A DNA stretch of 62,404 nt, filler included, from Choristocarpus tenellus KU-1152 (GCA_964200185.2; 11 parts of 11 records of this genome joined end to end with filler, not necessarily neighbours in it), one strand, 5' to 3'. Numbered from the whole stretch's first letter, positions 1 through 62,404 are shown. A program made the numbers and translations. Notes: generated by a model not told the origin, from the letters alone.

Positions 1-229
1 ACACATGGAAGATCCGCTTTAGTCTCACGTCTTGACTGATGATGAAGTCCCATCTCGATGATGCTCATCACTCCTCAGTTTTGCACTGGTCCAACCTTAA
101 CCTCGTACCCTCGGTTACGGTTCGTCCTTATTCGTGTGGTCCGTCTTGCCCGGTGATTCTCTTCACCACCCTTGCCCGAGTGAACCACACCACCACAGAA
201 TCACACGATTCACCACATCGCCACAGAAT

Positions 230-1770
230 CACATATATTTACTTTATAGATTAAAAACAAAATTCACCCACAAGGATTTTCGCAGAGTCATCCTTAAACG
301 GATTATTGATGATCTCAAGAATAATTATCCAATCGAAGCCACCGATTTATCCCAGCCAATCAAAATGCTACAAAACCTGCATTGTACAAGAAGGAAACTT
401 ACAGTGATTTGGATAAATGGTAGATGCGCTTGTTTGCTAGCATGTCACACCCTTGCGCTGCCTCAGTCGAAACCCTGATCGTCAGGCAGAAACAGGGACT
501 ATATCGCCACAACAGGACTTCCATGCAAGAATAGGTAGCAAGCCAAACTTCACTTTTATACAGAGAGGTTATCAACCGTGTACTGACTGGCAGCCCTTGC
601 ACCGATGCTTCAACCTGTTTTAACCCAGAACTCCTTGCCCGCTGTCTGTGCAGCCTAAATTACCGAACCTTCTTCCGTTCCCAGCAAACACATTACCTCG
701 TTCGTTCCCAAAGAGCAAGGCATCAAAACCCGTTCGACCAGTCACATCCGTTCCCCAGCCTGTGCTTTGACCCCCACTTGCTCTACCCACAGACAAGGCG
801 AGCAATAGAAGTCGGCACGATTCGGGAAAAGGCTTACCTCCATCATCTTCCTCCCAGGACGAAGTCGATACATGACTAAAGGCACACCGAGTATGTTTTC
901 ATCATGCCTGTAGTCAAGACTGCTTTACGCCCATAACTGACGAGTGCAGGTATATATAAAACGACTCGTTAGTTCCCAGGGGTATCCTCCCATACCTTTC
1001 GTTGACCCACCGAGGACCTCCAAGTACTCAATCCACTGCTGAGTCTCGTACCATGGTAGCCTTAATAGAAACGAATCTCCGATACCTAGCAGCGATGCAA
1101 GACTCGAAACTTCCTCCACTATTCGCGAGAAGCCCAACCGATTCGGACGCTGCAGAGTCGTCCTGAAGTTACACCATGGAGTCTGAGTTTCCAGTCATGT
1201 CATTCCAACTATAGACACTTAGACTTTCGTTTCCACCTCTATAATATTCACCATGACACCGGCCTATGGTACTACTCAAGTATCGACATATGCCCTGCTA
1301 TGTCACCCACACAGAGTCCACTCGAGAATGCTTGTCCAGGTACTCCTTGACACAGGTGCAGGTCTCATCTATTTTTGAGAAAATTGCTTACCACAGCTCA
1401 ACATGGCAGGCAAAGGTACCTTAAATGCAGCAAACCCCAGAGGGTGCAATATTCTACCAATGCTGGTACTAAGGTCATGCAAACTTCTAATAGCGTTTTT
1501 CCAAGAGGAAAAAGTGCGCAGTATGGCTTTTAGGATAATGGTGGGGCTACCTTACGAAATTATTGGAGCAACATTTTGTAGAGGGAACTGTCAATTAGAG
1601 AAGGTCAATGCTCCCAACCATCACCACTGTCACCATGGGTACCTTTTGTCAAGATTCCAACACTCAGATCATCGAGCAGCAATGATGTACCCTTGTCAGA
1701 CCTTAGCAAATGGCATTGTAGGACAAAGGAAAGTTCTAAGATGGATATTTGTCAGACTAGGTAACTAAAC
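230..1770 (+). mobile_element. Degenerate Ty3/gypsy-like gag-protease remnant
   Basis: Aspartic protease motif LVQVLLDTGAG at ~1331-1365, followed after a stop/frameshift by LNAANPRG and later LPYEIIGATF, the usual retropepsin layout. Many stops; boundaries approximate. Confidence 0.55.
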
Positions 1771-2515
1771 AGAAGAAATGAACAGCTTTACCTTACTGCA
1801 GTTGAATGTTTATCATGCCTTCTAGGACCTTCACAGTCCTATCACAAGACCATGCCCAACTAATATTCCCACCCAAGAACAATTCTTGCCCTGAGAGGAT
1901 GTGTTACACCTCTTCCCTATTGGTACTTGAGTCAAACATTGTGGAAGGATGAAAGTTGAAGACACCGGTAGGATAGGGTCCAGTTTTTGAGTTCAAGTCA
2001 CCCCACTGGAGGGTATGGTTGAAGGATGGAGGTAAGGAGGAATTCAGCAAGAGAGAGATGAGGGCCTCCTCCAGAAAGCCTCCCAGCCGGTTACAACTGT
2101 ATGCCTGAAGAACAAGGTGAGGTCAAGCCGGTACATGCTAGAACAAGAGATTAAAGCAGCGAAAATCATAGCCACTGAAAGGAACATTAGACAGCAGAAT
2201 TAAAAATAAAGCTGCCCACATTAGACCACACATTAATATACATCGGTTGTATAGGCTGAAGTCCTTAGAAAATACACTGAACTCACTATATTATTTTATT
2301 TTATTTATTTTCCTCTTTTCTATGTTGTAACAACTCTCTGTGATCTTGATATTTTTTACATCTTCTATATCTCACTTATGTTTTTCTAATGTTTATCTAT
2401 TTTTAGTTCTCATCCCATCATCCCCTTATTTTAATTTCATTTTCCTTTTTTTCATAGCTGTCACTCTCCTTATTTACTGACTTTTTCTTTTTTTTTTTCT
2501 TACTTTTTTGTTGTT

Positions 2516-2571
2516 GAGCGAAAGTATCTTAGAGGGTACGAGTTTTGCCCTGTTTGTCCATTTGGGGCTTG
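2516..2571 (+). mobile_element. Sola2-like MITE, one end only (truncated by contig end)
   Basis: GAGCGAAAGTATCTTAGAGGGTACGAG...TGTCCATTTGGGGCTTG matches the end of the full copies. Confidence 0.85.
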
Positions 2572-2671
2572 NNNNNNNNNNNNNNNNNNNNNNNNNNNNN
2601 NNNNNNNNNNNNNNNTTAATTAATTAANNNNNNNNNNNNNNNNNNNNNNNNNNNNNNNNNNNNNNNNNNNN
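2572..2671. other. Artificial contig linker (N44-TTAATTAATTAA-N44); the same linker recurs at 11171-11270, 14514-14613, 21544-21643, 34235-34334, 37518-37617, 40520-40619, 47660-47759, 50581-50680 and 59443-59542
   Basis: Identical 100-bp N blocks with a central 12-mer that places stop codons in all six frames. Adjacency across linkers has no biological meaning. Confidence 0.98.
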
Positions 2672-5600
2672 GGTTTCGGGGGTGGGGGTGGGGGGGGAGG
2701 GGGGGCAGGGGAAAGTACCATTGCTCCTGTTATGCTAAAAATCTACTGTTCTTTCTTGTTCTCGGCCAAATTCTGCTAAGCTCAATGATTATGTGGCAGC
2801 ATATCCTTAAATCTTTGCACTTGGCGAATGACGCCATATACAGATCCTACCCTCACTCTACTAGGTGGACATGGCAGTTTCATCTTGTCACCCAGGCAAC
2901 GGAACATGAATTGCTGGGTACCAATTGGTGGCAGGACGATTCCATATTTGTACACTCCAACACCTCCTAGACTTGTCCTGGTTTGTCTACTTTCCCATGG
3001 TAGTAGTAGTGGATCGACCTGTCGTTGTTGTCCTTGATGGAATGTCTGAGTAACGATTCCTAAAGTGATGATAACATCTAGCCTACCTACCAAACTTTAA
3101 ACTCACACCCACTTCTCTCCTCTGTCATAAATCTTGCCTCACAACATGGAGTTTGTTGCCCATGCCATTCCTCTCTTTGCTTCTCTTGAAGGTGCACCCC
3201 CCTTGCTCGTTTCTGGTCTTGGAGCAATCTGAGTTGAATATGCCAGGAATAGACCACTGCCTGTGGAGATTCCTGGATGCTCATCCACTCGACTTCAAAG
3301 TCCCTCAGGAGCAGAAGAATCACACAGGGAACGATGGGAGTTGGATGCAGGTGAAGAGAAGTAAAATGCCCTGTTCTGTACTATGTCCTATGATTTGACC
3401 AGGGGCTTTCTCTGTATTGCATGTCCATAAAAGACAAACCCATGTGAACATTCCCTCAATAGAATCATGGACCATGATGTACTGAACGCCAAGGCGCATA
3501 AAGAGCCCCCTGACCAACACGGCATGTTACATTGGAGAGTAATGATTTAGATGCTAATGGTACGTATGGAACAAAATTCTGTTCAACCTATGCCAAGCAA
3601 ATATCCTCTGGTGATCAAAGGTACTGAACCTGGCAAGGAATGTTGAAGTGTTCTCACCCTACAGTCGCAGGCCTCTTGATGTCTTTTTTGCTGAGGAGCA
3701 AATGTCTTCTATATTCATGGGGTCGTCACTAGTACCTCTCAAGGGTCAGTATTTGGCTGTTTTGAAAGTGGGGCACGTTTTGTCTTTGCATTTCTTTTTT
3801 TGATGTGAGGTTGCTATCTAAAGACTGATCGTTTTTTCAGTCCACTACAGTATTTCTTGAGCTTGGGGACGAGAGAAATTTTATGTGTTCCAACACAAAA
3901 TGAAGGTATTGTATTTTTACCACTTGACAATATGAAGTTGAATTATTTCCAAAGTAAGATGCCGTGATTGCAAAGATGCTGCTTCGGCAATCTCTCCCAC
4001 ACTTGCGATCCACAGAACTAAATTACGAGCTTGATAGTACTTTTTGTGCATTGCAGTCATTCTTTATGTTTTCCCTCTATTGATCAACGTTTCATTTCTT
4101 GCCTCAAAATGAGATCATGAATCATGCGTCTCATATACTCTCCTCTACCACTGAAGTACCAAGAATCTACCTGCTGTATTGATAGGCACACATCTACAAG
4201 GATAAAGACCCCATCAACAACAAAACGGTGGCTATGCTCAAGGAGATGTATTCCCCTTTTGTCAAGCGGTTGAAGATGCTCCTGGGAAGAGACTTCCCAT
4301 CTTGGGGGTACTGATATCTCAACACAGATTTTTACAACTTCAAACAAAAATATAACTTGCCTAGAGAAGTATTAAATCCCTACAGTGATGCAATGTGCGC
4401 AATTTATGCCTATAAATGTGTAAATTTTATGGGGCCTAGGTTGGTCCTGCTCTAGTGAAGACGCACTCTTGAGTGCTCTCTACTGTATCGGTCATCGGTG
4501 GGATTTATGTGATTGTTGTTGTCCACATGCACCCAGCTAGTTGCTAGGGCTGAGGCAGACTTACAAAAGTGGAAGCATTTTGATATGTGTATTTTTGGTG
4601 AACTCGAGATACCTTAGGGTGAAATACCAACTCATCAGTGTTATACTGCTTGTTGTGTTATGCTATGGGAAATGGCATAGATACAGGCATAGATTGAACT
4701 GTGTTTTGTTTTTCCCACTGTATTTATGTCAGAAACCCATAGGATTAGTGCATACTATTTTACTTTTTTCATACTTTGCTATTATGACACTGTATTTTTC
4801 CATGTTAGAGGAGTCTCCAATGATGTTGCTGACATTCATTTTGTCACAACATCGACTTCAAGGTCTAATATATTTCTTCGTAATGATCATCTTCAACAGG
4901 AACATTTGTCATCCTGAGTGTTACGCTTAGATTATGTATGTCATTTACCCATTTCTTGGGTTGTAGGACTAAAATGGATAACTCCACAACACCCTACGTT
5001 TCCTGCAATCCACAGTCTCGTACTCCATTAGTTTGGAACGAGTGATTGTTACCGACCTAGGTTCCTCGCTTGTTGGAATTGTTTTCGGGTACAGGTGTTA
5101 GAATACTTTACTGCTGGCTTTGGTTGTGATATATCCAACACACCAGTCAGCCAATGTTGACTATACAGCAATAATGCATAGTACCTCCTACTATGACTTA
5201 CATCCCTCATACTCTTGACCAAACAATTTTTTGGGCCTACCGCAGGTACAGGGTGCGTTTCCATCTCTTCAAAGGTTTCATTCTCTACAGGTACTGACTG
5301 CAATATATTCGTTCTTTATATCATTGTTATAAGATTGGATGCAGTACAGAATAATACTGGACTACTATGCTGTAACTACTGCAGCAGAAAACGTTGTGAG
5401 CAAGAGCTCCTGGCTCAACATCTGAAAGGAAAAGATTAACATAGGAACAAGCTGATGAGCATGAGTCAGTGGACATGGACTCATCGAGTAACACGTCAAT
5501 CTCGTCTCACAATCTAACAATTGCCAATTGTAGACGAGGTTCCTCCCTTCTTCCCTCACAGATTGTCATGTTCGTACAGGAACCCTGTTGTCGACTTTTG

Positions 5601-6284
5601 AACATCGTGTCAGCTCAGGCGACTGTGACACTCATCAGAACCTTTTCCAGCACAGTCCTATCCCGCCTCTAAGTTCCACTGCTTGTGATCCGGCCGTTTC
5701 ACAAGTTCAGTTCGGAGATGCTTTTCCAGCATTCTTTCCGCACCACATGAACGAATGCGCAAGATCAAACACTGTGCCAACCGAATGACTTCAGGATCTG
5801 TTGAAGCTTCCAGTTCGGGGAAATTTCATTGATCAAGTAAGACCTGTTGAACAGAGTAGCGATGTCTCGCACCTACAAAACCAATGTAAGAAAGGAGTCG
5901 TTTTAGATATTCCACTCGGAAATCTGACTTGTCAAAATGGCATGCTGCAATCACTCTGCATTCTGGTCAGTAGGGTCCTGCATCCCCTCAAACGATTAAT
6001 GCTCGTTGTGTAGAATCTTTCCCGAAAATTCTTCAAGGACCCACCGAAACATTCTATTTTCAGGTGTTGGCTGGTACAATAGAATGGCGTTCAACAACTG
6101 ATTTGGGGAGATCGCAATCGTTCCTTGACACCCCTGTGTTCCTATTACACTTCCAAAGACATGGGAAGATGTACAGAAGGCCTTGATTAACACACTCACT
6201 CACCCATGCTGTAAGTGTATTAGCTCGTAGACTAACATCCTTGAAACAGGAAGAGACTGAGTCTGTGGATAAATTAACTCTACA

Positions 6285-7650
6285 TTGCACAACAGCAATG
6301 AATCGTTTCTTGGAGGAAGTTCGTTGAACAAAACCCCATCAGACTCTGATGACACAACAACCGTACTTGTTGAGCAACTAAAAACAACCCTGACAGAAGA
6401 CGGCTTACTCCCCGTGATTTGTCTTGAGCAGATTCGGGAAGAACCTGCCGCCACATTTGCCCAAGCTCATGACCATACCAAACGGCATAATGCCAACAAT
6501 CTGTCCGCCAATAATCCCACCCCCACAACTTACACTAGTGCTGTGATCCACAACTCAACTTTCGTCATGGAGAGGTTTCTCGTGCAGATTTTGTATAACT
6601 AAACGAGAAATCAACATCTCCGCACAGAGGTGGAGCGTCACCAAGTAGGGGAGGCAAACCTCAACAGATCATCAGCTCGTTTGTTGACACATCCACTTGT
6701 GACAACCCGTCCGGCTGACAGACCATCATCACCAACCTTGGATCTTCTGCACCATGCAGAGACCCCGCTACACCCCATTATCATGTTGATGTACACCAAA
6801 GCAGTGTATTCCAATGCCCTGGTTGTCAGGAGAAAACTCATGAGGGTCACTCAACCCATTCATGCCTAGTCAACCCAAACGGTGCTAGTAGGTCATACCT
6901 ACATCGTAGAGGGAGAGGTCATGGATATTGCGGTCGCGAAGATAGTTCCCTGTCACTATACTCCTCACTCCTAGGGGTGCCGAGGAGGATTTGACTCCAA
7001 TACATTTGGGAATGAGCAAGGTGTCATTGACACTATAGTAGGGAGTGACAAGTGTTGGAGATTGACACCAGTCACACCTCTTGCTCCCCAACAAGAGGTT
7101 ATTGCCTGCACGCGAGTCGCTGAGCTTTTTTCTATACCCTTAGTTCAATCAAACTCGTATGATAATAACCAAATTTGGTTTAATAGTGTGAAGCAGGCCC
7201 GAGGTGCAATACTTGATGGGCAAGAACTATGCTCTTGTTCCACAACAGCTTGTGTACCATTCCAGCCAGACATCACATGACAAGCAGCCCCACACTACAA
7301 GTACGTGATACAAATACCACTCCTTCATGCTCTGTAGTGAGTGTGCAACATGATTTTGACCCTGTACCTGTTCGTGTACATAGATAATACAACGTACCAG
7401 CTGGTCATGAAATCATCGTATGTTGCACAACTACCTGGTCTCTTAATACTGCCGTTGTAGTGGAGCTGGTGATGGGTTCTATGCCTGATGTAGTGCTATA
7501 GCACGTTCCAATGGCTTGTCTCCACAGGATGCATAGCTCCAATCCACAGGCCTTTAGATGACGCTGATGCTCGTACAAGGCTCCAGGATACTCAGACAGT
7601 CAACAGGTCCAATGCACAAGTCGTCAAGTATGCTGGATCTCTCACTTGGA
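6285..7650 (+). mobile_element. Probable LTR-retrotransposon (gypsy-like) debris
   Basis: Broken coding-like frames, e.g. VRVHR*YNVPAGHEIIVCCTT near 7370-7435, resembling the post-protease segment of gypsy pol. No decisive catalytic motif. Confidence 0.25.
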
Positions 7651-7949
7651 TTATTCCCTTCATAAATATAAGAATCATCACAAAAGGAACTGGCAACGAT
7701 AATCCACCTGAGGGCATGATAATAACTAAATAATAAATGAATAGTTAAGTATAAATATATTAAATCTAGGACTTCAAGGTCATAATGGTGTTTATGAAAC
7801 TGCCATCAAGACATATCGCCTGTAACGTGCCCCCCTAGCATGAAGCATAACTGCTTCAATACGATGAACAGGGGATTGGACAAGGAAATATAATGTCACT
7901 TCTTATCCTATCATGAACATAGCAGGATTGAAGTGAACGTCACTTCCAG

Positions 7950-8210
7950 GAGCCAAAGTATCTGAGAGGGTACGATTTTTTCCCTGTTTGTCCATTTGGG
8001 GCTTGGCTTCCCACGCCTTTTTATGATGACATTTTAACTACCCCAAAATCTTTCCGAGTAGGTAAAATGTGGAAGTTTTGAAAAGGAGTGTCTGGAACAA
8101 GGATATTGGCATCTCCTAATAAACATGATAGCCAAAATTACATTAAAATTGCAACATTGGATTTTGACCCCCAAATGGACGCGGCCCTACCCTCTAAGAT
8201 ACTTTGGCTC
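7950..8210 (+). mobile_element. Sola2-like MITE, complete copy (261 bp)
   Basis: TIRs GAGCCAAAGTATCTGAGAGGGTA / TACCCTCTAAGATACTTTGGCTC; 4-bp TSD CCAG at 7946-7949 and 8211-8214. Confidence 0.92.
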
Positions 8211-8773
8211 CCAGGTCCTAACATATCAGCAGGCAGTGTTAGGGATTCAGTGGAGCAGGATACCTGCAGGAAAAAACCTCTTCCAACGTTTGCCCTGACA
8301 ACAGATATGTTAGAGTGACACTCGCACCTCACGGCACTCACTCTGTACTTGACTCAGCGTTCAAAAGAAAACGTCCTACACCAGAGTCTCACACACATGT
8401 CACAAGGAGGGTACTGCCTGTCTAAAAAGACTCCACCCCTTCTAAGCTAATAAACACAAATACAGATACAAAACCATCGTAGCACTTAGCTTACTGTCAT
8501 AGACTCTCCCCCTTCAGAAAAAAAAACACAGCAACTACAGGACACCAAGACAATGTCTCACGGTCACAAGAGAGATTGGTTGCTACCATGGAAAGGCTTA
8601 CCCTCCCGACGAAGTGTGAACACACAAAAATATACAAAGGTTTTCCAATAAAAAAAATAGGTAGCGTCTCAGCAAGTTTCTCCCTCTTCGCAACTATCAA
8701 CACAAACGAATACAGGCATAAAATCATAATAGCACTGAAATAGGGTAATGCCATAGACTGTCCCCCTTAACTA

Positions 8774-9510
8774 CTACCTCCGTGCCATAAGTCTGTGCCG
8801 TGTTGTCCATAACTTTTGAAGATGATGATGAGATTCATTTCTGAAAGAAAATTTGGAACCCTTGATGAAGTTCTGGTTAGGGTCAGCTCTTTTCATTATT
8901 ATTAATCCCCATCCATCACAATTTTATCAGTCACAGAAGAGGTCTCCATGTCTACCTTCCGCGCGTTTTCAAGCTCACCAGACAACTGCCTCTTCTTTAC
9001 CCCTGTGTGCTCCACATCGAAGTCATTCCCCTCTTTGTATCTAAGTACTTGATTGTATACCACAAAAAGGAGCTGCCAAGCCCTCTCAAGGGTGGTTTCA
9101 TCATACTCCTTATACTGCTTCTTAATGGCCTTCATCATCTCATCAACGGACCCAAACCGCTCCCCCATCACCCGACATTTCAAAGACCTGAAGAAGCACA
9201 GGTCCATGATATTAAGGTTGGGGGAGTTAGATGGCTGTATCACAAGCCTAATCGACCACCCCTCAGTTTTCCCTTCCCCTGACAAGATTTCTGAGTTGCC
9301 CTTGACCGTGTGTGGGGTGGCACCGTCTTGCTGAACAACAACGTGCTTCCCCTGCAACCAAAGCACCTTGGTCTTGATTGCAGGCAGTAACTCCTCCGTG
9401 TACCACTTCCAGCACCATAAATGGTCTAAAGTACAGTCCAGCTCATACACATCCCCCTTTTTATGGTTCTTGTTTGTTCTATTTGCCGTTTTTAGCGCAC
9501 TACCTCCACC
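8774..9510 (-). mobile_element. Mariner-like (plant/oomycete DD39D-type) transposon: C-terminal transposase remnant plus right TIR
   Basis: ORF 8902-9450(-) has VVVQQDGATPH and QPSNSPNLNIMDLCFFRSLK; upstream is RTNKNHKKG. TA|CTACCTCCGTGCCATAAG at 8772-8791 resembles the Stowaway/mariner TIR CTCCCTCCGT. Confidence 0.85.
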
Positions 9511-10217
9511 TGCTTCGCAACCTCTTTTAAATAGAAAATTTGGTGGTATCGAAAAGTCTCCGCAGCTGCCTTTGTTACGATCGTTTCTCCTCCCCCTTGC
9601 GAGCCCTTTTGACCTTCTTTCGGACTTCAGAGCCCTTGCAGCCTAACCCTAACACCTTATTTCTCGTTTCCTTAATCCACTCTGGCTTGCATAGCTTCCA
9701 AACAGCCAGGGCCTGCTGCAACTGTCGACTACTGAGGTATTCTACACCTGCGTTTTTGCTTGGGTGATTCCTGAGGACAATGGCACACAGTCGCACTGCT
9801 CTCTTCCTCAATCTTCCCTTCGGGCGGCCACCCCGGTCCTCCCTTCGCCCGCTGTGACCAGACTTCCCCACAGACTTCGTCACTGTACCACCTGGTGATG
9901 GACTCGCCGCTCTCTTCCTGCTTTCCCGAGGTGGCAGAGACCGCAAAGCAGTGCTCCGCATCAGTTGAAGATCCAACCATGTTTGTGTGGTAATGCTTCC
10001 AATGAATCTTCTCTCAGCATCAGCATCGTGGCCCTATGATCCATTTCGCGATTTGATCATGTTGCTGCGCCACACTACTCGCACTTTCTTGTCACCTAAC
10101 AGCGCACTGAGTGTCACATGGTACTTGCTTTTCCGTCGTCTCTTGGCAGAGAAGGTGCTGAGGGTAGATCCAGGGGGAAGATTAGCCTCGGCGGCTCTCC
10201 TTGTCTCACACTCATGG

Positions 10218-10472
10218 TGTTGAAAAGCTTGGCGCATATAAGGCTCGTCGCCGAAAGCTAGTAGTTGAATTACATGGTAAAACATACACGGAATTATTAA
10301 TTGCCCGCCAGCCATCCATCATCTCTGATGTATGAATGAATGTTGACTTCTTATATTTTTATGCACGTTCGTACTTTGTATCATACCTAACTAATTATAT
10401 TCGTACGTATAACTTATGTTATATACTTGTGTCAGCACAAATAACATAAGGATAACACTAGGTTATTCGACA
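10218..10472 (-). mobile_element. Solo LTR of the copia family at 21947-27539
   Basis: 255 bp, TG...CA ends, the reverse complement aligns along the full length of both copia LTRs; perfect 5-bp TSD CATGG at 10213-10217 and 10473-10477. Confidence 0.93.
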
Positions 10473-11610
10473 CATGGATCATGTCCCTGTGTAAGTCATG
10501 CGTGTGCGTAAAAGGCGTTAAAAAATGTCCCGATAAAAAAATGTCCAGAATCTTGGAGTTTTTGTCAGTTTTTTTTTCGGTACAGCCACACCGGGCAAAC
10601 TTGGCAAGCGACGTACCCCGGACCACCAGTTATTTGCAAGGAGTTCAGCCAACTACTTCATTTTTGTCTGGTTGAAGTCGGGACCTTCAAAATTGCGCCG
10701 AAGATATTCCCCCTCGTTTTTTCCTTTCTTTGATCGGGAAATAGCTCCTGCTCCTTGAAGCCTGGACACTCGTGGATACAAACGTTCGAAAGCTCTTGCC
10801 ATACCCTTTCATTTGATATATCTAGTGTTGTATATCTGTTGTGGCGTTCGGGTGAAAAAAAGCAGAAACGCTACAGAGGGCGAAGCTACTGGTACAACCT
10901 TACTCTTTTTGCAAGAAAGGTTTGATGTACCAACCAATAATTGTATGTAATCTCTGACTCCAGATTCACTTTACTACTGTTTTTATTCAAATACTGTACA
11001 TCTTTCAACCCTGTCTCCTCTTTTTCCTGGCCAATATTATTTATTATCAAGCAACGTTTGAACAGGACCCCTAATAGTGGTTAAATAACTGATTAAACAG
11101 GGGATTTTCAAAATTGGGGATGGAGCGGGACTACGAGGATGGTTGTTTTGCGAAAACGGTCTTAAAAAAGNNNNNNNNNNNNNNNNNNNNNNNNNNNNNN
11201 NNNNNNNNNNNNNNTTAATTAATTAANNNNNNNNNNNNNNNNNNNNNNNNNNNNNNNNNNNNNNNNNNNNTTTTTTGGGTGTTTTGATAATTTTGTTTTT
11301 TTTTTTTTTTTAAATTTTTTGTCTGTCCCCCCCCCCCCCCCTCCCCCCATTTGCCATATGCCTGAAGTGCAGCTAATTAGTTCCCCGTTAGTGTTAGGAT
11401 TAGGGGTTAGGATTAGGATAGGGTTAGGTTTGTAGCTGGAGGAGTCTGCGTTCGCTACTTCTTCTGTAGAAGAGAAGACAGGTGTTTTTGTCTAAGGAAA
11501 GCGGTGTAAACGCCCTCTAGTTTTCCGGAAACACATGCGCAGGAAATCGGTTACAATTTGACCCTCCTCTGGGATAGAAGGGATACTCTCTTTTTGTTAT
11601 GTGAATGAAG

Positions 11611-11636
11611 GTTAGGGTTAGGGTTAGGGTTAGGGT
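11611..11636 (+). repeat. Interstitial telomeric repeat (TTAGGG)4
   Basis: GTTAGGGTTAGGGTTAGGGTTAGGGT; a degenerate tract also lies at ~11393-11428. Confidence 0.9.
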
Positions 11637-12287
11637 GTATGTGTACTTCTGCGTACTGTGTTATTTTATTACTGTATTATGGGTGACTGTTGTGTTGGAA
11701 AATGTGAAAGCATTGTCGGTTAGTATTGTGAGATGTTTTGATGGATCATGACTCGGTACTTTACATTGGACCTTTTGACAGTTACGGAGGACCCTTCTGA
11801 ACAGGGGGAAGCGCTTGGGGTGGTTCGAATTTGACTTTTTAGTGTGGATTGTTTCTGTAGTGGTTTGAAGACATGGTTTGAAGACATGGCCCAAGTGTTC
11901 TATTAGGTTGATGTACGTGTTGGTAGTGGAAGGAAGGCGTGGGTGAGTGTGGATAGGTCAACTCGTTTCTTACGGCATACTGGGGAAAACATGATTCTGG
12001 TTTGTTCTGGTGTCTTGTGAAGGGCTGTGTTACGACCAAGTACTGATATGCTAGCATTAGTGGTGGCATTTTGTGAGAGCATCCCGTCCATGTATGTACA
12101 AGTGGGGGTTCTTGAGGATCCAGGCATGTTTGTAGGGGCAATTTTCTGGTGTTTTTTTTTTCTTTCTCTAATTATCCCAAAGAGTTAAAGGGGTACTTTT
12201 TTGTGTCCTGGTGAGTTGTTCCATGGTTTAGGTATTGTACCTGTTTTTGGCTAATGTAGTTGATAGGAAATTGATGAGAGATTAGTA

Positions 12288-12466
12288 GGAGATGAATAGG
12301 AGATTAACAGGAGATTAACAGGAGATCAACAGGAGATTAAAACAGGAGATTAAGAGACCGCTGAGAGATGATGTGATTAAGAGACCGCTGAGAGATGATA
12401 TGATTAAGAGACCACTGAGAGATGATGTGATTAAGAGACCGCTGAGAGATGATGTGATTAAGAGAC
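12288..12466 (+). repeat. Compound minisatellite: ~11-bp GGAGATTAACA units, then four and a half 27-bp GATTAAGAGACCGCTGAGAGATGATGT units
   Basis: 27-bp period starting at 12348, 12375, 12402, 12429 and 12456. Confidence 0.9.
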
Positions 12467-13524
12467 GCGATTCTCGTGGTACTTGTATAGTATATGTACA
12501 GCAGGTGGTATGATGTGCAAGTATAGTTTCATTTGAGGGTGCGGAGTGTCCTGGTTTTTCATGCTAGCAATGTCCTAGTCACATGATTTTTTTTTTTTAC
12601 ACACTTATCCATTTTTTTTTCTTTGTAGGATATTGGGCTCTAGAGTAGTGCAAGTATGTTTTTGACTTGAACACTTTAGCGGCGGAATCATAGGCCTGAT
12701 GAATATTGTGTTGACGTATTATTCAAATAATAGGTTGATATCAGTGAATAGGTTTGTAGGGTTAGAAGATTTGGTCAGATGACTCGGCATAATTTTAGTC
12801 TTAGTAATAGTATTAGTATTTTTTTTGTATTAGTACTTGTAATTGTATTTGTATTAATGTTAATAGTAGTAGTAGTATTAACATCATGTACTGCACAAAG
12901 TTCAGACTGATTTTGACAAATATTGATGTCAGTTCTCCAATGGGGCAGACAGTTACGGCCTTGCGACTATCTGTCCTGGTGGAGTAGTGGTATCTCAATG
13001 TTTGACAAAAAGGTTTATTCTCTCTGATGTTTGTTTGGACGTTTTATTACTGTTTTATTTTTATTTTATTGGTTCAGTCTGAGATTGTTTATCTAGTGAT
13101 GACAACTAGATTGACCCGTGGTCAGAGGACACCATACATTGTACTAGTTGTCATCAGTTGTCGTGGTAACTACCTCTAAAGCAAGAACTATTTTTTTTTA
13201 CCAACATCTGTAACAATTGCATTGTAAAAAATTGTATTGTAACTATTATAACTATTATTATTATTATTATTGTTATTGTTATTGTTATTGTTCATGCTAC
13301 CCCTTGACATTTCTTGCTGGTTGGGTTGAGCCACTTCACTGGTCGTGGGTCTGCCTCCTCACTCAAATCTAGTGAATACTTGCTTCCCTGCAATGGAGAG
13401 CCTTGACGCCACAGTGAAGTTTATTCAGATTTTTTTTGTGGTTTAGTGACAGACAGGAGGGTATAGGTGTAACTGTAGTCTGTGCTTTCCATGTAGCCCA
13501 TCGAATCGGATTTTATTGAGAAAA

Positions 13525-13650
13525 AAAGACTCAACTTCTATTAGGTTTGAACTTGAGTGTTCCAACAAAGACTCAACTTCTATTAGGTTTGAACTTGAGT
13601 GTTCCAACAAAGACTCAACTTCTATTTGGTTTGAACTTGAGTATTCCAAC
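13525..13650 (+). repeat. Tandem repeat, 3 x 42 bp
   Basis: AAAGACTCAACTTCTATTAGGTTTGAACTTGAGTGTTCCAAC head-to-tail with no spacers. Confidence 0.92.
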
Positions 13651-14384
13651 CATCGAAGCTGGTAGGATGGTGGTGACCTGCGAGGGTGCTCATCCTTCTA
13701 TTGCAGTTCTGTGTCATCCGACCCGCTGTTGGATATGGAGAAACAATTGTATCCAAAAAATCGATATTGTTAGGTGATTTTGACATCTCAAATTGGAGAC
13801 TCCTGCGAACCAGGTATTGGGAGGGTTATCGATGTATTGGTATGGTGTTACAAGGTATGCCACCAAGATACACGTACACAACTGATGGTATGCGCTTCAA
13901 TACTCTTACACTGCCGCTAACTACTCTGTTACTTTCTTTTATACTGAAGAAAAACTAAAAATGCCAAAAAAGATGATCGACTGGATCTATCAGTTCTACG
14001 TTTACACATGTCCCTCCCTGGTTGGATTTTATTTATTTTTTTACGAATATTTTTTTTTACTGTTTTTCAACTGAACACTTTTTTTGGGGGATTTTTTTTT
14101 TGTGGTTGACATTCTTGGGGCCTGAGATTTTTTTTTTTTCCTCAAGAATTTTGAAAGTGAAGATTCGTAGGTGCTCACGTCGTCATCTGCAGGTGTGAGG
14201 AAGAAATTTAAACCATGTCCTTAGCCTTTTTAGCGATCGATTTCAGTAATGCAAGAGAAAAACATTCTGTGCTCTTGTTTCAGAAGCATTTATGACCTGT
14301 GATTGCATGAGTTGCATCTTGGAATACAACAGCAATTTGGGTTTCTAATCCGACCTTGTGAATAATGATATGTGAAATTTGGTA

Positions 14385-14447
<63 letters not shown>

Positions 14448-14613
14448 CCTCCCCCTCCTTCTGGGGCCTGGCCGCTCCCCCCCCGCGCTCGCGCTCCGGT
14501 TTTCGCCAGGTTGNNNNNNNNNNNNNNNNNNNNNNNNNNNNNNNNNNNNNNNNNNNNTTAATTAATTAANNNNNNNNNNNNNNNNNNNNNNNNNNNNNNN
14601 NNNNNNNNNNNNN

Positions 14614-14789
14614 CATGTTTGTTAGGAGATGACAATATCCTTGTTCCGGACACTCCTTTTCATAACGTATGCATTTTACCTACTCCAAAGCATTTTGGAG
14701 TAGGTAAAATGTCATTAAGAACCCGTGGGAAACCGATCCCCAAATGGACAAACAAGGAAAAACTTGTACCCTCTAAGATACTTTCACAC
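14614..14789 (-). mobile_element. Sola2-like MITE, partial copy at contig start
   Basis: Ends TACCCTCTAAGATACTTTCACAC; has the central 18-bp-stem hairpin CATTTTACCTACTCCAAA-GCAT-TTTGGAGTAGGTAAAATG at 14672-14711. Confidence 0.88.
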
Positions 14790-16415
14790 ATATCCCATGC
14801 AGACATATTTTGAGAGTACACCCCCATCTGTTTACTCCAGAGTAGTACTATATGAGAATGACTGTGCATAAGTACATAATTCATGAGTTCAATTTCATGA
14901 CGAGCAGGAAAACAATATACTCAAAAAAGCCCAAGACTCAATTCTAGTTGACGCAAGTATCTACAACCCTAACCTGAGTGTGTTCCATCATGATTTCTTA
15001 ACATCGTCAACATCATGACAAGTCAAAGAGCCCACAGAACCTTCCACACCGCCTACAAACTGCACAAACATAAACCACCACCATGGTCTGGGAAGTTTGA
15101 CACGTTCTTTGCACGCCTGAGCACCCTCATGTGGTGCCCAATTCCATGTCCCTTATGCCCTTTCATTTGCAATGTGCGAAAGCCAGGTACATACAGAGTA
15201 TAATAAGAGACGAACAGAAATCTTTGAGAAAAGCAAGAAGGAAGAGGAGGCACGAGAGTTCTTCCTCAAAAACAATGACAAGTGGCAAGCAGAGATCCTG
15301 GTACAAAAGGCTCGCAGGGAGGAAGAGGGCAGAGAGGGGGCAGAGGGTAGCACTAGGGCACAATTGATTGCACACGGAGTTGAAGCCCGTCACAGTAAGT
15401 TGCAACATGAGGCATAAGGTGCCCTGCATACTTGAGTGTGCAAATTGCCAGCCATCTCCAGTGACTGTTGAATCAAGTGGATAAAGAAATGGAATTTTCT
15501 GAATGTTCAACTTACAAAATTAATATAATTCTGTCTCGTATCGGCACAAGGTATCAAATTCGATTTATGAAGGAAAGTCTAAATTTTAGTTCACGGATTC
15601 ATGTCTATTCTCATTCCTTTTTTCGCAATTTGGGGGTTATCCTTCCCAACAATCATTCACATCATTTTCGATTTCCCTCAAAATGCCAATTAATAAAGTG
15701 AATAGTGTACAGTGCAAACACCCTAATATGTACATCATATCCTTTTCCTCGGTACAGTTTGAAGCACAAGCAGGGAAAGTTGTGGCAGGATAAAATGAAG
15801 AGGAATCTACTAAGTTATCCATATATAATAACGAGGAGCGGTCTGGGATGCTACTGAGTCCTTTTATTACAGACTTAAACAACATTAAACATGAATGTAC
15901 TTGTGCCATTTCCTCTCCACTATGGAGAGAGATTTGCTAGAGCAGTCTTTACCTGGCAGTGTGGAGAATACCCATTGTACATCACGGGTTCACTATGTTT
16001 CAACAAGTACATATATTTTGGGCGGTGTGGAGTAATAATGGAGCTTGAGATCTACGAGTGATCCATTGGAGTATAGAAGACTGAGGACGCTGGTCAGCTG
16101 TTGGACCCATGAAGCATAATGATTCCTGAGATTTTTTTCACTTTATACTCAAGATGTTTCAAAACAATTGACCATACTTGGGAGGAGTGTGGACCGTGTA
16201 TACTGCCTCAGAAGTTGATGTTTGAGGTAAAAGACAAGAGCTGACTTTGCTGGACTTACGTGAAAAAATGGTTGTTTGTCTTGAAGTTGACACAGTGTAA
16301 GTTGTGGTTGGTCTGGGTTGCAGATGATATTTTTCTGTAGCACATATTTCTCATTTTTTTTTAACGCGCCTGTTTTAGTGGATGCAATATTTGAGTGAAA
16401 CTGCCGTTTTTGAGC

Positions 16416-16678
16416 GAGTGAAAGTATCTTAGGGTTAGGGTACAAGTTTTTCACTGTTTGTCCGTTTGGGGCTTGGCTTCCCACGGGTTTTAAGGACATT
16501 TTACCTACCCCAAAACCATTTCTGTGTAGATAAAATGTATGTGTTATGAAAAGGTGTGTCCAGAACAAGGACATTGATATCTCCTAAAGAGCACAGTAGC
16601 CAAAATTACATCAAAATCACAACATTGGATTTTGGCCCCCAAATGGACGCGACTCTACCCTCTAACATACTTTGACTC
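16416..16678 (+). mobile_element. Sola2-like MITE, complete copy with TTAGGGTTAGGG inside the left TIR
   Basis: GAGTGAAAGTATCTTAGGGTTAGGGTAC ... TACCCTCTAACATACTTTGACTC. Flanks GAGC/AGCT give an imperfect TSD. Confidence 0.88.
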
Positions 16679-17047
16679 AGCTTGGTGTGAATACTTGAGG
16701 ATAATTTTTGAAGTAAATTGTACATGAGTGGGTGTGTAAGGAGTAGTGAAGCTCCAATGCAATTCGGCAACATACACCTATATTTTCCTTTACATCGTAC
16801 ATCATAGGAGGCATCTCGAAAACTAACACACTTCCGTGCAATATTAAGAAATAGATTGTTATGTACACATACAAAGTTGTTCATAAAGCTTTTGCTGCCT
16901 TTGACGTTCCTCTTTTGCTCACCATCAGTGGTTGCCCTTCATGAAATGGAGCATAATTGTGACAGTGTCACCCGTCACTACCACCCATACCCGCCCAACC
17001 GACCTGACCATCCAAGTTAACAGATTTCCCACCCACCTGTCACACAT

Positions 17048-18232
17048 ATGTGCATTTGCCACCTTATTACAGCTGCAGAGAGAGCACACATCCGAGAGTA
17101 TGGTGTTGGCGAAGCAATGACGCAGGAAATATTGCAACTTATGCGTCGCTCTGGGATAATTGCTGGTGTGAACCAACCCTCTCAGGATGAGATAGAACCA
17201 CCACAGGAGACACAAACTTTCCTTTTTTTGCAGCTCAAAAAGAGGAAGGGGGCCGACAAAGCTGGTGCACTGAAGGACATACCTGGTATAGAAATGATAG
17301 CAGAACATCTTGGCCCTTGTCCTCCTCATAGACCTACCGAGCATAGGGGTGATCAGGACCAAGTAGATGCAATCCTTGTTGCGGGAAGTCTGGTGTCCAA
17401 CCTGGATATTGCAACTGACTCAACGGTAAAGTCATTTGCACAGCAGCCTCAGTTACCAACTATCCCTAAGATGGATTCCATGGCGAGAACAAAAACTAGA
17501 GGATTGGGGAGAAAGGAGGTGACCTTTGATAGAATGAGTCGAGCCAGGGGAAGGAAAAAGGGTTCAGGGGCTTTTGAAGTGGATCTCCTCCGATTCAGAA
17601 GTATAGAAGAGATAATAGGGGAGCAAGGCCTAGGGCATTACGGAGGAGAGGGCCTTGCAGTGGACCTTGCAGCTGGTGCATGCCCTCGCCTCACTATCCT
17701 GCGGCTTGGTAGGTGTGGTCTGAGACATCGCGGCTTAAACGCACTCCTTTGTACCTTCATGGGGGGAGCTGGGGGTCGATCAATCCGAGAACTTGACCTG
17801 AGGGCAAATGGCTTCACTGGTGCCACCGGGGCAGGGATGATAGGGGAGGCACTGGCCAGGGGAGCTTTACCAGCCTTGCAAGATCTCAACCTTAGTGGCA
17901 ACCTCTTTGGCGATGAAGGAGGGAAACTGGTGGCACATCAGATCCTCTCTGGTAATGGTAAGGTCAGGGACAAGAGAAGGAGCAGACCTGGTGGGAAGGG
18001 TGTAAAAGGCAATTTAGTGACATTGAGGGAGGGGTGGTCTCGCCTCATTCGACTGGATCTTTCAGCCAATGGAATGCATGATATTGGTGTAGAAGCAATG
18101 TATAAGGCCTTGACTACATGTGAGGGAAAATTTCTTGCACCGGCAGTCAAACGTATCAGCCTTCGAGACAACTACACCTCCTCTGTTGCTCGATCAAGAA
18201 TGTCTATCCTCCCTCCATTCCTTATCATGTAA
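17048..18232 (+). CDS. Ribonuclease-inhibitor-like leucine-rich repeat protein (may be a long terminal exon starting at ~17073)
   Basis: 394-codon uninterrupted ORF with RI-type LRRs: LTILRLGRCGL, IRELDLRANGF, LQDLNLSGNLFGDEG, LIRLDLSANGMHDIG, VKRISLRDN. A possible acceptor TTACAG ends at 17072. Confidence 0.85.
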   Translation: MCICHLITAAERAHIREYGVGEAMTQEILQLMRRSGIIAGVNQPSQDEIEPPQETQTFLFLQLKKRKGADKAGALKDIPGIEMIAEHLGPCPPHRPTEHRGDQDQVDAILVAGSLVSNLDIATDSTVKSFAQQPQLPTIPKMDSMARTKTRGLGRKEVTFDRMSRARGRKKGSGAFEVDLLRFRSIEEIIGEQGLGHYGGEGLAVDLAAGACPRLTILRLGRCGLRHRGLNALLCTFMGGAGGRSIRELDLRANGFTGATGAGMIGEALARGALPALQDLNLSGNLFGDEGGKLVAHQILSGNGKVRDKRRSRPGGKGVKGNLVTLREGWSRLIRLDLSANGMHDIGVEAMYKALTTCEGKFLAPAVKRISLRDNYTSSVARSRMSILPPFLIM

Positions 18233-21200
18233 AACTAGTCATGGATAGGGTGACTATATACACGCTTGACATACAGCCCAGCTCGCTAACCATCCAACTG
18301 CTAAAGAGATTTTCGGGAGGTGTTATTGAGGTTTAGAGCCCTTGTGGATCTTCCAGGTTACACCTGTGACTGGTCCTTGAGTTGAAGGATATGTTCTTTC
18401 GGTAAAATAGTATGTAAAGGATTTCCCTTCCCCACTAGAACCGAAACATAGGAGGATGGGTTTAACTCCCCCAATAAAAAAACACAAGTACCAATGGAGT
18501 AGTATTCTTGGTAGCAATACCAATTCAATAATAATGCCATCCCTTGAATCAACAGATCCGTATTTCTTTGATCCCTCAAACCTCACAGCGCACTCAAAGC
18601 ATGACATTGTGAATCCTGAGAGGTTGGCATTGTATCCAACACTACCTGAAAACTTCGCTCACATGATGTTTATTGAAAAGCTTGTCAAGTCCCCTTGTAA
18701 TTGTTTCTGTCATTCAGATTAGGTCTTGTGGAAAAGATTGGTTCAGATTTAAGGCATGGTCTTTGCCGGTGTGATATGCCAAGTATAATACATGTGTCCA
18801 GGTACACACAACAATAAGAACATGTCCATGACCACAGAGAATAGACAGGTACACTTGAGTATATGATCCAATATATTGAATCAGTTCTGGCAAGGTGTGA
18901 CCACCTGTATTTGCTTTTTTGGTGCTAGAAATGTTTTGGTAACAAAAATGTTTTTGGTGGGAAAGTGTTGATGAAAGATGGAACCACTTCCATTTTTTCA
19001 ATAACTCAACAAAAGGTTGGCCTGCTCAGTATTTAATGATGTTGCTTACACACACTAGTTGAGCACAAGTATATCCTGTTTTCCAAGTTCAATCTTTGAT
19101 ATTGTTTTGTCATGAGTAGAGAGAATTTGAACAGATGCAATACCTATTTATAAGTGCCTCGGTAAAAGGCCCCTCCACCAAAGGTTCTACATTTGTCCAT
19201 AAAAGGCTCCATCCCCTTCTCTCATATTGGAATAATCGAAATTTCAGTTGTTAAATACATACCGAAGCACACATGATGTCTGAAAGTTGCTGGCAGGTAA
19301 GATCTTTTTAAACACCTTGCACGGTATGGAAAACCCCATGCTTTTGGGGTATTTTTCTCATAATATTGATTCTTTTTCGTTCTATTGATATCAAGTGCGC
19401 TAAGTGAACGCTGCTCTGGCGTGTGAGGTAGTATGTACGCGTAAGTATGACGAAAACCCTATACCGCGTATATTACGTGGGTATGATAGCGTGTTTAACA
19501 TCCAAGATCGAAAGAGTTAAAACTTTCACAGATCACAGATAGATGTTTTTTTGCAGCGCTAGTGTTCTACAGGGAGTTCTAAGCAGTAAAATAAGCAAGG
19601 GAGACCACAGTCCAGACAACAATGTTTGGATACGACCAAAACAGTTTTTGTATTTTGCTGCACATCCATGGTGAAAAGAGTATCTTGCAATGTTCAGTAC
19701 TATTCCTCCTGCGATAATTACTACATGGTGCCCCAACTAATAGTATTAGTCTTTTTTCATACTTCGAAGTGCAGAAGATGTTCTTGATATATTATTTCAG
19801 TATACTTCTCAATAGGTATCCACTAGCAATTAAATGATACATTTTATATAACGACTTTGTACTAAAGTTATGATATAGATAAAAATCCTCCAGTAGTTCA
19901 AAAGAAACGAAACATATATTCATACGTTTTTTAGGGGAAATCCAACCCCGTTCCACACTTCGAAGTTCAAAATGTTTATACACGAGTTGAAGGTCCCATC
20001 ATCGATATTCAGTCCTGCTCTACTTTCAAGTTTGTTATTGTGTCGTCAATCTTATTTTGCAGTGGGGAAGTGAACATATTCTGGTGTGTGAAATGGAGTT
20101 TCAAGTATATTGGCGTAGGACGGCAGGAAATGTGTAGCCATCTTCTCCCAAAATAGTCCTAACGATAAGTAGAGGGATTGAGGCGACAAATATGGATATA
20201 GAAGTGCAACAGTAAAAGAAGTACTATACGAGATCGAGGAATGGAGGCACACAGATTAAATGAACATGCTCATTTGGAGTGAATGGACTGGGTTCAGAGG
20301 GGCAGCATGTAGGGTTTTGAAGGAAGTTGTTACACCTGATGATTAGCCGCCCACATAAACAGCACCCAAGAAGAAGAAGTAAACGACAACCAACATTATC
20401 TTCCTCTCGCTCAACTTCTTTCAGTACTTGGGGATTTCCTTGCTCTTCCCTTACAATCGATATGTCTTCACCTGGAAACTATCTAAACGAAGAAAGCAAC
20501 ACAAGCACAAACCATTTGACTGACTGTAAAATCAGGATAGTAAGTACTACTGCTGCTATATACCTACATCTGATGGTAAGGTAATGTTGTTGATGATGAT
20601 CAGATTTATTCGTGATGCACAAATTCAATATCAGTACCAAGTATGACTTTTGTATTTCTTATGGTTATTTGTAGTTGCAATATGCATGTGTGCCACGCAT
20701 GTTCCATTCACAATCAATGCAACAACAGAGATATGGAAATGTAATCTTGCTTGCTGTGTATACATGTGATCGATACATCCATCCCTCCCTCTTCTCGTAC
20801 TGTCCAGCACAAGGGAAACAGGTCTCTAGAAAGAGCAATGTCCTGGAGTTGTTATGCTTCAGTACACTGTATGTAGCCTACTGGCCCTTGCCTCAGGTTG
20901 AGCAAGGATTATGCCCATACTGGTCTCACGCACCTTGTGCGTATTTCTACAAGAGTTCATATACCAGCACTAATTTGAGCTCGATAAAACACCGGGCAGG
21001 AATGAATACCCAGCCTTGTTTCAGCTGTTCCTAATGGATTGTGAGATATCACGATGATTGTTTACATATAACGAAGAAAGGGTGTGGATTCCAGGCTCAT
21101 TAGGTCCTCAACGCTCTCACCCACCTGCACATTTTTCGTGATTTGTACCTCTATCATGAGAGGTCAACCATTTCTTAAACCAAGAATAGATTTTCAAGTC

Positions 21201-21455
21201 CTGGCCTTGATGGGCAATATAAGAAAGATGGAGGTGGACTATGTAGTCACAACCTATGATATTGGAAGTTGGAAGTTTGGGATTCCGGCCAAATTCCAGC
21301 CTGCAATTAGATCTCAGCTGATGATCTTGGTTCCCTGTGTGGAAGGTCAAGGTGAGAAGATATGATCGTAGCACCTATCCCTAAAGGTGAAGCTGTAGAT
21401 ACTCTTTACAGTCTTCAAATGCCCCCACACCTCTAGCAAGGAGCATTTGGGTTGG

Positions 21456-21543
21456 GACCCAAAGTATCTGGGGGGAGGGGGGGGGGGGCTACACCAGGGT
21501 GTCCCTTTGGATCAAAAACAGGAAACGTGCACTTACATTATCC
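21456..21543 (+). mobile_element. End of a G-rich sibling of the MITE family (GACCCAAAGTATCTGGGGG); similar ends at 21781-21804(-), 34063-34234 and 50522-50580
   Basis: Shares the AAAGTATCT core at the same offset from the terminus, followed by a poly-G run. Every instance is close to a contig break. Confidence 0.6.
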
Positions 21544-21804
21544 NNNNNNNNNNNNNNNNNNNNNNNNNNNNNNNNNNNNNNNNNNNNTTAATTAATTAAN
21601 NNNNNNNNNNNNNNNNNNNNNNNNNNNNNNNNNNNNNNNNNNNCCCCCAACAAACCCCCCCCCCCCCCCCCCCCCCCCCCCTCCCCCCCTTCTTTCCCCC
21701 CCCCACCAACCACCCCCCCCCCCCCCAAAAATATTAACTCAAACAACACACACCACGGGGGTGGGGGTCGCGCCCCCCCCCCCCCCCCCCAGATACTTTG
21801 ACCC

Positions 21805-21856
21805 TGGATTTTCACCCCAAATGGACGCGGCTCTACCCTCTAAGATACTTTAACTC
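21805..21856 (+). mobile_element. Sola2-like MITE right end, apparently interrupted by the G-rich sibling
   Basis: TGGATTTTCACCCCAAATGGACGCGGCTCTACCCTCTAAGATACTTTAACTC. Confidence 0.8.
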
Positions 21857-22931
21857 AACGTCAAGACGGACTGTGGTAGTGGACCTGCAGCACCTCATCC
21901 CACTTCCTACAAAATTTGTGGTGTACAATGGTGACGGTGATGGAGATGTCGAATAACCTAGTGTTATTCTTACGGGCTTTTTGCTGACACAAGTATATAA
22001 CATAGGTTATAGGTACGTTTATATTTTGTTAGGTATGATACAAAGTACGTACATGCATAAAAATATAATAAATCAACATTCATTCGCACGTCAGTGATGA
22101 TGGATGGTTGACGGGCAACTAATAATTCAGTGTGTGCTTTACCATGAAATTCAACTGCTAGCTTCTGGCGACGAGCCTTACATGCGCCAAGTTTCTCAAC
22201 ACGCTTTAGCGCCTAATCCAAACTCTAGCTAGAGGAGGTGCAGCCGGACTGGTTTGATTTGAATTGGTACTGCATCACCCATGGCCTCAGATGGGACCCA
22301 CACCAAACTCCTTCAGCTTACAGATGACAACTATGCAGACTAGTTCGCTACAACCCATGCATTTTGGGGGGCAAAGGGGGATATTGATGAGGCATTGGAG
22401 TATACGAGGGAACCCATCAGAGTGGGTGACATTGAATTCACTAAGGGGGAAGATGTCAGTGAAGAAGAGGTCACCAGGGCCAAGAACGCTTATGACGCCC
22501 TGCTGAGGAGCACAAGTGGGATTTACCGTTGTATAGTCCGCAATGCTGCCTCACCTTCAGGAGCCTGGAAACAACTACGGGAACACTTCCTTATTCAGTC
22601 AGATGAGGAATAGCCAGACTCTAAAGGAAAGTTATGATGGTCAAAATGCCTCGGGGGTCAGACCCCCAAATCGCTTTCACGATGATGCTGGACTGGGTTG
22701 GCCAGATGGCGATGATGGGGCACGTGATGTCCGAGCAGGTCCTAGAAATCGCCATGTTAGACTGTTTGGATGACGACTACCAGATCACCAAACACTATCT
22801 TCAGCACCATAGTAAGAGTGAGCGTTCGAGAGCCACGATACGACAAGCTGCTCGTTCGCGCTACTTCTCTCTCCAACGGGAAGCAGCTGATTGCGGGGAG
22901 CCAGGGAGCACTCTTTCCGCTCAGACCCAGC

Positions 22932-23189
22932 GAGTGAAAGTATCTTAGAGGGTATGAGTCTTGCCCTGTTTGTCCATTTGGGGCTCGGCTTCCCATGGGT
23001 TATTTTATGAGATTTTCCCACTTCAAAAGTTTAGGAGTAGTTAAAATGTATATGTTATGAAACGTGTGTCCAGAATAAGGATATTGACATTTCCTAACCA
23101 ACACGATAGCTAAAATAACATCAAAATAGTAACATTGACCTTTGGCCCCCCAAATGGACGCAGCTCTACCCTCTAAGATACTTTGGCTC
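22932..23189 (+). mobile_element. Sola2-like MITE inserted in copia gag (258 bp)
   Basis: GAGTGAAAGTATCTTAGAGGGTA...TACCCTCTAAGATACTTTGGCTC; TSD CAGC at 22928-22931 and 23190-23193. Confidence 0.94.
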
Positions 23190-24492
23190 CAGCAAAAGGC
23201 TAAACGAGGAGGCAACCAAGGTATGACTGGTCATCGTACACACCCTGAGATGACAGGATCCCGTCCCAGGGGGCTGACCAGGGCTAAGGAAATATGCACA
23301 AGGTGCGGACTGGCAAAACACACGGGTCCTTGCACATATAAAGGACTGTGCTGCAGCTGCGGGAGCAGAGGCCACCAGCAAGCTGTTTGCTCTCAGAGGA
23401 GGGCAGGACCACCACAGTCGGTGGGAAATTCATATCGCCAGAGGGCGAATCCGCTCAAGTTGGCGGAAGAACTAACTGGATGAGAGGAACCGGCTAGGCC
23501 AGAGAGGAAATTTAAGAACATGATAGCCGCAATGACTAACAAAGGTGAGGTAAGTTTGAATGCTCTCGAACGAGGTGTTTTGATTTGGGGGCCTCCAATA
23601 GTGTGACAAAAGACTCGACTCATATGTATGAATTCGCCACATGTCTACAAGGCCATAAAATGACTGTGGCTGACGGCACATCACTGCCCATTGTAGGGTA
23701 CGGCAAAGTTGATTTGAATTTCAATGTTGGCCACGATGAGTGGGTGAATTTTATGCTGACGTCTGTTGCACTTGTCCCGAAGATGCTTTTCAATCTTCTC
23801 TCTGCACATTCTGCTAGTAGGGCTAAGGAAGTGATCATCAAATTGAGTAATGATGCATACTACATAGATGATGGGGAGGATTTTCCGCTCGTTTTAAAGT
23901 GGAATGGATCCATGTACGCAGCTAACGCCGAAAGGTTGCCACCCCCAGAAGAAACACCTTTGGCCGCAACTGTCTCTTCAACACCCATGCACATCAACGT
24001 TTTTCACCGCATTCTCAACCATGCAGGTAAGCGAATCCTTTGACGAACAGCACATGGGCAAGGAATCACACTGCCTGGGAATCTAACATCGACAAAGTGC
24101 ATAGGATGCGCAAAAGGGATTAGGATAAAAGATAGCGTCCCTGAGTCCACCAATGTACGCACTAGGGGACCCTTCACTCGCATTTTTATTGACCTTACAG
24201 GACCCAAGACAGTCAAATCCCTCTGTGGGGCTGAGTATGCCCTGGCAATTGTCGATGATGCGTCTCGCTTCACATGGATACGACTACTCCAGAAGAAGAG
24301 TAATGCTGCCAAGGCCCTTAGACGATGGTTCAGGGCTGAGGTACTCCCCAGTGGGCGGCGAGTTCACTACATTCGACATGACCCAGGGGGTGAGTGACAG
24401 AGTGAGGAATTCCAGGATTTGGCGACGGAAATGGGTGCGGTGCAGGAAATGACTAGGACAGGGGAACCTCAGAATAATGGTACTGCCGAACG

Positions 24493-24751
24493 GAGCCAAA
24501 GTATCTTAGAGGGTAGAGCAGTGTCCATTTGGGGGTCAAAATCCAATGTTGTGATTTTGATGTAATTTTGGCTATCATGTTTGTTAGTAAGCGTCAATAT
24601 CTATGTTTCGGACACAACATTTCATAACTTTTACATTTTACCTAATCCTAAACATTTTGGACTAGGAAAATGTCATAATAAAAAACGTGGGAAGCCAAGC
24701 ACTATAGGGACAAACAGGGCAAAACTCGTACCCTCTAAGATACTTTCACTC
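24493..24751 (-). mobile_element. Sola2-like MITE inserted in copia integrase (259 bp, opposite orientation)
   Basis: TSD AACG at 24489-24492 and 24752-24755. Removing the element and one TSD restores the integrase motif NNGTAERRIAQ. Confidence 0.95.
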
Positions 24752-27539
24752 AACGTCGCATCGCCCAAGCGGATAGTGGTCCCAGGGCCAGCATTTATTC
24801 TGCAGGATTGGGAGATAAAATATGGTTGTGGGGAGAAGCTTACAATCACTCAGCCTACATCCTCAACAGAAGCTCAACTGTTGCTAATAAGGGGATCTCC
24901 CCCTATTGTGCACTGTATGGGGAAGTTGGATCTCTAGCTGGTGTCCCAGCTTTTGGCTCACCTGGATACTACAAGTCTATTCCTGGACACAAGCTTGGAA
25001 GCCGTGGGAAGCAGTGCATCATGGTTGGTATATCATCTGAAAATCAACCCCGTGGCACCTTCCGCGTACTAGGATCCGGTACTAACCGTGTGCTTCAGAG
25101 ATCCAACATACATTGGCACCCCACCAAGGATGGCAGAGTTCGTTTTCCAATATCTGATTTAGACCGAGATCAAGAACATTTGGATGACACTCCAGGGTAT
25201 ATCCTTCCTCCACATGCACGCAGAAGGACTGAAGACATCCAGGAGATAGGAGATGGATGTGATGATGATGATGGAATCACCTGGATATAAGGTGGACTAG
25301 AAAATGATAATGGATCTGAAGACACCTGAGATAATGGTGAACTTGTGGAGGAGATTGAGGACAACATTTATGGTGACAACGAGGTGAAGGAGACTGAGGA
25401 CAGCAATGATGGTGATGATGATGGGGTGTGGATGAGGCCAAGGACAGCCAATGTGAAAGGGAATTACGACGACTCAGCATTGGAAATGGTGAAGACAACA
25501 TCCTTCCCCACCGCACCAGATCAGGAAATCATCCTACTTCCGCAAAAAATGCTGTTTTTAACATAACCATTTTTTTATTACTTCTTTTCCTGTTTCCATA
25601 GAGACTACCCTTGTGATGTGTGCGAGTGATGATTCTATTAGAGTGTTAGCTAATGAACTCCCTCCAGAACCCAAGACTGTAAGAGCAGCACATAGCTCTC
25701 CCGAATGCAATTTATGGGATCGAGCTAGAGCAGAAGAAATCTCTGGTTTGTTACTGAATAATGTTTGGGTGAAGGCAGTATTACCCCCTGGACGCAGGGC
25801 AATAGACACTAAATGGATTCACAAGCGTAAGACTAACAAATTTGGGGAAGTAGTTAGATACAAGGCACGTTTGGTAGCAAAAGGTTTTCGAAAGAGGGTT
25901 TAGATTACCAAGATACCTTTGCACCAACATCGTCCCCTACGTCTTTGAAAATGGTACCAGCATTAGCTGCAGACAAGGATTGGGAATTGAAGCATTGGGA
26001 TGTGAAGCAAGTATTTATACAAGAAGAGATTTGTTAAGAGATTTTTGTTCGTTTATGTGATGGATGTGGTATATGGTCTGGAGATATTGTGCGTTTAGTC
26101 AAGGCACTTTATGGCACCAAACAGGCTAGCAGGGAGTTTAATAATCTGTTGATACACGTTTTGGAACAGTGTGGTTTTAAGTAATGCAAAGCATATCCCT
26201 GTGTATTACGCTATGTAAGAGATGGTGTTTTTGTGCTGTGATAGCCCCTCGCGAAGATGATCTTTTGGTAGCTGGTGAAACTGATGCTTTGATTTGGGTT
26301 CGCTCTAGGATTAAAGAGCAGTTTTCCATATAAGACTTCGGTGATCTTGAGTATTATATGGGTTGTGAGATTCCACGTGACAGAACTGCACAGACTGTCA
26401 CCATCAGTCAGACTAGGTACATTGAGAGTGGGTTTGTCAAAGATTTGGTATGGATGGGGCAAAGAAGAGGTCGGTACCCCATGATCTCTCAAGGACTCTA
26501 GAAAAGAGTGAGAATCATCCAAGTGTTGATGAAAGTACACCGTACAGAGAGGCAGTTGGTAGTCTGATGTGGGCATCTCTTGACGAGGCTGGACATTGCA
26601 AATGCAGTTCGTGAAGTTGCCAAGTACAGTAGCGATCCCAAAGTCACACATTGGCGTGCAGTGAAAAGTATTTTAGCTTATTTGAATACGTGTCCCAGTG
26701 TTGGATTGAGTTTTGGTAGTTTTGATACTGAGTGTGAGTTGAGTGCGTATGCTGATGCTAGTTATGCTGGAGACTGGAATGATCGTAGATCAGTGACTGG
26801 AGGAGCAATAATGTTTGCAGGAGGAGTAATATCTTCGATGTCAAAGGTACAAAGAGTTGTAGCTCTGTCTTCCACGGAGAGTGAATACATAGCTCTTAGT
26901 TTTGTGGCACAGGAATTACTTTTCTTGCGAAGCGTTTTTGGGTTTATTCAGCCACAGTTTCCTAGGCGTTGCATTGATATGATTGAGGACAACAATGGTG
27001 CCTGCGAACTAGTACGAAATGCCACAAGCTCTACTAGAACAGAGCACATTGATATCCGACATCATTTTCTGAGGGACTTGTCTAGAAAAGGAGAAATTCA
27101 TGTTGTTTTTGTTGGTACTGCAAACCAGAGGGCAGATGTACTGACCAAGAATATGCCAGTTCGAGTTTTTAGGCAGCATGTGAAGTTTTTGATGAACATT
27201 TGAGACAACATACGTGTGTGTGTGAGTGTGTTTTTTTTGTGATTGTTTGAGAGTTCATACTTGTTTTCAGCAAGGGGAGGATGTCGAAAAACCTAGTGTT
27301 ATCCTTACGTTATTTATTTGTGCTGATCAAGTATATAACATAGGTTATATGCACGTTTATAATTAGTTAGGTACGATACAAAGTACGAACGTGCATAAAA
27401 ATATAATAAGTCAACATTCATCCACACGTTAGTGATGATGGATGGCTGGCGGGCAATTAATAATTCAGTGTATGTTTTACCATGTAACTCAACTACTAGC
27501 TTTCGGTGACGAGCCTTACATGCGCCAAGCTTCTCAACA

Positions 27540-27973
27540 ACCAGTGCAGGGTACCTTCGCTCGGATAGCATTGAGGAACTGGTACAAAATGTGGTGAAGA
27601 GATACGAAGAGTATGATACTGGGACCCATAACAAGGTCTGGCAGAGTCTCTTCGCACAGTACAAGGCTGTGTTGAACCACGTAGGCGATAACAAAATAAA
27701 GGGATAGTGCGTAGGACGCAGGAGGATATAGGCAGATAGCAGAGCACGTAGATGCGTCTTTGGCGGTCAAGGGAATGGCTTTCCTGCAGGCTGAGGGGAA
27801 GACCATAGACCTTGGGATGTACTGATTCGTTTTCAACTTAAATTTTAAACAGAGGTTAATGACAGTGTATATATACAAACACATATCCTATCTTCCCAGA
27901 CCTTCACTATCCCACGGTGTGTCATACCACCCTTCCGAACTCATAGGTGTTTAATCAACCCAAACAGAGGGAG
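27540..27973 (+). mobile_element. Mariner-like transposon 3' fragment with right TIR
   Basis: Translates as SDSIEELVQNVVKRYEEYDTGTHNKVWQSLFAQYKAVLNHVGDN, homologous to the C-terminus of the 8902-9450 transposase. Ends ACAGAGGGAG|TA at 27964-27975, a Stowaway-type terminus. Confidence 0.75.
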
Positions 27974-29084
27974 TAGTAATTATTGTGATGTGGTAGTGAC
28001 AAATTACTAGGTCAGGCAGGCTCAGCAGATCAAGGCTCAGACTCATTCCCTCCTACACACGATTTCTTCTTCATCTCGCGTACCCTTTTCTTCTTGTACG
28101 TGACTAATCCTGAGTTTCGTTCATCTTCAATAAACTACCACTGAGTTTTTTTTGTCACATGGAGTTTTTTTCCTGTTGTGGTAGTGATGGATGGCCTCGA
28201 ACATGGTAGTAAACCTTTTTTCTCCGCTTGGGTTCTTTGCAAGTATGATCTTGGAGATGTTGACATTAGAAGACGTCCTCATATTCTTGGGAATTTACAT
28301 AATACATTAGTCTTTTTTTCACTTCGCTTGTCACCCTTCCCCCTATCTTTTCTCATGTGTATCTGTTGTGATGTATTATGTCAACGTCTGACTTCCTTTT
28401 GATTACCGTCTAAAATCCCAAATTAGTGTGAAGGAACAATAATAATACCAGTTCTAACATAGTCCAATGCTCAATTTTTTGGAAGGACCAGGAAACTTGG
28501 TCTCACATAAAAAAAGAACTCCCCCATCATTTTACAATGTCATCCTCGTATCAATCCAGTCATCGGGCTACTTGTTGCTTCAAGTTGTTGATACATCCAT
28601 TCAATTCAGCAAGTATTTTTTTAGTTTATTGAACTATCAAGTACTTGGGTCACTTGCTAGTTTAGGTTCTGTCAATATATTGTATTTCGTCTGATTAGAA
28701 GTTTGACGGATACAGACTTCCAATTGATATCAAATATTTTGTACTCTTTGAAATATTTCATGTATCCATGATCGAGAACCAACTATATTTAGATACTCTC
28801 TTTACTTCCTTTACAATACTCCACAGGTAATACTCATTCGTGATGCAGGAACAATTATGGGCGTTTCAATGTTGAACATGAAAAAGAATTATTACCACAA
28901 AAGATCATAGAGAATCCTCCGAACATAATAATTTTTCTGGATAATTTAACACCAAAGAAAATAAGAAACAGTCGCCAACACTGTGCACTCTCCCTCCACC
29001 CAAACTCTACCACCTCACACCCACACTCACAACCCATACTCGCCATACAAGGAAAGAAGTAAGGATCTAGTCAATCGTGAAGCC

Positions 29085-30391
29085 ATGAAGCTCTGCTCCT
29101 TTGCCTTTCTCGCCTTCCTCGGACTCAGCGCTGCTGGAACCACTCTTCGTGTAGATGCTGCCGAAGAGGACTTCCAAGGTCGCGACCGACAACTGAGGGT
29201 GAGGACACTCGGCTTTATGTGCAAGCCCGCGACCTACTTGCCTATTCCCAACATGATAGCGTAAAGATGGATGGAATTGATGGTGCTACTCTTCTACTTC
29301 GCTCTCCAACACCCCTGCAACTTACCCTTGTTCTTCGTTTTTTGCTTCATCCTAAATTATTTTCTGTTTCGTAATGAATCTCAAAACGGGGATTGCGCGG
29401 ATTGTGCAACATCATGGATGACATAGGGACATGCGGGCGTCGATGAAAGCGAGACATACCACACCATGCGTGTTCTGGGGGTGAGGATGTTTTGGATTTA
29501 GTTAACATTCAACACGTGATGAGTACCCCACAGGGTCATCAACTTGGTTTCTATCAAATATTACATCATGAGAAACAACATTTTTGTGTCACAAAGGATT
29601 AACTGGAACTGTCATCATAGGTCCTGCTGTGCTACATAGCAACTTTTGATGAACCACATTTAAGAGCGAAGTCATTGGGGCGCTTCTAGAATAATCTACG
29701 ATGATTCAATTTTCAAAGTGGTCCTTCGTCTGACAAGTTGGAGGACTACTCTTTACCTTAGAATCATGGTATATACCGATTTGTGTTACGTTGCATACGG
29801 GAACAAGGAGAGAGGTGGATGTTGTCTGGTGGGAAATACCCATCATATATGTGTAAGGATGCTTGGTTGTGTGGCGAAGGTGCAGAGGACAATGTATTAT
29901 TTCAATTGCGTAATGGAATCTTATTCAATACAACTCTAGAAGCTATTGATTCAGTTGACTTGAGGAATACAGAACGAATGTGCTTCTGCTGTGTTTTGCA
30001 TAGAAAAAATTGACGATTGACGACGAGTTCACAACGATTGTTTGACGTCAACGAAATTGTGAGTACATGTTTTCCTGTCTAACCGAATCTCATACATCAC
30101 CTCCTTTTCAAAATGCGAAATCACATGCCTCATCCGCTGATTCCACTCCAATGACTCCCACTCGTTCTTCTCCATCAAATGACTCAAAAGGGCTCGTACT
30201 CCAAGGACTCGTACTCCAAGGACTCGAAAGATTCGTACTCCAAGGACTCCTACTCCAAAGACTCGAAAGATTCGTACTCCAAGGACTCCTACTCCAAAGA
30301 CTCGAAAGATTCGTACTCCAAGGACTCCTACTCCAAGGATTCAAAAGATTCGTACTCCAAGGACTCCTACTCCAAGGACTGGAAGCATTAG
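29085..30391 (+). CDS. Small secreted Ser/Lys/Asp/Tyr-repeat protein, silaffin-like; exons 29085-29198 and 30191-30391 (104 aa)
   Basis: Exon 1 encodes MKLCSFAFLAFLGLSAAGTTLRVDAAEEDFQGRDRQLR and ends at a GTGAGG donor (phase 0). Exon 2 follows a pyrimidine-rich tract and AAG acceptor, in frame: GSYSK(DSYSKDSYSKDSK-type units)...DWKH*. Differences between repeat units are synonymous only in this frame. The splice junction is inferred. Confidence 0.75.
30191..30385 (+). repeat. Coding tandem repeat, 5 x 39 bp
   Basis: Unit GATTCGTACTCCAAGGACTCCTACTCCAA(A/G)GACTCGAAA. Confidence 0.95.
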
Positions 30392-33300
30392 GTTCAATCG
30401 CCATGTAACATGGGTAAGGAAGTCGTAAGGCATAATTTTCTACTCAAATTTGTCGCTGAATTCAAACGGCGATACCTCATAAGTAAATCTTGCTCCTTCC
30501 CCCACTCTTGGACAACCTCGTCTCCCTTTGCAGTCTTGCTGAGTTCCTCCACGGTTGAGAAGGTGACCGTTTTTTCAATTCCGAGCAAGAGCAACGTCTT
30601 CCGTGGGATCATTTCTATCTTTTGAGATCTAGTGCCAATTGGGAGTCTAGCGGTCTAGGTTGACCCCTTTCATGCAGAACTGGATCGCTTCGTACAGTCC
30701 GTGACTTCGATAGACCATCGAAGTTCAGAAAGCGAATGTGAATTTTGAAAATCTTGATGATACCTAACAGTATCTGATGATGCGTGAAGTACAGTATCAA
30801 AAACTCCAAGGTAGATGCTTTTATATGTGTCACAAACGGGGATAATCTGCATTTCACGCATAGGACCTCCTTGTGGCTGTGTGCTCTGGCGTTGCCTTCT
30901 ATAGGTGTACCAGAAAAAACACACTTGCGTGCAGTAGGGTAGGGGTTCGATGTGGGCTCAGGGGGCAGGGAGCTTAGGGATGTTGTCTGTAGGCAAGGGT
31001 GCTGCGCACCAAGTCGTGTTAGTCGTCGAGATTGGTGCCTAAACTCACGACGAAAGTTGACTAAGGTCGTGATCGAGGATTGTACCCACAAGCTGGCTTT
31101 TGTATGAGCGTTTTGTGGAACATATTGGTACGTGTTCGTTTCGCGAGAAGTTTGTACAGGGATACACACTTTTGGTTGTCAAAGTGACAGGCAGGACACC
31201 CTGGCAATCCGAAGCAATGTGTGGTCTCGAACACTGCATTTCTGCGCCGAATTAACAAAAATGAACTCTTCACAGAGTCAAACGTTTGAAGTAATACACA
31301 GGCGGGAATCAACACAGATTTCTACCAGCCGCTATGACAGAGAAAGGTACTTCTTTCGGGGTTTTTTTGCTGCTCACAGGTTTGGGGCAATATTTAGGTG
31401 CAGCAAGACACGCACATGTGTAGTCGAGTTGATGCCTTTTCTAAAATAGCCTCTTCCCTCCCTTCGAGATAAAACATTGAAATATTCGCGCACGCGCGCG
31501 TGTGTGTGCATGTTGACTGTTGAACCACCTAGTGTACATAATGTGTGATGTGAGGAATTGAGTTTTATATTCTAAGTACCACAACAGGAAAAGAAATTCA
31601 ACTTACCCATGATATCTCCTCATAAGTCTTTGTTATCAACTAAAATATTGCTGGTATTTTTTGTCAACGACAGCAAATGAAAACCCAAACACCACAGGAG
31701 CCCCCTCTCAGATAGGATAAGCTCAAAATGACAGTCAGAATAAACTATATTCATACACGTATGAGTAGTGTTCGTAGATAGTGCTGCTGATACAGATAGA
31801 CATCACCGGTGGATTATGTAATAGGATGGAGCGCCAGTGACAGATCTATTATATGTACTGACTCATAGTGTCGATTGATTTTATGTCAAGATCAAGATAC
31901 ACTTTCTATACTTAAGACAAGTAAATAAGTGATTCATAGTAAATTAGTGTGGACGATTACAAACCCCACACTATAGAAATAATAATGATAGTTTAGGCTG
32001 ATCTCATCCACGTATTCAGTCAGAAGAATTGAGATCATAAGGCCCCTTGTAGTATTAACTTTTGCATATCTACTTCAAGCTATTCATTGTCATTCATCAA
32101 AGCACAAAAGCCGCAGGTCCAGAGTGGGATACTTCAAGTAGTAGGCTGGGGAAGGATCTTAGCTTCTTGACCTAAACACGAATTTTTTCCAGCCTTGGTA
32201 AATTTTGAACCAGACACTTCACAAGTTGGATGGATAAACAGTATGAAAGTGTCGTGTTGACAGTTGTGGGTATATAATCCACTCTTGTTTCTGTAGCTGC
32301 CCAATCAACAAGAAATCCTCAAGAATAACAAGTGGATCATCTGTCTGTTTAAATCCAGCAAACCTTTAAGTTCCTTTTAAATTTGATGTTTTTCTGGAAA
32401 CGCGCACCTTTCAACCGTTCAATTTGCGATCGTGTACCCCTATATTTTTATAAGACTCACAGATTGCCCCCTATTAGTGTTGTCTTACGTTGCATCTCAA
32501 TCCCTGTTTATATCCAAGCTTGCTTAAATCAATGGTGGATCCCATTGAGGTAGAGTTCTTCAAAGGTTCCCCAGTGTGTGTTTGGTGTTAACCTTCCCAG
32601 TATTGAATTGTGATCTCTCCTATCTTAGTTCTATGTGCGAGTAGCAGCACTGAAATATCTAAGACTTCTTTTACGACACAGTTTTTCTTCACACTTTTAA
32701 ATTACACCTGCACATGGGCAAAGGCCTGTTTCCTGGGTAGATTTTATCACACAGCATAAGACGAAGAATTGTGGGGGACACTTCTTTTACTGCTAGAGGT
32801 TTTTCTCTCTAATACTCCCACCCAGGAATGCCTTATCTGGTGCATGCATGTGTCTGCTCCCATTGTGAAGTTAGCGGTTGAAGCAGACAAATAATAATCA
32901 TTTGAGCGAGTTAGTCTTATGTGGTCCGTTGAGGAAAAGGTAGGCTGTATATGAGGCTTCCTATTAAGCATGTTTTCTTTCTTGCAACATCCTGGGGGGG
33001 GTGTTACGAGCACGGATCTTACACTTGGCAGGCGTTTCCCCACTAATGCCATCATTTTCCCCTGTACTCTACTTTGACGAGGGCCTGCAACTCTGAAAAC
33101 ATTATGTGATCCATACAAAGCAAAAGCGACACGATTATGCACTCTGCAGACCCTTCCTCTATCAAGGATATATGTTCAGGACCAAACCAATTGAGAGGTA
33201 AAGCAGGGTTTCATTTTAAGGATCCCCAGAAAGGGCAGAAAGACACTATTTTATAAAATTGCAAAAAGAACCTTTGGTGGGTGGTGGTGTCACTTTGTGT

Positions 33301-33542
33301 GTGGATAGGAGGAATGTCAATATGCGTACAGTATAGTCCACATCATGAAATGAAAAGGAGAGTAATATTGCACAGGGTAAGAAAGATGGCTTAGAATGCA
33401 TAGGGTCCAAATCTGCCTACCTCTCAACTGGTTTGACTCTCAGACTCCCTCAGGATTCACAGTGTCAAGGTTCACATCAACGAACTTGAGCAGACTCATT
33501 GGCACCCTGCAATACACTTGTAGGTGTATACATATCATAATA

Positions 33543-34062
33543 CTACCTCTATGCCATAAGTTTGTGCCGTGAAACATCTGGACTCACCGAGCGAGAACAG
33601 TGTCGAATCGGACCATAATCCTACAGAATGAAATCGGGTTGACAATCTCAGCTTTGAGAAAAGGTGGGGGTTGAGGAACATCAGGTAAAAACTCGAGGTG
33701 CTTCAAGCCATCAAAGTAGGAATCCTTTGGGATGATTTTGAGGCCAGAACTGGGCACGTTGAGGGTCAGAACGTTGGCATGGCAACCCCCCCCCCGCGTA
33801 AGAAGGGTACCCAAGTGTCCCTGAATACCTGGATTGCGTTTGCAGTGTGGCACGTTCTCACGGTGGTCCCTGGTGAGCATAAACTACTGCGACACGTTGG
33901 GTCGGCCCTAGCAGCGGAGTTTGGAGTGTCCGAGCGTTACAAGTGAGGGCTCTGGGAGGACGTCGCCGATGAGCTTGCCCGTGGCCACACGCTTGACCTA
34001 GGGGTGGCGGTATGTAGTGGGCGGCCTTCAGAGCTCACACCGACCAAGATGGCCACAATACA
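33543..34062 (+). mobile_element. Mariner-like transposon left TIR and N-terminal HTH remnant, cut by a G-rich MITE sibling at 34063
   Basis: TA|CTACCTCTATGCCATAAGTTTGTGCCGTG nearly matches the TIR at 8774. The frame LAAEFGVSERYK*GLW...DL...SGRPSELTPTK is the HTH/GRP region of Tc1/mariner transposases. Confidence 0.75.
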
Positions 34063-34334
34063 GGATCAAAGTATCTGGGGGGGGGTGTCGGCGTCCGTTT
34101 TTCACGCTTTTTTCCATTTTCACTTTTTTGTGTCAGATTTGAAATGTCAGTAAAAAAAAGAGTACTTTGACCGAAACGGACGCCCCCTCACAAGCCACCC
34201 CCCCCCCCCCAGTAGCGCTAACCCCCCCAGCATCNNNNNNNNNNNNNNNNNNNNNNNNNNNNNNNNNNNNNNNNNNNNTTAATTAATTAANNNNNNNNNN
34301 NNNNNNNNNNNNNNNNNNNNNNNNNNNNNNNNNN

Positions 34335-37300
34335 GGGCATCTGCTGTGATGGTTGCCCTACATGATGGATTGGACCCCTTGATGGCAGCACTCAAGCCGG
34401 GTGAGGTGTCACATGCCAAGGGTGAAGGTCAAACGATGTTGCCGTATTTGCATTTGGAGGATGCTGTTGGGAGATGGAAAGGTATCTGGAAGGAGGGAAA
34501 CTGGGAGGGTGATGCAGAAGATGCTGCTGTCACCGAGTATCTGAAGGTATGTAACAGTTTTTGGTATGGTCACTATATATGGTGAATTTTGTCTTGATTT
34601 CTAACTTGTCCTAAGGATAAACTACTTTTAGCGTAAGATATATATATATATATATATATATAGGGTTAGGGATAGGGTTAGTATATGTCTTGGAAGATTC
34701 TATATATCTTTTCGGTACAGGGTTATGAAAGAGAGCCTACCCCTCAATCAAACATATCATGTATTTGTATTTATTGATTATCGTACTTTTACATATATTT
34801 CTTACCAACCACGTGTCCATTAAGGATTCTACCATGGGTAATCAGGTGACTTTAATTTAGTTTTATTTTGGACCTTACTGTCAAATTGGAATATCTCAGA
34901 ATATGGATTTCCAAATTGGGTAGAGAGCTAAGACTTGAGAAAATCGAGGAGAGTTTGTGGGTAATTTTTGAATGGTATTTGGCTTGATGCACTGTTGAAA
35001 TTATTGATTAAACGGAGAGCTACTCAATTCCCCGAAATTTCTACTTAAGGAAATTGCATGTTCTTGATATGAAGATACTCTCTGTAAGAAACACTAGCAT
35101 CTCATACAAGGCGAAACTGTGGTGTTGGCAGTGCAATGCGACTTCTACTTTCCTGTTGATACTTTGAATATATCTGCCAGTTGTACAGGTTCTGGAAATA
35201 TAGACCCTCTAAAGTTGCACAACCTTTAGTGTTGATGTTGAAAAAAATTATACCTGGTTTAGACATCACTAGATCTATTTCTAAACATTTTGCGGAACTT
35301 CTCCTACTGTACCTTTCTTGAACAGTTTGTTGATGTTATCTTAGTGAAAAAGGTAAATGATAAGTAACAAGATGGAAATTAGTAGAATGACAGCATATTG
35401 TATCAGTAAGGAAGGCTTGTTACTGCTATATATTTTTTTGTACTAATGAGTTGTCATTGTGGAAAGTGGTGTTAAAGTTGGTTTACTGGATTTCCATGCT
35501 TACGAAACGTTAAAGTTGACATGGGGTTAGGGTTAGGGATTTGTTTTTTAACAAGTTCTTATAGTTTGATTGTGCAACCTTTCAAAGAATTTGAGTTAGT
35601 TTACTTAGTACTTGTGGCTTTCATGTTGCAAGTTAGGGTTAGGGTTAGGGTTAGGGTTAAGGCAAGTTCTCCAATTTATTTTTATTCTTGTTGGTCCTTG
35701 ACCGATTAGCTTACAACCAAAGTGTGTCCTGATTTTTTGGATCCGATTGAGTTCAACCAGACCAGCGGTACATTAACTTATTGAAGAACAAAAGGGTTTT
35801 GTAGAATGATGGCATATTTTGATTTTGAGGAAGAATTGTTATTGTTGTGGTGGTGATTTTTTTGGTGGTGCAAATTGAAATTGAAAGGGGTTGACTTTAT
35901 CAAGTCTGCAGTGGGTATTGGAGATGCGTTTCATTTGTTTCTGTCTTTTGGTTTGTCCCTTCTGGAGTTGTTGCGATGCATGCATTTCAGCCTTTCTATA
36001 CTTGATTTCACTTTGTGTTTGGATGAATTGGGTTGTTTTATACTTTTTTTCAAGTTTTCTTTTTGGGGACTGCTTGGTGTATTGTTACCATTGCTAGTCA
36101 AGTGAATAAAACCTAATAGGGATACCACTTAGATTGTGAGGTCAATTGGTGTAACTCCTCAATTTAGAAGAATGTTTTAGATATCGTTTTGAACCCATAC
36201 ACCGAAAGGTCAGACAATGCCAAGTGTTTACTTTTTTTTGTCTACTTTTTTGCTTTGCCCGTGATGCAATTTGATCACATTTGTGATGATTTGCAGGATG
36301 CGGTTGAACTGAACCAGACGGAGGGTACATTCCTGCTGTCATGTGGAATACTCTATCTTGACCCATCTTGGCTAAACAAGCCTCTCCGGGCAATCTTGGA
36401 CCACAGATTGGCAGATCAAGAACAGAAGGCCTATTGGATAGCACAGCTTAAGGAATATAACTGCCGTCCTGGTGTTAATTTTGGCCATCTTAAGGTTTTC
36501 CATGACAAGTTCTGTATCACAGGGAGACTTACTGTTGGCTATTTGCGCTTTTTGTGGCGTGATTTGGATGTGGACAAGGATGAGGTTGTCTTCAAACGAC
36601 TTCTGCGCACTATGTCAGAGTTTGGGGCTATTTTTGAGAGCACTTCTGCAAGCGCTCCACTAACACAGTATGGGGATACAAGTGTCTTGGACAACAACCT
36701 TAACCTGATGGTGATGGTACGCCTTCCTATCTCCATCGAGACGGAAAGCCTGAAAAAGTTTGGATTACCGAACAATTGCTGGCGGCTTGAGAGTGTTTAT
36801 CTATTGGAACAATCTTACATTCCAGCGGGTCTACTTGGGCTGCTAATGGCTCGGTGCATTCAGCATGATCTACAGCTCCATGTGTGCTGGAGGTATGGAG
36901 CTTCATTTAGAATGGGGGGACCTGAGGTACTGTTGTACCTGCACCCTCAGGCTGTCTTGGACAGACCATCATTCATTGAGTTTCATGTGATGGGTGTGCC
37001 ACTGTCTAGAGAAGTTACTGATTGTGAGTCGGAGCTATCAAAGATAATAAAGCAACTCTTCAAAGATCAGTTCCCAGGTCTTCTTCTCTGGAGAAGGTCT
37101 GGTGATCCACGAGCTGTTGAAGGAGAGAATGCAGTCATGGAGAGGATAGAGTTACTGCAGCAACATGCAGACAAAAGACATGATGCAATCTTGTTGAAAT
37201 TGGAGGTGGTGGGAGAGAAAGTGGAGAATCTGGCAATGAACATTCTGGGAATGATGATTAAGCTCAATGCCGTGCTAGATAAGGACTATCCATTTCCTAG

Positions 37301-37517
37301 CCTTATATCCATTCGCGATGAGAGAGAGTCTGCTGTAACTGGTAATTCTGTCAAGAATCGGGCTCAGAGGGTATGGAATGGTTTCAAAGGAGTGTTCAGG
37401 ACAAAGAAGCGACTTCACTTCTTGTGCCCTTATGATGGTAAGGTGATACCATGTGGTCTGGATGGTGATGGGTATCCATTCCATGGCACTCGAGAATGGG
37501 TAAAGAAGCTGTACCCA
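34335..37517 (+). CDS. ROCO-family (Roc-COR) protein, partial; exons 34335-34546 and 36297-37517
   Basis: AAG|GTATGT donor at 34546 and TTGCAG| acceptor at 36296 join in phase 0: ...AAVTEYLK|DAVELNQTEGTFLLSCGILYLDPSWLNKPLRAILDHRL. This is the COR LDPxWL motif, followed by IPAGLLGLLMAR, CWRYG and the C-terminal LHFLCPYD...CG..G.GY motif. Both ends are truncated by gaps. Confidence 0.8.
35632..35659 (+). repeat. Interstitial telomeric repeat (TTAGGG)4 inside the ROCO intron
   Basis: GTTAGGGTTAGGGTTAGGGTTAGGGTTA; shorter tracts at ~34661-34681 and ~35525-35538 in the same intron. Confidence 0.9.
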
Positions 37518-37617
37518 NNNNNNNNNNNNNNNNNNNNNNNNNNNNNNNNNNNNNNNNNNNNTTAATTAATTAANNNNNNNNNNNNNNNNNNNNNNNNNNN
37601 NNNNNNNNNNNNNNNNN

Positions 37618-40324
37618 AAGGAATCAAAGGCAATGACCGGGGCGCCGCCAAGCACCACATGCAACCAATCCACCAACCCCGAGCCCGTACCCCCCCTCCC
37701 TCCCAGACCAAACACAGCAGGGTCGCCAGCAGCAGACACGGCGGATGCAGAGGCCTTGCAGCAGCTTCCACCACCACTGTAGGAAGCAGGGGTGGGGCTA
37801 CGAAGTGAACTCGTCAAAGAGGAAGAGGATGCCGCAAGGGACAACCTCATGGCCAGAGCCTCAGATGCCGGCCGTAACCCCCGGAGGACTGCATAGTCAT
37901 ACATCAGACCAGAAAATTCCCGGAACGAGGGCATGCGACCTTCCTCTTCCCCTTCCCCCTCCCCCTCCCCCTGCTGCTGCTGTGCCAAGAGCACCTCCTT
38001 TCGATGTGATAGAGTAGTAGACGGTTCTCCAGTGTGTACCATCATTGCAGTGACCAGCGGCTTTCCTGTTGCCCACGCCACATTGTGAAATGATATCCCT
38101 TTCAAGAGACACACTCTAACGCTCTTAGGGCTCGGGCATTCACCCCAGTCCCTTGTCCTGTGATCATCTTCACCTCCCACTGCCGCTGTGTTCAATATGC
38201 CAGGGACAGACGTACTGCAGCAAGGGAACACTACTTCCTTGTCTCCGACTCCGGCTCCTCCTTGGGTTCCTTCACACCAATGCTCCCTGCTTGACCTGGC
38301 CTCCGCTGTTGAGTCCTTGACACCTGAGTCACACCGAGATTTAAAAAAAAGAAGAGCTCATGCTCGATCTTGACAGTCAAGAGAAGCATCCAGTACACCA
38401 AAGATGGAATGGGGTCTGCATCGCCTTCTACGTTTGTTGTAAGCCTTACGGAAAGCACTGCAGACATGCGCAAGCTGTTTGTGGTATCTATCTACAGTGG
38501 ATCTTTCCGCCCCATTCCTGGGGGGGTGAAAGGGGGGGTAGTGAACTAATAGTTCACATGATTTGAGACATGTACAGAGTTCACGCAGTGAAGCAATTGG
38601 ATAACTCTCTTCTCATACCTTCACTTTCATTGTCTCCCCTTCCTATCTACCAAGAGCAGCTTATTGCAATCACTTCTCATCTACCCCTCCTACCTAACAA
38701 GAGTTACTTATTGCAATCACTTCTCATATCAGCTACGCATCCTATTGGGGCCAATACCACACACAACCTGTTCTATTGGGTTCAACATGTTGCTCTTTCT
38801 GTATCACATCTCCACCACTAAGAAAAGACACAACGCCTCTCAACCTACTCCACATACACTCACCTACTGCTCCAGAAGCCCCAACCCCAGTTCCGGAAGC
38901 CCCAGCCCCAGCCCCAGCCCCACCACCACCGCCTGACTTAATTTTGGCACACACAGATTTGTCAAAATCTTGAGAAGAGTGACCCCAACCAAGGGCTTGG
39001 TGCACAATAGCACGGCTCACAACATCCACAGGAATGACTGGGGAAGTGTGGGGTCCCAAATTGAACGTCTTCACCACTCTGCGCAAGAGGAGAACAAGGC
39101 ACCCTGCGGGAGGGAGGGGGGGGGGTTGCAGGCAGGGGAGAAGGTGGTTAAGTGAAGGCAGGTGGAGAAAGAATAAAAGATTTGCGTTTCGGACTGGAGA
39201 TTCGGTAGCATTGAGACAAATCAAATCACCTGAACTCTCGGGTACGTTTCTGTACTCTAAACGATGATGATTCCTTTGCACTGGGATCTTTTTCTTTTTT
39301 TTCGAAGTGTGATAATATTTCGATCTGAAAGCTTTTGACCTGTTGAGATTTCCGAGGGGAATCTCTTGCAAAAACAAGTCATCATTTTTTTTTACAGTAC
39401 AGTACAGTAGGTAGTTGAGAGGCCGCATGTGATAAGCCAGCAATGTTGTGGTTGACAGGTCCCGCCCGAAGCGCTCTTCACGGCATTAATTCATATTTCT
39501 GCGGCATGTTTGATGATTCTCGATAGCGTAACACTGCGCGCAAGGCGGTTACAATTTCCACAACGGGGACTATCCCTCAACCTAACGAGGGCACCGCCGT
39601 ACTAATAATACTAAATCTTTGTCTCCCACTATACTGTACTGTACTGTACTTACTTACTGTACTGTTAACACTCAACTGAAACGACTTTTTCCTCTCTCAA
39701 CTACACTATCTCTAGCAGCACCATCCATAAGCATGAACTGCACAGCATCATACTCAGTACACCCTTCACCAAACAAGGACCTCTCCACACCACACCTCAC
39801 CCGTCACAGTCGATGGCCGTTCCCCAGTCCATCCAGGCCAGGGGAACATCCATGAGGGACCAATGATGCTCGGCCTCATCACACAAAGCCGTAATGCAAC
39901 CCCACCCAATCCTTGAGTAGGCTCTCCATCATCACCTCCTCCCCCTCCTCCACTCTCACCACCACTCAGGCATTGCCCACACAAAACACGCCTGCCCCTC
40001 CCCCAGCGTCGGTTGTACGCCTCTACCGCACGCACAAGAAGGTGCTCAGCCAGAGCCTTGGTGAAGGTATAAGTGTTGGGGTGCCCAAGGGATTTCATAG
40101 CAGACAGGGCTTCTGATTCCCCCGGCCCAGACCGCCGCCGCCGCAGCTGCTGCTGCTGGACCTCAGCCTTTGTGGTAGCGTCTCCCGCCTCTCTCTCTCT
40201 GGCACTCTGATAAAGGCGCTCAGGGTCAAGGCCTCTCAGAGCTGGGAGGTTTTCCGGAAGGGGTTCAGCAGGAGTACCAGTATTGCACCCATGTACAAAG
40301 GCGGTGGACACGTGAACCAAGGTA
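37618..40324 (-). CDS. Fatty acyl-CoA reductase (male-sterility / NAD_binding_4 family), partial; exons 40324-39801, 39103-38864, 38185-37618
   Basis: Motifs LVHVSTAFV, HPNTYTFTKALAEHLL (YxxxK), RPSIIGPSWMFPWPGW and VIPVDVV. GT-AG junctions keep the frame (phase 1 at both internal introns). Confidence 0.88.
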
Positions 40325-41799
40325 CTGTGCAGTTGTTCAGCGCAAGAGTGGGGGGGCATTGAGGTTGGCATGAGGGTTAAGAGGTTGCATGTTGAGAATA
40401 GGGGCAGAGTTTGAGGGGAGGGGGAGAGGCGAAGGTTGCCAGGGGGGGGGGGGGGGAGGGAGGGGGGCTGGGGGCAAATCAAGAAGGAAAAGAACAGGCA
40501 CAAAAAGGAAAAAAAAGAGNNNNNNNNNNNNNNNNNNNNNNNNNNNNNNNNNNNNNNNNNNNNTTAATTAATTAANNNNNNNNNNNNNNNNNNNNNNNNN
40601 NNNNNNNNNNNNNNNNNNNAGGCACATCCTGCTACCCCCAGCACTCTTGAAGGAGGAGTGGTCAGTGGGGGGGGAGGGGGAGGTGGAGGAGGTGGAGGTA
40701 GGGGGGGACTATCGGGGTTGCCAGGTCGCCCAAGGTACCCAATACTTCTGCGATCATTCCTACGACCCTTAGACTGTTACAGTGGCATCTGCCAGAGTGG
40801 AGGGGGTTTCAGGGCAGCAATCTAGTGAGGTGTTTGTATAGAAGAGTGAGGGGTGTTGTCACATGTGTGGTTCCCTTTCTCATGTAGGGTTTCAAATTGT
40901 GAGGACAATCTGCCTTTTGAATGGTTGTGAAGGGGGAAGAGTAGGGTTATCGTTACTCATTAACTCAATAGCTACAGAACCATTTTTTTTTATATGGTGG
41001 ATTTTAGTGTTTTATTTTGATTTGATTGACTTGATTGAGTTTTCTTCTCCTTTGTTATGGATGGATCTGTGAACCTGACTGCAGCATCAATGAAAGCCAG
41101 TACTGCGATTGCACTATATCTAAGCTATCCTTCAACAACTGTGTGGGGGGTAATGTGGTTGTCGATGTGGATAATGGGGTGATGAGATGGGCTCATTGTC
41201 ATAACAGTCTTCAGCTGAACGATAAAAAAGGAGTGGGCAAGTGTAGAACTTCACAAGTCTGGTATTAAAGGAAAGACAACCCTTGGTTGAGAGACCCACT
41301 GAGTTGATTGTGTCGAGTCACTTCTGCGATAGCTGGTCTTACTTTGTTTTTTATTTTATACAGGGAAAGGGGAAGGAGCAGGTTGCAGGATTGAAACGGA
41401 AGGTGTCAGTTATTGGTTACACCTATATACCAGAGATGTAGTGTGGTGTCCATGCCTGACAGGTAGGGTGTGGGACTGTACATGCCAGGTGAAGGCACCA
41501 CTTGGCAATTGGGGTTTGGTCAGAGCTTTTTATCTTTTGGACTGACTGATGAGCTCATGTTGTCACTGTTTTGATGTGGACCATCATCACCTTACATGTC
41601 TGCCTTTGTTAGAAGTTGCAAATGGTGGCATGTAGCTAATTGAGCATTGTCATTGGTCAAATGCTTGGCGCGAGGAGGTTGTTTTGACATCAGCAAATGA
41701 TGTTTGCACTTTTGCTATGTTGTAAGAGAGTAAGGCATTGTACTATGAAGAATCCCCCCCCCCTCACCCGGCATTTTGCAACAAGGAGTGACTAGTAGG

Positions 41800-41989
41800 A
41801 AGGTAGAGATTGTTTCTGACATACCTGAACATTGTTACACTTACACGTGTTTGTTCTTGCCACATTGCTTTTTAAGGACTAGGGGTTGGTTTCAAGGTAG
41901 AGATTGTTTCTGACATACCTGAACATTGTTACACTTACACGTGTTTGTTCTTGCCACATTGCTTTTTAAGGACTAGGGGTTGGTTTCAA
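41800..41989 (+). repeat. Exact tandem duplication with a 94-bp period
   Basis: AGGTAGAGATTGTTTCTGAC...GGGGTTGGTTTCA starts at 41801 and again at 41895. Confidence 0.92.
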
Positions 41990-44198
41990 AGCACATGATG
42001 ATTATGAGATCCCTCTCCCTTCAATTATTCCTTCCCCCACCCTATCCCGATGCCTGAAGGTTAGCGTACACACATTGCGCATTCAATACAGCAGGGCTAG
42101 TAACGTCAGGCTTCATGTGGTAGTACTTCAACTTTCTCCCATCCGGATATCTGACAATAGTAGAGTTCCCCATTTTTTTTTTGTAAAAAAGTAAGCTAAT
42201 AGTAATACTAGTAGTACATGCATGGACTGAATGACTCGTGGTTGAGCCACTCAAGACAAGAACTGTGGAAAAAGAACAGAAGAAGCAGGTTGCAACTAAG
42301 AACTACAACAGTGGTATTACTAAGGTGAGAGAGAGACACTGTCAATGGTGCACTCATGGATGTGGCTTATATGATCAGTGTTCATCCTTCTTATACTGTC
42401 GTAACATCAAAAGCGACAGCTACCAACTTGGCAACAAGAAACAGGCCAAGTGCTGGAGATTGGCCATGCCGAAGAAAGACAATGCAATAGGGAGATTGCA
42501 AGCAAGGTAGATGGCAACAACAGAGGGTAACAAAATGACAACATAGCTGTCAGCGCAATAGTCAAGATTGGCGAGAACACATACTCATAATACAACAGCA
42601 GGAGGGGTACAACTCCTCTCCACCTCATGAAGGGTGGATTGCAAATGTTGTCCTGCCAATGGACAAAAGCTAGGGGATGATCGGCATCCACTGACATCAA
42701 GGATGTAAAACTAGGATTGCACTCTTGCTTCGAGTACACACGTATGCTCATTTGATGTTATACTAGGAAAAAGAACTATACGCCCCAATCAAAGAGTGTG
42801 AAATGGACTGTTGCAGCCATTTGACCCGCTATTTTCCCAACCTGCAAGAGCATGTTGAAAACTGTCACCTCCAACCTATCCACGATTCCTCTCAAACAGG
42901 AAACAGGTTAGCCATTTCCCAAGTAAAAATCACTTAGAGGACACTTTATGTCAGTCCATGTGTAACACACAAAGAAGGAAGATGAAGCTGCAAAGCATAA
43001 GTCTGAAGGTGTGAAGGAGAAATCTCTTGCCACAATAATAAGAGCATTTCAGCGCATAAAATACTTGACCGTTTTTCTCGTGACATTGAAGAAAACGCCT
43101 CAAGGGCTGGATCACTAGCAACCGATGCTACCATGACATGCAAGTGTACAGTGTTCATTCAGTTGTTAGAGAGCCAGTCTTCTCCCACAACTGCAAACTT
43201 CCTGGGGCTCATGTTCTAAGGGTAATGAGCTCACCCAAGGACTACTGCACACAAACCTAGCTTAAAAGAACAAGTAAAATTGACCAAAATGAACCACACT
43301 AGAGTATATTACTGTAGTTTTAGCTTCAAAAGCTGAGGGTGCAAGGACTGAGGTTTGTTCGACCCAGAGTGATTTGAACATCTTCAATGGAGTCGAACGC
43401 AAACGCCAAACAAAGTTCGGACAAAAACAGATAAAAGCTTGGTGTCTAAAATACAGTCTTCACTCTGCAAGATCATTGAACTCTCTATATGGCATGTAAC
43501 CAATTTCAAGCCTGCCTCTTCGGTTGCGATTTTTATTACATTACCCTGGATGTAAACTCCATCATACAGCAACACATTGACTGGGAAAAAGTCTAAGAAT
43601 ATAATGGAAGCGAAACAAACGTGGGTAAGAGAATCAGGGATAGGTTCCCCTACAAAGATGATTCGAGGAACTACCAACACTACACTATTATTATCTACTG
43701 TCAGGTCATCCATGGAGGTGTAACAAATAACACACACTGTAGGGAAGAAATTAAAACAAGGTAACAAGTGGGCATCTTTAATACAATCTTGGTTCAAAAC
43801 ACACGTATATAGACACAAAAAGACTACTCACTATTACGAATATTGAATCTCTTGCCTATTGAAGCAACACACAGGCCTTCAATCTCCTCAAAAAAATACA
43901 CAGACAGGATCCAGTAGACACAAGATGCAATTTCTAATAATGCGTAAACATTACTGTAGAATGCCTAAGTACTAAGGGATGAGAATCATGATTATTCAAT
44001 GGGGATATACTAACACCAAAAATCAAACGGTAATTTTCGATCGACCGTTTTCTCGACACGTACTATACACTGCATGCTCTACTTACCTAACCCCACCATG
44101 GTTGGAGCTTTGTGCACGAATCGATTACAATTCATGAGTACATCGAATGCTTAGGAGGCGATTCTAGTTCTACTCTGTAACGGTTTTGTATCGCAACA

Positions 44199-47100
44199 CT
44201 ACTCAAGATCCTCCATCTTCATAGCTGTAGACAAGAATTCTTCTAGATCCTTCGGACTCTTCTCCACCAGCAAGGGCACTAGAGGCGCCACAGTGGGGTT
44301 TGCCTTGTTGCTCACGGTCTCAGAGTAAGCTGTGACTGGACTAAAGGGATTTGGCTTGCCAGGGCTTTCAGAGCTCGGAAGTGTCTCAAACGGGTCACCA
44401 TCTGCGCCAGGGGAGAAGAGGATCTCCAGTCGGAACCTGCCCAGTAAGAAGATACACATTATAAATACCAATACAAAAAAAAGTACGGGATATGGCGTGA
44501 AACATGTTTCTGTGGCAAAATAAGATTAGCCTGTACTACTACTACTAGTAAATTCTGTACTTCCAACCATGCCATGTCACAAGGGGTCAGCACCAAGAAA
44601 TCTAGGACACACTCGTTCCTGACATCAACCTTCCTACAACCAGAACAAGTAAGCATATAGAAACAGGGAGAGCAGGGGCGTGTGAAGACCATGCAATAAA
44701 CACAGAAAAGGAACAGAAGCGTGTAATCAGAACCACTCTCGGCTAGACCAATCATTCTTACAATCCCCACTTTCCTCACTGTCCTCCAGAGTCACACTAA
44801 CTTTGTAGAGCAAGCTACCTGAGCCCAGATCCCAACCATAACCCTATCTCCAAAGGCTGTAAAAATCAAAGTTCAAAACATGCCAAAAAAAAAGAGTGCG
44901 GGTGGAATGGTAGATGTAGGACACGATTTGATCCGCCTGTTCTTTCCAAGACTATTTCACCTCACCTCCTTGTATCTTCATTGGACAGTAGAGCACGCAA
45001 AATCCGAGTGAAATATCTAAATAAATCCCTAACCCTAAACCAACCAGAGAAGAAGAAAAAAGAGTAACAACCACTCACTGTTAATATATACATTTTTGTT
45101 ACACTTGTACGAACGCCTTTTATTCCCCAGACAGAACCAAACATAAAAGACGAGATATCAAAGACCACCTCTACCCACTTGTCACTCGAGATCGCCTTGA
45201 ATACCCGGAAGACCACATGTGTCATGAAGCACAGTTCGGGAGCCTTTTCCAGAACCCGAACACCAGCAGGGGACAAAAACGGCTCCTGTGTGCACCATGT
45301 GAAGGATGAAGGGGAGACTGAGCAGTAATAACAATCGTGAATGAAAAACAAATATATACATATATATATGTATATACTACCTACTAAATTCCTTACTTGA
45401 GGTCAAGTTCAAAGTCACTTCTAACAAACCGTAGTTCACACTTTCCTCTCTTCTATTCCATTATTTACTACATAGGAACTTACTAAAGTACTCCGAACTA
45501 TCTTAGTAGTGAGCGGCAAGTACTTCCCTTCCAAACACTCTGGAGCACTTGTTACAAGTTGCACCATTGTGGCATAGAATCACTTCTGCATTCTGTGCAA
45601 CCTGCCTATATTATAAATGGAAAAATACTAATAATATCATACAGACGAAAAAAACGTATCACGGAAGGGTGTACCCATTTCTTCTTCTTTTTTTTCACGT
45701 TTATTAGTAACAACCATACAACCGTGACAAACGCAAAACCCGTCCAGTATTCCAATCACAGGCCAATTCTGTGCATTGAATTTTTGAGGGTAAGGCGGGG
45801 CTCAACAAGTACATAGGTAACATGGGATGGTAACACCAGTAGAACGCACAAGACCCTTTGCAGGTGGATGCCTGAGAACATTGATGAGGGTGTGCAGGTG
45901 CGACTCTGACGTAAAGTAGAGCCTCGTTCGAACCTGGAAGGCATTACAAGCAGAGTGGTCGTCAGTGAGAAAAGAGTGTCAGCACATTTGTCACAGAATA
46001 CTATTAATACTATAATATCTAATGTAATAATACTGATACCAAATCACTACAGAGGGTAATGCAAATAATGAAGGTATCCATCAGAAGCTGTATTGACTTT
46101 CTTCTTTGCATCCTGTCCTCCCCAAACGCCTAAACTCCCCCCTACTTTCCTGTCTCACGGAGAAAATATCCCTATCATTAATGCTACTATTAATAGTCAT
46201 AAATTAAATAATACGCCAATGTCCTGACTCTCCTCAAAATCTTCCATCTCTCTGTAGTAGATAGTGACCCCGGATCTTGTTCTTATTCTTTTCTAGGGGT
46301 ACTATTAATATAATAATATTAATATAACAAAACAAAGCCCAATGTGTCCAATAAAAGAGTCTCAAAATCAAAACATGGGACATGACAGTGCCATCTCTCA
46401 CCACAATTAAAACATGTTCCCTTCCCTGGTCCTCACTTGAATCTCCATTCCCCATTCTGCATTACCAATATCGTTTCGATACTAGCAACCAACGCCATAT
46501 CTGATTAGGCACTACCTCTTTCTCTAGGTTGGAATTCTAACTGTGAGAAGAACTCAAGTGTAGTGTCAGTTCATTTTTATCCTTTTGTAGGTGGTCTTAC
46601 ACCACCAAGGAAAGGTGTAGTATCTCAGTCACGACCCTCACTGGCCACAATCAATGCTTACAACAACAGCATATCTTGCAAACATGATATACTTCAAACC
46701 TTGAACTATTGACTACAATTTGACCCTGTTCGAGACAATGGACCAACCTAACGCTATACTGCATACACAACAACAAAAAAACCACCTCAGTGACAGGACT
46801 ACAGCACATAGATGTCTCCCTCTTTAGAAGTACAGCACAATGGTCAGAAAGGGTCTGCAATGGACAGGTCATCATAACCTACCATGGTGTGGTCGCCAGG
46901 TGTTCTGGACATGTCAACCTTGTGTCTGATATCATCTTGATCTGAGCATGCATCCTGCAGAGCAGAGGGCGAAAAGGAAGTGGGCACAACCCCCCTACAA
47001 CCCTCAGTCGAAAAATATATAGATTAGGGCTCGATAATAGAGTGCAAGCTGTATACAGGATACGGTGGTAGGGTTAGGGTTACAACAAAACAAGTGACAA

Positions 47101-47285
47101 CCTGTGTACAGTTAAGGGTTAGGGTTACAACAGTACATCAGTACAAGAGTACACGCCACCCCAAAAAAAGAAACGAGACAAAAGATGATCTTCCCAAGAC
47201 TATTCAGAGCGACAAAGACGCCTTACAAGGCAATAGGAAAGCCAATGCAAGCGTTCTTTATGGCAACGAATCTAGAAGCAAGGAG

Positions 47286-47316
<31 letters not shown>

Positions 47317-47422
47317 CCTTGAGGTGTTTCCGTATCTTGGACAGTAGCTGCCAACATGTGCGGGCCCCGATGGACACCTTATCCGCCTTGCTTATACCAT
47401 ACTCAAGAGGAACAATGACGTC
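44199..47422 (-). CDS. VIP1: Inositol hexakisphosphate / diphosphoinositol-pentakisphosphate kinase (PPIP5K/VIP1), C-terminal histidine-phosphatase domain; exons 47422-47318, 46954-46883, 45933-45850, 45285-45179, 44436-44199
   Basis: Family motifs DVIVPLEYGI...KVSIG...LLSKI, VRTRLYFTSESHLHTLINVL, ELCFMTHVVFRVF and FRLEILFSPGA. GT-AG junctions are frame-consistent. The 5' part is missing from this contig. Confidence 0.9.
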
Positions 47423-47578
47423 CTGGAAAGGCCAGTCATCATGAACACAACAGGAGTCGACAACCAAGTCCATGAAGGGAGGGGCCATGCAAGCGCTTCA
47501 ACAAGAACGGTCCTGATCAATGTCTCGAGGGTATTGCTAGCCCTATTAACTTTGACATATATTGACATATATTGACAC

Positions 47579-47659
47579 TTAGGGTTAGGGTGGAGCCGCG
47601 TCCATTCAGGGCCCAAAATCCAATGTTGCGATTTTGATGTAATTTTGGCTATTGTGTTT
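47579..47659 (-). mobile_element. Sola2-like MITE partial copy; outer TIR absent, begins with TTAGGGTTAGGG
   Basis: TTAGGGTTAGGGTGGAGCCGCGTCCATTCAGGGCCCAAAATCCAATGTTGCGATTTTGATGTAATTTTGGCTA aligns with 24505-24575. Confidence 0.85.
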
Positions 47660-48599
47660 NNNNNNNNNNNNNNNNNNNNNNNNNNNNNNNNNNNNNNNNN
47701 NNNTTAATTAATTAANNNNNNNNNNNNNNNNNNNNNNNNNNNNNNNNNNNNNNNNNNNNCCTTTGTCAGCAACTTTGCTGCACGCTCATGGGGGAGTGTG
47801 CAATATGGACTAGTAGTCTATATGGTTTATATTATAAAAGTGAATGAAGTAATTTAACTTGAACTTATAAGTGACTTATGTAGTGTAACTGTCACAAACA
47901 TGTTTAAACATATTTCTGACGTGCTTGATGACGAATGAATTAGATAACAAGGGAAAGCACCACCCCCCACCTTGAGGATAGTGCTCAGTCCGCTAATAAA
48001 CAAATCCATGCCACATAAAGCAAAATACTCTATCAGAGTAACTCTCTGTTGCATACTTACGAGAACAATTTCGATCGTTTGTAAAGTTTTCCAAGTGCTT
48101 GAATATAACTGAAACTTTCATGCTGCGCACGAATTGAGACGCAAGAGTATCGAGATCTACTAGAATAGCACCTTCTGCGCGACAAAATTACCCTACTGAA
48201 TATAGAGTCACGAATCGGTGCTGATTATTGTCTGCCCCATCTGTTCGATTAGTCGCAATTAGGTGATAACTGGAGTGTTTTTTACGGGTAATTTGGTTAT
48301 TCCGCGCGTCATCTGCGCACTTGTGTACAATGAACACGTGAAGACATCATGCACTTTCACAATAGACACATTTTCCACAACACAGAGTAGCAGGTAGATC
48401 CCTACATACTAACACAGGGGATTATGAACTCATTGGATGAAGGTAGGGGTGATAGTCCGCATGATGTGGTGTCAGGCAGTTTCAACCTGGGCAAGCCTTT
48501 GTCGTCGCCTTTTGTCTTGTTTTCCCTCCATGTTTCCCAATAGATCATCGAAAGCGAGGACTTAAGGCCCTTATCCAATCCCTCAACATTAAGATCAAG

Positions 48600-50060
48600 A
48601 TTCATGTTTGGTTTGCCATCATTAAACCTTTGGAAGTCATCAGGGCTGAACTGAAAAACTTGGCCCTCGTCCTAGAAGATCAGTGGGTAACTGCTACAAT
48701 TGGTGGGTGGGGACGTCCTGTGACAACGACAGCTACACGTATTGGACTCTGGCACTCATATATAAATCTCAGGAGAGAGTCGAACCGGCTCCAGACTGCA
48801 GCTGTTTCTCTGGTAGCTTTATTGGTGATTACCTGACTGATTATGTTGAAACACTACTGGTGAATGCGCACTCTATCCAGGGACATACCTTAGCTCTAGT
48901 GGCAGAATGTGAACCCTCCATGGTGAAGTGCAGCTGTAAGGTGGAGAGGAGGGGAGCTGTCAAGGAGGTGAACGGGTGTGCAGAGCACCGCCTGGAGATA
49001 ACAGCAGAGGTCACCTTCAATTGTGCGAGACTCGCTGTGGTATACTGGCTCCAGTCATATGTCAGCACGGCTCAGCGAGGTGTGTGTGGCGGTCATGATG
49101 ATCACACCAAAAAAGGTACTTCCAGACACGTGAACTCGCGTGGAGCATGACTGATCGCATTATCAATCTGAAGTTTATTTGTCCATGAGACCACTTATGG
49201 GTTAAACTCTTACTTGACACCCCTTGGCTGGAAGAACCTAGTGATTATCAAGGACTTGACTGAGCCAATCGTGGAGGCACAGAAGAGGGGACATACTCGA
49301 CAGTTTCTCTTTTGGTCCCAATCACCTACAATGTTTGTGTTGATTTGTGGAAGACTGTGAAACTACATTGTCTTCCCTGAGGAGGTAGGCATTCCAACAA
49401 AGGAATCAAAGTTCTGTAGAGGACTTGCCGAGGACATGCTTAAGAACTTTGAGATGGAGCCCCCGTCATCAACCATGTGGCTTCAAGCCCCTGCAAATTA
49501 TTACCTCAACTAGATCCTGAACAGTGTTCCGGGCACTCCACACAAGGTGTGGGAGATGGTTGTTCAGGCACACATTGGACCTTCCAGAGGAGATGGGTGC
49601 AGCTGCTTCATTATTCAGAGCTCCTGAGACTTCTGGTGGACTGCACTGCATGGATGAGAAGTAAAAATGATCTGGCTTTCTTTGAAGCAGCAGCAGCAAA
49701 GGCGGGGGTAACCTATCGCCCAAATGATGAAGAAGACTCTCTATCCCATGCCAACATATTGAAAGGTTCGTATGGGACAAGTTGGATGGATACAATGCCA
49801 TACCCTCAAGTCTACGTTACGATCCAGGCAACTGGAGAGTACGCTGACACCCTCAAGTGGTGGCTCTAACATTCTGCAGAACTGCCATGGTTTGAGAAGT
49901 TGCCTATCAGGTACTCGCTATCCCTGATGCTCAGACTCAGTCTGGGACAAAGTTTCCTGCAGCTAGTTTTATGGTATCCCCGAAGCACAATTGCCTGGAT
50001 AGAGAGCATGTGTACCTCCTTGAGTCTTTCAGTAGTGTGTGGCTCAAGGTTGACGATTAC
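48600..50060 (+). pseudogene. hAT-family transposase pseudogene
   Basis: WTSCDNDSY and FSGSFIGDYL region, then remnants of the C-terminal dimerisation domain: DTLKWW...LPWFEKL and, after a frameshift, AYQVLAIPDAQTQSGTKFPAASFMVSPKHNCLD (consensus LAIPASSAxSERxFS). Many stops. Confidence 0.75.
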
Positions 50061-51069
50061 TTTATACCTCATGTCAGTGAAATGTTCTTAGATGTATCTA
50101 GTTGTGAGGTTTAGGTTGGAGAACAGAAAATACTTGAGAGACAGAAAAGGGTGGAGATTTCTTGCTTACACGCCGTAAATAAGACATTTTGAAAAGATTA
50201 GACCGAAATCCTGTTTGTTCATCGCTCTTGTCTTTCATTTTGGTGGTGGAGAAGAACATGCGGTGGACCCAAGAACAGAATTTGTGACCCTCACACTACC
50301 AGCACATAGATTTCTGCTATCAATGTGTACAAGTAATAATGGTGTCATGCGTGTGTGATGTTTAAATCGTTGTGTTTTCACACCCAATTATTGGATCACC
50401 AATGAATGTTGTTCGCATTTTCGTCTATTATATTTTATCGATGGTGTGTTTGACAGGAATGGACTTTTGATACGGGGATGGGGGGTCAGTGACAAGCTGG
50501 ATCTTTATCTCGTTTTCTTTAGGCTCAAAGTATCTGGGGAGGGGTGGCGGCTGTCTGTTTGGGGTCAATTTTTTCATATCNNNNNNNNNNNNNNNNNNNN
50601 NNNNNNNNNNNNNNNNNNNNNNNNTTAATTAATTAANNNNNNNNNNNNNNNNNNNNNNNNNNNNNNNNNNNNNNNNNNNNCCCCCCCCGCATACACTGCA
50701 AGCGTGTGCAGTTAGTGTGCTTGGTCACAGTATTGACGTACGTACATGCGGGGTGTGTGCTTGTTGGAAGGCTCGGTGACTTTGGTGTCACAAGAAAGGT
50801 TCAACTAAAGCACAAAGGTGCTGTGTTGGTATTGTACAAGAAAAAACAAGTCCTTCCTGCCTGTTCAATCACAGGTCAAGAGAACATTCCAGTGACACCA
50901 CAACAGTGGTGAGAAGAGCATACACAGTACTCTCTTCAATATTGCTGTGGGCAAATCAGAGAGGTTCTGGGTACCATTGGAGCAAGCAAATGCTTTTTTC
51001 CCCCCCAGGGAAATAGGGAGGTTTCATACGTCCACACAGTATAGTGTTGGCAGTCACCTCTAGGATGAG

Positions 51070-51381
51070 ACCAGTCTTGATTTTTTGGAAAGGGTTGCCC
51101 AACGAGTTAAATGACGATGAGCATATCAAATGAATACTCTGGATCTAAGCTATCGACTGGTGCAAAGGAATTTTTCCGGAAATTTTTTTGGTAAGGTTAA
51201 ATTTTAACCGAGTGTTTTCGGCACAGCCTTGGAAATGTTCTGGAATGAATTATCACGACCAAAAATATTTTTCCGAAAACATTTCTTGCACCAGTCGATA
51301 GCTTGGATCCAGAGCTTTCATTTGATATGCCCATCGTCGATTAACTCGTTGGGCAACCCTTTCAAAAGAAACAAGATTGGT
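51070..51381. mobile_element. Foldback/MITE-like element with ~120-bp imperfect inverted arms
   Basis: Left arm ACCAGTCTTG...GAAAGGGTTGCCCAACGAGTTAA...CATATCAAATGAA...GCTATCGACTGGTGCAA is mirrored by TTGCACCAGTCGATAGC...TTCATTTGATATG...TTAACTCGTTGGGCAACCCTTTC...CAAGATTGGT. No clear TSD. Confidence 0.8.
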
Positions 51382-51429
51382 AACCGCCAAAATGGTACGT
51401 GGGCTAACCTTGACGTAATAACAGGACAC

Positions 51430-51760
51430 GATTCTGGTTGGGCGTCTTGAAGGACACTACTTGATAATTCCAAAGTACCACTGTGAATTGAACCCGATAG
51501 AGATAGTCCGGGGGTGGGTGAAGCATTATGTACAAGGTCACTGTGACTACACGTTGCCTGGAATGAGAGCCAAAATTCCTGTCAGTCTTAAGAAGGAAGG
51601 GAGACTGTCCAGAGCAATTGTGGAGAGGTTCTTCAGGTTGATCATTGCTTACTTACCACCTGATATATTCCAATGAGGAAGGCATAGAGTGCACCAAATT
51701 GGACATGGTGTACAAGACATTGTACAAGACATTTAAATCTCACAGGAGGCCTGCCCTTCA
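51430..51760 (+). pseudogene. IS630/Tc1-like DDE transposase C-terminal remnant
   Basis: GHYLIIPKYHCELNPIEIVRGWVK (PKFHCELNPIE motif) and terminal FKSHRRP. Confidence 0.8.
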
Positions 51761-54700
51761 GAATACCTCATTTGACTTGGCATGGATTATCTGGTTCAAA
51801 AGCTGGGGCCCCCATGGGTAAGCCTTAGTCAGCAGGCGACAACATCGCATAAATGGGATATAATGGAGAGAGAATGGAGAGACAACAACATCCATGTTCT
51901 CTGGGTGAAGATGACCTCTTCAGGCATCAAAATCATCCTTCAATGGACGGTTCGCGCGCGCGCCGTGTGACATCCAAATGCAAATCGTGTGCACGGACTA
52001 CTTTATTTAAGTATGGTCCTGTATTTCTCACGATTGCTCCAAGTTTGCCAACCGAGACCCATCAAACAACGTTAACCATGCTGATGCTATCACAACAAAC
52101 AATTTTTCATGAAAAAAAATGTTCATCAAAAGTTATGGCACGACAAAGTTGATGCAGGAGGCGACTGCCAACACTGTAGGTGAAAAAAAATGCCTCTGCT
52201 GGCTATCCTCAGGTGGGAAGACAGTAGTGAGGGTGTTGTGGGTTGTGAATTAGGTGTTTGTGCATGTAGCTCTACATGATATGAGACAAGGGTGTACCTC
52301 CACCTCCTTCAATACCATTGAACTTTATGCATGCGTGCAAAGGTGTGTGAACTTTGCTATCACAAGGTTCCAAGTGAGATGTAGTCAAAGTACCAAAGCA
52401 CTTTCTTGATCCGCAAAATACAACCATCTTGTTCTTGTCACTTCTGTACATGAATGGTGTCAAGATTTCGTATGGGATTTATGTCTATCACCAGAAGCAA
52501 ACCTGTATGGAAAGTTTTACCAGTTCTCAGACTTCCGCCCCCTCGTCTCACACTGGAATAGTGGACCCTCAATGGATTGCATTTTTTACACACACACAAC
52601 CATGTGAATGGCATCAGCACAGACTAGCTACCTATCTAGCAGTGCTCTGTAGCCTCAATGAACTGTAGAAAGGCATGAACATCATGGTCAAGCACTGACT
52701 TCATATGTGACTGTTGGGAGGAGAAGCAGGTTGTGGGCAAGGTGAATGTACTGGGTTGTTTCTAACATAAACTTTAAAGATATGGTTCAAAACATGTCCC
52801 TGTCCCTGGATATTCAACAGCATGACTCACGTGAATCACAGGTTACTATCATTGGCCAGGACCAGTAGAGTTGTCCAATAAAGTATTACTCACTGCTGTG
52901 CACTGCTCTGTGTTAGTACCACTGGTGTTGTAAACACTAATGCTAATGTAATGCACTTGAAAAATAACACAAATACTCTGGCATTAGAAATAGTTTTTGG
53001 AAAAGCTTTCCACAAACATTGACATAGACGATTTGAAGAATCAACTTGTTTATCGAGTGCAGCAGGGTACACACCCTGGATCAATCCCTTTTTGTTGTAC
53101 TGGAGGCGTGTCAGTAATACAAATCAGTTGCAACAACAACAAACTGTATAATTATTGTGCTCTACTTGATCAAAGATCGATGTGATGTACTACAATCACA
53201 TTTAAGATTTTAAAAAATAATTTAAATCTTCGTATGCAATTTTTTTGTTAAGCAAAATGTATGATGAGAAAATATATATAGGTAATAGAAGAATAAATTG
53301 CTTGATATGTGATTTCTTACTATAAGTTTGAGAAAAATACAAAGGCGAAGTTAAATAAAGGTCAAATAATTCTTAGCTCGACATTAAAGTCCAGCATAAG
53401 AAACCAAGGGTGGGCACACAAGTGCATCATCATGATCAACATCGAATTGAGAATACTATTGATTGGTTCTGTTTGGAACGGAAACACCACTATTTTTTTT
53501 TTTGTCATTTATCACTCAATGAGACTGGTTGACGTAAAGTGGTTTTGCACTTGTGTTGCCTCCCTCATGTCGTAGAGTCATCCAATTACCATCTTGCCTC
53601 CTCTCCTGCCCTGGAGTATTCCGAGTTAGGTTTACACCATGACTGGGAACAACTACCATGCTTGTTAGGGTCTTGAGCCCCTTCACAAATTTCCTTACAT
53701 AGCTCTCTAGATTCCTGTAACTAAAATACATCCAATTGCAATTTGTCAATTGGATCTGCTACAGCCATGTGCCAAAAGAACCTGGAGATCAATCTTGCAG
53801 TACTCCCATGACTTCTATACGTTAGTATACACCCCTCTTTGGCCTTCTTATCCTAGTGTACCTCACACCACCTTACACTCCCTTTCCACTCTCAGTAGCT
53901 TACTACGTGGAGGTCTATCATACTTCCCCAGCTTTAAACCACCTTGCAAAAAACACAGATAATCAAGTACGATTCTTTCTTCAATTTCAAAATCATGCAT
54001 TGCATTCGAAAGGATACTGGGTATTTATGCATAACCTACGAAACAGTTGGATACAAGAGCCCACAAAATTACAGCGACAGAAGGAGGTGTACAACTCTTC
54101 ATAGCTCCAAGAGTGATCCCATTTTGGTATCTTTGAGCTAAGCCACCTTGTCGTATCCATACATCAAAGCACCACCATTGCTACTCTGCCACTCTGCTCT
54201 TGGCACACTACCCACTAACTGGAACAAAAGCAAAGTTAATATTGATTGTAACAATAATAATAATTATGGCGTGCAAGCAATGTAGATCGGATATCTCAGA
54301 TACCTGCAGAGGTAACCTCTCAGTGAAGTGAAATGTGGAGCAAATATATCTTCCTAGATGGCTAGAAGGCGTTACATTAATGTAGACAGCAACAAACAAG
54401 AAACGGTGATAAAGGGGGAGGGGGGGGCACCCTCAACACCCAACCACAGACAATGAACAAAAGGTGGATCTTTCCTCTTGGAAATTTGCATCCACTGCAA
54501 TGCCTTGACTCAGGCTTCTCCACACATCCCCAGTATGAGGGAGGTGGGAAGGGAGGAACAACTTAAGTGATGTCTGGTTGCATTTCCTATTGTATCAATG
54601 CAGAAGCAGCACAAAATATACAAAATTACTGCATCACTTCTATGAGGGAGGTAGTTGACACACCCCATTCATTTCACGCAGCAGACACTCCTCCACTGCA

Positions 54701-55013
54701 GATAGCCACCTAGGCTAGGGTTGGCACATGCATGTTGGAAAATGGTATTTATCACCCACAACCTTTCAAGCACAGGACTTGGAGCTATTGAGCCCGATCA
54801 GAATTCTTTCCAACGCTGTCTTCTTAGGTTGGAGTATGGAGAGATTGCCCCCAGTCACAGATTGGTTTTCTATTTCTTGGTTGGGCATCTGGCACTTCTT
54901 TATGTGATCTGGTCATGCATTTTAATCACAACCAACGAAGCAGCAGCACTGGCAACCTGACTGTCAAAAACTCATTGAAAGGTAACAACAATGTAAGTCA
55001 GTGATAGCACACC

Positions 55014-56517
55014 TCAAAACAGTTCATCCTCCTCCTGGAAGCCAGTGCTCTTCTTGGTCATAGAAGGGAGGAATGGGATATACACAAGTATCACCTTCCC
55101 CAACGGTACAAACCCTTCAATGACCCGTTGCTGCGACTCAAAGAACCGTATTTGCAGCCCATTCGGTGTATCCCATAGAAAAAACTTCCCCACCTCAAAT
55201 TCAAGCACTCCACGGTCTATGACCACCAAACACTCAGCAATCTGCCAAGTGAAAAAAACATGCATGTAGGAGTAAAGGCACACTGAGTGAGGAGGTTTGG
55301 ACTCGAAACAATCTAACAATTTAGTGAAACACTAGGGTGGTACGTTACATTGGAAAATTGCAAAAAGAATGCCTCTCTAGCCTTTGAGGGGAAACAGTAA
55401 AAACACGGTCGGGCACCTAGAGAGACTCACAAGTAGGAAGGAATCAAAGCAGGGAAGAAAGACACTGGGTTAGATGGGATGGCGTCTCACCTCGTCGTTT
55501 GGCAGAGACACATTCAATTTGTCATTTGGCGAGACAATCGCCACCGGGTCTGACAGTTGCAAAGTCACGCTAGTCCCCGGCAGGGCCACGGTGCCCATCT
55601 AGGATGAGCATCATTCCATCGGACGTACACGGCGGCATGGAGAAACAATTAGAAGCGTTGGGCAGGGATCAGGGAGTCACGAGAGAGGCAGTAAGTGAGC
55701 AGGGTATCCCTTGTCCTTACATCGATAGGATGACGAGATACTTTTGTCGAACTACGAAAGCTCCAACGGATCAGCTCTCAGGTACCAGCATGGCACAGTT
55801 AATAAAATCCTGGGGGGTACACCCTACAGGAACATACCTGTCTTCACCAAGCTGTACAACGGTACAATGACTCGTAAGTGTTACCCACCTGAGGCCCTTC
55901 TGGGTCGGAGAAGTCGTACTGCCAATTCCCCATTTCGGCTGCAGGGGAAGAGCTTACCGCATTTAAATCTTCTACGGTAAGGTCTGGGAGTGCACCGGCT
56001 ATTTGAACTATGCGGGGCATGATTTCGTTGTCTTCGACCTGAATGATGGGCAAGAAACGCGATCTAGTGCCGTGCATACCTTCTTCCACTTGCGCCACCT
56101 TCAAGCGAGGGAATGGGTGGATGGGGACGAGAGATCAAAATCAAAACGAAAGTTCACCATACGCTCTTGGCAAGATGCTCTTCATTGCAGGCAAATACAC
56201 ACACATACGTATAAATCTATATCGCAGAATGGCAGTGCAAGAAAGCAGATTGGCAATACGAGGGGATGACAACCGGGGCTCGACCGACCCAGTCTCACAG
56301 TACACAATGCGAATAGTCTAATGGAATTTAATCCGTCTACAACGCTCTCCGCCTTAGTGAGGGATCTAACCATGGGCGTGCTCCGTCTTGTGGTGGAGAA
56401 CGACCTCCGCGAAGCAGGACATCCACGCGTGAGGGTGGAGGGGACGTGCACAAATGCCTCAGCAGAAACAAGAATAGTAGCGGCATAGGCCACTTGCAAT
56501 AGGAGGCTGGTGTACAT
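55014..56517 (-). CDS. Nuclear-encoded plastid-targeted protein of unknown function; exons 56517-56371, 56098-55889, 55598-55491, 55241-55014
   Basis: Signal peptide MYTSLLLQVAYAATILVSAEA|FVHVP (ASAFAP-like) plus an S/T/R-rich transit peptide. Three phase-0 GT-AG introns give one ORF ending KKSTGFQEEDELF*. Confidence 0.88.
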
Positions 56518-57308
56518 GGTGGAATTCCTGGTGCAAAGCCCCTCCTTTAACTTGTCAAGATAGGTCTAGATAGTGTAGACCTCACATGAATTGACGACTC
56601 ATCCTTCAACCCCAACCGACCATACCAAAGCTCTAACCCTAATTCTGTATGGTAGTATTAATTAGAAGGTTTCATACGTATTTGACGTGATAGGAACAGA
56701 TTTGAGAGGGTCGTGATACGCTCTAGAATCTCCAGTTCACATTTACACAATTGCACAACTGCTACTACTTGTATACACTAGTGTTGAAGGTACTTATGCC
56801 CAGGAATTCCCTTAGGTACGACAGGTCGCTTGAGGCGAACTTGGAATAAGGGCGAGATGATGACGGCCTTTGATGGAAAAGGATATGGGCAGGGTTCTTC
56901 TCAAGATAGCTGTTTGTTGGGGGAAGGTGCTAATGCTCGAGAGGTGTGTAGAAATTTCGAATAACACTTGGAAGAGCACCTTTACTTTTAAGACTTACAT
57001 GCGGGCTAATTTATGCAAGGAAGACGTCGTTCTCCCGGAAAATTTCTTGTTACCCCCGTGATATTCGATGCAGTGGTTGTCGCTTTCCTGTCTGATCTCC
57101 ACCCAACCTCGTTGTATTGTTTTCTGCGTGTTGTAGTTTCTAACATGTGGTGACTTGACCTTTGGTCCTCATCTCTAAGCTCTGCTCTAAAGTCCGACGT
57201 TGCACATGAGTTCAACCTAGCCATATCCTTAGCCCGACCTGATCTCGGTAACTCCTTGGGCAACGCATCTCCTTCCTCACCCAACTATCACAACTACGTA
57301 CTTCCCAG

Positions 57309-58205
57309 GTATCTGAAGAAAAAATGAGCCTGCTGGAGGCTGCACAGATGCGATCAGAGGCTGCTGCCCAAGAGCGATTGGCAAAACAACGGAAGGCACG
57401 CATATGATATTCCCCGTCTCCTTTTCCCCTTCACTTAGACCCCATGCATATTGTGCTGTTTGTGTACGAACTTGTGTTGTGTCAACAAAAGATGAACCAA
57501 ACACGCAATAAAAGCAAATCTTCCCAATCCTGCGATCCCTTACATCGCCTGAGCAGCTCGAGCAAGAGCGTCAAATTCTGGAGGAGCAGGTGAGTCGACG
57601 GGGAAATGAGGGACTGGGAGGGATGGAGGACCCATATAAGTCCTCCACGATAGTGACCATCTCTCCACAGGGGGGCCTAAGTGAAGGTTCATTCGGCATT
57701 GGAGACTTTGGTGACCTGGCTCAATCTGCACAGTCGGCCAGGTATATACAATCTCTCGGCTCTGTCGCTCTTTGTTAGTCTATCAAAGATTAAGTGGCCA
57801 CACTAGCATTATCTCTCAAAATGAAATACTCTGTTTTGCCAGACACTTAGCCTTGCACTACATGGTACATGATCCCATTCTACAGCCTTGCCACAAATCA
57901 CCAGATTCTTTCGAGTTCATTAGAGAAACGGTCTCCTCTGCTGCAAGGAAAACAACTACTATACCCCCTCCTGTGCATATGATATTCATAGGCGGGATTG
58001 GAAGCTGAACACATCGAAGCTGTCCCAGGAGTATGTGGAGGCAGCAGGACGGGGAAGTGGAGGCAGTGAAGGAGGCGGAAGGCCTGGAGTGGGGGTGATG
58101 GCGCAGGTTGGTGTGGGGGCGCTGGTACCTCCTCGGTGGGTTCCTGACGAAGACTCTGTTCGATGCGAAGGGTGTGGGAGAGCTTTTGATTGGGCCAGGA
58201 GGAGG
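57309..58205 (+). CDS. FYVE zinc-finger protein, partial; exons 57309-57395, 57557-57589, 57671-57741, 57992-58205
   Basis: Four frame-consistent exons: a coiled coil, then PPRWVPDEDSVRCEGCGRAFDWARRR| (WxxD, CxxC, start of R(R/K)HHCR). The first intron is GC-AG. The next exon was not found in this contig. Confidence 0.75.
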
Positions 58206-59542
58206 GTGAGATGAGGGGGAAGAAAAGTACTGTAATTGATGGAAAATATAGAACTCTCTTTGTAGCCACCATGCCCCCTGTTCAGATGCTGGGAGATTGG
58301 ACCCTTTAGAGTGTGAGTTGATGACCAGGGGTTTGGTAGAGGATAGACAGGACCGGGGCTAAGGTCATCCCGGGGTTCATGATGGAGGAAAGCTGATAAT
58401 ACAGAGAGTCGGTCTGATGCCAAAAGAGGATTAATGTGCAATTTGTACTACGTGCAGTCCCTTGTCTATATTACAGAATACAAGTAGATCTGTTGATTTT
58501 ATGGGCAGGTGGGATTGAATCCGGCCCCCGTTCTTGGAGGAGTTTAGCTGATTCAGAGGTTGTGTAAGACATACTTTTATCTTTTATGTAAATTGAAGTA
58601 TGCCTTTATTTTGTATCTTAAATTTGTCATACCGCATCACGTCTATTCTGTGTGCCACCCATGTACTAGCTTTCTTTTTGTAGAGGGATGTATTGTAGGA
58701 TTGCCCAATCAGCCCCATTCTAACTCAATCACAGTCAGTGATGTTGAAGGTGTATTGTACTCCAATTACCCTCTACCCCCATTTTACTTCCAAGAAAATG
58801 AGAGCTGGTCTTGCAGAGACCCTTAGACCTATACTCTTTCTCGCAGCAACTTGTAGGTAAGGCATTGACTGAAGTAATACATTGTCTTAGCATGTAGATG
58901 AAGCTTGGGGATATTTGTAGTACTTATCGCCCCTCTGAACATTGGATCAATGAGATGCTTGATCTCAGTGATGCGGTCATTGTGTTGCTCTGAAAAATCT
59001 GTTTGTGCTGATGCCCTACGCGAAGGCTTGTTTCACTGTGGGGAAACGCCTTCACTACAGATGTGACAACAATAGACGACATGCGGTAGTTTGGTGTTTC
59101 TGAGGATTATCATTTTGGGCAGTTATACCAGTGCTGTGTTGATGTCGATTTTCTCATAGTCCCCCATCCATGTCCAAACCCTGCTGCCCTCTTTTTTTGC
59201 CACTTCACCCCCTCCCCCCCACCAAAATCTAGTACACTTTTGCCTAGCCCTAACCCTAACTCTTACCTCAACCCTCCAATCTATATCAGTACTTGTTTGT
59301 GAACCATAGAACTGTGAGAGTTTGAACATATTCACATATTAACTTCAGCTTCTCTTTTGTTGATTCAGGTTTTCCCATTCTGAGATCCCCCATTCCCCCC
59401 CCCCCCTCCCCGAACATGCAACTGGAAGGCACTGCAGACCACNNNNNNNNNNNNNNNNNNNNNNNNNNNNNNNNNNNNNNNNNNNNTTAATTAATTAANN
59501 NNNNNNNNNNNNNNNNNNNNNNNNNNNNNNNNNNNNNNNNNN

Positions 59543-59586
<44 letters not shown>

Positions 59587-59620
59587 GGGGGGGGGGGGGG
59601 TGGTGCGTACATGTGAGGTT

Positions 59621-59745
59621 GTGTGTCTATCTTGTGTGTCTATTTTGTGTGTCTATCTTGTGTGTCTATTTTGTGTGTCTATCTTGTGTGTCTATTTTGT
59701 GAGTCTATCTTGTGTGTCTATCTTGTGTGTCTATCTTGTGTGTCT
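59621..59745 (+). repeat. Minisatellite, ~9.5 x 13 bp GTGTGTCTAT(C/T)TT
   Basis: Read directly from the sequence. Confidence 0.9.
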
Positions 59746-61228
59746 TGGTTTGATGTGTGCGCACTATGGTGAGCAATGAGTAGGAACATATTGAGCTATG
59801 ACAACAGTACCGCCAACATACAAGAATTAACTGTTTCAAGCGAAAGGGGTCTTTTAACAAAATACACAAATATGCAAATACATACTAACACACAGACACA
59901 CAGACACAGGTTGCCACGTAGATGACCCTTGCGTTTTCATGGGGAAAGTTTACTGTATTTATATTGTCTGGCACAATTCTCGGGCAGTAGTATTGTAGTA
60001 TTGAAGTCTAATAATAAACTGTAAATCTTAGTATTGTAGTATTGTAGTCTAATAATAAACTGTAAATCTTAGCATTGTAGTCTTCAGGACACTGTGAACT
60101 AGGTAGCTGAGTATAAAGAACTTTACTAGGATATTCTTTTCTTTTTCTGAGTTATAAAGGGTTAGGGCTTACTCAACACGACTGCTACTGCACTCTTTTG
60201 TGCATACACACAGTTGATGCCCGAAAAACAACAAAACGCCTGTTCCACTCTGTGTGTCACACGCTCGAGGGTGATGTGCTTAGCAGTTGGCGGTAGAGAT
60301 TCTCATGATGGACTACCGGGTCTTCCAGGCATACAGCGAATGCTTGGGGGAACAACTAGACCCAACCAAAAAAATCACTTCTCATTAGACATTGTAAATG
60401 TAACCAGCAACAGGGGGAAACAAAAAAAAATGCACAGAGAGAGCTGTCAGCATTTCCTCATGCAAGTTGCGTCATACTTGGGGAGGTAGTTAAAAACTGC
60501 AGTAGATGGTGTTGTCGAATAGATTAGTATTGTGACAAACGATCATCTTGCGATGGATGAGAGTACCTGGCATATAGTTGCTGAATGCTGTTTCCTAGTG
60601 TCAAAACGCCTTGTAGCAAACATCACACTCCCTCTAACACCCAACTAAGATACCACAACATTCAAACTATGTGGTACCCAGAAAATGTACAAAATATGAT
60701 GCCCTCCCAGAACTGACCCCGCCCTGTAGTTTCAACCCCAAAGATGCCCTACAGCATAAAACCAACTCCTGATATATATAGCAACCCTCATCCCCCCTTC
60801 TGCCCCCCAAAGACACGAGCAATGATTTCACCACCTCTAACCCTTCCCCTACAACAATAGATACTTTCAGAATCTCAAGTCACACCTCCATTATTTCCTT
60901 GAGCTGCCCCACCACAGTGTGATGAAGATGACCTGCTTCCCCCTGCCCCTGCTTCCCCTCTTCACCCTCCAAAGATCCATTCCCTTCACCGGCACCACCT
61001 CCCCCATTTCCCCTCTCACTGCTGTCATTCCTACAACCTGGGGTGCATGTTGCCATCTTAACGATGACCCCCCCCCCCATCCACACAGACAGCAAAAGTT
61101 CATAGTTGTTTTAGACTGAATCATTTGCCCAAGGAAATTTAGTCTCACAGTAGGGTGAAATCAAAGGGCCTGTTGGAGCCAAGATGGAAGTAGACAGGAA
61201 ATACAACGAATACGAATTCAAGGTATAT

Positions 61229-61290
61229 GGGGTGGGGTGGGGTGGGGTGGGGTGGGGTGGGGTGGGGTGGGGTGGGGTGGGGTGGGGGTA
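61229..61290 (+). repeat. (GGGGT)n microsatellite
   Basis: Read directly from the sequence. Confidence 0.9.
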
Positions 61291-62227
61291 GGGGTGGGGG
61301 TCGAGGTGGGGGGGAAGCCTTTTGGCAAAAAAAGGGGCGTATTATTTTAACTCGGGGTGAAGGAAAATAATAAAAAGCAAGCTCTGAGGTACTCTGTAGC
61401 TCCACGGCAGAATGACCAGTGAATCTCTAATCACAACAACAACTCAACAGCATCCACTTTCCACTCCAACAGAGAGCACACCTACATATACACATCCTCT
61501 TCCTGAGGGAGGAAGGGAGGGAGGAAGGGAGGGAGGAAGGGAAGGAGAGATAAAAGCTACCTCAACCACTACCAACACCACTAGCATTCCCCTGCTAACA
61601 ATACTACTGCACTACCACAATTAATGGTGACTCCTCTCTGGCACATGCGCATCTACACACTGGCTCTTTCAGCGATCAAACACAACCTTCAAGTCGAATC
61701 TACCGTCTTCAACCAGGGTGCCTCTCTCTCTGTGTGTGTTTATTTGTTGGGAGTGTTGAGGTGGGGGGGGGGGGCAATAATCTCCACGGCAACATGTTAA
61801 TACAGGAAAAACACACACAAACAGGAGCAGCTCCAACAAGCACACTGAGATGCAATGCAAAATCATCGAGTGTCAAGATTATTCTTAACCATTTATAGTA
61901 CTTCATATTTGTAAGAATATGATTTGAAGTACTATTTTATGTACGCACAGACTATGATGCACGACCTCTGGGATATTTAGGGTTAGGGTATTTGACCAGA
62001 AGTAATCGGCGGACTGCTAGAGTCCGGAGTGTTTCTGACATGTACTAGAGAACTGTTGAGTCACTTGGTGTTCTGAGTAATTTACTAGAAGGATTGGTTA
62101 GCCCCACCTAGTGATGGTATCTCACTCTCTTCTCAACTGTGATACAAGCTCATAAACAATAATGTAACTGGTTGTATGGAACAACAGATAGCCAAGGACA
62201 GCTCAACATCGACTGTTTTGCACACAG

Positions 62228-62275
62228 ACGTCAATAGACGTCAATAGACGTCAATAGACGTCAATAGACATCAAT
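62228..62275 (+). repeat. Tandem 10-mer ACGTCAATAG, 4-5 copies
   Basis: Read directly from the sequence. Confidence 0.85.
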
Positions 62276-62404
62276 TGAACAAAATTCTGTATTTTGAGGA
62301 CAATTAAGCTCCTAGCTCAGAGCCGATGGCAGTCCTTTCCTTCCAGAAGGGGTTGCGGCGGGGGGGGGGGGGGGGGGAGAGGGGGGGGAGGGGAAAAAAA
62401 AAAA

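Follow-up and report, generated by a model that had tools for sequence, protein, structure and literature searches.

The window (the whole stretch of 62,404 nucleotides that was analysed, filler included) contains, at positions 29085 to 30391, a gene that is transcribed and spliced on the + strand and is absent from the annotation. It is very probably a real gene of Choristocarpus for a repeat protein of the secreted type. The fuller statement, in which this secreted repeat protein also serves Choristocarpus as a polyampholyte with a matrix or adhesive role, is held with moderate confidence. The product, read exon by exon from the sequence, is predicted to have 122 residues, comprising an 18-residue signal peptide, a 38-residue acidic propeptide, and a repeat domain of 66 residues. 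Hardly anything is known of the proteins in the walls and adhesives of brown algae as compared with the polysaccharides and phenolics, and this gene, which was missed by automatic annotation, is a concrete candidate for one of them.

Gene Structure and Expression

Contigs from four public runs of one study (X1-X4) were compared with positions 28700-30700 of the window. X2 and X3 are DNA-like and cover exons and introns at an even depth (~86 and ~23, respectively) with no joints; X1 and X4 are RNA-like, and joints are present only in these two runs. The spliced, transcript-like contigs define three coding exons on the + strand (E1, E2, and E3) and one intron in the 3' UTR, with the following features.

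29043..29084, + strand: 5' UTR, given as a minimum extent (the transcript contig starts at 29043 in X1 and X4); an upstream ATG is absent
29085..29198, + strand: coding exon 1 (E1), 114 nt, 38 codons, encoding the signal peptide and an acidic stretch; covered by spliced contigs
29085-29138, + strand: signal-peptide part of E1, with likely cleavage after residue 18, between AAG and TT
29187-29198, + strand: RQLR at the end of E1, residues 35-38
29199..29426, + strand: intron 1, 228 nt, GTGAGG..AG, phase 0; joint in X1 (depth 10758) and X4
29427..29480, + strand: coding exon 2 (E2), 54 nt, 18 codons, acidic and His-containing, ending in RVLG
29469-29477, + strand: RVL at the end of E2
29481..30190, + strand: intron 2, 710 nt, GTGAGG..AG, phase 0; contig joint
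30191..30391, + strand: coding exon 3 (E3), 66 codons and the stop TAG (30389-30391); AG acceptor at 30189-30190
Starts at 30191, 30230, 30269, 30308, and 30347, + strand: the five 39-nt units of E3, 13 residues each
30392..30413, + strand: 3' UTR, part one, from contig joints
30414..30533, + strand: 3' UTR intron, 120 nt, GTAAGG..GCAG, with deduced boundaries
At least 30534..30698, + strand: 3' UTR, part two, at a depth of 5,400-16,500 in X1; the true 3' end lies further on

Both coding introns have the donor GTGAGG, every coding junction is in phase 0, and the + strand follows from the direction of the three introns, which all agree. The transcript has its first ATG at 29085, and the lengths of E1 (114 nt) and E2 (54 nt) are both multiples of 3. 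Stop codons are absent from the repeat in all three + frames and in one - frame, so that the reading frame is set by splicing from this first ATG. The boundaries of the 3' UTR intron were derived from the joint 30403>30533 in X1, which carries 11 intervening letters; these correspond to window positions 30404-30413 together with a 2-nt insertion of the DNA allele and place the intron at 30414-30533.

A preliminary description of this DNA had proposed a gene of two exons, and both of these are seen: translation from the ATG at 29085 gives a hydrophobic signal peptide followed by an acidic stretch in which RQLR lies exactly at the GTGAGG donor at 29199, and an exon of five 13-residue units (66 codons) follows an AG acceptor and ends at the TAG at 30389-30391. 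GT..AG joints in the X1 and X4 contigs likewise uphold the claim that the gene is real, is expressed and spliced from the + strand, and is read in the frame given. The two-exon model, however, has to be abandoned. A 54-nt exon (29427-29480) lies between the two that were described, the contigs join 29198 to 29427 and 29480 to 30191, and the direct 29198/30191 joint is supported by no contig of X1 or X4. As a consequence, RQLR is not fused to the repeats, as had been supposed, but is separated from them by 18 residues that end in a second RxL motif (RVL, followed by G).

In X1, the depth of the contigs is 10,758 over exon 1, tens of thousands over the repeat, and 5,400-16,500 over the 3' UTR as compared with ~41 over the introns; exon depth is thus ~260 times intron depth, contig depth being a rough and poor measure of expression. 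In X4, one contig of 233 nt spans all three coding exons. A retrocopy is excluded because X2 and X3 cover the introns evenly and contain no joints. Relative to the window, the spliced contigs show 5 changes in 155 positions of the 5' UTR and E1 and 3 changes in the 54 positions of E2 (about 3%). Their source is an allele, a strain, or a near-identical paralogue, and the evidence for expression of E1 and E2 belongs to that variant, in which the change 29097 T>C would alter residue 5 of the signal peptide.

Genomic Context and Host

The repeat gene shares a piece of 12.6 kb with a mobile element, which is context and lies outside the gene.

21990..27539, + strand: decayed Ty1/copia LTR retrotransposon, with LTRs at 21990-22201 and 27328-27539

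The two LTRs are 212 nt long and 89% identical, and the element contains RVT_2 (3e-10), Pol_BBD (1e-10), and integrase-side domains in reading frames that are broken; in these respects it has the features that define Ty1/copia elements. Its longest ORF matches ~20 proteins of Choristocarpus tenellus at 72-94% identity, followed by Discosporangium mesarthrocarpum at 54-70% and by all others at ≤48%. In a nucleotide comparison, the element is 88% identical to two C. tenellus contigs (GCA_964200185.2) along 1.2 kb and 2.0 kb, and the matches extend into the non-coding LTR, whereas a Discosporangium contig matches over only 351 nt at 67.5%. The host is assigned to Choristocarpus on the basis of this 88% DNA match of the linked element, LTR included, and the sequence comparisons point firmly to a nuclear gene from C. 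tenellus or a very close relative. The GC content is 0.44 in the piece and in C. tenellus contigs alike. The intron lengths (228 and 710 nt) and the splicing within the UTR are in keeping with the intron-rich genomes of brown algae. A search of the piece with Rfam gave nothing. In the brown-algal genome paper, Choristocarpus is grouped with Discosporangium in the Discosporangiales, the earliest-branching brown algae; NCBI taxonomy places C. tenellus under Sphacelariales.

These data bear on the possibility that the contig comes from a contaminating diatom or other epiphyte and that the gene is an ordinary silaffin-like gene of a diatom. Algal cultures and assemblies can carry contaminants, and the composition of the repeat domain is silaffin-like, but the linked copia element matches many C. 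tenellus contigs, with Discosporangium lower, the GC content equals that of C. tenellus contigs, the intron sizes and the spliced 3' UTR fit brown algae, and there is no related diatom protein. Contamination is accordingly given hardly any credence, and the earlier view of the host as a brown alga, not a diatom epiphyte, is retained.

Architecture of the Predicted Precursor

The predicted signal peptide, as judged by rule, starts with M-K and has a hydrophobic core at about residues 3-14 (Kyte-Doolittle >2) and small residues at positions -3 and -1. The alternative of a bipartite plastid presequence was rejected on account of the missing aromatic residue at +1 and the acidic character of what follows the signal.

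Two RxL motifs are present in the propeptide, RQL(R) in E1 and RVL two residues ahead of the repeats. When the 38 residues of the propeptide were shuffled, at least two RxL motifs were found in 3.7% of the shuffles, and an RxL that ended within two residues of the repeat was found in 3.2%. RxL is a motif of low information, and the pair is suggestive, though no proof, of a processing signal in the propeptide. RQLR also fits the minimal R-x-x-R pattern of convertases.

Each repeat unit consists of two D-S-Y-S-K pentads and one D-S-K triad. E3 starts with G, and the last unit ends ..DWK and is followed by H and the stop. The units are near-identical in protein sequence, and at the DNA level the array has a 39-nt period, 4.9 copies, and 94% matches (Tandem Repeats Finder). 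The repeat domain of 66 residues (~7.7 kDa) has an unmodified pI of ~8 and a net charge of about zero and is composed of 36% Ser, 23% Lys, 21% Asp, and 15% Tyr; Cys, Pro, and hydrophobic residues are absent. Asp and Lys strictly alternate along the domain, 14 of the serines are in an S-x-D context and 10 in S-x-S, and K-x-x-K occurs once per unit, five times in all. No cleavage motif, dibasic or RxL, is present between the five units in E3, which argues for a single released peptide.

Search for Relatives

The gene has no detectable relatives in protein collections, Pfam, or metagenomes and by this measure appears to be lineage-specific. In a word-indexed protein collection, the repeat ORF (38-122 aa) gave 1421 candidates and the exon-1 region (51-163 aa) gave 1, none of which scored. 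Exact-sequence look-ups found no record of the 70-aa repeat ORF or of the 207-aa ORF of the copia element. With phmmer, E3 gave 16 weak matches (E up to 1e-3) among 1.84 billion representative proteins; the six that were inspected are all unrelated periodic low-complexity sequences (DGYNK, DGFGK, PSYS, and similar) and were rejected as relatives. The same 1.84 billion representatives contain no self-match of E3, although the C. tenellus annotation is included there, and the gene is therefore missing from the public predicted proteomes. Pfam, at E up to 10, returned nothing for E1 or E3, the best score in the ESM Atlas (0.79) is at chance level, and none of the 437 pattern matches from a translated scan of JGI metagenome contigs was confirmed. 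There were no diatom homologues in the protein collections searched, and no paralogue of any exon was found elsewhere on the piece.

Constraint on the Reading Frame

Among the 39 columns of the repeat unit, 8 vary, and 6 of these are third-position and synonymous. In comparison with the unit-2 consensus, 2 of the 10 differences between units change a residue in the frame of the transcript, and both are at the edges of the array; the corresponding numbers in the other two frames are 9 of 9 and 7 of 8. The differences are thus, as had been claimed, mostly synonymous in the translated frame and residue-changing in the others. GC3 is 0.80 as compared with 0.24 at codon position 1, 0.39 at position 2, and 0.40-0.45 in the introns. 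Codon usage is similarly restricted: all 11 Tyr codons are TAC, and 24 of 27 Ser codons are TCC or TCG. These features indicate that the ORF is under codon-level constraint, with selection on the peptide.

A different reading is that the gene is a young orphan with little or no selected function, in essence a transcribed minisatellite in frame behind an exon that resembles a signal peptide. It is in keeping with the lack of relatives in any search, and low-complexity orphans are sometimes of recent origin and of little functional weight. Units this similar might owe their likeness to recent expansion or concerted evolution and not to purifying selection, the immediate upstream neighbour is a decayed retroelement, and the openness of three + frames and one - frame across the repeat is also compatible with a sequence of this kind. 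Such an origin does not account for differences between units that are synonymous only in the translated frame, for the high GC3 and the biased Tyr and Ser codons, for three precisely spliced phase-0 exons that keep one ORF from the first ATG, or for a transcript depth that is very high relative to that of the introns. On balance, a young orphan is considered rather unlikely, and a gene whose peptide is under selection is the preferred interpretation.

Comparison with Silaffins and Adhesive Proteins

The preliminary description regarded the product as silaffin-like, and several published screens allow this likeness to be examined. The Scheffel screen, as quoted in PMC3478156, selects for ≥18% Ser and ≥10% Lys within 100 residues; the C-terminal 100 residues of the product contain 25 Ser and 15 Lys. 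The ER signal peptide that silaffin-like screens call for is also predicted, by rule. In the literature, RXL is given as the canonical site at which silaffins, cingulins, and SFLPs are cleaved, and here RQL(R) and RVL both follow the signal peptide (the chance of two or more is 0.037), the cleavage itself being a prediction. A further feature of silaffin-like proteins is repeated KXXK, where X is S or G, with motifs 1-6 residues apart (PMC5501833). The five motifs of the repeat domain are all K-D-S-K, in which X is D and S, and are 9 residues apart. A pentalysine cluster (5 Lys in 12-14 residues) is also missing because there are at most 3 Lys in any 12-13 residues and 4 in 14. The silaffin-like description therefore stands for the composition, the signal peptide, and RXL but fails for the identity and spacing of KXXK, for the pentalysine cluster, and for RXL between units.

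As compared with the diatom silaffins (Sil1p/natSil-1A of Cylindrotheca and tpSil1-3, cingulins, and SFLPs of Thalassiosira), the product has the same layout of signal peptide, acidic propeptide with RXL, and low-complexity repeats rich in Ser and Lys. It also shares one K-x-x-K per unit and Tyr in a Ser/Lys context, and it would be zwitterionic if Ser were phosphorylated. It differs in having no sequence homology with them, in its K-D-S-K motifs at 9-residue intervals in place of K-[SG]-[SG]-K, in the lack of a pentalysine cluster, in being Asp-rich and lacking Gly and Pro (apart from the opening G of E3), and in its host, a brown alga without silica walls. Sil1p carries RXL between its units. 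The repeat domain does not and, unlike Sil1p, would yield one product rather than several peptides. The likeness to silaffins appears, from these comparisons, to be limited to composition and general layout.

The composition is also not particular to silaffins. Buhmann et al. (2014) screened for mussel-foot-like proteins with a signal peptide and a domain of 50-200 residues containing >8 mol% Tyr and >20 mol% Lys; E3, with 66 residues, 15.2% Tyr, and 22.7% Lys, passes this screen too, so that its composition does not single out silaffins. The proteins AC203 and AC3362 of Amphora coffeaeformis came from the same screen, and AC3362 proved to belong to the wall instead of serving as an adhesive, from which it follows that composition alone does not identify function. 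The product resembles mussel fp-3 and fp-5, Pc3 of the sandcastle worm, and AC203/AC3362 in being a small domain of the secreted type with high Tyr and Lys and many phosphorylatable Ser and, like adhesives rich in Tyr and Lys, is a polyampholyte suited to coacervation with an aromatic residue that could be cross-linked. In contrast to the mussel and sandcastle-worm adhesives, it has no homology with them and no Gly- or His-rich context. Adhesives of the mussel-foot kind have their Tyr converted to DOPA, the formation of which is not known in brown algae.

The proposal that the product is a functional analogue of the silaffins, in other words a zwitterionic peptide with phosphorylation and modified lysines to which silica or another mineral would bind or by which it would be precipitated, can be weighed on these grounds. 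Its passage through the Ser/Lys screen (25% Ser and 15% Lys in 100 residues) with a signal peptide, its RXL motifs, and its one KxxK per unit are what such a peptide would have, and there is a report of biogenic silica deposition at the wounds and sori of a kelp. Silaffins proper, however, are constituents of biosilica that carry phosphoserine and polyamine-modified lysine in organisms that silicify, which the host is not known to do. The KXXK (S/G) spacing, the pentalysine cluster, and RXL between units are all lacking, an Asp content of 21% is unusual in silaffin peptides, the mussel-foot-like screen is passed equally, and there is no homology with diatom proteins. A search of the literature gave no report of a silaffin-type protein in brown algae. 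We regard a role as a silaffin analogue as very unlikely. Because compositional screens for silaffin-like proteins also catch proteins of organisms that do not silicify, they should be used with caution. A matrix or adhesive polyampholyte remains the preferred identity for the product.

RxLR and Tyrosine Sulfation Motifs

RQLR had also been compared with the motif of the oomycete RxLR effectors, and both the motif and its position agree: it occupies residues 35-38, which is after the signal peptide and about 30-60 residues from the N terminus, as in the effectors, and the host is likewise a stramenopile. This likeness extends over a four-residue motif only. No dEER motif is present in E2 or E3, Pfam gave no WY or other effector domain, and the genome is not that of a pathogen. 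In contrast to the effectors, the motif is found in a free-living alga and in a propeptide, where it precedes a second RxL and a repeat domain. A plant-type sulfated-Tyr peptide was also considered and rejected because D-Y is absent and every Tyr is flanked by Ser.

Proposed Function

On the best reading of the sequence, the gene would belong to a broad class of secreted, low-complexity matrix proteins rich in Ser, Lys, and Tyr. For this product we infer secretion, RxL(R) processing, phosphorylation, lysine modification, cross-linking, and location from sequence features. After import into the ER and removal of the signal peptide, the propeptide would be cut in the secretory pathway at RVL, as at diatom-type RXL sites, and/or after RQLR. 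One disordered repeat peptide would be released in place of many small ones; its probable destination after export is the wall or extracellular matrix, in which Lys could bind the anionic alginate or fucans. Asp, possibly together with phosphorylated Ser, could bind Ca2+, the S-x-D and S-x-S sites corresponding to the context recognized by Golgi casein kinase-type enzymes. Oxidative cross-linking of Tyr by a haloperoxidase or peroxidase would then give a polyampholyte that organizes the matrix or acts as an adhesive. In the Phaeophyceae, vanadium haloperoxidases are an early acquisition with links to adhesion and wall chemistry, and secreted proteins are the products of many genes that were gained when the brown algae arose.

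The product might instead be a precursor from which proteolysis releases diffusible bioactive peptides, with functions in signalling, defence, or antimicrobial action, rather than a component of the matrix. The pre-pro layout, in which a repeated module directly follows basic and RxL motifs, and the small size (122 residues) and abundant transcript would suit such a precursor. Without cleavage motifs between the units, on the other hand, a single product of 66 residues is expected, its net charge of about zero and lack of hydrophobic residues are unlike those of antimicrobial peptides, and the plant-type D-Y context for sulfation is absent. This alternative is unlikely, and export of one repeat peptide to the wall or matrix is preferred.

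The gene is a clean test case for diatom RXL processing outside the diatoms. A broader and improbable extension is that ochrophytes ancestrally built extracellular matrices by removing a propeptide at RXL and setting free a zwitterionic Ser/Lys/Tyr repeat peptide. If this were so, diatoms would have recruited the RXL route for silica and the earliest-branching brown algae would use it for the wall, for adhesion, or for the little-understood deposition of silicon that has been reported in brown algae, and the gene would be the first example outside the diatoms and would provide a handle on the RXL protease.

Isoforms and Repeat Variants

Skipping of E2 would keep the reading frame, and a rare isoform of this kind is compatible with the contig data. 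Loose ends of contigs on the repeat, from DNA and RNA alike, read differently from the window, for example ..D-S-K-S-K-D.. and ..D-K-K-D.., which hints at alleles or paralogues with variant repeats.

Sequence variants at the gene locus

In the two DNA-like runs (X2 and X3), the comparison of run contigs with the window identified two sequence variants of intron 2, over 29571-30222, that differ from each other by about 5-8%. The variant identical to the window is present at the lower depth (28.7 in X2 and 7.5 in X3), and the variant that departs from the window is present at the higher depth (89 in X2 and 13-25 in X3). On the 5' side of position 29571, the non-window variant alone was seen in the DNA-like runs, and the exon 1 and exon 2 transcripts that were seen are also of this variant. 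Heterozygosity between alleles could account for the two forms of intron 2, as could a recent duplication or a culture of mixed origin.

Within the repeat-coding exon 3, contig ends at 30198-30232 run on into differing, repeat-like sequence in RNA-like and DNA-like runs alike. These diverging ends code approximately for ..D-S-K-S-K-D.. and ..D-K-K-D.., and may stem from alleles that differ in the repeat or from paralogues at other sites in the genome.

The RNA-like run X4, which is labelled as a different organism, contains at a depth of about 5 the same spliced transcript as the RNA-like run X1, with the differences from the window that X1 shows. Because X4 comes from the same study, this transcript is less likely to be an orthologue than the result of library carry-over or of how the run was labelled, and X4 is not independent support.

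Flanking regions

The region 3' of the gene (30615-34234) contains only short ORFs, such as that at 30615-31169 (minus strand, 184 aa), and these have no match in Pfam. No second gene was recognised in this region from ORFs and Pfam, with the run comparison extending to position 30700. The features on the upstream side of the same piece are as follows.

Features upstream of the gene
21655-21726, long poly-C run (72 nt, 83% C), at the extreme edge of the piece
21773-21790, long poly-C run (18 nt, pure C), at the extreme edge of the piece
21990-27539, plus strand, decayed Ty1/copia element with LTRs of 212 nt that are 89% identical and gag/pol split into at least eight ORFs
21815-21856, 23148-23189, 24710-24751 and also 22932-22981, both orientations, short recurring sequence of about 42-50 nt, within the copia element

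The copia element belongs to a multi-copy C. tenellus family, two other copies of which match it with 88% DNA identity. The short recurring sequence is also found, with 94-98% identity, at the end (5073-5122) of the C. tenellus contig L001; it may represent a dispersed repeat of small size or mark a past recombination. The poly-C runs probably arose as an artefact of assembly or sequencing, or else reflect low complexity at the end of the contig.

Taxonomic placement

Choristocarpus is placed in the Sphacelariales in the NCBI taxonomy; in the 2024 brown-algal genome paper, Choristocarpus and Discosporangium are grouped together as Discosporangiales. Lineage labels assigned automatically to the C. 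tenellus genome will mislead.
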